In this document: piece after piece, positions 1-64,000 of the stretch
How the letters are laid out: every line of letters starts with the position of its first letter
Numbering within the stretch: the stretch's first letter is position 1
Assembly (NCBI GenBank): GCA_012516935.1
Contig: JAAYVZ010000046.1
Span: forward strand, 21,441-85,440
Reading direction: 5' to 3'
DNA length: 64,000 nucleotides
Source of the DNA: Holophagae bacterium
Lineage (GTDB): Bacteria; Acidobacteriota; Thermoanaerobaculia; Thermoanaerobaculales; Thermoanaerobaculaceae
Translations under genes and position numbers: made by a program
The notes under the pieces: generated by a model
Seen by the model: the letters and a program-made list of their open reading frames with translations, nothing else
Databases searched by the model: none
What the model was told of the DNA's origin: nothing

Positions 1-1257
<1,257 letters not shown>

Positions 1258-1264
1258 GGCGAAT

Positions 1265-3739
1265 ATGAGCGACACCCTCTTCACCAAGGAGGAGCGCGTC
1301 CCGATCGCCATCGAGCAGGAGCTACGCCGCTCCTACCTCGACTACGCGATGAGCGTGATCATCGGGCGCGCTCTGCCGGATGTGCGTGACGGTCTCAAGC
1401 CGGTACACCGTCGCATCTTGTTCGGGATGTGGGAGCAATCCAACACCTCGGGCAGGCCGTTCAAGAAATCGGCCCGCATCGTCGGCGACGTCATGGGCAA
1501 GTTCCACCCCCACGGTGATGCGGCGATCTACGACACGCTCGTGCGTATGGCGCAGACGTTCTCGATGCGCCACGTGCTGGTGGATGGGCAGGGCAACTTC
1601 GGCTCCGTGGACGGCGACAACGCAGCGGCGATGCGGTATACCGAGGTGCGTCTGGCCCGTCTCGCTGAGGAGTTGCTGGGTGACGATCTCGAGAAGGAGA
1701 CGGTGGACTGGCAACCGAACTACGACGGCTCGCTGCGCGAGCCCGAGGTCCTGCCGGCGCGCTTTCCGAACCTCCTCGTCAACGGCTCGTCGGGTATCGC
1801 CGTCGGCATGGCCACCAACATCCCGCCCCACAACCTGGGCGAGGTCGTTGACGCCTGCTTGCTGCTCGCCGGCCGGCCCACGGCCACGCTCGACGAGCTC
1901 TTGCAGGTTCTTCCGGGACCCGACTTTCCCACCGCCGGTCTGATCCGGGGCACCGATGGGATCCGCCAGGCCTACGCCACCGGGCACGGCAGCGTACAGA
2001 TGCAGGCGCGCGCCCGCATCGAGCACTTTCACAAAGGTGAGCGGACCGCCATCGTCGTCTCCGAGCTGCCGTACCAGGTCAACAAGGCCAAGCTCGTGGA
2101 GCGGATCGCCGAGCTCGTGCAGGGCAAGGAGATCGACGGCATTGCGGACCTGCGGGATGAGTCGGACCGGGACGGCATTCGCGTCGTGGTCGACCTCAAG
2201 CGCGACGCCGTCCCACAGGTGGTGCTCAACCAGCTTTTCAAGCTCACGCCGATGCAGTCGAGCTTCGGCATCACCTTTCTGGCGATCGTCGACAACCAAC
2301 CGCGGGTGCTCACCCTCAAGCAAATGCTCGAGCACTTTCTCGAGCACCGCAAAGAGGTCGTCACCCGGCGTACGCGGTACGAGCTCGCCGGGGCCGAGGA
2401 ACGGGCCCATATTCTGGAAGGGCTCGTCATTGCCCTCGACCACCTCGACGAGGTGATCGCTACCATCCGGGCGGCCGATGATCCACTGAGCGCGAAGGCT
2501 TCGCTCTGCCACCGTTTCGACTTGTCTCCGCTCCAAGCACAGGCGATCTTGGACATGCGCCTGCAGCGGCTCACCGCGCTCGAGCGTGACAAGATCATCG
2601 CTGAGCATCGCGAGGTGCTGGCGCTGATCGAGCGGCTTCGTGCCATCCTCGGATCGGAGGCGCTGGTGCTGGAGATCGTCGTCGGCGAGCTCGCCGAGAT
2701 CAGGCGCCGCTTTGCCAACCCACGGCGTACGGAGATCCTGCCAGAGGAGGCCGAGCTCTCGGTTGAGGATCTGATCGTGGAGGAGGACGTGGCGGTGACC
2801 GTCACCCGTTCCGGGTACATCAAACGCGCCGCGGTCTCCACCTACCGTTCACAGCGGCGCGGGGGACGCGGCAGACGGGGGGCGGCGGCGCGTGACGAGG
2901 ACCCGGTCGAGCACCTGTTCGTGGCCTCCACCCACGACACGCTGCTGGTTTTCACCTCGGTCGGCAAGGTCTACTCCCTCAAGGTGCACGAGGTGCCGGA
3001 AGCGTCGCCGGCGGCGCGCGGCAAGGCGATCGTCAACCTCCTCCCGCTGGCGACCGGCGAACGGGTCGCCGCGCTGGTGGCGGTGAAGGAGTTCGACGAC
3101 ACCCACTTCGTCTTTTTCGCGACCACCCGCGGCAAGGTCAAGAAGACCGAGCTGTCGGCTTACTCGAACCCGCGGAGCAGCGGGATCATCGCTGTCGATC
3201 TCGACGAGGGCGACGACCTGCTCGGGGTCCGGATCACCGACGGTAACAGCCACGTGTTCCTCGGCACCCATCACGGCATGGCGATCCGGTTCGCGGAGTC
3301 GGATGTCCGGCCGATGGGGCGAGTGGCTGCAGGCGTACGCGGCATCAGCCTGCACAAGAACGACTTCGTCGAGGTGATGGCGACCTTCTCGGCGGAGGAC
3401 AAAGGTGACATCCTGGTCGTGGCCGAGCACGGGTTCGGGAAGCGCACCCCGGTAGCGGAGTTCCGGCTCCAGGGACGGGGGGGCAGTGGTGTGACCCTGA
3501 TGAAGGTGACGACCCGCACCGGCAACGTGGCGGGCATGCGTTACTTGGCTGGGGCAGAGGACATCCTGCTGGTTACCGCCAAAGGTATGCTGATCCGTAC
3601 CCGCTCGTCCGAGGTGCGCCAGTCGGGGCGAGCGACCCAGGGTGTCAAGCTCATCGGGCTCGAGACCGGCGACAAGGTGGTGTCGGTAGCGCGCCTGGCC
3701 GAGCGTGAAGACGACGACGAGCAGGCCGCGTTGGAGTAG
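1265..3739 (+). CDS. gyrA: DNA gyrase subunit A
   Basis: 824 aa. The N-terminus MSD...[38 protein letters not shown] is the canonical GyrA start. The C-terminal beta-pinwheel repeats are present. It lies 8 nt after gyrB. Confidence 0.95.
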
Positions 3740-3765
3740 CTCGTCCGATCGGGAGGAGACACGAC

Positions 3766-4416
3766 ATGAAGCTTTTCATCGATACCGCCAACGTCGCTGA
3801 GATCGCCGAAGCCGCATCCTGGGGGATCCTGGATGGTGTGACGACCAACCCCTCCCTCGTCGCCAAGGAGGGACGCCCGTATCGGGAGCTGCTAGCAGAG
3901 ATCTGCCGTATCGTCGCCGGACCGGTCTCGGCCGAGGTGCTGGCGACCGAAGCGGACGCCATGGAGCGGGAAGGCCGCGAGCTGGCAGGGATTGCCGAGA
4001 ACGTCGTGGTCAAGCTGCCGATCACCAAGGACGGTCTGCGGGTCTGCACCCGTTTCGCGGAGGAGGGGATACCTACCAACCTCACGCTCTGCTTCTCCCC
4101 GGCCCAGGCCCTGCTCGTGGCCAAGGCCGGCGCGACCTACGTGAGCCCATTCGTCGGGCGGCTCGACGACAGCGGCCACGATGGCATGCAGCTCGTACGC
4201 GAGATGGTACAGATCTACGACGCCTACGAGTTTGCCACCCAGGTGTTGGTGGCCTCGGTGCGCCATCCGCAGCACGTGGTCGAGGCGACACTGGCAGGTG
4301 CGGACGTCGCCACCGTGCCGTTCAAGATCCTCGAGCAGCTCTTCCACCACCCCTTGACCGAGATCGGCATCCAACGCTTCCTCGCCGACTACCGCGCGGC
4401 CAGGGACGTGCATTGA
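3766..4416 (+). CDS. tal: transaldolase, short MipB/Fsa-type (~216 aa)
   Basis: [13 protein letters not shown]...GVTTNPSL... matches the short transaldolase / fructose-6-phosphate aldolase family. It begins 27 nt after gyrA. Confidence 0.85.
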
Positions 4417-4444
4417 TGAGGCGACAGCGGCGCGAGTGACGTGC

Positions 4445-4476
4445 GGCCAACATTAAATGTTCGGCCATTCTTGACA
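4445..4476 (+). promoter_or_regulatory. AT-rich palindrome GGCCAACATT-A-AATGTTCGGCC followed by TTGACA (-35-like) upstream of the MocR/PdxR-like gene
   Basis: A rare AT-rich dyad in a >70% GC region. TTGACA lies 14 nt upstream of ATG 4491 with TACGCT 17 nt further. It could be an operator, a tal terminator hairpin, or both. Confidence 0.3.
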
Positions 4477-4490
4477 ATGGCTGAACCAGG

Positions 4491-5888
4491 ATGTACGCTT
4501 CGCGCGTGCTGGACGAGCTCCATGCGACAGCGCGCCACGCCATCACCGGAGATGCTTCCCGCCCGCTTTACCTACGGCTCGCGGAGGCCTTGACGCCCCA
4601 CGTCGCATCGGTAGGGGGCAACCTGCCGTCGGCGCGCCGCCTGGCCGGTGCGTTGGGTGTCAACCGTGCCACCGTCACCGCCGCCTATCGTGAGCTCTCG
4701 CGGCAGGGGCTGCTGGTGCTGCGGCCGGGTAGGCCGCGCCGCGGCGCCTACGGACAGCCGGCCTCGCAGCCGGTGGTGCCTGCGGACGGGCCCATCGACC
4801 TCGCGCGCTATGCCCCCGATCGCGAGCTACTGCCAGCCGGCAGGACGTTCGAGTGGCTGGGGGTTGGCGCTGCCGAAGGGGACGCTGTCGCCCAGTACGG
4901 AGATGCGTTGGGGTTCGGGCCGCTCCGCGAGTGGGTGACGCAGCGCCTGTCAGGCTACGGCATTCCCAGCCGCTCTGACTGTGTCATCCTGACCGGTGGC
5001 GTGCAGAACGCCCTCGATCTGCTGTTTCGAGCGCACCTCAATAGCGGCGACACGGTGCTGGTGGAGGACCCCTCGTACCCCGGCCTGCCGCCACTGCTGG
5101 CGCTGCACGGCGTCCACCCCGTGGGTGTCCCGGTGGGCGTCCACGGCCTTGACGTCGAGGCGTTGCGGGCTCTCGCCGTGCGCGAGCGTCCGCGCCTGGC
5201 GATCCTCACGCCCACCTTGCAGAACCCGAGTGGCGAGGTGCTCGGTGCCGGTGCACGCGGGGCGGTGCTGGAGACCTTGCGGCAGGTCGGATCGATCGTG
5301 ATCGAGGAGTTCTTCGACCCCGCCCTCGTGAGCGACGCCCCGGTGCCACCGCCGCTCGCCTCGCTCGACAGGCGGGTGGTGGTGGTCGGCTCGTTCTCGA
5401 AGGCGCTCTTCCCCGGGCTACGGGTGGGGTGGATCTCAGGCCCGTCCGAGCTGTTGGCCAAGGTCTCCCAGGTCAAGCAGGGCGCCGATCTGGCGGGGAG
5501 CGCGTTCCTCGAGGCGGCGGCGTGGACGCTCTGCGCCCGGGGGATCTTCACCTCGCAGTGCCAGCGGTTGCGACACCTGGCCGCTGAGCGGAGGGCGCAG
5601 GTGATGGCGGCGCTCGAGCAGGTACGAGGGGAGCTGGCCTGGAGTCGGCCGCGGGGCGGGTTCTCGATACTCGTGCAGTTGCCCCGCGGACAGAGCGCCC
5701 GAACCGTGGCGGAGAGGGCTGCCGCCCTCGGCGCCTGGGTGTTGGCGGGACCGGCGATGTCGGTCTCGGGTCGGGACGATGTTTTGCGCGTTGCGTTTGC
5801 CGCGGTCGGGGGGGAGCGCCTCGCACGCGGGCTCGGGTTTTTGAAGCGGGCGCTGGCGCCGGGAGCGGCGTCACCGGCCCTGGTTTGA
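4491..5888 (+). CDS. MocR/GntR-family regulator: wHTH plus class-I aminotransferase-like domain (PdxR-like)
   Basis: 465 aa. The N-terminal GntR wHTH region ([31 protein letters not shown]) is followed by a PLP aminotransferase fold. It ends 13 nt before pdxS on the same strand. Confidence 0.8.
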
Positions 5889-5901
5889 GGAGGAGCGGGA
5901 C

Positions 5902-6789
5902 ATGCACTTCGAGACACCGGAGTTCAGGGTCAAGGTCAACCTCGCCGAGAATCTCAAGGGCGGGGTCATCATGGATGTCACCGATGCAACGCAGGCGAAG
6001 ATCGCCGAGGATGCGGGCGCGGCTGCCGTCATGGCGCTCGAGCGCGTGCCGGCGGACATCCGCGCGCAAGGCGGTGTGGCGCGCATGGCAGCGGTCGAGA
6101 AGATCGTCGAGATCATGGCGTGCGTTGCCGTTCCGGTGATGGCCAAGTGCCGGATCGGCCACATCGCCGAGGCGCAGCTTCTCGAGGCGCTGGGCGTGGC
6201 GTTCGTCGATGAGTCCGAGGTCCTGACCCCCGCGGACGAGGAGAACCACGTCTGGAAACACGACTTCCGCGTGCCGTTCGTGTGCGGATGCCGCAACCTC
6301 GGCGAGGCGCTGCGCCGCATCGGCGAGGGCGCAGCGATGATGCGCACCAAGGGTGAGGCGGGGTCAGGCAACATCGTCGAGGCGGTGCGCCACCTACGCG
6401 CGGTGCGGCGCGAGATACGGCGCCTCGGCACCCTCGATCCCGCTGAGCTGGTTCCCGCCGCCAAGGAGCTCCAGGCTCCACTCGAGCTCGTGCGCTTCGT
6501 GGCCGAGCACGGCAAGCTCCCGGTCCCGAACTTCGCCGCTGGAGGGGTGGCGACGCCCGCCGACGCGGTGCTGTGCATGATGCTCGGGGCCGAGGCCGTG
6601 TTCGTGGGCTCCGGGATCTTCAAGTCCGAGGATCCCGCTCGCCGCGCCAAGGCGATCGTGCAGGCCGTCGCCCATTGGCAGGAGCCTGGCAAGGTCCTCG
6701 AGGTCTCGCGGGGCCTCGAGGGTGCCATGTCGGGGCTCGACGTGGCCAAGCTCACGCCGGAGGAAATGCTCTCCAGACGGGGGTGGTAG
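5902..6789 (+). CDS. pdxS: pyridoxal 5'-phosphate synthase lyase subunit PdxS
   Basis: 295 aa. Highly conserved PdxS sequence (GGVIMDVT...[40 protein letters not shown]). Confidence 0.95.
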
Positions 6790-6873
6790 CGGTCGAGCCG
6801 GCTCGCGGTCCCGCGTCCGGCGTCCAGAGCAACGGTGGGTGTGCTGGCTTCGCAGCGCGGGTTCTCGCCGCCT

Positions 6874-6891
6874 GACCGGTGGTACCCGGTC
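6874..6891. terminator. GC-rich hairpin (GACCGG-tggtac-CCGGTC) between convergent pdxS and the MBL gene; possible bidirectional terminator
   Basis: 6-bp stem and 6-nt loop seen directly in the sequence. There is no U-tract, which is common in high-GC genomes. Confidence 0.25.
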
Positions 6892-7655
6892 TAGAAGCGG
6901 TAAACGTCGTCTTGGCGAAGCTCCTCCACATGGTGGGGAAAACGGGTCGCCGCGAGCTCAGCTCGGAGCTCGTCGAGATAGCTCGGTTTGAGGTGGTAGA
7001 GGTAGACGGCAACGTCGCGCCTGAGCTTGGCCAGCTCGCCGGCAAGGGTGGTGGGTGTGAGGTGAAGCGACACGTCGGCGACGGACTGCAGGCGACTGGG
7101 GAACGACACCTCCACGATCAGCGCCCGTAGCCGCGGGGTGCGGTTGGCGACCTCCCAGATCTCCTCGGTGGGACCGGTGTCGGAGGTGAAGATGACGGCG
7201 CCGTCCGCATCCTCGATCACGTATCCGTGGGTGGGGACGATGTGGTGGACGGGGATCGGTGTCAGCCGCAACCCATCGACCCCGAACGTCGCCCGCGGCT
7301 CGACCTGCGAGATGCGGAGCGCCGGCAACATGTCGTTGGGGATGCGGGTGAAGTCGGGCCAGGTGTCGTTGTTGAAAAGGTGTAGCTTGACGGTTTGCAT
7401 GACCTGCGGGGTCACCAGGATCTCGAGGCCGTTGTCGTGGTCGCCGAAGGTGTTCTCGACCAGAAACGGAATCGACGCGGTGTGGTCGAGGTGGGAGTGG
7501 GTGACAACGATCTTGTCGATGCCGCCCTGCTCCTCGATGGACAGCGCCTGGGTAATGGAGCCGGCATCGAGTGCCAGATGGCCGTCGATGAGAAACGACG
7601 TCATGCGGCACGTCGGGCTTGAACCTCCGAAGCTCCCGAGTACGCGCCATTCCAT
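6891..7655 (-). CDS. MBL-fold metallo-hydrolase, class-II cyclic-nucleotide phosphodiesterase-like
   Basis: 254 aa with VTHSHLDHTASIPFL (the HxHxDH metallo-beta-lactamase signature in the class-II PDE context). Confidence 0.65.
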   Translation of the reverse strand: MEWRVLGSFGGSSPTCRMTSFLIDGHLALDAGSITQALSIEEQGGIDKIVVTHSHLDHTASIPFLVENTFGDHDNGLEILVTPQVMQTVKLHLFNNDTWPDFTRIPNDMLPALRISQVEPRATFGVDGLRLTPIPVHHIVPTHGYVIEDADGAVIFTSDTGPTEEIWEVANRTPRLRALIVEVSFPSRLQSVADVSLHLTPTTLAGELAKLRRDVAVYLYHLKPSYLDELRAELAATRFPHHVEELRQDDVYRF

Positions 7656-7720
7656 GAGCAGATTATACGGCCACTCGGGAATGCAAGCACCCCGACCGGG
7701 TGAAGCCGCGGGCAGCCGGG

Positions 7721-7726
7721 TAGAAT
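7721..7726 (+). promoter_or_regulatory. -10-like TAGAAT element (GGGTAGAAT) 7-10 nt upstream of the lipoate-ligase start codons; implies a leaderless or near-leaderless transcript
   Basis: The same TAGAAT(GC) element recurs at 15754, at 30527 and on the minus strand at 28700-28695, each upstream of a gene start. Confidence 0.35.
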
Positions 7727-7732
7727 CACCGC

Positions 7733-8380
7733 GTGATGGCTCCCGGTGAGTGGCTCGTAGTCGCCCCCTCCGCCCACGCGCGGGAGCTCGCTGGTTGGTC
7801 GCTGTTCGAGGCCGCCGAGCCGGCCATCCAAGTCCTGGCGGCTGACGAGACGGTCGTGGTCCTGAGCCGTTCCCGCACGCCGGAACGAGAGGTCCACCTC
7901 GACCGCTGCACCGCCGATGGCGTACCGGTGCTGATACGGCCCTCCGGTGGTGGTGCCGTCGTGCTTGCTTCGGGCACGCTGATCGCCAACATCGTCGCCC
8001 GCACGCTGGGAAACGAGGCCCGTCCGGAGAGGGAGTTCGGGCGTTTCTGTGGGCGTACAGCCGCAGCTCTCGCGGCGTGCGGCGTCACCGGAGTCGAGGT
8101 GCGCGGCGTCTCCGACCTCTGTCTCGGCGAGCGCAAGATCGCCGGTACGGCACTCCGGCTCTGGCGGGGGCTCGTGCTGTTCCAGCTCTCGCTGCTCGTG
8201 GACATGGACCTCGGGTTGATCGAGACCTACTTGCCGCTGCCGTCGCGCCAGCCGGATTACCGCCAAGGCCGCCACCACCGTGACTTCGTCACCTCGCTGC
8301 GAGCCGCGGGCTACACTGCGTCCGTTCGGGAGCTCGGGGCGGCGTTGCGCCTCGCGTTCCATCAGGAGCTCGTGAGCTGA
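7733..8380 (+). CDS. lipoate-protein ligase / octanoyltransferase family protein (BPL/LPL catalytic domain)
   Basis: 215 aa. The GERKIAG lysine motif and overall BPL_LplA_LipB-like pattern are present. GTG/ATG starts at 7733/7736. Confidence 0.65.
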   Translation: MMAPGEWLVVAPSAHARELAGWSLFEAAEPAIQVLAADETVVVLSRSRTPEREVHLDRCTADGVPVLIRPSGGGAVVLASGTLIANIVARTLGNEARPEREFGRFCGRTAAALAACGVTGVEVRGVSDLCLGERKIAGTALRLWRGLVLFQLSLLVDMDLGLIETYLPLPSRQPDYRQGRHHRDFVTSLRAAGYTASVRELGAALRLAFHQELVS

Positions 8381-8575
8381 GGGGTTGACGGGCCGGCTAC
8401 CGTTGGCTCTAATGCGGTTGCCTCCAACCAGGCCGGAAGGGGCCACGTTCGAGGTTGCACCAGGCGCTGGTGGTTGGTATCCACCTCGTGGTGCAGCCAT
8501 GGTACGCGCCGGTCCGGGAAGGAGCTGGCTGGGGCGCAAAAAAGTTGCGGTGCCGGTGGCCGCCGAGGGGGACCG

Positions 8576-9049
8576 ATGAAGAGTATCTGGACGACGACGC
8601 TGCTGAGCCTGGGGCTGGCAATGGTTCTGACGGGATGCGGGAGCGACAGTGCAGCCAAGATCTCGTCCTGCATCGAGGCCGGCGCGAATCAGCTCCGGGG
8701 TAGCACCCAGCGGGAGCTGACGGTCATCTGCCCGGCTGAGAAGCGCCTACCCTACCTCGTGATCGCCTATCCTGACGGACGCTCGGATGCCGACACCAAG
8801 CTGCTCAGGCAGTATGTCGAGAAGGCCGCAGCTCTGGGGCCGGGCGGAGCAGGGCTGGCGCCCACCCTCGCTGGCTTCACCGGCACGTTGGTGGTCTGGC
8901 AGCAGGGCACGCTGGTCAAGTTCAACAAGAGCTTCCGTTCGGTTGCCCAGGCTCGTCAGGTCTTCGTGGCTGAGAAGCCCGACGGCGGCGCCACCACCGT
9001 CACCCTCAAGAAAGAGGGGTTGGAGGTTTTCATCACCGGGCTATTCTAG
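8576..9049 (+). CDS. putative lipoprotein (signal peptide MKSIWTTTLLSLGLAMVLTGC)
   Basis: Lipobox LTGC after a hydrophobic signal. Start chosen at the internal ATG of the 8474 ORF. No recognisable domain. Confidence 0.5.
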   Translation: MKSIWTTTLLSLGLAMVLTGCGSDSAAKISSCIEAGANQLRGSTQRELTVICPAEKRLPYLVIAYPDGRSDADTKLLRQYVEKAAALGPGGAGLAPTLAGFTGTLVVWQQGTLVKFNKSFRSVAQARQVFVAEKPDGGATTVTLKKEGLEVFITGLF

Positions 9050-10423
9050 GGAGGCTCCGCTGTCTCCGACGGGCGGCGCCTGCGGCGCCTCCCGCTCGAG
9101 GCCGTTCTCCCAGAGGTAGGTCTTGGTCTCCTTGACCGCGACGCCGGACAGCAGCAGCAACGAGACCAGGTTGGGGATCGCCATCAAACCGTTGGCGATG
9201 TCGGCGAACGACCACACCACCTGGAGCGTCACCACCGATCCCACCAGCACGGCCGCGACCCAGAGCACCCGGTAGGGCAGCAGGGCGCGCCCCCCGAACA
9301 GGTACTCGGCCGCCTTCTCACCGTAGTACGACCAGCCGAGAATGGTCGAGAACACGAAGGTCAGCAGCCCAACCGTGAGCACGAAGGGGCCGACGACATC
9401 GAGGTCGGTGAACGCCGCCTTGGTGAGCGCGGCGCCCGCAAGCCCGTCGGTCCAGTGCTGGCTGTTCACCACCACGAGGCCGGTGATGGCACACACCACC
9501 ACGGTGTCCCAGAACGTCCCGGTGGAGGACACCAGCGCCTGGCGCACCGGGTTTTTGGTTTGGGCAGCCGCGGCGACGATCGGCGCCGAGCCGAGACCGG
9601 CCTCGTTGGAGAACAGCCCTCGCGCCACCCCGAAGCGGATGGCCTCCCGCATGCCCGCGCCCACGAACCCGCCCACCGCGGCGTGCCCGGAAAACGCGGA
9701 CGAGACGATGAGGAGCAGTGTGTCGGGGATGCCCCGCCAGTGGATAGCCAGCAACGCCATGCACCCCAGCACGTAGAAGATGGCCATGAACGGCACCAGC
9801 TTCTCGCACACCCGGGCGATGCTGGTGATGCCGCCGAGGATGACGGCGCCGGTGAAGACCGTCATCACCGCGCCGGACCACCACGGCGAGATGCCGAACG
9901 ACTCGCGCAGCAGCACCGCGATCGAGTTGGCCTGCACCATGCAGCCGATGCCGAAAGCAGCAATGGCGGTGAGGGCGGCGAACACGATCCCGAGCCAGCG
10001 GGCGCCAACGCCGCGCTCGAGCACGTACATCGGACCGCCGGCCATGCGCCCGCTGCTGGTGCGCACCCGGTACTTCACAGCGAGGACGGCCTCGGCGTAC
10101 TTGGTCGCGATGCCGAAGACGCCGGTGAGCCACATCCACAGCACCGCTCCCGGTCCTCCCGCCGCCACCGCCGTAGCGACCCCAACGATGTTGCCCGTTC
10201 CGATGGTGGCAGCGAGCGCGGTGGTGAGCGCACCGAAGTGGCTGACGTCGCCCTCGCCCTCGCGGCGGTGTTGGAACGAGAGCCTGATGGCCAGCGGCAG
10301 GAAGCGTTGGATGAGCCGGAGCCGTACCGTGAGGTAGACGTGGGTCCCGAACAGCAGGATCAACAACGGCGGGCCCCACACCCAGCTCGAGACGACATCC
10401 AGTGCGTGGGCGAGCTCCTGCAT
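9041..10423 (-). CDS. alanine/glycine:cation symporter (AGCS family)
   Basis: 460 aa from MQELAHALD... with multi-TM AGCS-like sequence (GALTTALAATIGTGNIVGVATA...). SD GGAGGGAGC lies upstream of ATG 10423. The ORF upstream of that is an Arg/Ser-rich artefact. Confidence 0.85.
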   Translation of the reverse strand: MQELAHALDVVSSWVWGPPLLILLFGTHVYLTVRLRLIQRFLPLAIRLSFQHRREGEGDVSHFGALTTALAATIGTGNIVGVATAVAAGGPGAVLWMWLTGVFGIATKYAEAVLAVKYRVRTSSGRMAGGPMYVLERGVGARWLGIVFAALTAIAAFGIGCMVQANSIAVLLRESFGISPWWSGAVMTVFTGAVILGGITSIARVCEKLVPFMAIFYVLGCMALLAIHWRGIPDTLLLIVSSAFSGHAAVGGFVGAGMREAIRFGVARGLFSNEAGLGSAPIVAAAAQTKNPVRQALVSSTGTFWDTVVVCAITGLVVVNSQHWTDGLAGAALTKAAFTDLDVVGPFVLTVGLLTFVFSTILGWSYYGEKAAEYLFGGRALLPYRVLWVAAVLVGSVVTLQVVWSFADIANGLMAIPNLVSLLLLSGVAVKETKTYLWENGLEREAPQAPPVGDSGASLE

Positions 10424-10505
10424 GCTCCCTCCTGTTCCTGCGGAGGATACCTCTAGAGCGCTACCACGCTCGCCAGGCGACCAGCTCCGGCTGTGGGTCG
10501 TTGCG

Positions 10506-11933
10506 CTACGGTTCGGAAGCGGGTTCGACCTGGTGGCGGCGCAGCTCGGCGAGGACGCGCAGCGCCGCGTGCCGGTAAAGGTCGGCGAGCGTCGGGTAGT
10601 TGAAGAGCGACTCGGCGACCTGCGCAGCCGTGGCCGCGGCCCGCAAGTACGCCTGTCCGATGTGGACCAGCTCGGCGGCTCCGGTGCCGACCACGTGGAC
10701 CCCGAGCAGCCTGCCGCTGTCGCTGTCGCACAGGAGCTTGAGTAGGCCCTCGGTGTCACCGACGATCTGGCCGCGCGGGCTTTCCTCGTACCGGCCGCGA
10801 CCAACGACGAACGGCAGGCGGCGTTCCCGGAGCTTCTCCTCGGTCTCGCCGACGTAGCTCACCTCGGGGATCGAGTAGATCGCGAACGGTAACGCTTCGG
10901 TGTCGGCCAGCACCGAGGGGATGTCGAAGGCGCGGCGCATCGCCTGCCGCCCCTGCTCCATCGAGGTCGAGGCCAGCGCCGGGTAGCCGATGACGTCGCC
11001 GACCGCATAGATGTGCGGATGGGCGGTTTGGAAGCGCTCGTTGACCACCAGCAGGCCGTAGCGGTTGGGCTCGAGACCGATCGTCTCGAGACCGATGTCG
11101 TTGCTGTTGCCGTCGCGGCCAACACAGTACAGCAGCACGTCGGCAACGAGGTTCACCCCTTTGGAGGTACGGCACATGACCTGTGGCGGCTGCCCCGGGA
11201 GCGTGTGGATCGTTTCGTACCGGTCGTCGTGGATGATGACGATCCCCAGCCGCGTCAGCGCGCGCTCGAGGATGCCAACGATCTCGCGGTCGAGGAAGGG
11301 CAGCAACCGGTCGCGAGTATCAACGAGTGTGACGCTCAGGCCGAGGGCGGCGAAGATCGACGCGTACTCGATGCCGATGACCCCGGCGCCGAGCACCACC
11401 ATCGAGCGCGGCATGCGCGGTAGCGAGAGAATGGTCGCGGAGTCGAAGACGGTCTCGTCGTCGAACGGCACATCGGCGGGGCGGTTCGGCCGAGAGCCGG
11501 TGGCGATGACGATGACCTCGCCCTCGAGCCGCCCCGACCGCCGGCCCTGCTCGTCGACAAGCGCCACCGTGTGGGGATCCACGAACCTCCCATGCCCGCG
11601 CCGCACCTCGATCTGCGCCTTGGCCAGCGCCTCGTTGATGAGCGCGATCTCCCGCTGGACCACGAGGCGCTGGCGGTACGTGAAGTCGGCAACCGTGATC
11701 TCGGGGGCGAGCTCGTAGCGGATGCCGTGCAGCCGTGCCCGTGTCAGGGCGTGGACGAAAAGAGCGCTCTCGCGCAATGTCTTGGACGGGATCGTGCCCC
11801 AATTGACCCCGGTTCCACCCACGACATGGGCTCGCTCCACCACCACCACCCGCCGCCCCGCCCTGGCCGCCTGAATTGCCGCCCGCTCTCCCGCTGGGCC
11901 ACAACCCAGCACGATGACGTCGTAGCGCTCCGC
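10506..11933 (-). CDS. sthA: soluble pyridine nucleotide transhydrogenase (Si-specific NAD(P)+ transhydrogenase)
   Basis: Begins VTEAERYDVIVLGCGPAG (FAD site). GGTGVNWGTIPSK lacks the redox-active disulfide, as in SthA. About 475 aa from GTG 11933. Confidence 0.8.
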   Translation of the reverse strand, partial: AERYDVIVLGCGPAGERAAIQAARAGRRVVVVERAHVVGGTGVNWGTIPSKTLRESALFVHALTRARLHGIRYELAPEITVADFTYRQRLVVQREIALINEALAKAQIEVRRGHGRFVDPHTVALVDEQGRRSGRLEGEVIVIATGSRPNRPADVPFDDETVFDSATILSLPRMPRSMVVLGAGVIGIEYASIFAALGLSVTLVDTRDRLLPFLDREIVGILERALTRLGIVIIHDDRYETIHTLPGQPPQVMCRTSKGVNLVADVLLYCVGRDGNSNDIGLETIGLEPNRYGLLVVNERFQTAHPHIYAVGDVIGYPALASTSMEQGRQAMRRAFDIPSVLADTEALPFAIYSIPEVSYVGETEEKLRERRLPFVVGRGRYEESPRGQIVGDTEGLLKLLCDSDSGRLLGVHVVGTGAAELVHIGQAYLRAAATAAQVAESLFNYPTLADLYRHAALRVLAELRRHQVEPASEP

Positions 11934-12018
11934 CTCGGTCACCCGTTCATGGTAGAACAGCAACCTCAAGACAGAAAACGTGGAAGGTGACGCGGGTAGC
12001 TGCCTGCAGCGGGCGCGC

Positions 12019-13248
12019 CTAGGGTGGCGGAACGGAGGGTGCGAACCGGCGGGCGACGTAGTCGTCGAGAAGGGCGAGGAAACCTTTTGCCAGCTCGTCG
12101 GCATCACCGCGCAGGGTGGCGACCTGCCGTCCCTCCACGAATACCGGGCAGGCCGGTGCCTCACCGGTCCCGGGAAGGCTGATGCCGATGTCGGCGTGAC
12201 GCGACTCGCCGGGGCCGTTGACGATGCACCCCATGACCGCCACCGTGAGCCGCTCGACGCCGGGGTGGTGGCGCCTCCACACGGGCATTCGCGCCCGTAC
12301 GTGGGCCTCGACCCGCTCGGCGAGGCACTGGAAGGTCGTGCTGCTGGTGCGTCCGCACCCCGGGCAGGCGGTGACCGCCGGGGCGAACGCCCGCAGCTCC
12401 AGCGCCTGCAGGAGATCCTGCGCCGCCCACACCTCCTCGCGGCGGTCGCCGCCGGGGCGGGGTGTGAGCGACACCCGGATGGTGTCCCCGATCCCATCCG
12501 CGAGCAGCACCCCCATGGCAGCCGCCGACCACACGAGCCCCTTGCGTCCCATGCCTGCCTCGGTTAGCCCCAGATGGAGCGGCTGCCGGGTGCGGCGGGC
12601 GAGCTTGCGGTAGACGTCGACCAGCAAGCGGGGCCGGGAGAGCTTGCAGGAGATGACGATGGAAGATTCCGCCAGGCCGGCCCTGGTTGCCGCATCGGTG
12701 GAGCTCAGTGCCGAGTCGAGCATACAGCCTGCCAGCACCTCGTCGCTGGATCGGCTCCACCCATGCTCGGCGTTGTCGCGCATCGCCCGGGCCACCAGCT
12801 CGGGGTCGAGCGAGCCGGCGTTGACGCCGATACGTACCGCTTTGCCATGCTCGGCGGCGATGCGGCAGATGGTCGCGAAGTTGGCGTCGTGACGCTCCCC
12901 CGAGCCAACATTGCCGGGGTTGATGCGGTACTTGTCGAGGCAGCGGGCACAGTCGGGGTGGCGGGTGAGGAGGAGGTGGCCGTTGTAATGGAAGTCGCCC
13001 ACCAGCGGTACCCGACACCCCTCGCCGTCGAGGTGGGCGCGGATCTCGGGCACGGCGGCAGCCGCCTGGTCGGTGTTGACGGTGAGGCGCACCAGCTCCG
13101 CACCGGCCTCGCTGAGCTCCCGACACTGGCGGACGGTGGCCTCGATATCTGCTGTGGGGGTGCTGGTCATCGCCTGCACGACGACCGGGGCCCCGCCACC
13201 TACCATCACCTGGCCGACTCGCACCCCCACCGTTTCGTGCCTGTCCAT
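12019..13248 (-). CDS. ispG: 4-hydroxy-3-methylbut-2-en-1-yl diphosphate synthase IspG (GcpE)
   Basis: 409 aa. GcpE TIM-barrel plus C-terminal [4Fe-4S] Cys motif (CPGCGRTS...). Strong similarity throughout. Confidence 0.9.
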   Translation of the reverse strand: MDRHETVGVRVGQVMVGGGAPVVVQAMTSTPTADIEATVRQCRELSEAGAELVRLTVNTDQAAAAVPEIRAHLDGEGCRVPLVGDFHYNGHLLLTRHPDCARCLDKYRINPGNVGSGERHDANFATICRIAAEHGKAVRIGVNAGSLDPELVARAMRDNAEHGWSRSSDEVLAGCMLDSALSSTDAATRAGLAESSIVISCKLSRPRLLVDVYRKLARRTRQPLHLGLTEAGMGRKGLVWSAAAMGVLLADGIGDTIRVSLTPRPGGDRREEVWAAQDLLQALELRAFAPAVTACPGCGRTSSTTFQCLAERVEAHVRARMPVWRRHHPGVERLTVAVMGCIVNGPGESRHADIGISLPGTGEAPACPVFVEGRQVATLRGDADELAKGFLALLDDYVARRFAPSVPPP

Positions 13249-13283
13249 GCGCCCTCCCCTGCCAGCATACGCCTTCGCGTATC

Positions 13284-14483
13284 ATGCGCTGCCCGGAGGT
13301 GGCCGATGCGAGCGGCGGCGCTCGCGGGGAGCGTGATGGCAGCGACGGTGTCATGGGGGGTGCGGTGGGCGAGAGCACGGTTTCGCTGACGCTGGTGGTC
13401 ACCCGGGTGCCGGCTGCCACACCCCCGGGGGCGGTGCTGTTCGTCGCCAGCAACGTGCACGGCTGGGTGGCCGCGCCCGGGACAGGCCGCTTGTGCAGGA
13501 CCGACGACGGCACCTGGGAGGTGCGGCTCGCGGTGCCGGCCGGGACACGGGTCGAGTACAAGCTCACCCGCGGCTCGTGGGAGACGGTGGAGAAGGGCCC
13601 GCGGGGCGAGGAGCGGCCCAACCGCGTGGTGCAGGTTGGGGCGGAGGACGTGGAGGTGCGTCTCGGCGTCTCCGCGTGGGCCGACCGGGTGGCCCCCGCC
13701 CCTGTCGGGCGTACCGTCAGCGGCGACGTCACCATCGTCGACGGGTTCGCCGCACCCGAGCTCGGCGGCGAGCGGCGGTTGAGGGTGTACCTGCCGCCCG
13801 GCTACGCGGCGAGCCGGCGCCGCTACCCGGTGCTGTTCATGCACGATGGACAGAACCTCTTCGACGCGTCGTCGTCGTTCGCCGGAGAGTGGGAAGTCGA
13901 CGAGAGCCTCGACGCCTTGGCACGGGAGGGCCGGTTCGAGGGGCTGATCGTCGTCGGCCTCGACAACGCTGGCGAGGCGCGGCTCGACGAGTACTCGCCG
14001 TGGCGTGACCGCCAGCTCGGTAAGGGTGGCCGAGGCGACATCTACGCCTCTTTCCTGGTCCGTACCCTCAAACCGTTCGTCGACCGCACTTGGCGCACAC
14101 TGCCCGACCGCGAGCATACCGGTATCGCCGGCAGCTCGATGGGTGGGCTCATCTCCCTGTACGCCGGGCTTCGCTACCCTGAGGTGTTCAGCCGCGTAGC
14201 AGCGTTTTCGCCGACGCTCGGGTTTGCGGCCCGCATGCCGATGCGCTACCTGCGGACGGCCCGCGCCCGGCTCCCGCAACGTCTCTACCTCGACATGGGC
14301 GGTGCAGAAAGCGGCCATCCGACGCGCGATCGGGAGCTCGTGGAGCTCGTGCGCGCCGCCGCCTCGACGCTGGAGGTGGGTGGCTTCGAGGTGCGGCTGG
14401 TGATCGACGCCCCTGCCCAGCACCACGAAAGCGCGTGGGCGGTACGTTTCCCCGAGGCGGTCACCTGGCTGTTTCGGCCATGA
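13284..14483 (+). CDS. esterase-family alpha/beta hydrolase with N-terminal E-set/CBM-like domain
   Basis: The N-terminal beta-sandwich motif (LTRGSWETVEKGP) is followed by a 'putative esterase' core (GIAGSSMGGLISLYAG, nucleophile GxSxG). The start could also be ATG 13353. Confidence 0.6.
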   Translation: MRCPEVADASGGARGERDGSDGVMGGAVGESTVSLTLVVTRVPAATPPGAVLFVASNVHGWVAAPGTGRLCRTDDGTWEVRLAVPAGTRVEYKLTRGSWETVEKGPRGEERPNRVVQVGAEDVEVRLGVSAWADRVAPAPVGRTVSGDVTIVDGFAAPELGGERRLRVYLPPGYAASRRRYPVLFMHDGQNLFDASSSFAGEWEVDESLDALAREGRFEGLIVVGLDNAGEARLDEYSPWRDRQLGKGGRGDIYASFLVRTLKPFVDRTWRTLPDREHTGIAGSSMGGLISLYAGLRYPEVFSRVAAFSPTLGFAARMPMRYLRTARARLPQRLYLDMGGAESGHPTRDRELVELVRAAASTLEVGGFEVRLVIDAPAQHHESAWAVRFPEAVTWLFRP

Positions 14484-15484
14484 GCGCCCGAGCTTTCCTC
14501 GCTGCCACGTCAGCGGCCTTTTTCCCCGAGGCGCCGAGCGGGCTCGGGAACCGATCCCTGCTGGCCGGGGTCGTACCCGATATCCTCGCGGTTTGGGACT
14601 GGGAGCTCGACCGGCCGTTTCTGACCCGGCTGGGACGAGCATGCGCCGCACGAGGGCTGCTGTTCGCGGCGGCCCGGGAGGGGTGCGAGGCGCTGCTAGC
14701 CCGGCTGGCGTCTTCGCCGGGGTTGGCTCCAGCCGTGGTGTTCGACCGGGCCTCGGACGTCGCCCCCGGCCTTGCGGCCCCCCTCTTGGCACTGGAGGCG
14801 CGCGGGTGCCGGGCCGTGAATCAGGCTGGGCGCATGGCCTGGTGCCGAGACAAGGCGACGATGCACCTCGAGCTCGTGGCGGCCGGGGTTCAGGTTCCCT
14901 ACGGCGTCATCATCACCTCCGACCAAGCGATGCGGGCGGGCGGCGTGTTGGCTGAGCACGCACAGTCGCTGGGCGCCCCGTTCGTCATCAAGCCAGCCGA
15001 GGGCGGAGGTGGTGAGGGCGTGGTGCTGGATGCCTCGTCGGCTGCCGACGTGGCGTACTACCTCGAGGAGCGGGGCTACGACAAGATCATCCTCCAGCGC
15101 CGGGTGGTTCCTTGCTCGCTCGGCGGCCGCCGCGGCTGGTTCCGGGTCTTTTACCTCGCGGGATCGGTCGTGCCGTGCTGGTGGGACGACCGCACGCACG
15201 TCTACCGACAGGTGTCGGTGGCCGAGACGGAGACGTCGGGCCTCGGGCGGCTGCGCGAGCTCACCCTCGAGATCGCGCGCATCGCCGGTATCGACTTCTT
15301 CACCACCGAGATCGCGCTCGACGTCGCCGGCGAGATGGTGGTTGTCGACTTCGTCAACGAGATGCCCGACCTCCGCTGCCAGACCGACTACCCCGACGGT
15401 GTCCCCGAGCCGTTGGTCGATGCCGTTGCGGCGATGCTCGTCGACTTGGCGGTGGCCGGGAGACGGCCGGCCCCGCACCGCTGA
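14480..15484 (+). CDS. ATP-grasp domain protein (RimK/glutathione-synthetase-like)
   Basis: ATP-grasp hallmarks are present (GAPFVIKPAEGGGGEGV, DFVNE). ATG 14480 overlaps the upstream stop codon (ATGA). Confidence 0.55.
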   Translation: MSARAFLAATSAAFFPEAPSGLGNRSLLAGVVPDILAVWDWELDRPFLTRLGRACAARGLLFAAAREGCEALLARLASSPGLAPAVVFDRASDVAPGLAAPLLALEARGCRAVNQAGRMAWCRDKATMHLELVAAGVQVPYGVIITSDQAMRAGGVLAEHAQSLGAPFVIKPAEGGGGEGVVLDASSAADVAYYLEERGYDKIILQRRVVPCSLGGRRGWFRVFYLAGSVVPCWWDDRTHVYRQVSVAETETSGLGRLRELTLEIARIAGIDFFTTEIALDVAGEMVVVDFVNEMPDLRCQTDYPDGVPEPLVDAVAAMLVDLAVAGRRPAPHR

Positions 15485-15753
15485 CACCGGAGTCGCGGAG
15501 GTCCTCCTCGAGGCTCATCTCGAACCCGGCCGGCGCCGAGCGGAACCGGGTTGCGGTGCGCAGCCACTGCGCGCCGCCAGGCACGTCGAGAAGACGATGT
15601 CCGGATCGTCGGGGTACAACCAGAGATGCCATCGGCTCGCCCGGGTGCAGCCGTCGATGCGGTGGACCCCCCGAGGATCAGCCGCTCACCCCTGCCGGCC
15701 CCACACGCCGGCGAGGTAACCGAAGGCTTCCCCGACTGTCGCTGGCCATTGGG

Positions 15754-15759
15754 TAGAAT
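15754..15759 (+). promoter_or_regulatory. -10-like TAGAAT (GGGTAGAATGCC) upstream of the DUF481 OMP gene
   Basis: Same element as at 7721, 30527 and 28700. It lies 39 nt upstream of ATG 15793, which has a strong SD (AGGAGG). Confidence 0.3.
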
Positions 15760-15792
15760 GCCGGTGGAGGCAGGGTGGGAAGGAGGCTCACG

Positions 15793-16512
15793 ATGAACAG
15801 GCTTGGGATGCTGTTTTTTGCTGTCATCCTCGTCAGCTCGGCGGTGGCGGCCGAGGACTCGGGAAAACCGTGGAACGGCTCACTCGGGTTGTCGTACCTG
15901 GCGACCTCGGGCAACTCCGACACCAGCTCGCTCGGGATCGAGGTGACAGTGAAGCGCAAGCCGGCGCCGTGGGGGATCGACCTCTCCGCCCTGGTGCTGC
16001 GGGCGGAGAAGGACGGGGTGAAAAGCGCCGAGCGGGTGTTCGGCCGGGCCCGCGGCGAGCGGGCGCTCACCGAAAGCTGGGGAGTATTCCTGGGCGCATC
16101 AGCAGAGAAGGACAGGTTCGCAGGGCTCGACCTGCGTGGCGTGTTGGAGGCGGGTGGCTCCTACAAGATGCTCACCGGTCCCGAGCACGAGCTGTCATTG
16201 GAGGCCGGTGTCACGTTCACCCGCGAGGAGCGCACGAGCGGCATCGACGACGACTTCCTGGGTGGCCTCGCTGGCCTTGCGTACACCTGGATCCCGATGG
16301 AAGGGGCGAAGGTGAGCGAGCGGCTGCTCGTCTACCCGAGCTTCGACCGCTCCAGCGACTGGCGTCTCGTCTCCGAAACCGCACTTCAGGCCGCACTTAC
16401 CAAGCGCTTTTCCCTCAAGATCGCCTATGCTTTGCGCTACGACCACGAGCCGCCACCGGGGTTCGACTCCACCGACACCGCAACCACGGCGTCATTGGTC
16501 TGGAGCTTCTGA
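15793..16512 (+). CDS. DUF481-family outer-membrane beta-barrel protein (YdiY-like)
   Basis: Signal peptide MNRLGMLFFAVILVSSAVAAED. Alternating beta-strand pattern with a C-terminal ...LVWSF (terminal Phe). SD AGGAGG lies 6 nt upstream. Confidence 0.65.
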   Translation: MNRLGMLFFAVILVSSAVAAEDSGKPWNGSLGLSYLATSGNSDTSSLGIEVTVKRKPAPWGIDLSALVLRAEKDGVKSAERVFGRARGERALTESWGVFLGASAEKDRFAGLDLRGVLEAGGSYKMLTGPEHELSLEAGVTFTREERTSGIDDDFLGGLAGLAYTWIPMEGAKVSERLLVYPSFDRSSDWRLVSETALQAALTKRFSLKIAYALRYDHEPPPGFDSTDTATTASLVWSF

Positions 16513-16518
16513 AACCCG

Positions 16519-17355
16519 ATGCCGATCCGCGCCAGCCAGGTCTCGGACCTGGAGGCGCCCGAGCTGGCACCGTACCGCACGCTGCGGCGGCCGATCGAGC
16601 ATGAGCGCGCGGGGATCTTCGTGGCCGAGGGCGGCCACGTGGTGCGGCGGTTGCTCGCCAGCCCGCTTGCGGTGGTCTCGGTGCTCGCCACGCCGGAGTG
16701 GATCGCGGCGCTGAGCGGCGCGCTCGCCGGCCGCGGCGCTGAGCTGAGCGTCTACTGTGCGCCCCGCCGGGTGCTCGAGAGCGTCGTTGGGTTCGCTCTT
16801 CACCAGGGCGTCATGGCGGTGGGGCGAATCCCTCCTCGGCCCGACCTGTTGGCACGGGTCGCCGCTGCGCCCCGGCCGCGTCTGGTGGTGGCGCTCGACG
16901 GCGTCACCAACCCGGAGAACATAGGGGTCATCGTGCGCACCGCCGCGGGGTTGGGGGCGGTGGCAGTGGTGGCAGGCGAGACAGCTGCGAGCCCCTGGCT
17001 ACGGCGGGCGGTGCGCAACTCGATGGGCACGGTGTTCGGGCTCGCCGCCGACCGCGTTGACGACCTTGCGACGACGCTTGCCGCGCTGCGCTGGGGCTGT
17101 GGGCTGCAGATCGTGGCTGCGGCTCTCGGTGGCCGGCCGGTGTGGGAGGTGGAGCTCGGTGCGGATTGCTGCGTCGTGCTCGGCCACGAGGGGTACGGCC
17201 TCCGCCCCGAGATCCAGGCAGCGTGCGACCAGGTGGTGGCGATTACGATGGCAGCGGACGTCGATTCGCTCAACGTCGGCGCCGCCGCCGCCATCGTGCT
17301 CTACGAGGTGCGGCGGCAGCAAGCAGGTGGCCGAACCTCGGCCCCCGTCCGTTGA
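16519..17355 (+). CDS. TrmH/SpoU-family RNA 2'-O-methyltransferase
   Basis: SPOUT motifs are present (LDGVTNPENIGVIVRTAAGLG, CVVLGHEGYGL, DSLNVGAAAAIVLYE). Confidence 0.75.
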   Translation: MPIRASQVSDLEAPELAPYRTLRRPIEHERAGIFVAEGGHVVRRLLASPLAVVSVLATPEWIAALSGALAGRGAELSVYCAPRRVLESVVGFALHQGVMAVGRIPPRPDLLARVAAAPRPRLVVALDGVTNPENIGVIVRTAAGLGAVAVVAGETAASPWLRRAVRNSMGTVFGLAADRVDDLATTLAALRWGCGLQIVAAALGGRPVWEVELGADCCVVLGHEGYGLRPEIQAACDQVVAITMAADVDSLNVGAAAAIVLYEVRRQQAGGRTSAPVR

Positions 17356-17368
17356 TCGTTGTCGGTCC

Positions 17369-18244
17369 TCAGGCGAAGGAGGACTTGCCGAGCACAACCT
17401 GCTCGAAGAAGTCGAGGCCTTGCGCGGTGAGGCGGAGGCCCGCATCGGTCCGCAGCACGGCGCCCAGCTCGCCGAGGTACGCAAGGTCGGGCTCGAGTGG
17501 ACGGCCCGTCGCGGCCGGGGCCACGGCCTGCTCGAGCTCGGCGAGCGGCAACGGCGCGAACCCCTGCTGCTGCCAGTGAGCGTAGAGGACGCGACAGATT
17601 GCGATGCGCAGCGAGCTGTCGAACGCCGGGCGAGGGCGGGCGGCGAACGCCGGGCCGGGAAAGGCGAACACCCGCCGTCCGGCCGTGGGGTTGATGAGCA
17701 GCGCGAACGCGATCCACAGCGAGATCCCGGCCAGCGCCACGGTGCTCACCGCGACCACGAGGTCGAGCCAGGCGCCACCGCCGAGGTGCTTGCCGACCTT
17801 GGCCAGGTAGAGGAGGTCGATGTCGGCGAGGAAAGCCAGCAGGAGCTTCGAGTAGAACCCGAACCCGTAGGTGAAGACGAGGAAGATGACGAGGAAGCAT
17901 ACGTCCACGGCAAAGACGATGCCGGGGTCGGGCACCACGCCGCGCGACAGGCCGTCGAGCGCCCACCAGTTGAGCACCCAGTTGAAGGCGAAGGCGGTGA
18001 AGAGCGTCCCACCGTAGAGGTTGCGGTTGACGAGGTTGCCGATCCCGGCCACGAGCTGACCGCCGGCGCCGAACAGCAGGCAGTAGATCGCGGCCGTGCG
18101 TAGGCCGGCCGGGGTGAGGCTGTGGCCGAAGGCGATCGGCACGAGCGCGGCGCAGCCGATGGCGAGGCAGATGAGGCCGACCGGTGTCGGCTCGGCGATG
18201 ACCTCGGTGTGGGCAGGACGACCCAGCTCGGCCTTGCGGATCAT
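17369..18244 (-). CDS. GPR1/FUN34/YaaH-family (acetate uptake transporter-like) membrane protein with extra C-terminal soluble domain
   Basis: The N-terminal ~190 aa carry the NPTxxGL-like YaaH pattern (LINPTAGRR...FAFNWVLNWWALDG) and six TM helices. About 100 extra C-terminal residues are present. Confidence 0.65.
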   Translation of the reverse strand: MIRKAELGRPAHTEVIAEPTPVGLICLAIGCAALVPIAFGHSLTPAGLRTAAIYCLLFGAGGQLVAGIGNLVNRNLYGGTLFTAFAFNWVLNWWALDGLSRGVVPDPGIVFAVDVCFLVIFLVFTYGFGFYSKLLLAFLADIDLLYLAKVGKHLGGGAWLDLVVAVSTVALAGISLWIAFALLINPTAGRRVFAFPGPAFAARPRPAFDSSLRIAICRVLYAHWQQQGFAPLPLAELEQAVAPAATGRPLEPDLAYLGELGAVLRTDAGLRLTAQGLDFFEQVVLGKSSFA

Positions 18245-18384
18245 GGTGCCTCCCCGCCCGGGCAGCCGTGAGCACCGAGATGGCGCCCGGGTGCGTGGGG
18301 GAAGCCTAGTGCATCGTCAAATAAAAAGCGACCGCTCGGTCGGTTCTGTCGACGGTGCGGATGCCCGATGCGGTCGGAAGACCG

Positions 18385-18693
18385 TTAGCGACAGTGCTGG
18401 ATGTACCAGTAGTAGTCCTCGCCGCGGTCGAGGTTGATGTTGCGACGTTCGATGATGCGGTCGTCCTCGTCGAGGGCCTCGAGGGTGTGGCGACCTCTGC
18501 CCACGTCGTCCACGGTACGGGTATCGTCGGGGCGGATGATGAACGCCTCCCATCCGTCGACCAGGATCCGCAACCGACAGGAGGAGCCGTTGATCACCAC
18601 GATGTCGCACTCCTCGTCCCAGAAGTGGTCGTTGCACGCCGAAAGGGAGATCGCGAGCACCAGGACGGCGACCAGGGATGCGAACCGCCGCAT
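18385..18693 (-). CDS. small putative lipoprotein
   Basis: MRRFASLVAVLVLAISLSAC gives a lipobox. Two Cys pairs are present. No known domain. Confidence 0.4.
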   Translation of the reverse strand: MRRFASLVAVLVLAISLSACNDHFWDEECDIVVINGSSCRLRILVDGWEAFIIRPDDTRTVDDVGRGRHTLEALDEDDRIIERRNINLDRGEDYYWYIQHCR

Positions 18694-18871
18694 GCTCCCA
18701 ATGTACACGGGTGGCAGGTGGTTGGCAACCGCACACGGGACCAGAACGCAGACGTGGCCGCACTTTGTCTGCGATCCTCTGCGCCCTCCGGGGCCTCATG
18801 CAGCCATCGGCTACACTGGAACGAGGAGCTCAGTCGGAAGGTACGCGGGGCGAGCCCCGGGGAGGTGAGCG

Positions 18872-19075
18872 ATGACCGTCCGTCACGAGCCGCCGTGTCC
18901 CGTCTGCGGCCACACCTTGCGCTGGGAGGGAGAGGAGGAACGGTTCTGCTGCCAGGGTCCGGCCCGCCACGCCTTCGTGAGCGAGGGGTGGGGGGCTGAG
19001 CGCGTGCTGGTATTGGTCGGGGCGGTGGCGGACCCCACCGTGGAGGCGTTGTCCCGATGGTCGTGGCCCGAGTGA
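18872..19075 (+). CDS. small Cys-rich (zinc-ribbon-like) hypothetical protein
   Basis: 67 aa with CPVCGH...FCCQG. SD GGAGGTGA lies 3-6 nt upstream of the ATG. Confidence 0.35.
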   Translation: MTVRHEPPCPVCGHTLRWEGEEERFCCQGPARHAFVSEGWGAERVLVLVGAVADPTVEALSRWSWPE

Positions 19076-19363
19076 CGAGCCAGGAGAGACGCTGGGTGGG
19101 CATGGTGGAGAGACCGAGCAGCTCGGTCGAGAGCGGCGCCGAGCCTGTATCGGCCGTGCTGGAGCCCGGCGCTGGGGTAGTGGAGCAGTGCTCGGGCACT
19201 TCATCTCGAGGGACGCTTCGGTCCGGTGGCCGCGGCGGTCGCCGCGCTCGAGGGGTGGTCGGAAAGTCGTGAGCCACTTCTCGATCGCGCTTTGGGCCCG
19301 CCTGATCGGCCGACCAAAACGCAGCCGGCGAGCTCTGGCGAGGCGCCGATTTCCGGGTGTGGA

Positions 19364-20245
19364 TCAGCGAGCGAACAGGAGCGCGATGCCGGCGACTGCC
19401 AGAACGGTGCCGGCTACGGCCCGCCACGTAGGCCGATAGCGCTCGGTGTGCACGACGAGGGGAATGACGATGATCGGTGTGGTGGCCATCAGGGTCGCAG
19501 CGACCCCCACCTCGGTGAGCTGCGCCGCGACGAGCGAGAGCGAGGCGCCGAGAAACGGGCCCAGGGCGGCGCCGCCCACGACCTGCAACCAGGCGGCGCG
19601 CAGGCTGGGTCGAAGCGCAAGATCGCGCAGACGGCCAGCGACCGCCGCCCCGATCCACAACGCTGCGGTCGCGAAGCTCATGCGCAGCCAGGAGGCGGGC
19701 CAGGGACCGAGGCCGCCTGCCATCCCCATCTTGGAGAGCACGAGGCCGAGGCCCTGACACAGTGCAGCCAGGACGCCCAGCACGACCCCGCTGGTGTGAT
19801 GCCCGGCGGGTCGTGCGGCATCGGGGCGCTCGCGGACGACCCAGACCACCCCGCCCAAGGTCAGGGCGATACCAACTCCGGCCAGCGGTCCGGGGACCTC
19901 GTCGAGAAGCACCACGCCGAAACCGGTAGCGAACAGCGGTGCCAGCGACTGCAGCAGGACCGTCAAACGGGGGCCGATGCGCCGTAACGTCGCGAAGTAC
20001 GCGAGGTCACCGAGTGCCAGGCCGACGATGCCGCTGGCCGCCAGCAGCGCCAGGCTGGTGGGATCGGTGGTCAGCTTCGACCCGGTGGTGAGGAGGGTGA
20101 GGCCCAGCATCACCCACCCCAGAGGGAGCCGGAAGAGATTCACGCGCAGCGCCCCGATACGCTGTGCGGCGACCGAGAAGAAGAAGACGCTGGTGAGCCC
20201 CCACAGAGCGGCAGCCGTCAACGCCGCCAGCTCGCCCAATAGCAT
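19364..20245 (-). CDS. EamA/DMT-family transporter
   Basis: 293 aa from MLLGELAAL. 10 TM helices with two EamA repeats. The longer ORF upstream of ATG 20245 is a spurious extension. Confidence 0.75.
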
Positions 20246-20324
20246 GCTCGCCGCCTCCTGCCGGCCCGCCAGCATACGCCGGCCACGGGAGTTGGTTTTG
20301 CTACCCTGGGGCGCGGAGGTGACG

Positions 20325-20860
20325 ATGCGCTCGCCGTGGCAGCACACCACGATCTGCGCGGTGCGGAAAGAGGGGGTGACCGCAGTCGCCTGTGACGGGC
20401 AGGTCACGTTCGGCAGCACGGTGCTCAAGCACGGCGCCAGCAAGCTTCGCCGCCTCGGAGGTGGGCGGGTAGTGGCGGGGTTCGCTGGCTCGGTGGCTGA
20501 CGCCCTGGCGCTGTTCACCCGTTTCGAGGTCAAGCTCGAGGAGTTCGCCGGCAGTCTCGAGCGTGCCGCCGTCGAGCTGGCGCGTGAATGGCGCACCGAT
20601 CGGGCGTTACGGCACCTCGAGGCGATGATGATCGTGGCTGACCGCGAGACGGTGCTACTGCTTTCCGGCTCGGGCGAGGTGATCGCTCCCGACGACGGGA
20701 TACTGGCGATCGGTTCGGGTGGCGCCGCAGCGCTGGCCGCCGCTCGGGCGCTGATGGCCCACACCTCGCTCGCGGCGGCCGAGATCGCCCGCGAGGCACT
20801 GCGCCTCGCCGCCGGGATCGATCTCTACACCAACGACCACATCTCGGTCGAGGTGGCATC

Positions 20861-20864
<4 letters not shown>
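20325..20864 (+). CDS. hslV: ATP-dependent protease subunit HslV (with 7-residue N-terminal extension before Thr-Thr)
   Basis: [30 protein letters not shown]... is HslV. SD GGAGGTGA lies upstream. The stop codon overlaps the hslU start. Confidence 0.85.
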
Positions 20865-22177
<1,313 letters not shown>

Positions 22178-22398
22178 CATGTGGCCGGGGTGCGGAGTTG
22201 AAAGTCGAAGGTCGGAGGTCGAAGGCCAGGAACTTGGAGGCCAGCCGCTCGGGCGCCTCCGGTGACGGGGGGCAACGGCAGTCCGTGCTGCCAGCGTGGG
22301 CCTGGCTGGCGAGCGTTATGCCCGACATCGGCGTGCACGCTCGGTCTTCGCGCGCGGTTTCGCTCGCTGCGACCGCCCGGAACCTTCGACCTGCGAGG

Positions 22399-23463
22399 TT
22401 GGATCTTCAACTGCCGCGCGTATGCGGTGCGCTGGCCCCCGTGATCGTGGTGCTCATAGCCCTGGTGGGGGGGGGATGCGGACGCAAGGCCGACCCGATG
22501 CCTCCGGTCATCGAGGTTCCCGAGACGACGACCGATCTGGAGGTGCGACAGGAGGGAAGTGAGGCCGTCCTTGACTGGTCGTTCCCGCAGCTCACCAGGG
22601 CCGGGCGGCGGCTCGTCGACCTCGAGCGGGTCGAGGTGTGGAAGCTCGATGTGCCGCCGGGCCAGGAGCAGGTGGGCGGCGGTCCCTCGGGCGCCGAGCT
22701 GCGGCGTCAGCTCATGCTGGGCCGTGGGCGTCTCATCGGGCGGCTCGAAGGCAAAGGCCTCGAGCAGGCAACCCGCGGCCCCAAGCTCGAGGTGCGCGAT
22801 CCGTTGCCACCGATCCCAGCCGGGCAGGTGGCGCCAACCTTCTGGTACGCGGTGCGGACGCGGCGGCGCGACGGCACCCCGTCGGCGCTCTCCAACATCG
22901 CTGTCTGGCAGGTCAAGCCCGTCCCCCAACCGGTGCAGGGCCTCACAGCCCAACCGACGGCACGGGGGATCAGCCTGACGTGGCAGGAGCTCCCCGAGTG
23001 CACGTACCAGGTGGAGCGCTTCGGGCGCCCCGAACCGGCCTGGAAGGCGGTGTCCGAGCCGACGCTCGCCCAGGCGTCGTTCGTGGACACCACGGCGACG
23101 CAGAACGCCTCGTGGCGCTACCGGGTGCGGGCGGTGAAAGACGCGGTGTGGGGGCCGCCGGGCAAGGATGTTCCGGTGGCGTATCCAGATGTCTACCCGC
23201 CCGCCGCGGTGGAACGTCTCGTGTGTCTGCCGGAAGGCGACAAGGTGCTCCTGCGCTGGGACCCGCTGGCCGAGCCGAAGGTGCTGTACCGCGTCTTCCG
23301 GCGCCGGAACACGCTGTGGATCCACCTCGTCGACGACGCGCGCGAGCCGCGTTTCGTCGATACCACTCCGCCAGCCGGAGATGCCGAGTACGCGGTCAAA
23401 GCCGTGGACGCGGCGGGCAACGAGTCCGAGCCCGTCTACTGCACGGTGCGGGGTGAGCGGTGA
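22399..23463 (+). CDS. putative membrane-anchored/lipoprotein with two fibronectin-III-like domains
   Basis: Hydrophobic anchor LPRVCGALAPVIVVLIALVGGGC (start TTG 22399 or GTG 22441). Then Pro-rich beta-sandwich repeats (two W/Y-rich FN3-like units). The upstream part of the 22198 ORF is non-coding-like. Confidence 0.55.
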   Translation: MDLQLPRVCGALAPVIVVLIALVGGGCGRKADPMPPVIEVPETTTDLEVRQEGSEAVLDWSFPQLTRAGRRLVDLERVEVWKLDVPPGQEQVGGGPSGAELRRQLMLGRGRLIGRLEGKGLEQATRGPKLEVRDPLPPIPAGQVAPTFWYAVRTRRRDGTPSALSNIAVWQVKPVPQPVQGLTAQPTARGISLTWQELPECTYQVERFGRPEPAWKAVSEPTLAQASFVDTTATQNASWRYRVRAVKDAVWGPPGKDVPVAYPDVYPPAAVERLVCLPEGDKVLLRWDPLAEPKVLYRVFRRRNTLWIHLVDDAREPRFVDTTPPAGDAEYAVKAVDAAGNESEPVYCTVRGER

Positions 23464-24269
23464 GGGCGGCCAAGCTCCACGGCGCGGGCAACGACTTCCT
23501 GCTTTTCGACGGCCACGACGCCTCCCTCCAGGAGCGCCTCCCGGGTGTGGTGGCGCGCCTTTGTCACCGCCGTCTCGGGATCGGTGCCGACGGCGTGCTA
23601 CTAGTCGTGCCGTACGGGTCGACCGAGGCACGGGTGCTGTATTGGAACAGCGACGGCTCACCAGCGGCGTTCTGCGCCAACGGAACGCGCTGTGCGGCCC
23701 GCTTCGCGGCGCGGCGCTGGGGGTGGGAATCGATGGTCCTCCATACGCCGTTCGCGCCGGTGCCGGCGAGGGCCGCTGCGAAAGAGGTGGAGCTCGGGCT
23801 GCCGGCGCCGCTGGAGGTGGGCGCCTGGCACGACCTTGAGGTTGGCAGCGAAACGGTGAGAGGGCGCCGCCTGGTGCTGGGTGTGCCTCATCTGGTGGTC
23901 CCGGTCGACTGGGCTGACTTCTGGATCCGGCCCCTCGACCCCCTCGCACCGGGGCTGCGTGCCCACCCCGATCTGCCGCCTGGCGGTGCCAACGTGACGT
24001 TCGTGCGGAGCCAGGTCGGCGTGCTCGAGGCCCGTTCGTTCGAGCGCGGCATCGAGGCCGAGACGCTCTCGTGCGGGTCGGGGGACGTGGCCGCGGCGCT
24101 GGTCGCGGTGGCCGAGGGCTGGCTACCACCTCCGGTGGAGGTGCGCACGGCCTCGGGCAGGACCCTGCGGGTCGCGCCGGATGGGAAGGCGCCGGCATGC
24201 TCCTCGCGCCTGACCGGCCCGGCCGAGTGGGTCGCCGACCTCGAGATCGCGGCCGAGCTCCTCGCGTAG
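23460..24269 (+). CDS. dapF: diaminopimelate epimerase
   Basis: GAGNDFLLFD and ...SCGSGDVAAA (both catalytic Cys regions). GTG start overlaps the upstream TGA. Confidence 0.85.
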   Translation: MRAAKLHGAGNDFLLFDGHDASLQERLPGVVARLCHRRLGIGADGVLLVVPYGSTEARVLYWNSDGSPAAFCANGTRCAARFAARRWGWESMVLHTPFAPVPARAAAKEVELGLPAPLEVGAWHDLEVGSETVRGRRLVLGVPHLVVPVDWADFWIRPLDPLAPGLRAHPDLPPGGANVTFVRSQVGVLEARSFERGIEAETLSCGSGDVAAALVAVAEGWLPPPVEVRTASGRTLRVAPDGKAPACSSRLTGPAEWVADLEIAAELLA

Positions 24270-24410
24270 CAGCTCCTCCGCACCCACACCGGACCTCGAT
24301 CCCGCCTCCGACCCCGCGTGGCTGGCCACCGCAGGCGGGGCTGTCCTCGATATCCGGCTCGAGGGTGGAGCCAGCCGCAGACCACGGGTCCCGGGTCGCC
24401 GCAGCTGCGG

Positions 24411-26300
24411 CTACTCGTAGCGGGCCAGGAGCTCGGGGAGCAACGGGCGCAGCGCGGTCATGATCGTCTGCTCGCGCTCGCCGTCGTGGCGACACGGAAT
24501 GCGCTCGACCGTCACCCCGCCCCGACTCACGGTGAGTTCCTCGCCTTGCAGGCGAACGAGCGCGCCCGCGGGGAGCAGATCGCGGGCCACCGTCTCCTCC
24601 ACCGCATGCGGCTCGTCGAGCACCACGATGTCGGCACCCTGGTGGAACATACCTTCGGCCGCAATATCGTTTTCGCCGTGGTGGATCGCCGCCACGTCGA
24701 GCTGCGGCCAGCGGAGCAGCATCTTGACGTTCTGGGCGTGGCTGCGGTTGTGGGCGAACGGCACCCCACCGAACGACACGCCGTCGGGTGTGAGGGCGCC
24801 GAATCCCAACCCGGGGCGGAGCTTTTCGAACGCCGCGCGCAGCATCTCGCAGAGCGAGACCGTCAGGCAGTTGCCGGCGATGATGGGGATGCGCGAGCGC
24901 TCGGGGCGCGGGAAGTGCGCCTCCATGATCTTCCCTGGAACATCCACTGAGCCGCCGATCGCCGGGCAAAGGTGCATGAACACGCCGGGGCCGGCGTTGA
25001 TCTCGATGATCCCGAAGTCTCCTTCGGTCCAGGGACGAGAGATGTCGCGCGCCAGCACGTCGATCCCCAGGCAGGTCAGCTTGAAAAACCCGGCGATGTC
25101 CTCCACGAGCTTGACGTTGGCGGGGTGCACGCGGTCGCTGACGTTGATCGACACCCCACCGGCCGAGAGGTTGGCGACGCGGCGCAGGTAGACTCGCTCT
25201 CCAGCCGCCGGGATGGTGGCCAGCGTCCGCCCCTGCTGCTTGAGGAAGTCCTGGAGGTCCTCGTCCACCTTGATCTTGCCGAGTGGCGAGCGGGCCGTGT
25301 CGGCGCGCGCCTCGGTGGCGTTCTCGGTCTCGATGAGCTTCTCGATGGCGTCACGACCGTTCCCGTCCACGAACGCCGGTAGGCGCTGTAGCGCCGCGGC
25401 GAACCGGCCGTTCACCGCCAGCAACCGATGGTCGGTGCCGGAAATATGCTTTTCGACCACGGCGCCGTCGAACGGCGTCCCGTGCTCGCGAGCGCTATCG
25501 ACGATGCCGTGGAACGCCTTGCGCACGCCCTCGAGGTCGTCGATACCGGTCACCACGCCCTGTCCCTTGTGTCCGGCCACCGGCTTCACGACCACCGGGA
25601 ACCCCAGCCCCTCCGCCTCACGCAGCGTCTGCTCCTCGCGCATACAGGAGCGCCCCGCGGGGGTCGGGAAACCGCACATCAGCAAGAAGTCCTTCACCAT
25701 GTCCTTGTACATGGTGAACTCGGTGTCTTTGATCGAGTCGGTATGGAACGTCGTCGAGCGCCCGCGCACCTGCCGCCGACCGTACCCCCACTGGAACTGG
25801 TTCTCCTCCCAGAGGTAGTGGACGGGGATGTGGCGCTCGTGGGCAGCCTCGAGCAGCGAGTAAAGCGTCGGTCCGCCGTAGAGGGTCTTGCCGAACGTGG
25901 CCTGAAGCCTGGTGAAGCGCTCGCTGAAGTCCGACGCGCGTTCCCGCTGCAGTGCCCGGAACCAATCACGCACGAGATAAACGGCGTCTTCCGCGGTGTC
26001 CTGGTCGAGATACTCGGCGGCGATGAGGTGCTCCCCGCCGGCAGGTTGCAGGCAGGACTTACCGATGAACAGGTCCAGATCGAGCCGGAGGACGGCCATC
26101 AGGGCCAGCCGAAACAGGTCGGCGACGCTCTTCGGCGAGGCATGCGCGAGCGCCGGCAGCGTGCTGGACACCGCCCGCAGGAACGGGGTGACCGCGCGCG
26201 CCTCGGCACCGACGTAGAGATGGAAGGCGAAGGCGCGGCAGTCGAGGAAGCGGTTCGGTCCGGGAAAAAAGCGCAGGTTGGAGATCTCGAAGCTGGTCAT
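24411..26300 (-). CDS. cyanophycin synthetase-like protein, truncated CphA2-type (N domain + ATP-grasp G domain + degenerate partial Mur-ligase domain)
   Basis: 629 aa. The N-terminus resembles CphA. The ATP-grasp core ([14 protein letters not shown]...[16 protein letters not shown]...ANLSAGG...EINAGPG) aligns to the CphA G domain. [14 protein letters not shown] occupies the position of the M-domain P-loop (IPIIAVTGTNGKTT) but the GKT is lost. The protein ends about 150 aa into the M domain. Confidence 0.65.
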
Positions 26301-26385
26301 GGGGTGCTCCCGTGGTCCGGGGAGAGAACCCCGGTACGCGAGAGCTTACACTACCCTCGGGACGTCCCGAGAGGAGGTTGCGACC

Positions 26386-26898
26386 GTGGCCGCACGGATC
26401 ATCGTGGTCGAGGGGGACATCACCCAGCAGGCCGTCGACGCCATCGTCAACGCCGCCAACGCGAGCCTGCTGGGAGGCGGAGGCGTTGACGGAGCGATCC
26501 ACCGGGCCGCGGGGCCGGAGCTGCTGGCGGCGTGTCGTGCGCTCGGGGGCTGTCCCACCGGTGAGGCGCGCATCACCGGAGGGTACCGGCTGCCTGCCCG
26601 CCACGTCATCCACACCGTGGGGCCGGTGTGGCGGGGCGGCGGGTGCGGCGAGGACGAGCTGCTGGCATCGTGCTACCGGGCGAGCCTCGGGCTCGCCGTT
26701 CAACACCAGGTTCGGTCCATCGCCTTCCCGGCCATCTCGACCGGTGCCTACGGCTTCCCGATCGAGCGGGCGGCAAGTATCGCGGTGCGGACAATCCGCA
26801 GCTTCCTCGACACGCACGGCGAGATCGACGAGGTTCGGTTGGTGTGCTTCGGCCCCGAAGCGACGGCCATCCACCGGCGCGAGCTCGGCGGAGCCTGA
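26386..26898 (+). CDS. macro-domain protein (O-acetyl-ADP-ribose deacetylase, YmdB/MacroD-like)
   Basis: [40 protein letters not shown] is the canonical macro-domain signature. SD GAGGAGG sits 8 nt before GTG 26386. Confidence 0.8.
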
Positions 26899-27031
26899 AC
26901 CGCTTCCCTCAACCGCCGCAGGGTAGCGGTCTTTCCATCGTCCGATCACCGCGACCGGGCTACGCCGGTCCTCCCGGCAATGTGGCACGAGGTCCTTTGT
27001 TATAGTTTCCGATCGTGGTTGGAGGGGGCCC

Positions 27032-28237
27032 ATGCGTCGTGGACGGCTGGCAGCAATCGCTCTCGTGGTCGCGGGACTGGCGTCGGCACAAGCACCGGAG
27101 GAGGCAGCGAAGCGCTTCGTGCTGGCGTACGTATCCTACGCGCCGGAGTCGAGCGTCGACGTAAGGGTGGACGCCCGGGTGACGACTCCGATGGGCCCGT
27201 ACGTCGTCGCCACCGCCCGGCGCTCCAGCCTGCGAGGCGGGGAGCCCGAGCAACTCTCGTTGCTCATCGATCCTCAGAGCCGGCAGGTGACCGTCGGGCC
27301 GCTGATGCCGCTGCCTCCGACCAACCCGCCGCTGAGCGCCTCGACCATGCCGGGGTTCGTCGAGACGGTACTCACGCCGTTGCTGTCCGGTGCGATGGGA
27401 TCGCGGGTGAGGATACGTTGGCCGTCGACACCCACGAGGACAACGGCGGTGGTGACGCTGGCAGCCGAGATCGCCTCGGGGTATGGCTGGGTCCGCATGC
27501 CAGCGGCGATCACGATGGACGGCAAGTACTTCATGCTCGGATCGACGTGGCCGCTCGATCGTGACCCGCGAGCGACGCGAAGGGAGATGCTGCGCGACGC
27601 ACGCGTGAGCTGGGATCCCGGGCACGAGTCCGCGGTGGTCCAGCTCGTCGAGTTCTCGGACTTCCAGTGTCCGGCCTGCAAGTACCACTGGGCGACAGTC
27701 AAGGAAGTGCTGGACAAGATCGGGTCCTCGGTCCGCCACGGCATGGTCAACTACCCCCTCACCCAGAGCCACCCCTGGGCGTTTGCAGCCGCCGTCGCCG
27801 GCGAGTGCATCGGCGAGATCTGGCCGGATCACTTCCTGGGTCTGAAGGAGGAGTTCTACCGCTTGCAGGACTCGATGTCGGTGGAGACGGTGAAGGATGC
27901 GGCGCTCGGTTACCTGACCCAGCAAGCGCTGCCTGAGAGGCCGTTTTCCGACTGCTTCATGAAGGACCCGGTGGTCGAGGTGGTGCTCCGACAGATCGAG
28001 CTGGCGCAGCGCCTCGGGGTGGTCGCGACCCCGACCTACTTCGCCAACGGCGAGGTCTTGGCACCCGGCAACAAGGATTGGATGAGCAAGCGACTGCGAG
28101 CGATCATCGCCGCCAAAGGTCTACCGGAGGGTGCTGCCGAGATCAAGCCCGAACCCACCCCGGCTACGAGTCCAGCACCCGGAGCCAAGCCCCCCGTTGC
28201 TCACCCGGCCGCACCCCTGCCAACGCGGAATCGGTAG
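27032..28237 (+). CDS. secreted DsbA-family thiol:disulfide oxidoreductase
   Basis: Signal peptide MRRGRLAAIALVVAGLASAQA. Thioredoxin-fold CxxC (FSDFQCPACK) in a DsbA-like context. C-terminal Pro/Ala-rich tail. Confidence 0.7.
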   Translation: MRRGRLAAIALVVAGLASAQAPEEAAKRFVLAYVSYAPESSVDVRVDARVTTPMGPYVVATARRSSLRGGEPEQLSLLIDPQSRQVTVGPLMPLPPTNPPLSASTMPGFVETVLTPLLSGAMGSRVRIRWPSTPTRTTAVVTLAAEIASGYGWVRMPAAITMDGKYFMLGSTWPLDRDPRATRREMLRDARVSWDPGHESAVVQLVEFSDFQCPACKYHWATVKEVLDKIGSSVRHGMVNYPLTQSHPWAFAAAVAGECIGEIWPDHFLGLKEEFYRLQDSMSVETVKDAALGYLTQQALPERPFSDCFMKDPVVEVVLRQIELAQRLGVVATPTYFANGEVLAPGNKDWMSKRLRAIIAAKGLPEGAAEIKPEPTPATSPAPGAKPPVAHPAAPLPTRNR

Positions 28238-28621
28238 CTACTTCGCCACCAGCACCGCCAGGCGCGGGCCCAGGATCAAGACCCCGATGATCGCCGAGCC
28301 GACGGCGGCGAGCAGGACTGCCCCTGCTGCCACATCCTTGGCCTTCTTGATCAGCGGGTGGGGGCAGGGGGCCACGGCGTTGGCCAGGCACTCGAGAGCG
28401 GTGTTGAGTGCCTCGGCGGTCCACACCGTCACCATGGCCAGCACGATGCAGCACCACTCCGCACTGCTGATCCCGAGGTACGCGGCGACGAGGCAGACGA
28501 CGACCGTGGCGAGCGCGTGCAGCCAGGCGTTGTGCTGGGTCCGCATCATCGCAACGATGCCGTTGGCCGCATAGCGGACGCTGTCGAGACGGGCGGTGGT
28601 GACGAGGCGCTTGGAGACCAT
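28238..28621 (-). CDS. dgkA: diacylglycerol kinase family protein (DgkA/UDPK)
   Basis: 127 aa, three TM helices, conserved ...EALNTALE... motif. A -10-like TAGAAT on the minus strand at 28700-28695 overlaps the upstream gene's TAG stop. Confidence 0.8.
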   Translation of the reverse strand: MVSKRLVTTARLDSVRYAANGIVAMMRTQHNAWLHALATVVVCLVAAYLGISSAEWCCIVLAMVTVWTAEALNTALECLANAVAPCPHPLIKKAKDVAAGAVLLAAVGSAIIGVLILGPRLAVLVAK

Positions 28622-28697
28622 CGTTTCTCCTCCTCAGCCGCGGATGGGGCAAGACGACGGCACGACACTCCGGACCCCTGGCGGTTTGAGGGGCATT

Positions 28698-29570
28698 CTA
28701 CAGGGTGCCGAGGTGCTCCTCGAAGCGGGCGACGAAAGCACCGTAGCTTTCGCTGAAGGCGCGGGTGAAGTTGGCTTCGGCATCGTCGTTCTCGGCGAAG
28801 AAGCGAAAGTACTCCACGACGCGGGCGGCGCCGTGCTCGGTGATGAGGAGGTCGGCAGCCAGAAACGCCTGGTCGTAGATCGGTGCCTGCCGATGCCGGG
28901 CGAGTTGTGCGAGCAGATCGTGCCCGGAGCGGAGCTCGGCGAGCGGCGGGAGGGAGCGGGTGTAGCGAGCCGCCAGAACCCGCGCTGCGGCACGGTGGCG
29001 ATGCCGGCCCACAGAGCCCATCTGCAGCGACTCAGCCACGTGCCACGCCACCCACTCCGCGAACCCCTCACGCAGCCACTGCTCCGAGGTACCCCGCCGA
29101 CCTCCCGAGAGGACGTACTGGGCCGAGTGGGTGAGCTCGTGGCTGAGCACCAGAAGACGCTGCGGCCAGCGTAACGGCCGGAACGAGGCCTCGTTGACCA
29201 TCACCTTGGTGACCCGGCCCACGGCGTCGAGGGTGCCGGCCGCCCGTCGGGCCAGGTCCGGTGGCATGCCGTCGTCGATCAGTGCCCGCTCGAGGGCGTG
29301 CTGGTGGGGGTAGAGGAAGAGCTCGACATCGAGACGGGGGAAGCCGAGCTCGTACTCCATGATCTGGGCGATCCGGTACCACCAGTGGTGGTAGCCGCGA
29401 AGGGTCCCCGCCGAGGCACCAGCGCCGAGCTCGTGCGGCGAAGGCACGACCCGCGGGGCCACCGTACACGCACCCCCAGCCAGCCCCACCAGCGTCGCCC
29501 CGATCCACACCGCAGGGCCCAGGAGGCGGCCGGTTTCCCACCAGCGAGCTGGTCTCCCCGTCTCGTTCAC
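28698..29570 (-). CDS. putative secreted/lipoprotein zinc metallopeptidase (HExxH)
   Basis: Signal-like N-terminus from GTG 29570 (RPARWWETGRLLGPAVWIGATLVGLAGGAC) and an HELTH zinc-binding motif. The N-terminal 97 codons of the 28698..29861 ORF were judged spurious. Confidence 0.5.
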   Translation of the reverse strand: MNETGRPARWWETGRLLGPAVWIGATLVGLAGGACTVAPRVVPSPHELGAGASAGTLRGYHHWWYRIAQIMEYELGFPRLDVELFLYPHQHALERALIDDGMPPDLARRAAGTLDAVGRVTKVMVNEASFRPLRWPQRLLVLSHELTHSAQYVLSGGRRGTSEQWLREGFAEWVAWHVAESLQMGSVGRHRHRAAARVLAARYTRSLPPLAELRSGHDLLAQLARHRQAPIYDQAFLAADLLITEHGAARVVEYFRFFAENDDAEANFTRAFSESYGAFVARFEEHLGTL

Positions 29571-29682
29571 GGCGCGTTCCCCAGCTTCCCCACCACCATG
29601 ATAGGCATCTTTGAACGACGACCGTGTCCGGTGTGGCGCCGGCTCGCCGAGCGTGGTATTGCTATCGCGGCGGAGGAATAGC

Positions 29683-30492
29683 ATGCTCACGGTGTTCGTG
29701 GTCTCCGACGCCACCGGCGAGACCGCCGAGCGGGTGGCGCGCTCGGCGCTCGCACAGTTCGGCGACGCCGCGGTGGCGATCGAGCGGCGCGGCGAGGTGC
29801 GCTCCGCCGGGTGTGTGCGCGCGGTCGTCAACGAGGCGGCCGGTCGCGACTCGCTCCTCATTCATACCTTGGTCGCCAACGAGCTTCGGCAGGTGATGCT
29901 GGAGGAGACGCGGAGACGCGGCGTCGACGCCATGGACCTGATGGGACCGGTGCTGGCGCGGCTTTCCCACGCCCTCGGCGTCACCCCGCAGGAGAAGCCG
30001 GGGCTGTTCGCTCAGCTCATGACCGCCCGTTCGCGCCAGATTGAGGCAGTCGACTACGCCTTCCGTCACGACGACGGCGCCCGGACCGACGAGCTCGAGC
30101 GGGCCGAGATCATCCTCGTCGGCGTATCGCGCACGATGAAGACCCCGACCACGCTCTACCTCGCGTACCGGGGTTGGTTCGCTGCCAACGTGCCGCTGGT
30201 GCCGGGGGTGCCGCCTCCAGCCGCGCTGCTGACCCAGCCCCCCGACAAGGTGTTCGGGCTGCTCATGACCCCGGCGCGCCTCGCCGAGCTGCGGCGCGTG
30301 CGGGCCCAGCACCTGCAGATGGGGCCAGCCGCCTACGCGGCGCTGGCCGACATCCGTGAGGAGCTGGTGCGGGCGCAGATCCTGTGCATCGACCATGGCT
30401 GGCGGCGCATCGACGTGACCGGCAAGTCGGTCGAGGAGGTCGCGCTCGAGATCCTCGCCCTGCGCGGCCTGAGTGAGGACCGCCGACCGTAG
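29683..30492 (+). CDS. ppsR: pyruvate, water dikinase / pyruvate phosphate dikinase regulatory protein (PSRP, DUF299)
   Basis: MLTVFVVSDATGETAERVA..., P-loop-like GVSRTMKTPT. SD GGAGGAA precedes ATG 29683. Confidence 0.85.
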   Translation: MLTVFVVSDATGETAERVARSALAQFGDAAVAIERRGEVRSAGCVRAVVNEAAGRDSLLIHTLVANELRQVMLEETRRRGVDAMDLMGPVLARLSHALGVTPQEKPGLFAQLMTARSRQIEAVDYAFRHDDGARTDELERAEIILVGVSRTMKTPTTLYLAYRGWFAANVPLVPGVPPPAALLTQPPDKVFGLLMTPARLAELRRVRAQHLQMGPAAYAALADIREELVRAQILCIDHGWRRIDVTGKSVEEVALEILALRGLSEDRRP

Positions 30493-30526
30493 CGCCCGCC
30501 GACGCAACCGTCCGGGCTGGCGAGGG

Positions 30527-30532
30527 TAGAAT
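30527..30532 (+). promoter_or_regulatory. -10-like TAGAAT (GAGGGTAGAATGCAG) upstream of nfeD
   Basis: Third copy of the GGGTAGAATGC-type element. It lies 22 nt upstream of ATG 30554. Confidence 0.3.
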
Positions 30533-30553
30533 GCAGAGATTGACGGATGTGCC

Positions 30554-31081
30554 ATGATCGGGGAGACCACCATGCTCGTGTTCTTGTCGCTCGCCGGCAT
30601 CGGCTTGCTTTTCCTGCTCATCTCGGCCTTCGTGGGCGATCACATCGAGGTCCACCCCGAGATCGAGGTCGGTGGGATCGGGTTCTTGTCGGTGCGAGCC
30701 GTCGCCGTGTTCCTCACTGCCTTCGGCACCATCGGGGCGATCGCCCGCTGGTACGGCAAGGGAGCCCTCGCCTGCTCGGTGTGGGGCCTGCTGTCAGGCG
30801 TGGTGCTCTCGCTCATCTACTTCCTGATCATGGGGTTGGTGAAATCGCAGGAGGCGTCGTCGCTGGTCGACGAGGCCGATCTCGTGGGGTGCACCGGCAG
30901 ACTCACCGTGGGGATCCCGGCCGGAGGCCTCGGCGAGGTGAGCTGCACGTCCAAGGCACAGACCGTGCGTCGCCTCGTGCGGGTGGCCCACGGCGGTGCG
31001 GTGCCGGAAGGCACCATCGTCCGGATCCAGGACATGCAGGGCGACGTCCTGATCGTCGAGGAGCTCGAGACCGAGAGCTGA
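30554..31081 (+). CDS. NfeD-family membrane protein (short form, partner of flotillin)
   Basis: Two or three N-terminal TM helices plus a C-terminal OB-fold. It lies immediately upstream of the flotillin gene, the classic NfeD-SPFH operon. Confidence 0.7.
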   Translation: MIGETTMLVFLSLAGIGLLFLLISAFVGDHIEVHPEIEVGGIGFLSVRAVAVFLTAFGTIGAIARWYGKGALACSVWGLLSGVVLSLIYFLIMGLVKSQEASSLVDEADLVGCTGRLTVGIPAGGLGEVSCTSKAQTVRRLVRVAHGGAVPEGTIVRIQDMQGDVLIVEELETES

Positions 31082-31129
31082 TCGGAGCCGGCGGCGGACC
31101 GCGTCCCGTCAGCGCGAGGAGGCACGACA

Positions 31130-39778: not shown

Positions 39779-42123
39779 TTGATCTTCACCATGCTGCCCT
39801 GGATGATGTTGAGGCCGCTAGCCTCGCTGCGGACGAGCGCCCCCTTGACCGTGGCCTGGGTGCTGCCAGAAAGCTTCGCGGTGCCGTTGCTCTCGACGGT
39901 GGCGCTGCTGGTGCCCGAGATGGTGGCCGTGGCGCCCCTCGCCGAGTAGTCGGACACTGCGTGATCGCTGATGTTCGAGGCCGTGCTGTTGATATCGTCG
40001 CCGGCGTTGAGGGCGATCTTGGACTGCGCCGTGACCGAGAAGTTCTTGCACAGGACCGAGACGTCGTCCTGGGCGGAGAGGGTGATCGACTTCGCCCTGA
40101 GCGTGTAGCTGCCCTCGGCCTCGAAGACGATGTCGCCCTTGGTCGAGCAGGTGATGGTGCTGCCCGAGATATCGAGCTTGAAGAAGTGGCCGCCGCCCTG
40201 GTCGCTGATGACGATGGAGCCCGAGGCGTCGTCGATGAGGATGAAGTGCCCGTTGTGACTCTGGATGAGGATGCGTTGGTTGGCGTCGTCCAGCTCCACG
40301 CGATGGCGTTCGGTGGTGAGCAGCTTCACGAACTTGTTCGTGTCGTCGAGAACGAGGGCGTTTTCGTTCTTGGTCCAGATCTGGATTCGCTCGAGCTCGT
40401 CGTTGAGATACATGCGGTGCTCGTGGTTGGTGCGCAGGTAGATGCCGCGCTTGTCGTCCTTCTCGGACATCAGGATGAGGTGGTCGTCGGCGGTGCGCAG
40501 CGCGATGGTGTTGCCGAGGTCGTCGGAGAGATCCGCCATCGAAAGGCTTTGGTTGCCCACGGTGGCGAGGGTGATGGCGCCGCGGTTGCTGCCTTCTTGC
40601 CGCTCGAGGTCCTGCATGACCAGGTGCTGGTTGCCGCCGGTGTTGAGGCGGATCGAGCCGTTCTTGTCGTCGAGCACGAGCTGGTGCTGGTACGGCGTCA
40701 GGATGCGGTTGCGCACCAGCTCGGTCGGCTGCACGATCGGCCGCTTGTCGGCGTTGTAGACGCTGCCGATGATGAGCGGGTTGTCGGGGTCGCCGTCGAG
40801 GAAGTCGACCACCACCTCGTCGCCGATGAGCGGGTGGAACTGGATGCCGTGCTTTTTCTGGGTGCTCTCATCCATGCCGGCATAGGGCGTCGTGACGCGA
40901 ACCCAGCACGAGCTGTTCTCGTCGTTCTGGCCGTCCGGGTCCCAGTGGAACTGCACCTTGGCGCGCCCGAGCTCGTCCATGTAGATCTTCGCGTCGTCGG
41001 GGCCGACCACGGTGGCCGTCTGCACGTTGATGAAGGGCTTCGGGATGTCTTGGGGAGGGCGGAAGACGGGGTCCTTGCGAAGGGCGGTGAGGGAGACCGA
41101 GTACTGCACCCCGCTATCGGCCTCCTGAGATGCGGAGTGGTCAACCGCCAGCAGCACCCAGTCGCCGTTCAGGTCCGAACGGTACGCCCGTGAGAGCGAC
41201 ATCACGCATCCGGCGGAGGCCGAGCGCCAGTCGCCGGTGGCGGCGAGGACCTTGCGCATCGCCGCTTCGGCCTCGACCGCGACCTTGGCGAGGGTACGGC
41301 CGCGACCGTCGTCCCGGTAGCGCTCGACGTTGTAGTCGTAGATCTCGAGGTCGGTGTTGCGCGGGGCGGTCTGCTCGACCCGTAGCGGCTTGCCGGGGTC
41401 GCGGTAGTCGTAATCCTTGTAGCGCACCTTGCCGGTATACGCGGACTCCTCATAGGTGAGGCTCGACAGGTACTCGTCCGCCGGTGCGAGGTCGCCGGTG
41501 GGGGTCTTGTACTGCACGCTCGACTCGGGGGCACAGGTGCCGTAATGAGCGGATTGGTCGCCGATGACCATCATCTCTTTCCCGTCGTGCGTGAAGTAGT
41601 AGAAGATCCCCTCCTCCTGCATGAGGCGGGAGATGAAAGCGAGGTCGGTCTCGCGGTACTGCACGCAGTACTCGCGCTCCGGATAGGAGCCGAGCCTGGG
41701 GTCGTACTTGCCGGACATGCCGCGCTCGTCGAGCACCTGCTTGATGATCGTGTCGGCGGACTTGCCCTGGAAGATCCGGCAGTGCCGGTGCTGGCCCAGC
41801 AGCCACAGCGTCGGCACCACCTCGACCGAGTAGATCCCCTGCTCCTGGTCGGCGCCGCCGAGCCCCGGCAAGCGGGCGTCGAGCTGCGAGAAGTGGGAGA
41901 CGATCCCGTAGTACTTCTTCTCCTTGCCGGCCCACTGCCGCTTGATCTCGACGCTCTGCCGGATCTGCGCGGCGACGTCGACGGCCGAGTCGCGCGACCA
42001 CAGCGTCAGGTGGTAGGCGAAAAGCGCCGAGATCTCCTCGTGGCCAGAGAACGACAGGACCTGGAAGAGGGTGCCACCGATCTTGCACGAGTACTGGGCC
42101 GTGTCAGCCCGCACAGCGCTCAT
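39775..42123 (-). CDS. vgrG: T6SS spike protein VgrG (TssI; gp27/gp5-like, C-terminal beta-helix)
   Basis: 782 aa. The N-terminal gp27-like region is followed by the gp5 OB-fold and ~15 beta-helical repeats (e.g. ALVLDDTNKFVKLLTTERHRVELDDANQRILIQSH...). Amino-acid composition is K/N/D/I/Y-rich and GC content is lower than its neighbours. Confidence 0.85.
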   Translation of the reverse strand: MSAVRADTAQYSCKIGGTLFQVLSFSGHEEISALFAYHLTLWSRDSAVDVAAQIRQSVEIKRQWAGKEKKYYGIVSHFSQLDARLPGLGGADQEQGIYSVEVVPTLWLLGQHRHCRIFQGKSADTIIKQVLDERGMSGKYDPRLGSYPEREYCVQYRETDLAFISRLMQEEGIFYYFTHDGKEMMVIGDQSAHYGTCAPESSVQYKTPTGDLAPADEYLSSLTYEESAYTGKVRYKDYDYRDPGKPLRVEQTAPRNTDLEIYDYNVERYRDDGRGRTLAKVAVEAEAAMRKVLAATGDWRSASAGCVMSLSRAYRSDLNGDWVLLAVDHSASQEADSGVQYSVSLTALRKDPVFRPPQDIPKPFINVQTATVVGPDDAKIYMDELGRAKVQFHWDPDGQNDENSSCWVRVTTPYAGMDESTQKKHGIQFHPLIGDEVVVDFLDGDPDNPLIIGSVYNADKRPIVQPTELVRNRILTPYQHQLVLDDKNGSIRLNTGGNQHLVMQDLERQEGSNRGAITLATVGNQSLSMADLSDDLGNTIALRTADDHLILMSEKDDKRGIYLRTNHEHRMYLNDELERIQIWTKNENALVLDDTNKFVKLLTTERHRVELDDANQRILIQSHNGHFILIDDASGSIVISDQGGGHFFKLDISGSTITCSTKGDIVFEAEGSYTLRAKSITLSAQDDVSVLCKNFSVTAQSKIALNAGDDINSTASNISDHAVSDYSARGATATISGTSSATVESNGTAKLSGSTQATVKGALVRSEASGLNIIQGSMVKIN

Positions 42124-42380
42124 CCTGCACCTCCGCCCGCAACCGGACCAGCTGGGCTCGGGGGGAGTCCACCGCTCGACTCACGGAGGATGACCTCACC
42201 TCCCCGCCCTTTCGTAAGAACTAGACCTTCGACTATTGTAGCGCCAACCGGTGAGCCCGGACAGCGTCTACGAGCATTCCAGCCGCGCCCTCGAGGTGAG
42301 CTGGGTCCGCTGCGTGACCACGACAGCCGCATGCCTGGTCCTGAGCACAAGGTAGGAGCTTCGAGGCGGCTCGGCAACCG

Positions 42381-42620
42381 TCAGGTGAGCACCGCGAGAC
42401 GGCGAAGCGGAGCATGGGTGCCGACATCGAGACCGTGGGCGTGGCCCGAGCTCCGGCCCCAGGTATCGCCCGGACCGACGGGAAACCGCACCCCATCGAG
42501 TAGGCCGATCCCCTGCCCGTCGAGGACGAGGTACACCTCCGCAGCGTCCACGTGGTGGTGCTCGCCGATCGATGCGCCAGGCTCGAGGCGGAGCGACGCC
42601 ATTCGCCGCCAACCGCTCAC
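42381..42620 (-). CDS. cupin-domain fragment (both cupin motifs present; N-terminal strands encoded upstream in-frame but separated from the MBL gene only by a TGA)
   Basis: G(x)5HxH(x)4E(x)6G (GASIGEHHHVDAAEVYLVLDGQG) and G(x)5PxG(x)2H(x)3 (GVRFPVGPGDTWGRSSGHAHG). The first in-frame start is GTG 42620. The frame remains open upstream to the gloB-like TGA at 42726-42728. Confidence 0.35.
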   Translation of the reverse strand: MSGWRRMASLRLEPGASIGEHHHVDAAEVYLVLDGQGIGLLDGVRFPVGPGDTWGRSSGHAHGLDVGTHAPLRRLAVLT

Positions 42621-42725
42621 CTCGCCAGCGGCGAGAACCTCCTTCCACCGGGTGCGGCCCTGGCCGCTCCGAATCGCTTCGCGCCACTCGGTCGTTCGTT
42701 CAGGAAAGCGCGTGATCGTGCTGTC

Positions 42726-43379
42726 TCACTCGAAGGTGACGAAGGGGTTGGACACCTTCTCTTCGCCGATGGTGGTCTCGGGGCCGTGCCCGGGAATCAC
42801 GCGGGTGTGGTCGGGAAGGGTGTAGAGGACCGAGCGGATGGAGTGCTCGAGGTCCTCCCACGACCCTCCCCAGAGGTCGGTTCGTCCGACCCCGTGCGCG
42901 AACAGCACATCGCCCACCACCGCCACAGGGTGATCGGCGTCGTGCCACAGCAGCACCACGTGTCCCGGGGAGTGCCCCGGGCAGTGCCGCACCTCGATTT
43001 CGAGCTCGCCGAATCCAAGCTTCTGACCGTCCTCGAGAAGCCCGTCGTGGCCTGCCGTTTCGGGCTCGGGAAGACCGAACACCCGCGCCTGCTCGGCGAG
43101 CCCATCGAGCAACGGCAGGTCGTCGCTGTGCACCAGCAATGGGGCGGCTGGGAACGCCCGCTTGAGGGTTGAGACGCCTGCAGCGTGATCGAGGTGGGCG
43201 TGGGTGAGAGCGATAGCGACCGGGTGCAACGCCTCGCGCTCGATGGTGGCGAGGATCTTCTCGGCCTCGAAGCCCGGATCGACGACCAGCGTCTCCCGCG
43301 TGACGGGATCCACGAGCAGGACGGTGCGCTCGTCGAACGGGCCGAGCTCGAGCGAGAGAACGCTCAGCTTCGCTGGCAC
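42726..43379 (-). CDS. MBL-fold hydrolase, hydroxyacylglutathione hydrolase (glyoxalase II)-like
   Basis: 217 aa from GTG 43379 (SD GAGGAG 5 nt upstream): THAHLDHAAG...HCPGHSPGHV...GDVLFAHGVGRTD. The longer 639-aa ORF upstream is an Arg/Gly-rich artefact. Confidence 0.75.
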   Translation of the reverse strand: MPAKLSVLSLELGPFDERTVLLVDPVTRETLVVDPGFEAEKILATIEREALHPVAIALTHAHLDHAAGVSTLKRAFPAAPLLVHSDDLPLLDGLAEQARVFGLPEPETAGHDGLLEDGQKLGFGELEIEVRHCPGHSPGHVVLLWHDADHPVAVVGDVLFAHGVGRTDLWGGSWEDLEHSIRSVLYTLPDHTRVIPGHGPETTIGEEKVSNPFVTFE

Positions 43380-44206
43380 GCCAGCTCCTCGAGTAGCCCG
43401 CCGAGGAGCGCAATCAGACGCGGGCGGGCAGCGGTGCCCGCCTCCACCACCTCGGTGTGTGTGAGCGGCTCCGGGGAGATCCCGGCTGCCAGGTTGCTGA
43501 CCAGCGAGAGCACCAGCACCCGCATTCCGAGGTGATGAGCGGCGATCACCTCCTGGACCGTGGACATCCCCACCACCGTGCCGCCCAGCGTCGCCAGCAT
43601 GCGGATCTCGGCTGGGGTCTCGTACGAGGGGCCCAGGAGCCCGCAGTACACGCCCTCCTGGACCCGGAACCCTGCCTCGACAGCCAGTCTGGCCGCCAGG
43701 TGGCGGAGCTCGGGGTCGTACGCCGCCGTCATGTCGGGGAATATCGGCTCGCGCCAGCGCTGCCACTCCCCGAGCAGCGCGTTGGTGGCCTGGAAGTTGA
43801 TGTGGTCGCGGACGACAACCAGATCGCCGGGCCGGGCGTCGGGATCGAGGCACCCGACGGCGTTGGTCGCCACGTATACCGGGCACCCCAAAAGCCCGGC
43901 GAGTCGGGGAATCGCCGCGACCTCGAACGCCGAGTACCCCTGGTAGAGGTGGAAGCGTCCGTTGAAAGCGAGGACTCCCTGGCTTCCCCGACGCCACACC
44001 GTGGCGGTGGGTGTGTGCCCGGTGAGGTGGTGGATCTCGAACGGAAAGATCTCGGGGTACGCGACCTCGGCCACCTTCTCCCAGCCAGGAGCCCGAAGGG
44101 TGATCCCGGAGCCGGCCACGAGCGCTGCCACCGGGGTGCCGATGTCGAAGCGGGCGCGGAAGCGGGCGACCGCCTGGTCCAGCATCGAGGGGGTGAACGT
44201 GCTCAC
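43364..44206 (-). CDS. purine nucleoside phosphorylase / 5'-methylthioadenosine phosphorylase family (PNP-I)
   Basis: 280 aa: ...LGPSYETPAEIRMLATLGGTVVGMSTVQEVIAAHHLGMRVLVLSLVSN... is the typical PNP/MTAP core. Confidence 0.8.
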   Translation of the reverse strand: MSTFTPSMLDQAVARFRARFDIGTPVAALVAGSGITLRAPGWEKVAEVAYPEIFPFEIHHLTGHTPTATVWRRGSQGVLAFNGRFHLYQGYSAFEVAAIPRLAGLLGCPVYVATNAVGCLDPDARPGDLVVVRDHINFQATNALLGEWQRWREPIFPDMTAAYDPELRHLAARLAVEAGFRVQEGVYCGLLGPSYETPAEIRMLATLGGTVVGMSTVQEVIAAHHLGMRVLVLSLVSNLAAGISPEPLTHTEVVEAGTAARPRLIALLGGLLEELACQRS

Positions 44207-44263
44207 GAGCTCGGAGGATAACGCATGGCCGCGAAGTTGGGAACGGTGTGTGGAAAGCGGCGA

Positions 44264-45130
44264 TCAGCTCGCGGGCTTGGTGGCGGGCAGGACGCTCGAC
44301 CAAGGTACCGCGGCCAAGGCGGGAAGCGCCGCGAGGTCGCTCTGGTCGATCGACAGCGGCGTCACGCTCACGAACCCCTTGATGAGGGCGTCGATGTCGG
44401 TACCGGCCGCGTCGTGGTCCGGCGGCGTCCAGCTTGAGACGAACAGCCGCTCGCCGTGGGGACCCGCCTTCTCGTGGTACCCCTGATCGACCGGGGGCTC
44501 GAGCCCCATGCGGTTGACTCGCACGCCTCTCGCGGCAGTTGCCGGGTGCGGGATCTCGACCTTGACCACCTGCCCGGGACGAGGGAGACCGGCGGCCACG
44601 AGGTCGTCGACCACGAGCCGCGCCCACTGCCCGACCGCCGCCCACTTGGGCTCGCCGCCGCGCGGGTGAGCAGCCGAGATCGCGATGGCGGGAAGCGCCA
44701 TCAGAGCTGCCTCGCGGGCGCCGCCCAGGGTGCCGGAGATCCAGGTTGACTGCCCAGCGTTGTCGCCTCGGTTGATCCCGGATAGCACCAAGGCGGGAGG
44801 GTCATTGGCGAGGAGGTTGCCGACGCCGATGCGGGCACAAGTGGCGGGCTGGGCGTGGACGGCGAAGCGGCGAATGCCGTCGACCGCGGGTCGCTCCTCG
44901 ACCAGCACCGGGGTGCGGAAGGTGATGCCGTGGCCGACGCCGGACTGCTCGACCGCAGGGGCGACCACGGTAAGGCGGTAACCGTCCTGCAGCCCACGGA
45001 CGAGAGCCGCGAGGCCAGGTGCATCGATGCCGTCGTCGTTGACGAGCATGAGGTGGAGACGAGGCTTCTCTTGGGCGAGGCTCCAGCCTGCCACGAGCAT
45101 GAGGGTCACAAGCACAGCGAGTCTGCGCAT
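44264..45130 (-). CDS. surE: 5'/3'-nucleotidase SurE, secreted form (N-terminal signal peptide)
   Basis: MRRLAVLVTLMLVAGWSLAQE signal peptide, then the SurE fold (LVNDDGIDAPGL...LSGINRGDNAG). SD GGAGGA lies upstream of ATG 45130. Confidence 0.8.
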   Translation of the reverse strand: MRRLAVLVTLMLVAGWSLAQEKPRLHLMLVNDDGIDAPGLAALVRGLQDGYRLTVVAPAVEQSGVGHGITFRTPVLVEERPAVDGIRRFAVHAQPATCARIGVGNLLANDPPALVLSGINRGDNAGQSTWISGTLGGAREAALMALPAIAISAAHPRGGEPKWAAVGQWARLVVDDLVAAGLPRPGQVVKVEIPHPATAARGVRVNRMGLEPPVDQGYHEKAGPHGERLFVSSWTPPDHDAAGTDIDALIKGFVSVTPLSIDQSDLAALPALAAVPWSSVLPATKPAS

Positions 45131-45483
45131 TGTCGAGTCCTCCCTCCCGTCTCTGCGGCCCGACGGGAGGCTCATCATACGGCAACCCCAGGTGCCGTGC
45201 TCACGCGTTCCCACAAACCCTGGCTCGAGATGACGAGCTGCAGCTCGCCGGTGGTCGGAGTGTGCCGGAAAGCCCCCGCCCCTGATTGCGAAGCCGCTAC
45301 GACGTGTCGCCCCGCTATCGCCCAGGGTCGTAACGCTGGGCAATCGAAGCGCGGCTGCGAGCTGGCGTGCCGGTGCTGGTGGCATTCGCCACCAGCCAGC
45401 CCGTGGGCGCGGCATCTGGCGCTCCACCCACCCGTCGGGGCGCGTCTCGACTCGGTTGAGGCTTAACGCGCCAGGATCGGCGG

Positions 45484-47862
45484 GTGAATCGGCTGGCCGC
45501 ACTCCACCGACGGCTCCAGATGACTATACTGGTCAGGGAGGACGAGACGGACAGGGGGACCCTCACAGCCGATAGCGATCGCGCCGTCGGCCACGAGCGC
45601 CGGCGGCACCTCTTCCTGCTCGCTACCATCGCCATCTCGGTGTTGGCCCTCCTGGTCGTGCAGCTTCGTGAGGGCCGCCTGAGCGCCGGGCGGGCGATCG
45701 GTAGCCGGGTCGAAGCAAATGCCCTGGGCCTCGAGGTCGCCGACGTCTTCCCTGGCTCGCCGGCCGAGCAGGGTGGGCTCAAGGCCGGCGACATCATCCT
45801 CTCGGTCAACCGCCAGCAGGTCTCCGACCTCAACCGATACCACCGAATAGCGAAGGGGTTCGTGCCGCGCCAGGAGGCGGTCTTCGGTGTGCGTCGCGGT
45901 GAGCGGATGCTGGATCTGCGGATCACGCCCGGCGAGCCCTATCGGTGGGGCCGCTGGCTTGTCACCGCGGTTGCCGTGCTGGGTCACCTCGCGCTGGGGT
46001 GGCTGGCGATGGCGCAGCGCACCTCGGACGTACGGTCGCGCCTGCTGTTCCTTTTGACCTGGGCGGTGGCGCTGGAGCTCGCCCTCCCCCAGAGCCTGAT
46101 CGGTAACCAGGCTCTGCAGCAGCTCGCCCGAGTGCTGTTCTACTTGGTGTCGGGGCTGCAGTTTGGGTTCGAGCTCCACCTCGTATCGTTGCTTCCGGCC
46201 CCTCGGGCATGGGTGCAGCAACGGCGCTGGCTCATCCCGACGTTCTACGTTTTCGGTGGTGGCTTGGGGGTGCTCTCGGCACTCGGTTACGTGGCAAGAC
46301 AAGCCGGCGTCGACATCGCGGCGCCCTGGAGCTGGCTGACCTCGAATGTGCTCCTCAACCAGGTGCTGCTGCCGGTGTGGGTGGTAACGGTTGCGGGGTT
46401 GCTCGCGTACCCGGCCATCACCTATCCCGAGCCGCAGGGACGGCACCAGGCGGGACTCATGCTTTTGGGCTTGCTGCCCTGGATGGTGCTGGTGCTCGCG
46501 CTCACGGTGACGAACCTGCTCGGAATCCCCACTCCGACCTGGGTCGACAGCCTGTGGTCGCCGGTGCTGCTGCTGTTCCCCCTCGCGATCTTCATCGCCA
46601 TCTTCCGATACCACCTGTTCGACTTGGCGTTGGTTGTCCGGCGGGGCTTCATCTACACGACGTTGACGACAACCTTGCTGCTGGTGTTCTACGCGGCGTT
46701 GGGAGCTGGCGGGGTACTGCTGTCGGGGCTGTTCGGCAGCTCGAGCTCGGTCTGGGTCGTGGCCTCGGCGACGCTCGTTTTGGGGCTGCTTTTCGCTCCG
46801 CTACGGCGTTTCCTGCAAGAGCAGATCGACCGCCGGTTCTTTCCCGAGCGTCAGGCGCTGCGACAGCAGCTCACCGCCCTCGCCTCCGAGCTCGCTGCCC
46901 AGGGCAAGCTGCCGGCCATGGTCACCTACCTCAAACGGCGCCTCGTGGAGATCTTCGAGGCCGTGTCGGTAACCATCCTGGTCGCCGATCCCACGACGAG
47001 GGTGCTGGTGACCATTGACTCCTCAGCCCCGGCGTTTCGGGATGAGCTGGACCGCTCGTTGCTGCTCTCACCCGACGACCCGGGGATCGAGCTGTTGCGA
47101 CGAACCCGCCGGCCCCTGCCGGCCGAGGCGCTCGCCGAGCGCTCCGGTGTCCTGGGGCACCGGTTACGGTCGCTCGAGGTGACGCTTGCGGTGCCGCTGC
47201 TGTTCCACCAGGAGTTGGTCGGTGTGCTGCTGGTGGGGCGCGAGCGGGGTGCGGCGCCGTTCAATGCCGAGGAGATCGAGCTGCTCGAGCTGTTTTCCCA
47301 CCACGTGGCAGTGGTGATCGAGAACGCGCGGCTGTTTACCTCGGCGACGTACGAGGCGCTCACCGGGCTGTTCCGCCGCGAAGCCATCCTCGAGCAGCTC
47401 CAGCGCGAGGTGGAGCGGGCCCGCCGCTACGGCCGGCCGTTTTCTGTCGCCATGGCGGATCTCGACCACTTCAAGCGCATCAACGACCACTACGGCCACC
47501 TGACGGGCGACACCGTGCTGGCGCGGGTGGCGCAAACGCTTTCGAGCGCGATGCGCTTCTCGGATGCGATTGGCCGCTACGGCGGCGATGAGTTCCTGCT
47601 CCTGTTCCCCGAGACGAACCTCGCCGGAGCGGTCGCGGTGGCCGAGAAGATGCGGCGACAGATCGAGAGGCTGCGCGTTGACGTGCCCTCTGGCCCGCCT
47701 CTCGGTCTGACGGTGTCCCTCGGCGTGGCAACGCTCGAGATGGACGCGGCCAATCGGGAGGACGCCGCCACGGCACTGATCGACGAGGCCGATGCTAACC
47801 TCTTGCAGGCCAAGCGGGCGGGGCGCAACCGGGTGGGGCCGGCTCCTACCGCGCCGGGGTGA
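45484..47862 (+). CDS. membrane sensor diguanylate cyclase: PDZ + multi-TM + GAF + GGDEF
   Basis: PDZ (GLEVADVFPGSPAEQGGLKAGDIILSVN), ~8 TM helices, a GAF-like region, and a GGDEF domain with intact RYGGDEF and I-site-like RxxD. Alternative start ATG 45520. Confidence 0.8.
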   Translation: MNRLAALHRRLQMTILVREDETDRGTLTADSDRAVGHERRRHLFLLATIAISVLALLVVQLREGRLSAGRAIGSRVEANALGLEVADVFPGSPAEQGGLKAGDIILSVNRQQVSDLNRYHRIAKGFVPRQEAVFGVRRGERMLDLRITPGEPYRWGRWLVTAVAVLGHLALGWLAMAQRTSDVRSRLLFLLTWAVALELALPQSLIGNQALQQLARVLFYLVSGLQFGFELHLVSLLPAPRAWVQQRRWLIPTFYVFGGGLGVLSALGYVARQAGVDIAAPWSWLTSNVLLNQVLLPVWVVTVAGLLAYPAITYPEPQGRHQAGLMLLGLLPWMVLVLALTVTNLLGIPTPTWVDSLWSPVLLLFPLAIFIAIFRYHLFDLALVVRRGFIYTTLTTTLLLVFYAALGAGGVLLSGLFGSSSSVWVVASATLVLGLLFAPLRRFLQEQIDRRFFPERQALRQQLTALASELAAQGKLPAMVTYLKRRLVEIFEAVSVTILVADPTTRVLVTIDSSAPAFRDELDRSLLLSPDDPGIELLRRTRRPLPAEALAERSGVLGHRLRSLEVTLAVPLLFHQELVGVLLVGRERGAAPFNAEEIELLELFSHHVAVVIENARLFTSATYEALTGLFRREAILEQLQREVERARRYGRPFSVAMADLDHFKRINDHYGHLTGDTVLARVAQTLSSAMRFSDAIGRYGGDEFLLLFPETNLAGAVAVAEKMRRQIERLRVDVPSGPPLGLTVSLGVATLEMDAANREDAATALIDEADANLLQAKRAGRNRVGPAPTAPG

Positions 47863-50563
47863 GTTCCAGCAATGCCGTCAGCTCCTCGCGCGAGAGCTTG
47901 CGCAGAACATCCTCGCTCGGAGCCACCACCTCGCGCGCCAGCTCGAGCTTGCGCAGGATAATGCTGTCGATCCGCTCCTCGATCGTGCCCTCGGTGACCA
48001 GCTTGAAGACTTGAACCAGACGACTCTGGCCGATGCGGTGCACCCGGTCGGTGGCCTGGTTCTCGCGCGCCGGGTTCCACCAGCGGTCGTAGTGGACGAC
48101 GACCGAGGCGGCCGTGAGGTCGATCCCCACACCGGTGGCGAGCAGGCTCGCCAGCAGCACCGGCTCGTGGCGGGCGGCGTTGAAGCGCTGCACGATGCCG
48201 GCCCGGTCGCGGGTCTGGCCGGTCATCACGAGGTGTGGCAGCTCCCGCTGCCGGAGGTGGGACGACAGCAGCTCCACCATCTGCACGTACTGCGAGAAGA
48301 TGACGACGCGGTTGTCAGCCGCCAGCGCCTCGGCGAGGATCTCGTCGAGAAGCTCGATCTTGCCTGGTACGAGGTGCCGCAGCCGGGACTCCACGAGGCC
48401 GGGATGGTCGCACACCTGCTTGAGGCGGGTGAGGAGCGCGAAGATGTGCATGTACGGGATGTCGGCTGCCTCGTCCCGGAGCTGTCGCACGAGCGACGGC
48501 GCGCCGGCTGCGTGGATGCGCGCGTACAGCTCGGCCTGGCGGGGTGAGAGTCGGCAGAACGCCAGCTCCTCGTGCTTGGGTGGGAGGTCCTCGAGCACCG
48601 CCTCCTTGACGCGCCTGAGGGTGAACGGTGCCAGCACCCTGCGGAGCCGCAGGAGGTCGGCGGAGGACGGCGACTTGAAGGCCTGCCGGAAACCACGCTC
48701 GCTGCCCAGGTACCCCGGCACGACGAGGTCCATGATCGACCACAGCTCGGCGAGGCGGTTCTCGATCGGCGTGCCGGTGAGGGCGACCCGGAACCGGCCA
48801 GGAATCGTCCGCACCGCCCGCGAGCCCTTGGTGTGTGGGTTTTTTGCCCGCTGCGCTTCGTCGAAGACGACGATGTCCCACGCCTGCTCCCGCAGGGCGG
48901 CCAGCGAGCGGAGGGCGATCTCGTAGGTGGTGAGCACCACGGCCCCGGGCGGGAGGTCGTCGAGGCTACGCGCAGCGCCGTGGTAGACGACCACCGGGAG
49001 CACGGGCGCGAACGTCGCCAGCAGGTGCCGCCAGTGGTCGAGGACGCCGCGCGGGCAGACGACGAGGGGGTGGGCGTCCGGTGCGTGGGTGCGGGCCAGG
49101 CACAGCAGCGCCATGGCCTGGTGGGTCTTGCCCAACCCCATGTCGTCGGCCAACAGCGCACCGAGCCCGGTGTGGTAGAGCCGCCAGAGCCACGCCGCAC
49201 CGTGCTTCTGGTACGGCCTCAGGCGCGAGAGCAGCCCCGTCGGCTCGGGGAACGACGTGACCGGATTCAGCATGGCGTCGACCACGGCCTGGAGCTGGGC
49301 GCGCCGCACCGTGGCCGGCACCCTGATCTCGGCGAGCGCCCGCACGAGCCCGAGGCGATCGCCCACCAGCCCCCGGCTCTTCAGCTTCAGCCCGGCGCTG
49401 AGCAATGCGCCGGCGTCGGGGGCCCGCACCAGCGCCCGGCCCCGGCGCACGAAGCGGTGGCGCAGCAGCTCCCTCACCTCGGACCACTTGAGCTCGCCGT
49501 CGCTGGTCCGGTATTGCGGCCGCAGCACGACCTGCCCCTTGTCGTCCTCGTCCACCTCGACGCCCGAGAGCGTCGGCTGTAGGGGACGAGGGGTGGTGGC
49601 CAGCTCACCCTGTGGCTCGTACCAGCGCTCGTTCTTGAGCAGGAAGTGGTCGTGCATGACGAAGTTGAACGCGGCGTGGCCGCGCAGCACCAAGCGCCCG
49701 CGCTGGAAGTACGGCAACAGGGTCGGTGACACGTCGGGTGCCGGCAGCAGCAGGTCACCGTGCCGGACGAAGCGGCCGAAGCTCCGCTCGGGAAGCTCGG
49801 CGAGCGGGATGAAGTCGCCGCGGGGCGCGATGAGCCCGGGGTCGAGCACGACCTCCTCGTCGCCCTGAAGGCCGGCTCGCAGCACGGCGGCGGCCCGCAC
49901 CGTGCCGACCTTGATGCGTGCGAGGTCGCCCTCGAGCTCGAACACTCCCAGCTTCGGGAGCTCGCCCAGGAGGTACGGCACCGCCGCCCGGCCGACCAGG
50001 ACGGCCCGCATCAGCCCTGACTTGAGAAGCAGGTGGAAACGCATCCGGTCGTCCGCGAGCGACACGTGCACCGGGCCGCCACGGTGCTGGGAGAGCTGGA
50101 ACCGGAGGGCGATCTCGAGCTCGTCGAGGTACTGCACGTGGCCGAGGTCGACCTCCTGAACCCCTTCCTGGGGGGCGACCAGCAGCGGCTGCAGCGCGCG
50201 CTCCCGCCAGGTCGTCCCTGGCCCCTTGGCCACCAGGCTCGGGCGCAGCTTGACCCAGGTGAACAGGACCGCGGCCACGTGGACGCAGGGCTCCGGTCCC
50301 AGCCTCTCGCAGCGCGAGCACGATGCCCGCAGCGTCTGGGGTGCGGGCGACTCGACGAGCACCCTGGCCAGAGGGTGGAGCGTCGTGCCCTCGACCGCAG
50401 TGCCGCTCCAGGTGATCTCCGCCACCTCGCGGCCGTTGACGAGCCCGAACGCCAGCTCCGCATCGCGCCGGCCGAGGCGGCCGAGCACGTCGCCGCTCGT
50501 GAGGGTCAGCAGAAAGCTCGGAGAGCTCGACCGCTCGGCACCCATATCCGCCAAGCGTAACAT
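47846..50563 (-). CDS. SNF2-family helicase with N-terminal SWIM zinc finger (RapA/HepA-like)
   Basis: 905 aa. SWIM CSRCERLGPEPCVHVAAVLFTW. SNF2_N motif I DDMGLGKT, DEAQ box VFDEAQRAKN, C-terminal helicase motifs. Confidence 0.85.
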   Translation of the reverse strand: MLRLADMGAERSSSPSFLLTLTSGDVLGRLGRRDAELAFGLVNGREVAEITWSGTAVEGTTLHPLARVLVESPAPQTLRASCSRCERLGPEPCVHVAAVLFTWVKLRPSLVAKGPGTTWRERALQPLLVAPQEGVQEVDLGHVQYLDELEIALRFQLSQHRGGPVHVSLADDRMRFHLLLKSGLMRAVLVGRAAVPYLLGELPKLGVFELEGDLARIKVGTVRAAAVLRAGLQGDEEVVLDPGLIAPRGDFIPLAELPERSFGRFVRHGDLLLPAPDVSPTLLPYFQRGRLVLRGHAAFNFVMHDHFLLKNERWYEPQGELATTPRPLQPTLSGVEVDEDDKGQVVLRPQYRTSDGELKWSEVRELLRHRFVRRGRALVRAPDAGALLSAGLKLKSRGLVGDRLGLVRALAEIRVPATVRRAQLQAVVDAMLNPVTSFPEPTGLLSRLRPYQKHGAAWLWRLYHTGLGALLADDMGLGKTHQAMALLCLARTHAPDAHPLVVCPRGVLDHWRHLLATFAPVLPVVVYHGAARSLDDLPPGAVVLTTYEIALRSLAALREQAWDIVVFDEAQRAKNPHTKGSRAVRTIPGRFRVALTGTPIENRLAELWSIMDLVVPGYLGSERGFRQAFKSPSSADLLRLRRVLAPFTLRRVKEAVLEDLPPKHEELAFCRLSPRQAELYARIHAAGAPSLVRQLRDEAADIPYMHIFALLTRLKQVCDHPGLVESRLRHLVPGKIELLDEILAEALAADNRVVIFSQYVQMVELLSSHLRQRELPHLVMTGQTRDRAGIVQRFNAARHEPVLLASLLATGVGIDLTAASVVVHYDRWWNPARENQATDRVHRIGQSRLVQVFKLVTEGTIEERIDSIILRKLELAREVVAPSEDVLRKLSREELTALLELTPAR

Positions 50564-50618
50564 CCCGCGCCTGGGCCGCGGAACAACCGGTGGCGAGCGT
50601 GGCGATGGGGTGTTGACG

Positions 50619-51902
50619 TCAGACGGACGCCGCGACGAGCAGGCGCTGCAGGGCGACGTTGTCGCGGTGACCGGTGAAGGCGGCGCTCACCCGCCCGCGC
50701 AGGGGGTAGCCGAGGAGGTAGAGGTCGCCGATGATGTCGAGGATCTTGTGGCGCACGAACTCGTCGGGGAAGCGCAGGGTGGTGTTGACGACGTTGTCCT
50801 CGCCGACGAGGATGAAGTTGTCGAGCCGGCCGCCCGAACCCAAGCCCAGCTCCTTGATCATCGGCAGGTCGCGCAAGAACCCGAAGGTGCGAGCTGGGGC
50901 GATCTGCGCCTGGAAGGCGTCGAAGCCAGTGAGCCGGAATGAGTAGAGCTGCTCGCCGATCGGGGGTGGGTAGCGCAAGTGGTACGTGACCTCGAGGCAG
51001 TCCGAGGGCTCGATCCGCATCCGCTTGTCCCCCTTGAGGGGAAGCTCGTACGGCTTGTCGATGACGACCTCACGCCTGGGCACCCCTTGATCCTCGATGC
51101 CGATCTCCTCGATGCGCTGGCAAAACTCGAGCGCTGAGCCGTCGAGCACCGGGATCTCGCCGTGTACCTTCACCAGCAAGTTGGTGATGCCGGCGGCGTG
51201 CAGGGTGGCGAGCAGGTGCTCGATGGTACGGATCTCCTCGCCTCCTCCGCGCAGCGTGGTCGCATACTCGGTGTCACCTACCGAGGTGAGGTGAGCTGGG
51301 ATTTGGACCCCCGCCGGCAGGGTCACGAAGTGGATGCCTGAGTCGGGTGGCAACGCCTGGAGCACCAGGCCCGTGCGGCTGCCGGAGTGCAGCCCGAGCC
51401 CGTAGATGACGAAGGCGGAACGAATCGTGCGCTGAGGTACCTGGGTGCTGCGCACGATCGGCAGCAGCGGCGGCGGCGAGAACACTCGGGCTGGCTCGCT
51501 CGCAGGTGAGGGGTCGAGCAACGAGCCGGCGCTGCCACTGCGCACCTCCAGGGCGCTTCTGAGGGTATCGACGACGCGCCCCAGGGACAGTGGCTTTTCG
51601 AGGTAGTCGTGGGCGCCGAGCTTGATCGAGCGCACGGCGGTGGTGGCTTGCCCATGCCCGGACATCATGATGATCGCGGCGTCGGGATCCATGGCGCGGA
51701 GTGCTTGTAGCGTCTCGAGACCGTCGCGATCGGGGAGCCAGACGTCGAGAAACACCGCCACCGGTCGCAGCTTTTGGTACAGGCGGAGCGCTTCCTCGCC
51801 GGACGGGGTGCTGGCGACCTCGTACCCCTCGTCGGCGAGGATCTGACCCAGGGTGGTGAGGATGCCGGGCTCGTCATCGACGATGAGGACCAGATCCTTC
51901 AT
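50619..51902 (-). CDS. lpxC: response-regulator receiver domain fused to UDP-3-O-acyl-N-acetylglucosamine deacetylase (REC-LpxC)
   Basis: Residues 1-120 form a CheY-like REC domain (LIVDDEP...FLDVWLPDRDGLETL...SGHG...LEKP). A Pro/Ser linker follows. Then comes a full LpxC domain (GLGLHSG, ...ARTFGFLRD..., EFVRHKILDIIGDLYLLG). Confidence 0.85.
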   Translation of the reverse strand: MKDLVLIVDDEPGILTTLGQILADEGYEVASTPSGEEALRLYQKLRPVAVFLDVWLPDRDGLETLQALRAMDPDAAIIMMSGHGQATTAVRSIKLGAHDYLEKPLSLGRVVDTLRSALEVRSGSAGSLLDPSPASEPARVFSPPPLLPIVRSTQVPQRTIRSAFVIYGLGLHSGSRTGLVLQALPPDSGIHFVTLPAGVQIPAHLTSVGDTEYATTLRGGGEEIRTIEHLLATLHAAGITNLLVKVHGEIPVLDGSALEFCQRIEEIGIEDQGVPRREVVIDKPYELPLKGDKRMRIEPSDCLEVTYHLRYPPPIGEQLYSFRLTGFDAFQAQIAPARTFGFLRDLPMIKELGLGSGGRLDNFILVGEDNVVNTTLRFPDEFVRHKILDIIGDLYLLGYPLRGRVSAAFTGHRDNVALQRLLVAASV

Positions 51903-54403
51903 GTCGGCAGTGTCCCGCCCAGCTCAGTGTCCGTCAACTGCCCCGAGTCCTTCGCTTCCGGAGCTGTTGCTTCCTGCACCGAAGCAGGCAGGATGTGCAG
52001 GAGGGTGCCGAGGACACCGTGGCAGGTGAGCCACTCCTGGGCGCCGAGCTCCCTCTTCCGAGCCGCCTCCTGATGGCTGCGCACGACCTCCGAAGGCAAG
52101 GCAAAATAGATGTTCTGGACCTTCCAGAAGTCCACCTCGAACGGCAACGTTGCGGCGAGCCCGACCGCCGCCGTGAGGTCCTGCAGCGGCTTGAACGCGG
52201 CGGGTTCAGCGGCCACTCGGGCAGCCAGACGATTGAGGGTGGTTCGAAGCCCGAAGGCGAGGCCCGGACCATCGAGCGCAACACCGAAAAGCTCGGCCTC
52301 CCCCAGCAGGTGGTGGATGTGCTCGAGCGGCAGTGGGTCGTCGCGCAGCGCCCGCCGCAGCCCGGCATTGAGGACGAACCCGGCGGTAGCCTGGAGGGCC
52401 TGAGGAAGGGGTGCTCCGAGGTCGGAGAGGAAGCGCATGAGCGGTGCCTGCTTCTCGTACACCTGCCGGTAGGCAGCGGCCGCCTCGTCGAGCGTGGAGT
52501 CGAGGATGAGGGCGAGGATACGGCGCTGATCGTCGCGGAACAGCGACTTGAGGGAGTAGGTGTGCTCGAAATGGTGGTCGAGGGCGCGCAGCGTCGCCGG
52601 CAGGTCGGCGCGCGAGAACGAGCTCATCGCCTCGCTCACGAGGGTGTGGTAGACCTCGTCGGCACGGCACTCCCTCACCCCGCCGGAGAGGTTGTGGTCG
52701 CCCATGTGGAGCACACCGTAGGTCAGACACGCCGACTCCCGGGTAACCGCCGAGGTGATCTCGAGGTGACCTACGGCCAGTCGCGCCCGTCCGGCCTGCG
52801 CCGTGCGGTGGTCGCGGCGATCGAGCCGGAAGACGCGCGCCAGGTGGCCGTTGCCGGCAGGCTCGAAGAGCGAGTCGATGGCGGCCTGGGCCCCGACCTT
52901 GAGGAGGTCGGCTGCCGCCGGGCGCACGAGCTTCTCGAACACCGCCCGGCCGTCTCCGTAGGCCGGGAGGTTGGACCGGGCCTGGGCGAGCAGGTCGCCA
53001 AACATCGGCTCCAGGTGCCGGCCCGTCACCGTCTCGGCGAGCTGCAGCGCCCGGGCCGCGTACTGCAGCACCTGGACGGTCTCCAGGCCGGAGATCTCGT
53101 CGAAGAACCACCCGCAGCTCGTGTACATGAGCATGGCGTGACGCTGCATCTCGCACAACCGGAGCGCGGTGATCTCCTCGCCGCGAGTGAGCGGCCGCTT
53201 GCTGTGGCGGGCGAGGAAGGCGTCGACCGAGGCCGGTGCGCGGTCCAGGATCACGTCGATGTAATCGTCGCGCGCTGCCCACACATCGCGCAGCAACTGC
53301 TCCCCGTGTTGCTCGAAGACCGCCCCGACCTCATCGCGCAGCCAGTCGAGAGCGTGGCGCAACGGCCCACGCCACGCCTGTGTCCACTCGGGGTGGCTGC
53401 CGGAGCTGCAGCCGCAGTCCGAGCGCCAGCGCTCGATGCCGTGGGCGCAGCTCCACGACGTGTTTTCGACGATCTCGACCTCGAATGCTGGCGGGTGGAT
53501 GGCGAGGAACTCGCCGTAGTTGGTGAGGCGGGCGTCACGCCCGGACTCGACGCGATCGAGCGCCCACGCCAGCGCCATGTCGCCGAAGCGGTGGTGGTGG
53601 CCGTACGTCTCACCGTCGGTGGCGATGTGCACGAGCTGGTCCCATCCGGGTTGCTCCCCGAACCCGCCGAGCAGGCGTTCGACGAACCGCTCGCCGCTGG
53701 ACAACAGCCGCTCGAACGCCACGGCACGGGATATCGGCCCGTCGTAGAAAAACACCGCGATCTGCCGCCCCTCCGGCAGCCTGACGAGGTACGGTCGGGT
53801 GGGGTCGATGCGGGCTCCGCTGACGTCCTGCCAGTGGGTGTCGCCGAGCCGCCGCACCCGGCTGGCCTGATGGGGGGCGAGGACGGTGAAGCGGATGCCG
53901 GTCGCGGCCAGCACCTCGAGCGACTCGAGATTGACCGCGGTTTCGGGCAACCACATCCCTTCCGGCTCACGCCCGAAGCGGCGGCGGAAGTCCGCCAGTC
54001 CCCAGCGCACCTGAGTGACCATATCGCGCCGCCGGGCGAGCGGCATGATGAGGTGGTTGTACACCTGCGCGAGCGCCGAGCCGTGGCCGGAGAAGCGCGC
54101 ACGGCTCTGGCGATCGGCGGCCAACACGGCGGCGTACGTCTCGCTATCGTGGTGCTCCAACCAGGCCAGCAGGGTGGGCCCAAAGTTGAAGGAGATGCGA
54201 CTGTAGTTGTTGAGAATGTTGACGATCCGACCTGCGCCATCGAGAATGCGGGCGGCCGCGTTGGGAGCGTAGCACTCGGCCGTGACGCGCTCGTTCCAGT
54301 CATGGTAGGGATAGGCCGAGTCCTGGACCTCCACCGCCTCGAACGTCGGGTTTTCCCGCGGCGGCTGGTAGAAGTGCCCGTGAATGCAGAGGTAGCGCGC
54401 CAT
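51899..54403 (-). CDS. glycoside hydrolase family 57 protein with C-terminal DUF3536-like region
   Basis: MARYLCIHGHFYQPPREN... is the GH57 N-terminal signature. 834 aa, immediately downstream of glgB. Confidence 0.8.
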   Translation of the reverse strand: MARYLCIHGHFYQPPRENPTFEAVEVQDSAYPYHDWNERVTAECYAPNAAARILDGAGRIVNILNNYSRISFNFGPTLLAWLEHHDSETYAAVLAADRQSRARFSGHGSALAQVYNHLIMPLARRRDMVTQVRWGLADFRRRFGREPEGMWLPETAVNLESLEVLAATGIRFTVLAPHQASRVRRLGDTHWQDVSGARIDPTRPYLVRLPEGRQIAVFFYDGPISRAVAFERLLSSGERFVERLLGGFGEQPGWDQLVHIATDGETYGHHHRFGDMALAWALDRVESGRDARLTNYGEFLAIHPPAFEVEIVENTSWSCAHGIERWRSDCGCSSGSHPEWTQAWRGPLRHALDWLRDEVGAVFEQHGEQLLRDVWAARDDYIDVILDRAPASVDAFLARHSKRPLTRGEEITALRLCEMQRHAMLMYTSCGWFFDEISGLETVQVLQYAARALQLAETVTGRHLEPMFGDLLAQARSNLPAYGDGRAVFEKLVRPAAADLLKVGAQAAIDSLFEPAGNGHLARVFRLDRRDHRTAQAGRARLAVGHLEITSAVTRESACLTYGVLHMGDHNLSGGVRECRADEVYHTLVSEAMSSFSRADLPATLRALDHHFEHTYSLKSLFRDDQRRILALILDSTLDEAAAAYRQVYEKQAPLMRFLSDLGAPLPQALQATAGFVLNAGLRRALRDDPLPLEHIHHLLGEAELFGVALDGPGLAFGLRTTLNRLAARVAAEPAAFKPLQDLTAAVGLAATLPFEVDFWKVQNIYFALPSEVVRSHQEAARKRELGAQEWLTCHGVLGTLLHILPASVQEATAPEAKDSGQLTDTELGGTLPT

Positions 54404-54413
54404 GGCCGACCTC

Positions 54414-56351
<1,938 letters not shown>

Positions 56352-56481
56352 ACCGCTCCCTCGACTGCACAGCGTAGCACCCCCACCTTTTTCCCGCCTG
56401 GTCGGGAACCGGTGGCTCATCCCCGTTTCCCACCCAGCGAGGCCGCCCACCGATCATCTGGCTTCCTACCCCCACGCCTCG

Positions 56482-58245
56482 TCAGGCGGGGCCGGGCCGT
56501 TCGTTGCTCAGGGAGAGCTTGAGCTCGCGAAGCTGCGCCTCGTCGACCACGTTCGGGGCATCCGTGAGCAAGCAGTTGCCAGCCGTGGTCTTGGGGAAGG
56601 CGATGACGTCGCGAATCGACTCCCGGCCGGCCATGAGCATGACCAGGCGGTCGAGCCCGAGCGCGATGCCACCGTGGGGTGGGGCACCGAAGCGGAACGC
56701 GTCGAGCAAGAAGCCGAACTTCCGCCTCGCCTCCTCCTCGCCGATCCCGAGCACCGAGAAGACCGCGCGCTGCAGGTTGGGATCGTGGATACGAATCGAG
56801 CCGCCGCCCAACTCCACGCCGTCGAGGATCACGTCGTAGGCCCGTGCCCGCACCCGGCTGGGGTCGTTCGCGAGCAGCGGCACGTCCTCGGCCTTGGGGG
56901 ACGTGAACGGGTGATGACAGGCGAAATAGCGGGAGCTCTCGTCGTCCCACTCGAGGAGCGGGAAGTCGGTCACCCAAAGGAAGGCGTGTGAGCCGACGGC
57001 GACGAGACCCAGGCGCCTGCCGAGCTCGAGGCGGAGGGCGCCGAGGGCGGCGAAGACCATCTTGGCGGTGCCGCCGACAACCACCAGCAGGTCGGTGGGA
57101 GCCACCTCGGCCGCGTGGAGGAACGACGCAACCCCGTCGTCGCCGAGTGCTTTTCTGATCGACGAGCCGTACCCCTCGGCGGTGCGGCGCATCCATACCA
57201 CCCCGGGCGCACCGTAGGGCTTCACGAGCTCCGAAAGCTCCTCGAGCTGCTTGCGGGAGAACCCGGCTGCGCCGGGCACCACCAGCCCCTTGACGCGGCC
57301 CGATGCCGCCGCTTGCCGCAGCGGCTCGAACGAGCACCCCGAGGCGACGGCCCCGAGCTCGACCAGCTCCATTCCGAAGCGGAGATCGGGCCGGTCGGAC
57401 CCGAAGCGCTCCAGCGCCTCCTGGTACGAAAGCCGCGGAAAGACAGCCGGAGGGTGGATGCCTGCGAGCGGGAAGATGCGCGCGAACAGCCCCTCGATGA
57501 GGGCAAAGATATCCTCTTCGCCGACGAACGAGGCCTCCACATCGACCTGTGTGAACTCGGGCTGGCGGTCGGCGCGTAGGTCCTCGTCGCGGAAGCAGCG
57601 GGCGATCTGCATGTACCGTCCGACTCCAGCGACCTGGAGCAGTTGTTTGAAAAGCTGCGGTGACTGCGGCAGGGCGTAGAACCTCCCGGGCGACAGCCGT
57701 GAGGGGACGAGGAAGTCCCGCGCACCCTCCGGCGTCGAGCGCGTCAGGATAGGCGTTTCGATGTCGAGAAAGCCGTGCTCGTGGAAGTGCTGCCGGATCT
57801 CGAACGTGATCCGGTGGCGGAGCTCGAGGCTGCGCATCATCTCCGGGCGCCGCAGGTCGAGCACCCGGTGGCGCAGCCGCAGCTCCTCCGAGGCGTTGAC
57901 GCGATCCTCGACCACGAACGGCGGTACCTCCGCAGCGGTGATGAGCTCGAGCTCCTCGGCCAGCACCTCGACCTCACCGGTCGGCATCTCGGGGTTGAGG
58001 TTGGCGGTCGCACGCGCCGCCACGGTACCGACGACGCGGATCACATCCTCGGCCCCGAGCCGCTCGGCCGCATCGCGCACGGCGTCGGCGCACAGCACCT
58101 GCACCCACCCCGCACGATCCCGCAGATCTACGAAGACAATCCCGCCCAGGTCACGCCGCCGACGCACCCATCCCACCAGCTCCACTCGCCGGCCGATATC
58201 GGCGGCCCGCAAGCTCCCACAAAACGGTCGCTCGAACGCACGCAT
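56482..58245 (-). CDS. aspS: aspartate--tRNA ligase
   Basis: 587 aa. N-terminal OB anticodon-binding domain, class-II motifs (FRDEDLRADRQPEFTQVD, GGGSIRIHD..., GLDRLVMLM). Confidence 0.92.
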   Translation of the reverse strand: MRAFERPFCGSLRAADIGRRVELVGWVRRRRDLGGIVFVDLRDRAGWVQVLCADAVRDAAERLGAEDVIRVVGTVAARATANLNPEMPTGEVEVLAEELELITAAEVPPFVVEDRVNASEELRLRHRVLDLRRPEMMRSLELRHRITFEIRQHFHEHGFLDIETPILTRSTPEGARDFLVPSRLSPGRFYALPQSPQLFKQLLQVAGVGRYMQIARCFRDEDLRADRQPEFTQVDVEASFVGEEDIFALIEGLFARIFPLAGIHPPAVFPRLSYQEALERFGSDRPDLRFGMELVELGAVASGCSFEPLRQAAASGRVKGLVVPGAAGFSRKQLEELSELVKPYGAPGVVWMRRTAEGYGSSIRKALGDDGVASFLHAAEVAPTDLLVVVGGTAKMVFAALGALRLELGRRLGLVAVGSHAFLWVTDFPLLEWDDESSRYFACHHPFTSPKAEDVPLLANDPSRVRARAYDVILDGVELGGGSIRIHDPNLQRAVFSVLGIGEEEARRKFGFLLDAFRFGAPPHGGIALGLDRLVMLMAGRESIRDVIAFPKTTAGNCLLTDAPNVVDEAQLRELKLSLSNERPGPA

Positions 58246-58353
58246 GCTCGCAGACCTCCACGGCTCGCAGCCGTGCGCGGATTGTACCCCCCGCCGGCCC
58301 GCCCGTTTCCGAAAGCGATGTGGTCGCGAACGCGAACGCCGCCGCGCTGCTGG

Positions 58354-61300
58354 TCAGATGCGGGTTGCGACCGGCAGCGAGAAGGAAAACGTCGAGCCTT
58401 TGCCACGCTCGCTCGTGACCCAGATGCGGCCACCGTGCAGCTCGACGATCTTCTTGGCGATGGCGAGCCCCAGACCGGTGGAGGGCTCACCGGCCGTTGG
58501 CTTGGCTGAGAGCTTGCCGAAGCGCTTGAACACCACGGCGAGGTCCTCGGGGGTCAGGCCCTGGCCGGTATCCTCGACGTGCGTGACGGCCTCGCCGCTT
58601 TGCGGCTCGCAGCGGATCCGCACACACCCACCCGGATGCGTGTACTTGACGGCGTTGGATAGCAAGTTGGCCATCACCTCGACGACTCTCCTGTGATCGG
58701 CCGCGATCGGTGGAAGCGGGGGGCCGGGTTCGAGCCCGAGCTCGATGCCCTTCTTGGCGGCGAGATGCGCGTAGAGCTGCTCGCACTCCTCGAGGATCGC
58801 ACGCAGGTCCTGCGGGCGCGGCTCGAGCCGGAGCTTGCCCGACTCGATAGCCGAGATGTCGAGCAGCTCGGCGACGATCTGGTTCATCTGGTCAGCCACC
58901 TTGAGTACCCGCTCGAGATCGGCGACGACACGGGAGACGGGTTGCGTGCCAGTCTCGAGGTTGCGCACCGCGAGCCCGGTCCAGCCGGAGATGAGACCGA
59001 GCGGGTTGCGCAGGTCGTGGGCAGCGAATCCCAGGAACTCGTTCTTCTTGTCGTTGAGGACCTGCAGCTCGCCGAGCATCCTGGTCTTGGCGAATGCCGC
59101 CTGAATGTGCTCCTTGAGGCTCGACAAGAGCTGGATGTCGCGCTGTGCGAAGGCGTCGGGGTCGGTCATCGAGGCGCACAGCAGGTACCCTTCGATCCGC
59201 CCACCGATGCGGAGACGCATGACCAGCATCGCAGCTGGCAGCTCGAGGCCGATGAACTTCTCCTCACCCGGGCGCCCTTTGACGTTGCGGGCGGCGAAGA
59301 GGTCCTCATCGATCTGCTCGCTGTCCGCAACGTAACGTGCTTCGGCCTCCTCGGGCGAGAGCTCGATACCGGCGAGCTCGGCCAGAGGTGGCGCTGTGGC
59401 CGCCACGAACCGCATGAGAGGCCGGTCCCGCTCTGCGAAGAGCACCGCAATGCGCTCCGCGCCCTGGATGATCAACATCTGCTCGAGCAGGGCCTGCACG
59501 AGGTTGTCGAACGCCATCTCGGAGTTGATCGCTCGGACGATCGAGTTGATCTTCTCGAGCTGCTCCTGCTTGCTCACGAGCTCGGCGGTGCGGGCCGCGA
59601 CCAGCTCCTCAAGACGCCGCCGATCGGCTTTCAGCCAGCGCACGCGCCACGCGTACGCTCCGGCGAGCAGCGAGACGAGCGCCACGGCGGCCAGGGCCCG
59701 GAACCACCACGTGCCCCAAAACGGTGGCAGCACGACGATGGGTAGCGTCACACCCTGCTCGTTCCACACTCCGTCGTTGTTCGCTCCCTTGACGCGCAAG
59801 ACGTAGCGTCCCGGCGCGACGTGCGTGTAGGCCGCCGACGAGGTGGTGCCGGCATCGGTCCAATCGCTGTCGAATCCCTCGAGCAGGTACCGGAAACGGT
59901 TGCGCTCCGGATCGGTGTAGTCGAGGGCGGCAAACTCGATGGTGAAGCTCGACTCGTTGTGTCGGAGCTCGACCCGCTCGAGACACGCGAGTGGCGTCCC
60001 GAAGGAGACCGGCCGCCCTTGGCGCGAGAAAGAACGCAGCACGACCGGCGGCACATGGGTGTTGGAGGACACGGACATCGGGTTGAAGAGGTTGAAGCCG
60101 TTGGGACCGCCGATGAAGATCCAGCCGGCGGCATCGCGATGCGCTGAACCGCCGGAGAGGAGGTTGCTCTGCAGCCCGTCGCTCTGGGTGAACAGACGCA
60201 CCTCGCCGGTCGTCGGCTCGAGGCGGCACAGCCCGCGGTTGGTGGATAGCCAGAGCTGGCCGCGGGTGTCGGCTGTGATATCCACCACCGTCGAATCGGG
60301 CAGCCCATCGGCCTCGCCCCAGTGGCGAAAGGTACGGTTCCCGACGTCGAACGTCGCGAGCCCGCCCGCGGTGCCGACCCAGAGCGTTCCGTCGGCCGCG
60401 AGGTGAAGTGCGCGCACTCGGTTGGACGGGAGCCCCTCGGGGGGTGGACCGGCCCGAAACGCCTCCCATCGGCCGCTCGACGGGTCCAGGCGGTTCAGGC
60501 CACCAGCATCGGTGCCGACCCAGACCACGCCGGCAAGATCGCTCACCATGACCCAGGCGAACGAATCGCTGAGGGTGTCGGGGTCGTCCGGTTGGTGGCG
60601 GTAGTGCGTGAGCGAGCGCCGGTCAGCAGCCAGCACCGACACCCCTCCTTGGGTCCCCACCCAGAGCCGGCCTCTCGCATCCTCGTGCAAGGTATTGACT
60701 CGGTCGTCGATGAGAGTGCCGGGCAGCCGCGGTGAGAGACCGAGTGTCTCGAACCGTCCCCGCTCCCGGTCGAAGCGGCTCAACCCCCCGCGCCAGGTGC
60801 CCACCCAGAGGGTGCCGCTGCGGTCCTCGATCAACGAACGGATGTTGTCGGCGGGCAACGCCCCTGGGTCACCGGTCCGGCTGCGGAAGTGCTCGAAGGC
60901 GCGCCGGGAAGGATCGTAGCGATCGAGACCTCCGAGGGTGCCGACCCACAGCGCGCCGTGACGATCCCGGACGATGGCGCTGACCCGGCTGTCGGAAAGC
61001 GATCCCGGGTCGAGAGGATCGCGCTGCACGTGCAGGAACTTGGGCGGCTTGAGGTCGAGCAGGCTTGCGCCACCGCCGCGGCTGCCAATCCACAGCACAC
61101 CCGAGGTGTCCTCCCAGAGCGCCCGTACGTCGTTGTTGACGAGGCTTGCTTCCCGCACCGGGTCGTTGACGAAGCGAGTCACCTCACCGGTGGCAGCAGC
61201 GATGCGAAACAGCCCCTGACGGTTGGTGCCGATCCAGAGATCGCCTGAGGCGACCTGGCGAATGACGTTGACCGGTGCCTGGGCGAGCGTCCTCGCTTCC

Positions 61301-62127
61301 GGTGTTGTGCCGGCGAAAGCCCTAATTTCGCCGGTCCGGAAATCCAGCCGGCCGAGCCCGTGCTCGGCTCCAACCCACAGGTGTCCGGCGCGGTCGAGGT
61401 GCAGTGCTCGCACGACGACCTGTGACCCTGCGGGGGAGCCCTGCGGTCGGGTGGGCAGAGTCCGGCATCGGCCCGTTGCCGGGTCGAGGCGAGCCAGACC
61501 GTGCTCGGTGCCGACCCAGATCGTGCCGTCGGCCGATTCGGCGAGCGACCAGACGTGATCGTTCGGCAGGCTCGCTGGGTCTGCGGGGTCGTGCCGGAAG
61601 GTGATGATCGCTCCACTCTCCGGGTCCAACCGCGACAGCCCGCCGCTGAAGGTCCCTGCCCAGATCAGTCCATGCCGGTCTTCGAGCAGCGTCTGGACGC
61701 GATTGTCGTGGAGGGCGTCCGGGCGCGAAGAGTCGGCCTCGATATGGACGAAGGTCTCGGTAGCCGGCTCGAAACGATCGAGGCCACCTCCCCACGTCGC
61801 CACCCAGAGCCGACCTCGGTGGTCAACCAGCACGCAGCTGATATCGTCTTCGGCCAACGAAGCCGGGGCGACGACATCGTGGGTGAAGACCCGTGTGCCG
61901 TACCCGTCGAAGCGATTGAGGCCCTGCTCGGTGCCGAGCCAGATGTAGCCCTGGCGGTCCTGCACGATGGCATAGACGGTGTCGTGCGAGAGACCCTGCT
62001 CGGAGCCGACGCGTCGGAACCGCACCGAGACGGAAGGGAGCTCGAAGACAGCCGCCGCCGCGAGGCTGCCCAGCCCCCCCAGCACGCCGGCCAGGGCGAG
62101 GATCCACATCCACCCGCTTCGCCGCAC
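58354..62127 (-). CDS. sensor histidine kinase with large periplasmic two-component-regulator beta-propeller (Reg_prop / Y_Y_Y) domain
   Basis: 1257 aa. Signal/TM, many W/G-rich propeller repeats (...LWVGT..GL..), a Y_Y_Y-like region, TM, GAF-like region, HisKA (AAHDLRNPL), HATPase_c ([16 protein letters not shown]). No receiver domain. Confidence 0.85.
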
Positions 62128-62141
62128 GACAGAATTTTACG

Positions 62142-64000
62142 TCACTCTCCCGGAGGCTCCGTGCGTCCGAACACGCGCGCCGAGAGGATACGGAGCTGGG
62201 CGCGCACCGCCTGGTCACGCGCAGCGGCCGCGTCGCGCCAGACCTCGGCTGGCGCCGCGAACGGGTTGGCCTGAGCCCGCATCGCCCAGAGGATTCGGAA
62301 GTTGTCGAGCCAAGTGCGCTCGCGGCTGTACAACCGCCCCGAGCGATACTCCACCTCCGGGAAGTCGTCCACGTGGGGAAGCACGTCCTCGACCAGCGCC
62401 GCCACCTCACGAGGGCCGAGCAGGAGCATGGAAGCCAGGGCGCTTTGGGAGCGGGCGCCAGCCTCGGCCAGTGTCGGCTGGAGCCGAGGGGCGTTGAGCT
62501 GCTCCCAGCGCACCGACATCGGCCCGGCGCTGGCGGTACCGGTGACGACCGTGAACTCGTTGAGCGTGATCGGGTCGTACCATACCGCAGCGCCAGGAAA
62601 GACCTCCCAGAACGCCCGCAGGATGCCGAGGAACGAAGTCTCCGACAGGGAGTACAGCGGCAGCCACATGGAGATCACTCCGCCCTCCGTGAGATGGTCG
62701 CGGCACATCTGGAAGTACTCGCGGGTGTAGAGGGTCGAGTTGCCGGCGAAGACCGGGTGAATCGAGTCGGAGAGAATGGCGTCCCACTTCTCGGCGCTGG
62801 CGAGGAGCACGTTGCGACCGTCGTTGAGCAGCACCCGCACCCGTGGGTCGTGCAGGACCCCGAAATTGATCTCTCCGAACACCTGATCCGAGACCGCCAG
62901 GACCTCCCGGGAGATCTCCGCGATATCGATGCGATCGACGTCGTGGCGCGAGACCGCGTACGCGGTGCCACCCGAGCCGAAGCCGATGTGCAGAACCCGC
63001 CGTGGCGAGGGGTGGAGCAGGAGCGGCAGGTGGCCCTGCAGGCGTTGGATCGCGCGCAGCTCGACCGAGGTGCCGGCGACGTTGACGCCGTTGAGCTCGA
63101 GCGACCGCCACACGCCTCGAGCATCGGAGATCCGGCGCACCACGACGGTGGCTGAAGCACTCTCGGCGAGCGTTTCGAGCTCACCCTCCCTGATGATGTC
63201 GGCGCCCCGCAGCACGAGGCCGTCAGGCAGCACCGCCACGGCCACCAGGGCCGTCGTTGCCAGCCCAACCCCCACGACCCGGACCGTCCGACTGCCTGCC
63301 AGCAACACCGCAGCCAGTGCGGAGGTGCCGGCGAAGATCAGAAGCAGTCGCTGGCTGCCGACCAGTGGCACGAGGATGAGCGGGGCGAGGACCGTGCCGA
63401 TGATCGCCCCGCCCGTGTTGGCCGTTGCGACCAACCCCGTCTTGGTGCCCGCGTCTGCCTTTGCCGGCCAGGCCGCGACCGCGAGCGGAAAGCTCGCCCC
63501 GAACGCCATGGTGGGGCCGAGCAACAGCAGGGCCACGCCGCAACCCAGGACGAGCTGGGTGAGCGCGAATCCACTCGCTCCGAGCGCCCGGGCGAGCCAC
63601 TCGAGCAGGTCGGCGAAACGGGCAAATACGGGTATCTGCGCCAGCAACAGTGCGGCGGTGGCGAGCTGGCACCAGGCCAGCGCTGCCTGCGGGTTCGAGC
63701 GCACGCAGCGGGCCATGGCAGCGCCGAGGGCGATCCCCAGAAGGTAGATCGTGAGGATGAGGGCGAACGCGTACACGCGGGTGCCCAGGTGGAGCAGCAG
63801 CACGCGCGTCCACACGAGCTGCAGGGCGAGGGCGACGAAGCCGAACAGCGCCGGCCAGGCGAGCCAGACGCGGGGAGATGGCAACCGGTCGCTCGGCACC
63901 GGTGCGGCCGCCGCTGGAGGCAGGTGCTTCTCGGCCAGCCAGGCGAGCCCGGCAACGAGCAGCCCGAGCAGTGCGGCGACCGAGAGCGTCGCCCGTTCCC
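62142..64000 (-). CDS. fused multi-TM (MFS-like) domain / spermidine-synthase-like aminopropyltransferase; N-terminus extends beyond the window end
   Basis: The N-terminal ~220 aa form 6-7 TM helices. The C-terminus has the spermidine synthase fold (VLHIGFGSGGTAYAV...DAILSDSIHP). The reading frame stays open to base 64000 (…LSVAALLGLLVAGLAWL…), so the 5' end is outside the window. Confidence 0.7.
   Translation of the reverse strand, partial: ERATLSVAALLGLLVAGLAWLAEKHLPPAAAAPVPSDRLPSPRVWLAWPALFGFVALALQLVWTRVLLLHLGTRVYAFALILTIYLLGIALGAAMARCVRSNPQAALAWCQLATAALLLAQIPVFARFADLLEWLARALGASGFALTQLVLGCGVALLLLGPTMAFGASFPLAVAAWPAKADAGTKTGLVATANTGGAIIGTVLAPLILVPLVGSQRLLLIFAGTSALAAVLLAGSRTVRVVGVGLATTALVAVAVLPDGLVLRGADIIREGELETLAESASATVVVRRISDARGVWRSLELNGVNVAGTSVELRAIQRLQGHLPLLLHPSPRRVLHIGFGSGGTAYAVSRHDVDRIDIAEISREVLAVSDQVFGEINFGVLHDPRVRVLLNDGRNVLLASAEKWDAILSDSIHPVFAGNSTLYTREYFQMCRDHLTEGGVISMWLPLYSLSETSFLGILRAFWEVFPGAAVWYDPITLNEFTVVTGTASAGPMSVRWEQLNAPRLQPTLAEAGARSQSALASMLLLGPREVAALVEDVLPHVDDFPEVEYRSGRLYSRERTWLDNFRILWAMRAQANPFAAPAEVWRDAAAARDQAVRAQLRILSARVFGRTEPPGE

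What the first reader, a model, noticed from the sequence alone, without database searches (positions are those of the whole stretch)
24411..26300. Truncated CphA2-type cyanophycin synthetase-like gene outside a cyanophycin cluster, divergent from a macro-domain gene
The protein has the CphA N domain and ATP-grasp G domain but only about 150 aa of the Mur-ligase-like M domain. The P-loop is degenerate ([12 protein letters not shown] instead of IPIIA(V)TGTNGKTT). This matches the CphA2 architecture known from cyanobacteria, which polymerises beta-Asp-Arg dipeptides. No cyanophycinase or full-length cphA1 is nearby. Its divergent partner 85 bp away is a MacroD/YmdB-type ADP-ribose-processing enzyme.
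Basis: partly seen in the sequence, partly recalled or inferred. Interest (0 to 1): 0.55.

Follow-up and report, generated by a model that had tools for sequence, protein, structure and literature searches.

The report
Orphan cyanophycin synthetase 2 in Acidobacteria
This gene encodes a short, single-active-site relative (CphA2) of the enzyme that builds the nitrogen-storage polymer cyanophycin; the papers read here describe CphA2 only in cyanobacteria, but here it stands alone near the replication origin of an uncultured acidobacterium and belongs to a large non-cyanobacterial branch of the family.

Summary
ORF 24411-26300 (-) encodes a 629-aa protein. It aligns end to end with the two solved CphA2 structures (E 1e-140 and 1e-138; predicted fold TM 0.86/0.92 to 7TA5). 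It has an N domain, an ATP-grasp G domain and a 159-aa M-domain stump whose P-loop is lost. It lacks the CphA1 N-domain Cx19HxxEH motif, and it keeps 9 of the 11 cyanophycin/beta-Asp-Arg contact residues checked. It groups with CphA2, not CphA1, at 100% bootstrap. The organism is a Thermoanaerobaculaceae MAG (Acidobacteriota). Recent papers call CphA2 cyanobacteria-only, yet full-length relatives occur in MAGs labelled with at least 12 other lineages. In 25 of 39 sampled loci they sit next to cyanophycinase, IadA and/or CphA1. The window lineage is a derived orphan: no cyanophycin gene lies within about 73 kb, yet dN/dS is 0.15 overall and 0.08 in the G domain. The macro-domain neighbour is retained only in an 88% relative, so no functional link is supported. 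Whether this genome has cphA1 or a cyanophycinase elsewhere is unresolved. Verdict: a new member of a known family, of moderate interest.

The parts
24411..26300 (-). CphA2-type cyanophycin synthetase gene (629 aa plus stop)
   Evidence: ORF. Full-length phmmer hits to the CphA2 structures 7ta5 (E 1.6e-140) and 8fxh (E 1.2e-137). AlphaFold model with pLDDT 90. Foldseek top hits are 7ta5 and 8fxi. dN/dS 0.15 against the 88% orthologue.
25881..26300 (-). N domain (aa 1-140); non-catalytic and lacking the CphA1 Cx19HxxEH primer-generating motif
   Evidence: Domain border from alignment to StCphA2. Regex search for the motif is negative here and positive in the L005 CphA1. The motif and its absence from CphA2 are described in PMC9262961.
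24891..25880 (-). G domain (aa 141-470), the ATP-grasp fold and the only predicted active site
   Evidence: Pfam ATP-grasp_5. P144, T145, T184, R292, D346, R373, N377, S379 and G439 match StCphA2 substrate-contact or mutation-sensitive residues; D212 is E194 and H208 is I190 (with PMC10273328). K239, H244, K245, E433 and N435 are invariant across 19 CphA2-type sequences. dN/dS 0.084.
24414..24890 (-). Truncated, predicted inactive M domain (aa 471-629)
   Evidence: Aligns to the StCphA2 M domain, 487-636. Confidently modelled, with block pLDDT 84-97. No distal Mur-ligase part anywhere in the window.
24858..24893 (-). Degenerate P-loop remnant [12 protein letters not shown] (aa 470-481)
   Evidence: Pairwise alignment to CphA1 7lgm, which reads RVPIAAITGTnGKTT.
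26301..26385 (.). 85-bp divergent intergenic region shared with the macro gene; contains a conserved 14-nt block at 26341-26354
   Evidence: Sequence. Alignment with the 88% relative shows GTAGTGTAAGCTCT conserved amid diverged flanks. No sigma-70 consensus was found.
26386..26898 (+). Neighbouring macro-domain gene (O-acetyl-ADP-ribose deacetylase type); adjacent, with no functional link supported
   Evidence: Pfam Macro 8.4e-48. NCBIfam NF001664 at 238 bits against a cutoff of 200. The adjacency is found only in the window species and its 88% relative.
23460..24269 (+). Convergent dapF gene that bounds the 3' end of the CphA2-type gene
   Evidence: Pfam DAP_epimerase. Named diaminopimelate epimerase by NCBI.

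Best explanation
The gene encodes a functional CphA2-type cyanophycin synthetase. Its single ATP-grasp (G-domain) active site would phosphorylate the C-terminal backbone carboxylate of a cyanophycin chain with ATP and then add a preformed beta-Asp-Arg dipeptide. The N domain and the 159-aa M-domain stump serve only structural roles.

Shown here: family membership by sequence, predicted fold and phylogeny; conservation of substrate-contact residues; purifying selection; and the cyanophycin-cluster context of its relatives.

Inferred: the actual substrate and product. It is also inferred that in this Thermoanaerobaculaceae lineage the gene was separated from an ancestral cphB-cphA2-iadA-cphA1 cluster and now acts as a stand-alone dipeptide re-polymerase. 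The source of its beta-Asp-Arg is unknown; it could be the cell's own cyanophycin turnover or imported dipeptide.
For: Sequence: end-to-end phmmer matches to GcCphA2 7ta5 (E 1.6e-140) and StCphA2 8fxh (E 1.2e-137), against at most 216 bits for CphA1.

Structure: AlphaFold model with pLDDT 90 and pTM 0.87. Foldseek top hits are the entries titled 'cyanophycin synthetase 2' (7ta5, TM 0.86/0.92; 8fxi, 0.85/0.85). For CphA1 chains the target-normalised TM is only 0.55-0.69.

Phylogeny: NJ tree on 322 G-domain columns gives the CphA1 | CphA2-type split 100% of 200 bootstraps.

Residues:
- StCphA2 positions P162, T163, T202, R308, D362, R389, N393, S395 and G455 are conserved.
- D212 is replaced by Glu and H208 by Ile, which is the CphA1 state (PMC10273328).
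- The P-loop is lost and there is no Cx19HxxEH motif.

Family scale: the exhaustive representative search shows a score gap. About 20 clusters that match over most or all of the query score 232-696 bits (the full-length ones mostly 340-696); below them come CphA1-type proteins at 252 bits or less.

Context of homologues:
- L005 reads cyanophycinase (TIGR02069, 207 bits against 126.6), then the CphA2-type gene, then IadA (TIGR01975, 444 against 331), then CphA1 (TIGR02068, 999 against 850).
- The same cluster occurs in L008, L009, L010, L014, L015 and L044.
- 25 of 39 non-cyanobacterial loci are clustered.
- One protein is a cyanophycinase-CphA2 fusion.

Selection: dN/dS against the 88% orthologue is 0.153 overall and 0.084 in the G domain.
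Against: - No biochemical data exist for any non-cyanobacterial member of the family.
- Identity to the characterised enzymes is only 40-41%.
- Two cyanophycin-contact positions differ: D212 is Glu and H208 is Ile.
- No cyanophycinase, IadA or CphA1 lies within about 73 kb.
- None attributable to this heavily sampled species appeared among the 120 best relatives of cluster-type CphA1 or cyanophycinase. The source of substrate and primer in this organism is therefore unknown.
- The authors of the structure papers state that beta-Asp-Arg versus Asp specificity cannot be read from sequence (PMC10273328).
Confidence: 0.75

Rival explanations
1. Neo-functionalised orphan. After leaving the cyanophycin cluster, the enzyme kept the CphA2 fold but now ligates a different acceptor or donor, for example beta-Asp-Lys or other beta-aspartyl dipeptides, or plain Asp to give polyaspartate. 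Its product would then not be canonical cyanophycin.
For: - The orphan context holds in the whole window lineage.
- Contact residues change: D212 to Glu and H208 to Ile.
- The hexamer-interface residues Q416 and R528 are Glu and Gly here.
- Specificity is said to be cryptic in sequence (PMC10273328).
- No partner genes were found for this species.
Against: [quoted passage not shown]
- Most of these positions are invariant across the clustered and orphan members aligned.
- The G domain is the most constrained part of the protein (dN/dS 0.084).
- In the tree the lineage shows no unusually long branch.
Confidence: 0.12
2. Functional pair with the divergently transcribed macro-domain (ADP-ribose-processing) gene, for example an ADP-ribosylation-controlled ligase or a two-gene stress or defence module.
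For: The 85-bp head-to-head arrangement is retained in the 88% relative, even though a 1158-aa gene has been inserted just beyond the macro gene. The shared intergenic region contains a conserved 14-nt block.
Against: - Macro adjacency is absent from the 65% relative and from all the other sampled non-cyanobacterial loci, and from the cyanobacterial loci.
- The macro protein is an ordinary YmdB-type equivalog.
- Two closely related species sharing gene order is what synteny alone predicts.
Confidence: 0.03
3. A decaying remnant or assembly artefact of a full-length CphA1 gene, or a member of an unrelated ATP-grasp ligase family.
For: - NCBIfam cyanophycin synthetase models score far below their cutoffs (326 bits against 877) and cover only model positions 96-571.
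- NCBI names the protein 'hypothetical'.
- Homologues are often labelled 'acetate--CoA ligase family'.
Against: - The 629-aa ORF is intact and identical under four NCBI accessions and on 54 contigs.
- The homologues are overwhelmingly the same short type, most of them 625-635 aa.
- Purifying selection acts on the gene.
- The match to the solved CphA2 structures is full length.
- Support for the CphA2-type clade is 100%.
- No M-domain remainder exists in the window.
Confidence: 0.02

Closest known systems
Cyanophycin synthetase 2 (CphA2) of cyanobacteria: Gloeothece citriformis (PDB 7TA5) and Stanieria sp. (PDB 8FXH/8FXI)
   Same: - The same layout of N domain, ATP-grasp G domain and truncated M domain, in about 630 aa.
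- The M-domain P-loop is lost.
- No N-domain hydrolytic motif.
- The cyanophycin and putative beta-Asp-Arg contact residues are conserved.
- Full-length sequence and fold match.
- Same side of the CphA1/CphA2 split.
   Different: - Only 40-41% identical.
- Sits in a separate, non-cyanobacterial subclade.
- StCphA2 H208 is Ile and D212 is Glu.
- The Stanieria hexamer-interface residues Q416 and R528 are Glu and Gly, so a Stanieria-type hexamer is unlikely (inference).
- The host is an anaerobic-lineage acidobacterial MAG, not a cyanobacterium.
- No cyanophycinase gene about 1 kb upstream, unlike most of the cyanobacterial loci.
Non-cyanobacterial cphB-cphA2-iadA(-cphA1) clusters found here (e.g. 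L005 Acidobacteriota, L015 Thermoanaerobaculia, L014 Muiribacteriota, L010 Cloacimonetes)
   Same: The CphA2-type proteins are 51-58% identical to the window protein and belong to the same subclade. The nearest ones come from Acidobacteriota.
   Different: Those genes are flanked by cyanophycinase and IadA, and usually by CphA1. The window gene and its 88% and 65% relatives have lost that context.
Cyanophycin synthetase 1 (CphA1), e.g. Synechocystis UTEX2470 (7LG5) and A. baylyi (7LGM)
   Same: Homologous N and G domains and the first part of the M domain. The cyanophycin C-terminus binds in the G domain in the same way (PMC10273328).
   Different: - CphA1 is about 880 aa with a complete, active Mur-ligase-like M domain (P-loop GKT) that adds Arg.
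- CphA1 has the N-domain Cx19HxxEH motif.
- It is 24-34% identical to the window protein.
- The window protein fails the CphA1 NCBIfam cutoffs.
Orphan CphA2-type paralogues of Bacteroidales (L017, L020, L022, L027)
   Same: They also stand alone, with no cyanophycin gene within at least 3 kb (in most cases 10 kb) on either side.
   Different: They form an independent paralogous clade. At least two MAGs carry both an orphan copy and a clustered copy. For the window species a second copy or a cluster is not known.

Membership tests
CphA2 (cyanophycin synthetase 2) | Protein of about 630 aa with an N domain, an ATP-grasp G domain and a truncated M domain of about 150 aa | tested here: met
   N 1-140, G 141-470, M 471-629 by alignment to StCphA2. 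Full-length matches to 7ta5 and 8fxh. Fold TM 0.86/0.92 to 7ta5.
CphA2 (cyanophycin synthetase 2) | M domain catalytically dead: ATP-binding P-loop (GxxGKT) lost | tested here: met
   [12 protein letters not shown] here against RVPIAAITGTnGKTT in CphA1 7lgm. The same loss is seen in GcCphA2 and StCphA2.
CphA2 (cyanophycin synthetase 2) | N-domain primer-generating motif Cx19HxxEH absent (PMC9262961) | tested here: met
   Regex search is negative in the window protein and positive at residue 70 of the L005 CphA1.
CphA2 (cyanophycin synthetase 2) | G-domain residues that bind cyanophycin and the putative beta-Asp-Arg pocket, as mutated in StCphA2/GcCphA2 | tested here: met
   P144, T145, T184, R292, D346, R373, N377, S379 and G439 are conserved. 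D212 is conservatively replaced by E194 and H208 by I190 (PMC10273328).
CphA2 (cyanophycin synthetase 2) | Groups with characterised CphA2 to the exclusion of CphA1 | tested here: met
   100% of 200 NJ bootstraps on the G domain. A score gap is seen in the exhaustive search. The method is simple (NJ with Kimura distance).
CphA2 (cyanophycin synthetase 2) | [quoted passage not shown] | not testable with these tools
   Needs an enzyme assay.
CphA2 (cyanophycin synthetase 2) | [quoted passage not shown] This is a description, not a mechanistic criterion. | tested here: not met
   The host is a Thermoanaerobaculaceae MAG. The gene shares a 243-kb contig with dnaA, dnaN, gyrB and gyrA. Relatives occur in MAGs labelled with at least 12 non-cyanobacterial lineages.
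CphA2 (cyanophycin synthetase 2) | Same genome also encodes CphA1 and a cyanophycinase that supply substrate | tested here: inconclusive
   None within about 73 kb. None attributable to this species among the best 120 hits of the CphA1 and cyanophycinase searches. The rest of the genome could not be read.
CphA1 (cyanophycin synthetase 1) | Complete Mur-ligase-like M domain (Mur_ligase_M plus Mur_ligase_C) and a score above the TIGR02068/NF010623 cutoffs | tested here: not met
   316 bits against 850 and 326 bits against 877, covering only model positions 89-571. No Mur_ligase Pfam hit.
MacroD/YmdB O-acetyl-ADP-ribose deacetylase (the neighbouring gene) | Macro domain scoring above the equivalog cutoff | tested here: met
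   PF01661 at 8.4e-48. NF001664 at 238.4 bits against a cutoff of 200.

The most novel reading that the evidence does not exclude
This Thermoanaerobaculaceae species may have no CphA1 and no intracellular cyanophycinase at all. Its orphan CphA2 would then build the cell's own cyanophycin store purely from beta-Asp-Arg dipeptides scavenged from the community, for example released by secreted cyanophycinases of the kind reported in related Thermoanaerobaculia (PMC8528874). That would be cyanophycin synthesis without CphA1, a 'second-hand' nitrogen-storage lifestyle. Independent orphan CphA2 lineages in Bacteroidales hint that it could be common in anaerobic communities.
Probability: 0.3. Interest if true: 0.7.

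Novelty: new member of a known kind. Interest (0 to 1): 0.45.

Why it matters
[quoted passage not shown] The data gathered here show otherwise. The CphA2 architecture is widespread in uncultured, mostly anaerobic lineages, including Acidobacteriota, Bacteroidales, Negativicutes, Cloacimonetes, Muiribacteriota, Chlorobiota and Desulfobacterales. These genes are usually mis-annotated as 'acetate--CoA ligase family protein' or 'hypothetical'. They normally sit in a compact cluster of cyanophycinase, CphA2, IadA and CphA1.

This has three consequences. First, dipeptide re-polymerisation would be a general feature of cyanophycin turnover, not a cyanobacterial speciality. Second, surveys that count only cphA1 may miss part of the synthetic capacity. 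Third, the orphan copies such as the window gene make one question directly testable: can a bacterium store nitrogen as cyanophycin from scavenged dipeptides alone? For annotation, a dedicated CphA2 model would correct well over a thousand database entries.

Tried and rejected
- Consensus scans for sigma-70 promoters and intrinsic terminators over 24150-26500 found nothing. This is uninformative in 69% GC acidobacterial DNA.
- I tried to find cphA1 or cphB of the same species by searching with a cluster-type CphA1 and a Thermoanaerobaculia cyanophycinase. No hit carried a Thermoanaerobaculaceae name or the 50+ contig count typical of this species' proteins. Only the best 120 hits are shown, so absence is not proven. 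A screen for high-GC amino-acid composition picked out only proteins with very low contig counts, several on contigs already known to carry clustered CphA2 genes.
- The metagenome scan with the window protein returned only two loci, both already known.
- The listing of cluster members on the 50% representatives gave almost no taxonomy.
- The Biopython bootstrap timed out and was replaced by my own NJ code.
- The primary GcCphA2 paper (PMID 35179888) is not held. Residue roles were taken from the StCphA2 paper instead.
- The look-up of the right-end window protein failed, probably because the called start codon differs.
- Rejected ideas: a macro-CphA2 functional module (adjacency not conserved), a frameshifted CphA1, and an unrelated ATP-grasp ligase.
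Full report
**1. The observation**

- An ATG-started ORF runs from 26300 down to 24411 on the minus strand and encodes 629 aa.
- Its third-position GC is 0.88, typical of the real genes in this 65-72% GC window.
- Pfam sees only a weak ATP-grasp_5 match.
- The NCBIfam cyanophycin synthetase models match strongly but far below their cutoffs (326 bits against 877). They cover only model positions 96-571 of 871, which correspond to part of the N domain, the G domain and the start of the M domain.
- The macro-domain gene is real. It starts at GTG 26386 behind a GGAGG, 85 bp from the CphA2-type start codon, and passes the equivalog cutoff for O-acetyl-ADP-ribose deacetylase.

**2. What the protein is**

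Sequence comparison with solved structures:
- A search of all PDB chains gives two end-to-end matches: 7ta5_A (629 aa, E 1.6e-140) and 8fxh_A (642 aa, E 1.2e-137).
- The CphA1 structures reach only E 1e-55 to 1e-63, and only over residues 86-560 (most from about 138).
- Foldseek later gave the entry titles. 7ta5 is 'cyanophycin synthetase 2 from Gloeothece citriformis'. 8fxh and 8fxi are 'Stanieria sp. CphA2'.

Domains and motifs:
- The published StCphA2 limits are N 1-158, G 159-486 and M 487-636 (PMC10273328). On the window protein they map to N 1-140, G 141-470 and M 471-629.
- At the start of the M domain the window protein reads [13 protein letters not shown]. baylyi CphA1 has RVPIAAITGTnGKTT there, and the two CphA2 structures are equally degenerate.
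- The CphA1 N-domain hydrolytic motif Cx19HxxEH is reported to be missing from CphA2 (PMC9262961). It is absent here and present in a CphA1 control.

Predicted structure:
- An AlphaFold model built on a 19-sequence alignment is confident (pLDDT 90, pTM 0.87).
- It superposes best on 7ta5 (TM 0.86 by query length, 0.92 by target length) and on 8fxi (0.85/0.85).
- CphA1 chains are covered only in part, with target-normalised TM of 0.55-0.69.

**3. Active-site check**

The StCphA2 co-complex and mutagenesis paper names the residues involved (PMC10273328):
- P162, T163, T202, H208, D212 and R308 contact cyanophycin.
- The G455 backbone amide hydrogen-bonds the terminal carboxylate of cyanophycin, which points toward the ATP gamma-phosphate.
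- D362, R389, N393 and S395 line the putative beta-Asp-Arg pocket. Mutating D362, N393 or S395 to Ala abolishes activity.

In the window protein these positions are P144, T145, T184, I190, E194, R292, G439, D346, R373, N377 and S379.
- Nine of the eleven are identical.
- D212 is conservatively replaced by Glu.
- H208 is Ile, which the paper says is the residue found in Synechocystis CphA1.
- ATP-grasp hallmark positions (K239, H244, K245, E433, N435) are invariant across 19 CphA2-type sequences, including two cyanobacterial-type representatives.
- The Stanieria hexamer-interface residues Q416 and R528 are Glu and Gly here. R528G is part of the published hexamer-breaking double mutant, so a Stanieria-type hexamer is unlikely. 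This point is inference only.

**4. Phylogeny and size of the family**

- An exhaustive HMMER pass over 1.84 billion cluster representatives found 1817 hits below 1e-30.
- Only about 20 representative clusters match over most or all of the query, at 232-696 bits (the full-length ones mostly 340-696 bits).
- Below them come CphA1-type and multidomain proteins at 252 bits or less, matched only over parts of the query that end by about residue 580 (mostly from about 140).
- An NJ tree used 322 G-domain columns and 54 sequences: the two solved CphA2s, the representatives, diverse first-search hits, and 20 CphA1s including those co-located with CphA2-type genes.
- That tree recovers the CphA1 | CphA2-type split in 200 of 200 bootstraps.
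- A clade with GcCphA2 and StCphA2 has 96.5% support.
- The window protein sits in a separate, compact clade of non-cyanobacterial sequences. Support is 61%, or 85.5% when some long-branch representatives are included.
- Identity is 40-41% to the characterised enzymes, 51-58% to other members of its own clade, and 24-34% to CphA1.

**5. Whose gene it is**

- The identical protein is deposited as 'hypothetical protein [Thermoanaerobaculaceae bacterium]' under four NCBI accessions and seen on 54 contigs up to 267 kb.
- On a 243-kb ENA contig, the stretch covering the left third of the window continues leftwards into gyrB, recF, dnaN, dnaA, yidC, gidB and parAB.
- The gene therefore lies about 28 kb from dnaA (the end of dnaA to the stop codon of the gene) in a core chromosomal region.
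- The rest of the window is housekeeping: gyrA, transaldolase, pdxS, ispG, hslVU, dapF, aspS, lpxC, glgB and others.
- Contamination from a cyanobacterium is excluded.

**6. Relatives elsewhere and their context**

Literature. [quoted passage not shown] I found no paper in the library that reports the clade described here. The nearest is a genome note on three tandem CphA2-like genes in Bacillus horikoshii.

Taxonomic spread. A scan of GTDB species-representative genomes found full-length relatives at 42-58% identity in MAGs labelled:
- Negativicutes, Muiribacteriota, Thermoanaerobaculia and Holophagales
- many Bacteroidales/Bacteroidota, Chlorobiota, Desulfobacterales and Cytophagales
- Sumerlaeia, Coatesbacteria, CSSED10-310 and Eisenbacteria

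Cyanobacteria appear at 39-43% identity.

Gene neighbourhoods:
- They are strikingly uniform. In L005 (Acidobacteriota) the order is cyanophycinase, CphA2-type, IadA, CphA1, and each partner passes its NCBIfam equivalog cutoff.
- The same cluster recurs in L008, L009, L010, L014, L015 and L044.
- Of 39 non-cyanobacterial loci outside the window lineage, 25 have at least one cyanophycin gene within 8 kb. Four are clear orphans, and ten have flanks too short to judge.
- One protein (P0059) is a cyanophycinase-CphA2 fusion.
- This is strong guilt-by-association evidence that the clade works in cyanophycin turnover.

**7. The window gene as an orphan**

- tblastn with cyanophycinase, IadA and the distal CphA1 M domain finds nothing in the 64-kb window.
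- No relevant Pfam family turned up either.
- The same orphan state, with the macro gene divergent and dapF convergent, holds in an 88%-identical relative.
- A 65% relative also lacks cyanophycin neighbours. It has a TonB-dependent receptor upstream and no macro gene, but its contig is short.
- In a tree of proteins taken from the loci, these three nest among clustered Acidobacteriota-type sequences (L005, L015, L032, L008, L009). The orphan state is therefore derived.
- Bacteroidales orphans form an independent paralogous clade, and they co-exist with a clustered copy in at least two MAGs.
- The orphan is not decaying. dN/dS against the 88% orthologue is 0.153 overall, 0.084 in the G domain, 0.21 in N and 0.275 in M, with dS 0.45.

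**8. Mechanism proposed**

The G domain binds ATP and the C-terminus of a cyanophycin chain. It forms an acyl-phosphate and then adds a beta-Asp-Arg dipeptide. The N domain and the M stump stabilise the (probably dimeric) enzyme.

- Shown: family membership, residue conservation, purifying selection, and pathway context in relatives.
- Inferred: the substrate and product, the oligomeric state, and the physiological source of dipeptide.

I put 0.75 on this explanation. The rivals are:
- an altered substrate after loss of the cluster (0.12)
- a macro-coupled module (0.03)
- a remnant, artefact or unrelated ligase (0.02)

**9. What stays open**

- I could not read the rest of this genome.
- Searches with a cluster-type CphA1 and a Thermoanaerobaculia cyanophycinase returned no hit named Thermoanaerobaculaceae. 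None had the 54-68 contig counts seen for three proteins of this species that were checked, the CphA2-type, macro and DapF proteins.
- This argues against a cluster-type partner in this species, but other types are not excluded.
- Related marine Thermoanaerobaculia are reported to carry secreted cyanophycinases without any synthetase (PMC8528874).
- That fits the most novel reading, in which scavenged dipeptide is stored as second-hand cyanophycin. I rate its probability at about 0.3.

**10. Verdict**

- This is a well-supported new member of the CphA2 family in an unreported host lineage.
- The wider finding is that the family and a four-gene cluster extend far beyond cyanobacteria.
- The macro-domain neighbour is incidental.
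- Interest is moderate (0.45). The enzyme type itself is not new. What is new is a correction of the family's assumed range and a testable physiological question.

Caveats:
- The trees are NJ with a simple distance correction.
- The taxonomic labels are those given to MAGs. Two non-cyanobacterial labels that nest inside the cyanobacterial clade look like binning errors.
- Hit lists are capped at 120 or 150 entries.

Noticed in passing
L005 8982-16154; also L008, L009, L010, L014, L015, L044: A compact cluster of cyanophycinase, CphA2-type gene, IadA and CphA1 recurs in MAGs labelled with several non-cyanobacterial lineages. It does not appear in the cyanophycin bioinformatics papers I could read.
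   Followed up: yes
L004 80-2848 (protein P0059, 922 aa): A single polypeptide fuses an N-terminal cyanophycinase (TIGR02069, 202 bits) to a complete CphA2-type enzyme. It is followed by a pyroglutamyl-peptidase (Peptidase_C15) gene. A degrading and a re-polymerising activity on one chain is odd.
   Followed up: partly
L010 13065-15257; many hits of 710-748 aa: CphA1 genes next to CphA2-type genes often encode proteins of about 730 aa that lack the C-terminal Mur_ligase_C domain. This looks like a second kind of shortened cyanophycin synthetase.
   Followed up: no
L016 and L027 (MAG JAZDMF01); L021 and L031 (MAG PWND01): Bacteroidales carry two paralogous CphA2-type clades, one clustered with cphB and iadA and one orphan. 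At least one MAG has both (L016+L027); a second (L021+L031) has a clustered copy plus a copy of the orphan clade whose own flanks are too short to classify.
   Followed up: partly
L052, L056 (Geminicoccaceae); L079 (Acetobacteraceae); L087 (Actinomycetota): The two Geminicoccaceae MAGs have CphA2 genes sister to the cyanobacterial clade, which may reflect transfer. The 'Acetobacteraceae' and 'Actinomycetota' hits nest inside the cyanobacterial sequences and look like bin contamination.
   Followed up: partly
window 26341-26354: A 14-nt block (GTAGTGTAAGCTCT on the cphA2-sense strand) is conserved between the window and its 88% relative within the otherwise diverged 85-bp divergent intergenic region. 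It may be a promoter or operator element.
   Followed up: partly
window 50619-51902 (-): A response-regulator receiver domain is fused to the N-terminus of LpxC (UDP-3-O-acyl-GlcNAc deacetylase). This suggests phosphorelay control of lipid A synthesis.
   Followed up: no
window 34857-42123 (-): A run of genes: radical SAM; a PAAR-motif ORF (36331-37299) that overlaps the next ORF in the same orientation, so both calls cannot be right as listed; a B12-binding radical SAM (36846-38849); a 455-aa protein with no Pfam hit; and a VgrG-like Phage_GPD/Phage_base_V protein (39775-42123). No other type VI secretion genes were seen in the window.
   Followed up: no
window 4491-6789 (+): A GntR-aminotransferase fusion (MocR/PdxR-like regulator) lies directly upstream of pdxS, the classic PLP-biosynthesis regulatory pair.
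   Followed up: no
L095 1-10000 (left of the window): The window adjoins the chromosomal origin region (parB, parA, gidB, yidC, dnaA, dnaN, recF, gyrB). The CphA2-type gene is therefore origin-proximal, about 28 kb from dnaA.
   Followed up: partly
L006 5924-9400 and 18670-20166: In the 88% relative a 1158-aa AAA_16 gene is inserted between the DsbA-like gene and the macro gene, and a reverse-transcriptase (RVT_1) gene lies nearby. The macro/CphA2 pair stays intact.
   Followed up: no
L011 730-2583: In the 65% relative a TonB-dependent receptor gene lies 100 bp upstream of the orphan CphA2-type gene on the same strand, with an MFS transporter downstream. This may hint at coupling to uptake.
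   Followed up: no

Follow-up and report, generated by a model that had tools for sequence, protein, structure and literature searches.

The question raised by this locus is whether a response regulator receiver (REC) domain and the lipid A enzyme LpxC really form a single protein and, if they do, whether lipid A synthesis could be controlled by phosphorylation of the enzyme itself. LpxC, a major antibiotic target, catalyzes the step that commits the cell to lipid A synthesis and controls its rate, and almost all that is known of the regulation of this enzyme comes from Proteobacteria. The regulation known so far acts through proteolysis by FtsH/LapB or Lon, or through transcription, and not through an attached receiver (PMC12444477). 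The window, i.e., the whole 64-kb stretch of DNA that was analyzed, carries the following gene.

50619..51902, minus strand: REC::LpxC gene, 427 aa, stop codon at 50619-50621 (ORF list, Pfam, TIGR00325, and homologue architecture)

The gene is one unbroken open reading frame that begins at the most upstream ATG possible, and in its product a 32-aa Pro/Ser linker joins an N-terminal REC domain to a full-length LpxC. Its GC3 of 0.87 is similar to that of the adjoining genes. A preliminary description of this DNA had proposed that a complete REC is fused N-terminally to LpxC, and the Pfam and TIGR00325 scores, the residue conservation, and the AF2 fold bear this out. It had also considered that the N-terminal 120 aa might belong to a separate upstream gene. 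This does not apply, because REC and LpxC lie in a single protein in 120/120 best database homologues, which define a clade of Thermoanaerobaculia (Acidobacteriota). The same 8 residues stand ahead of the REC acidic pair in 103 of 121 clade sequences. A spurious merger of a CheY-like gene with an adjacent lpxC, through faulty sequencing, misassembly, or a misplaced start, would have to account for an uninterrupted frame across both domains, for a 100%-identical protein seen independently in an ENA assembly, and for hundreds of homologues, independently assembled and from several phyla, with the same single-protein architecture. Such an artefact is effectively refuted, and its probability is negligible.

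The receiver and its key residues map as follows.

51543..51902, minus strand: NtrX-type REC, residues 1-120 (PF00072, NCBIfam NtrX, residue conservation, and AF2 fold)
51873-51878, minus strand: REC acidic pair D9/D10 (residue conservation)
51744-51746, minus strand: REC phospho-acceptor D53 (residue conservation)
51660-51662, minus strand: REC S81 (residue conservation)
51594-51596, minus strand: REC K103 (residue conservation)

The Pfam model Response_reg (PF00072) matches residues 5-114 with 102 bits against a cutoff of 30.2, covering profile positions 1-110 of 111, and in the AF2 model residues 4-122 form a (beta-alpha)5 fold, five strands alternating with five helices. D9, D10, D53, S81, Y100, and K103-P104 are all in the REC, and D53 is the acceptor in the FLDVWLPD context that had been pointed out earlier. 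A degenerate receiver, which would have spoken against the earlier proposal, is not what the alignments contain: D9, D10, S81, and K103 are each found in 121/121 clade sequences, and D53 and Y100 are each found in 120/121. Nearby positions are equally constant, with Trp at D+2 and His at T+2 in 121/121 each and Gly at T+1 in 120/121. Across 54 diverse multi-phylum fusions, the phosphorylation pocket is retained in 52/54 to 54/54 (phospho-acceptor Asp, 52/54; Lys, 53/54).

The best NCBIfam match for the REC is NtrX. The window REC is 47% identical to the REC of an unfused NtrX encoded beside lpxC at another locus (L068) and 43% identical to that of L041, compared to 26-35% for unrelated regulators, and it has in common with the unfused NtrX RECs the signature LDIW(L/M)P..DG / SGHG / DF(I/L)EKP. 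Against the NtrX equivalog NF051870, with a cutoff of 600 bits, the window protein scores 92 bits over the REC only and is below the cutoff; a long fusion (L036, described below) scores 361 bits, and the unfused neighbor in L068 scores 492 bits. Because NtrX is the best-matching model for all three, they are labelled "NtrX-like" here. Judged by these comparisons, the receiver of the window protein is of the NtrX type. A Pfam search of the window protein found neither AAA+ (Walker A/B and GAFTGA loop) nor HTH_8. In contrast to NtrX and the NtrC-family regulator DVU2934, it therefore cannot act on transcription, and there is no ntrY in the window.

The deacetylase part is equally well defined.

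50622..51446, minus strand: LpxC deacetylase domain, residues 153-427 (PF03331, PDB LpxC alignments, residue conservation, and Foldseek)
51216-51221, minus strand: LpxC E228/H229 (alignment to LpxC)
50724-50750, minus strand: LpxC H385-K386-x2-D389-x3-D393 (alignment to LpxC)
50667-50669, minus strand: LpxC H412 (alignment to LpxC)

PF03331 matches residues 157-423 with 268 bits against a cutoff of 27 (profile 1-267 of 268), and the NCBIfam lpxC equivalog TIGR00325 gives 227.7 bits against 187.25. The zinc ligands H79, H238, and D242 of Escherichia coli correspond to H229, H385, and D389, and the catalytic set E78, H265, D246, T191, and K239 corresponds to E228, H412, D393, T339, and K386. Each of these residues is present in 121/121 clade sequences and in 54/54 across phyla, except for T339, which is T/S across phyla. 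The AF2 model has the two-domain beta-alpha-alpha-beta fold of LpxC, and a Foldseek search against the PDB returned only solved, single-domain LpxC chains with target-normalised TM scores of 0.8-0.89. The LpxC proteins of E. coli, P. aeruginosa, and A. aeolicus share this fold, the full-length domain, and the zinc and catalytic residues at 35-38% identity. The gene is predicted from these matches to encode a working LpxC (UDP-3-O-acyl-GlcNAc deacetylase). Compared to the stand-alone enzymes, the window protein adds an N-terminal REC and linker, lacks the C-terminal FtsH degron of E. coli, and falls in a distinct LpxC subclade made up almost only of fusion proteins. LpxC/FabZ (PRK13188) is also a natural LpxC fusion, so LpxC tolerates fusion partners, but there FabZ is C-terminal and is a metabolic partner rather than a signaling domain. 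The PRK13188 model gives the window protein 176.6 bits, from the LpxC part only, against a cutoff of 465.

The fused gene could still be an accessory paralogue, with a canonical lpxC doing the housekeeping, the fused copy serving as a conditional extra deacetylase or acting on a related substrate, and bulk lipid A remaining outside two-component control. The fused LpxC domains group together regardless of phylum and apart from the other Acidobacteriota LpxCs, a pattern that suggests horizontal spread, and the equivalent of E. coli H19 varies (H/L/Q/M) in some fusions outside Thermoanaerobaculia. Against this, the window protein passes TIGR00325 at the equivalog level, and its catalytic, zinc, and substrate-contact residues that were checked are invariant apart from the T/S exchange noted above. 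Searches with two queries, the LpxC domain of the fusion and a canonical LpxC from Acidobacteriota, found no second intact LpxC in the 64-kb window or in any of the ±10-kb loci; the sole extra match was a 91-residue fragment in one locus (L015). Every recovered species representative of Thermoanaerobaculia carries the fusion (17 in the tree clade plus L025), and no genome bin occurs twice among the 80 best genome loci. In one case (L020), the fusion lies on a 1.09-Mb record titled "chromosome," and redundancy is unlikely if this is a whole small genome. An accessory role is, on balance, unlikely.

The two domains are joined by a segment with one conserved motif.

51447..51542, minus strand: Pro/Ser-rich linker, residues 121-152 (composition, conservation profile, pLDDT, and long/short architecture comparison)
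51459-51476, minus strand: PPPxLP motif in the linker, residues 143-148 (conservation profile)

The linker, RSGSAGSLLDPSPASEPARVFSPPPLLPIVRS, contains 7 Ser and 7 Pro among its 32 residues, in agreement with the Pro/Ser linker of the preliminary description. It is poorly conserved apart from the PPPxLP motif, and the AF2 confidence follows the same pattern, with a pLDDT of ∼60 at residues 121-140 and ∼94 at the conserved residues 141-150. The model of the whole protein has a pLDDT of 88 and a pTM of 0.87, and the pTM, from which alone the contact between the domains is read, suggests that REC and LpxC are held in a defined arrangement. The same logic of an N-terminal receiver, a linker, and an enzyme is found in CheB, in PleD/WspR (REC-GGDEF), and in RpfG (REC-HD-GYP). 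The CheB receiver, when unphosphorylated, packs against the active site and inhibits the enzyme until phosphorylation. The high pTM is compatible with CheB-like packing in the window protein. However, the output domains are not homologous, and the output in this case is an essential metalloamidase of envelope biosynthesis rather than a signaling enzyme.

Alternatively, the receiver may set the rate of LpxC breakdown by Lon, FtsH, or ClpXP, replacing the C-terminal degron of E. coli and leaving the active site ungated. LpxC levels are under proteolytic control in the organisms studied (PMC12444477), and the E. coli-type degradation tail is absent from the window protein: the TIGR00325 match stops at position 273 of 297, 3 residues from the C terminus, and family members have just 13-25 residues after the H265 equivalent. 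The linker is flexible and varies between members, and two unrelated loci (L085 and L088) have a Lon gene 2.7-3.5 kb downstream of the fusion, possibly by coincidence. This neighborhood is not general, however, and the pTM together with the confidently modeled PPPxLP segment points to a fixed contact, so allosteric or steric gating fits at least as well. Regulated proteolysis is therefore not a likely account of the receiver.

Where the fusion came from can be approached through its relatives. The taxonomic survey that had been proposed found a conserved multi-phylum family rather than a feature unique to the source genome, with full-length fusions in Thermoanaerobaculia, Desulfobacterota, Nitrospirota, Myxococcota, Leptospirales, Oligoflexales, and the cultured Desulfopila sp. 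IMCC35006. The closest relatives beyond the Thermoanaerobaculia clade are NtrX-like::LpxC proteins of ∼700 aa with the architecture REC, Sigma54_activat, AAA_lid, (HTH_8), LpxC, i.e., a receiver, an AAA+ domain, and an HTH domain ahead of LpxC. At least 120 clusters of this long form were found, REC-HTH_8-LpxC intermediates exist as well, and the linker of the window protein stands where the long forms carry the AAA+/HTH module. The AAA+ domain of the long forms is degenerate, with GAFTGA in 0/20 and the Walker B DE/glutamate lost, compared to the canonical GENGTGKE, ELFGHVMGAFTGA, and LFLDEV of the unfused NtrX beside lpxC in L068.

All 78 fused LpxC domains fall in a single clade with a bootstrap of 80, which excludes the LpxCs sampled from other Acidobacteriota (Vicinamibacterales and unclassified MAGs of the phylum). 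By this tree, the fused LpxC family is monophyletic and spans several phyla. Long and short forms occur as sister pairs with bootstraps of 100, 100, and 73. The deepest branches of the fused clade are short forms, and the internal bootstraps are <60. The direction from long to short can therefore be read from the tree for some lineages only, and neither at the root nor for Thermoanaerobaculia specifically. Five unfused members inside the fused clade were considered as a sign of reversal and rejected, since four of the five are contig-edge fragments. The best explanation of these sequences is that the window gene is a trimmed-down form of a widespread NtrX-like::LpxC family. A literature search found no published description of a REC::LpxC fusion, and a 2025 review on lipid A regulation mentions neither "fusion" nor "receiver"; the family is apparently undescribed. 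Public annotation names its members plainly "LpxC" or "NtrX," which masks the fusion.

Two further features connect the family to NtrYX. First, an NtrY-type kinase is encoded directly upstream in five fused loci, three with long forms (L036, L086, and L116) and two with short forms (L023 and L114), and unfused genes occur in the order lpxC-ntrY(-ntrX) in four loci (L041, L054, L068, and L160). No NtrY-type kinase was found near REC::lpxC in the ∼30 loci examined from the clade of the window. Second, 40/84 unfused loci have a near-consensus sigma-54 site 12-80 nt ahead of lpxC, compared to 0/71 fused loci (Fisher p about 1e-13, with loci that are not phylogenetically independent). In the window, no sigma-54 promoter was found upstream of the fusion, GH57, glgB, aspS, or the kinase, even with 3 mismatches allowed. 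Experiments in other bacteria point to the same regulators: lpxC transcription responds to NtrYX in R. sphaeroides and C. crescentus (PMC12444477, PMC7240162), and the lpxC promoter of D. vulgaris is bound by DVU2934 (PMC3333781). In the window protein, by contrast with NtrYX and DVU2934, control would fall on the enzyme and not on the promoter.

The best reading of these comparisons is that lpxC was once controlled at the level of transcription by NtrYX/sigma-54 and that direct phospho-control of the enzyme has taken over. The starting point would have been an lpxC-ntrY-ntrX operon behind a sigma-54 promoter, with an NtrX whose AAA+ domain had an intact GAFTGA. This NtrX-like enhancer-binding response regulator (REC, AAA+, and HTH) would then have become fused to LpxC. 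The fused relatives lack the sigma-54 promoter, and their AAA+ domain is without GAFTGA and the Walker B glutamate. Repeated deletion of the AAA+/HTH module would leave REC, linker, and LpxC. A histidine kinase, ancestrally NtrY, would phosphorylate D53 of REC::LpxC, and the resulting change in the receiver would alter LpxC activity or stability, much as the CheB receiver gates its methylesterase domain. Taken together, the protein is probably an LpxC with an NtrX-type receiver, a reduced end-member of the NtrX-like::LpxC family, phospho-controlled via D53. The more specific scenario, in which an NtrX-like regulator was fused to its own target and stripped of promoter and transcription machinery, so that the bare REC of Thermoanaerobaculia gates the only LpxC of the cell, is a serious possibility that falls somewhat short of probable. 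As to direction, higher LpxC activity upon phosphorylation may be the likelier one, since transcriptional activation of lpxC would have been the role of the ancestral NtrX~P; this is the weaker part of the reading. In R. sphaeroides, NtrYX lowers rather than raises the lpxC transcript, and does so indirectly (PMC7240162), so the direction of regulation is not safely transferable.

Phospho-control via D53 presumes that the receiver is phosphorylated at all. It may instead act as a constitutive module for structure, dimerization, or localization, an orphan pseudo-receiver with no kinase input in the clade of the window. No kinase is conserved beside the gene in that clade, and the high-pTM model suggests stable docking. 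Pseudo-receivers typically lose residues of the phosphorylation pocket, whereas this pocket is nearly invariant in the clade and also holds across distant fusions, and two related short fusions (L023 and L114) still lie directly behind ntrY. A receiver independent of phosphorylation is thus very unlikely.

The fusion matters in several ways. First, if control acts through D53, outer-membrane biogenesis would be switched at an essential step by phosphorylation of LpxC itself, unlike in any mechanism of LpxC control reviewed so far. Such a built-in receiver, which occurs in Acidobacteriota, Desulfobacterota, Nitrospirota, Myxococcota, and others, would be a new mode of control that lends itself to direct testing. 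Second, the protein would be one of few documented cases in which a transcription factor has become an allosteric domain of its own target. The intermediates are unusually complete, from a separate operon to a full fusion with a decaying AAA+, then REC-HTH-LpxC, and then REC-LpxC, and the series illustrates a route from a transcription factor to a regulatory domain of the target enzyme. Third, the fusion family serves as a "Rosetta stone," giving independent support to the NtrYX-lpxC link seen in experiments on Rhodobacter, Caulobacter, and Desulfovibrio. Combined with the sigma-54 promoters that precede unfused lpxC genes, the family suggests that lipid A synthesis came under NtrYX/sigma-54 control long ago and that such control is widespread in bacteria other than the model organisms.

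Finally, the neighborhood of the gene was examined for a partner. Two features are relevant here.

51899..54403, minus strand: GH57/DUF3536 gene, upstream of REC::lpxC (Pfam and ORF list)
58354..62127, minus strand: 1257-aa Reg_prop/Y_Y_Y/HisKA/HATPase sensor kinase (Pfam)

The stop codon of the GH57/DUF3536 gene overlaps the REC::lpxC start codon by 4 nt (ACATGA), so the two genes are likely cotranscribed, in the window lineage only. Beyond GH57, glgB, aspS, and the 1257-aa kinase follow on the same strand. The order kinase-aspS-glgB-GH57-REC::lpxC is kept in a relative with 86% identity (L087). At 79% identity (L001), the glgB/GH57 link is kept and an RHS-repeat gene takes the place of the kinase; at 69%, both the link and the kinase are gone. 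GH57-REC::lpxC itself is kept in L087 and L001 and not in L003 or L088. The earlier placement of the gene, co-oriented and downstream of glgB/GH57, is therefore correct for this DNA but does not extend to the family, and glgB/GH57 was rejected as a family-wide functional partner, as the gene order does not hold below 79% identity.

The 1257-aa kinase had been noted as the nearest one, about 6 kb away on the same strand. Its position is right, with 6452 nt from its stop codon to the REC::lpxC start codon. It is the sole histidine kinase detected in the 64 kb by phmmer, the REC of the fusion is the sole REC detected, no response regulator of its own adjoins it, and the gene order up to REC::lpxC holds in L087, all of which would fit a cognate pair. 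However, three unrelated housekeeping/glycogen genes intervene, and the kinase is replaced in the 79% relative and absent nearby in all more distant clade members. It was also rejected as a homologue of NtrY, the kinase beside related fusions, with 56 bits of generic catalytic (HATPase-level) similarity only. Because it is not NtrY-like, it is at best a weak candidate, and a role as the cognate kinase is quite unlikely. No conserved lipid A or envelope gene cluster was found around the fusion genes in the window or in three other loci (L020, L032, and L033). The neighbors of the fusion genes vary and include ATP synthase, sigma-70, Hsp20, MurI, PilZ, and NlpC/P60.

A receiver (REC) domain joined through a Pro/Ser linker to LpxC within one gene, as proposed in the preliminary description, was borne out by the reading frame, the domain models, and the linker composition.

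50619..51902, minus strand: REC::LpxC gene, a single unbroken ORF of 427 aa

The ORF starts at the most upstream ATG possible, and its GC3 (0.87) is similar to that of adjoining genes. Pfam places the receiver domain at residues 5 to 114 (102 bits; cut-off 30) and a complete LpxC domain at residues 157 to 423 (profile positions 1 to 267 of 268; 268 bits). The protein also passes the NCBIfam lpxC equivalog TIGR00325 (227.7 bits versus a cut-off of 187.25), and solved LpxC structures align end to end with its LpxC part (E about 1e-49). Of the 32 linker residues (121 to 152), 7 are Ser and 7 are Pro. NCBIfam has no model for the REC-LpxC fusion.

Neither a degenerate receiver nor a separate upstream gene, the two alternatives raised in the preliminary description, applies in an alignment of the window protein with its 120 best database relatives (n = 121). 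In the receiver, all 121 sequences have the D9/D10 acidic pair, and likewise S81 and K103-P104; the phospho-acceptor D53 and switch residue Y100 are each kept in 120/121. The 8 residues preceding the acidic pair are identical in 103 of the 121, which supports the start codon. Equivalents of E. coli LpxC E78, H79, T191, F192, H238, K239, D242, D246, and H265 are all found in 121/121. In a set of 54 diverse fusions, 52 retain the phospho-acceptor Asp and 53 the Lys, and all 54 have every LpxC catalytic residue. Judging from this retention, the receiver and LpxC functions are evidently both under selection throughout the fusion family.

An AlphaFold2 model based on a 92-sequence alignment (mean pLDDT 88, pTM 0.87) combines a receiver of (beta-alpha)5 fold with an LpxC domain, the latter matching solved LpxC chains at TM 0.8 to 0.89. 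Such a pTM would be hard to attain if the 120-residue receiver were placed randomly relative to the 275-residue LpxC domain. Together with the pLDDT of about 94 for the conserved PPPxLP segment of the linker, it hints at a defined inter-domain arrangement. Within the LpxC domain, pLDDT drops below 50 only in the segment PMIKELGLGSGGRLD (residues 346 to 360, about nt 50823-50867), which follows the T191/F192-equivalent motif and is almost invariant in the family. The segment falls in a region contributing to the acyl-chain passage of LpxC structures and could be a mobile element.

REC::LpxC is a conserved multi-phylum architecture and no peculiarity of this genome. Both Pfam domains are present in 120/120 of the best relatives (65 to 100% identity, 424 to 496 aa); the named ones are Thermoanaerobaculaceae, Thermoanaerobaculales, or Acidobacteriota MAGs, annotated as plain LpxC. 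A taxonomic survey, suggested in the preliminary description and run with one genome per GTDB species, recovered full-length fusions from several phyla: Thermoanaerobaculia (57 to 80% identity), Desulfobacterota and Syntrophorhabdus (47 to 50%), and, at 39 to 44%, Myxococcota, Leptospirales, Nitrospirota, Oligoflexales, Desulfocapsaceae, and the cultured Desulfopila sp. IMCC35006.

Four individual loci stood out. In a Thermoanaerobaculia MAG, a second, partial LpxC-like stretch (L015:4416-4688) lies ~1 kb downstream of REC::lpxC; it corresponds to the last 91 residues of the query, with 62% identity, and could be what is left of a duplication or else an artefact of assembly. In a long-read MAG (L025:9977-11365), REC::lpxC is split by an apparent frameshift in the LpxC domain into a 462-aa ORF and a 94-aa remainder, probably through sequencing error, possibly as a pseudogene. 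A Deltaproteobacteria MAG (L020; CP070817.1, 1,094,362 bp, titled "chromosome") carries a short fusion whose neighbours are ATP synthase, a sigma-70-family gene, hsp20, and murI; a second lpxC is unlikely there if the 1.09-Mb record is the whole genome. Finally, a MAG that bears the label Promethearchaeota (Asgard archaea) contains a long REC-AAA-HTH-LpxC gene (L030; JAIWHJ010000348.1). This is most likely binning contamination because the contig is short (3.1 kb) and of low coverage (0.34) and the relatives are bacterial.

In an exhaustive search against 50%-identity representatives, the nearest proteins outside the Thermoanaerobaculia clade, the window protein's own group, were 650 to 736 aa long with a C-terminal LpxC. 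Three architectures were found: REC, Sigma54_activat, AAA_lid_14, (HTH_8), LpxC; REC, HTH_8, LpxC (483 to 505 aa); and REC, LpxC (420 to 460 aa). The first, long form comprises at least 120 clusters from Thermodesulfobacteriota/Desulfobacterota, named "NtrX" at JGI and "LpxC" at NCBI. Among 20 long forms, none has the GAFTGA loop, Walker B "DE" has become D-S/G/R, and Walker A is kept in about two thirds.

Neighbour-joining with bootstrapping on 192 LpxC domains placed all fused domains (78/78), of every architecture and phylum, in one clade (bootstrap 80). Only five apparently unfused members fall inside it, four of them contig-edge fragments; LpxCs from Vicinamibacterales and from other Acidobacteriota lie outside. 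The window protein belongs to a subclade made up of Thermoanaerobaculia alone (bootstrap 100). Three strongly supported sister groupings unite long with short forms: P0139/P0128 (100), P0132+P0164/P0149 (100), and P0123/P0135 (73). The middle module was thus lost repeatedly. The deepest branches of the fused clade are short forms, at weak deep internal support that does not fix the root polarity.

The window REC resembles a particular regulator. Of the NCBIfam models, NtrX (NF051870) fits best in three cases: the window REC (92 bits), the long fusion (361), and the unfused regulator adjoining lpxC in the Acidobacteriota locus L068 (492). As all three fall short of the equivalog cut-off of 600 bits, they are properly called "NtrX-like". 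The window REC is 47% identical to the L068 receiver and 45 to 52% to the fused long forms, versus 26 to 35% to unrelated regulators of the same loci, and it shares with L068 the signature LDIW(L/M)P..DG / SGHG / DF(I/L)EKP. The L068 AAA+ domain is fully canonical, with GAFTGA and the motifs GENGTGKE, ELFGHVMGAFTGA, and LFLDEV.

The kinase beside fused or unfused lpxC has the NtrY architecture (NtrY_N, HAMP, PAS, HisKA, HATPase), in these arrangements:

L086 (gap 9 nt), L036, L116: long fusion, ntrY immediately 5′ of ntrX::lpxC
L023, L114: short fusion, ntrY immediately 5′ of REC::lpxC
L068:9989-14610 (Acidobacteriota), L041:3606-8983: unfused, lpxC then ntrY then ntrX, co-oriented
L054:9983-13366, L160:2361-6166: unfused, lpxC then ntrY, co-oriented

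The unfused clusters come from Acidobacteriota and Desulfobacterota. In 40/84 unfused loci versus 0/71 fused loci, lpxC is preceded at 12 to 80 nt by a near-consensus sigma-54 promoter (TGGCAC-N5-TTGCW, with no more than 1 mismatch allowed and none in GG or GC). The background is 0.0035 per 200 nt, and the Fisher p of about 1e-13 is indicative only, the loci being phylogenetically non-independent. The 40 loci belong to Vicinamibacterales, other Acidobacteriota, Nitrospirota, Methylomirabilota, and Desulfobacteraceae; we found no paper naming lpxC as sigma-54 dependent in those groups. The L068 site (9939-9954) is perfect. Other predicted sites 5′ of stand-alone lpxC include L056, L074, L054, L042, L126, L139, and L146.

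These data fit one series whose four stages are each shown by comparison, subject to the weakly supported root of the fusion clade. First, a sigma-54 promoter drives lpxC, with an NtrY/NtrX-like system encoded alongside. Second, the NtrX-like protein is fused to LpxC, the promoter being lost and the AAA+ domain decaying. Third, AAA+ and then the HTH are deleted. Finally, REC, linker, and LpxC remain, as in the window protein. Independent support for a functional link of NtrYX/sigma-54 with lpxC comes from the literature: in R. sphaeroides and C. crescentus, the amounts of lpxC transcript and of LPS respond to NtrYX (PMC12444477; PMC7240162), by an indirect, 8.8-fold effect in the latter report; lpxC is the single target of the NtrC-family regulator DVU2934 in D. 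vulgaris (PMC3333781); and sigma-54 is tied to the cell exterior in general (PMC3162934). We infer that D53 phosphorylation has come to regulate either the activity or the stability of LpxC, and that this regulation is positive.

Literature searches turned up no account of a REC-LpxC or NtrX-LpxC fusion. A 2025 review of lipid A synthesis regulation treats NtrYX solely as a transcriptional regulator, and the words "fusion" and "receiver" are absent. The architecture is visible in databases, yet annotated plain LpxC or NtrX. It is of the same kind as response regulators with enzymatic output but differs in that the output is an essential envelope enzyme, and it implies a new mode of LpxC control.

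Within the Thermoanaerobaculia clade, REC::lpxC is an orphan: no NtrY and no recurring kinase was found near it in about 30 loci. The window context named in the preliminary description (glgB, GH57, and a 1257-aa kinase, same strand) is all present. The adjacent GH57/DUF3536 gene ends with a 4-nt overlap between its stop and the start codon of the fusion; farther upstream lie glgB, aspS, and the Reg_prop/Y_Y_Y/HisKA/HATPase kinase, whose gene ends 6452 nt from the fusion start. Relatives keep this order to different extents:

L087 (86% identity): kinase-aspS-glgB-GH57-REC::lpxC, as in the window
L001 (79%): RHS-repeat gene in place of the kinase, aspS-glgB-GH57 retained
L003 and L088 (69% and 65%): order entirely gone

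Sequence comparison with NtrY rejected the 1257-aa kinase as NtrY-like. Because it is the only kinase detected, and the fusion the only REC protein, in the 64-kb window, it is still a weak candidate partner, though an improbable one. With no response regulator gene adjoining it, it is an orphan kinase, likewise in L087.

58354-62127, minus strand: 1257-aa kinase; spermidine-synthase-like gene upstream, aspS downstream

The remaining window is ordinary chromosome (gyrBA, tal, pdxS, dapF, VgrG, radical-SAM enzymes), with no lipid A genes, rpoN, or ntrY. Around the VgrG-like gene, most of the adjoining ORFs scanned with Pfam contained no other type VI secretion domains.

39775-42123, minus strand: VgrG-like protein (Phage_GPD + Phage_base_V)
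45484-47862, plus strand: PDZ-GAF-GGDEF diguanylate cyclase
47846-50563: SNF2 helicase gene, convergent with the former
45463-46614, minus strand: ORF overlapping the GGDEF gene, no Pfam match, probably spurious

The SNF2/GGDEF pair is kept in L087. In two unrelated loci, a Lon protease gene lies 2.7 to 3.5 kb downstream of the fusion gene (L085:15761-20244, within a tig-clpP-clpX-lon cluster, and L088:14024-16576). Lon has been proposed to act on LpxC in some bacteria (PMC12444477), but this proximity may be coincidence.
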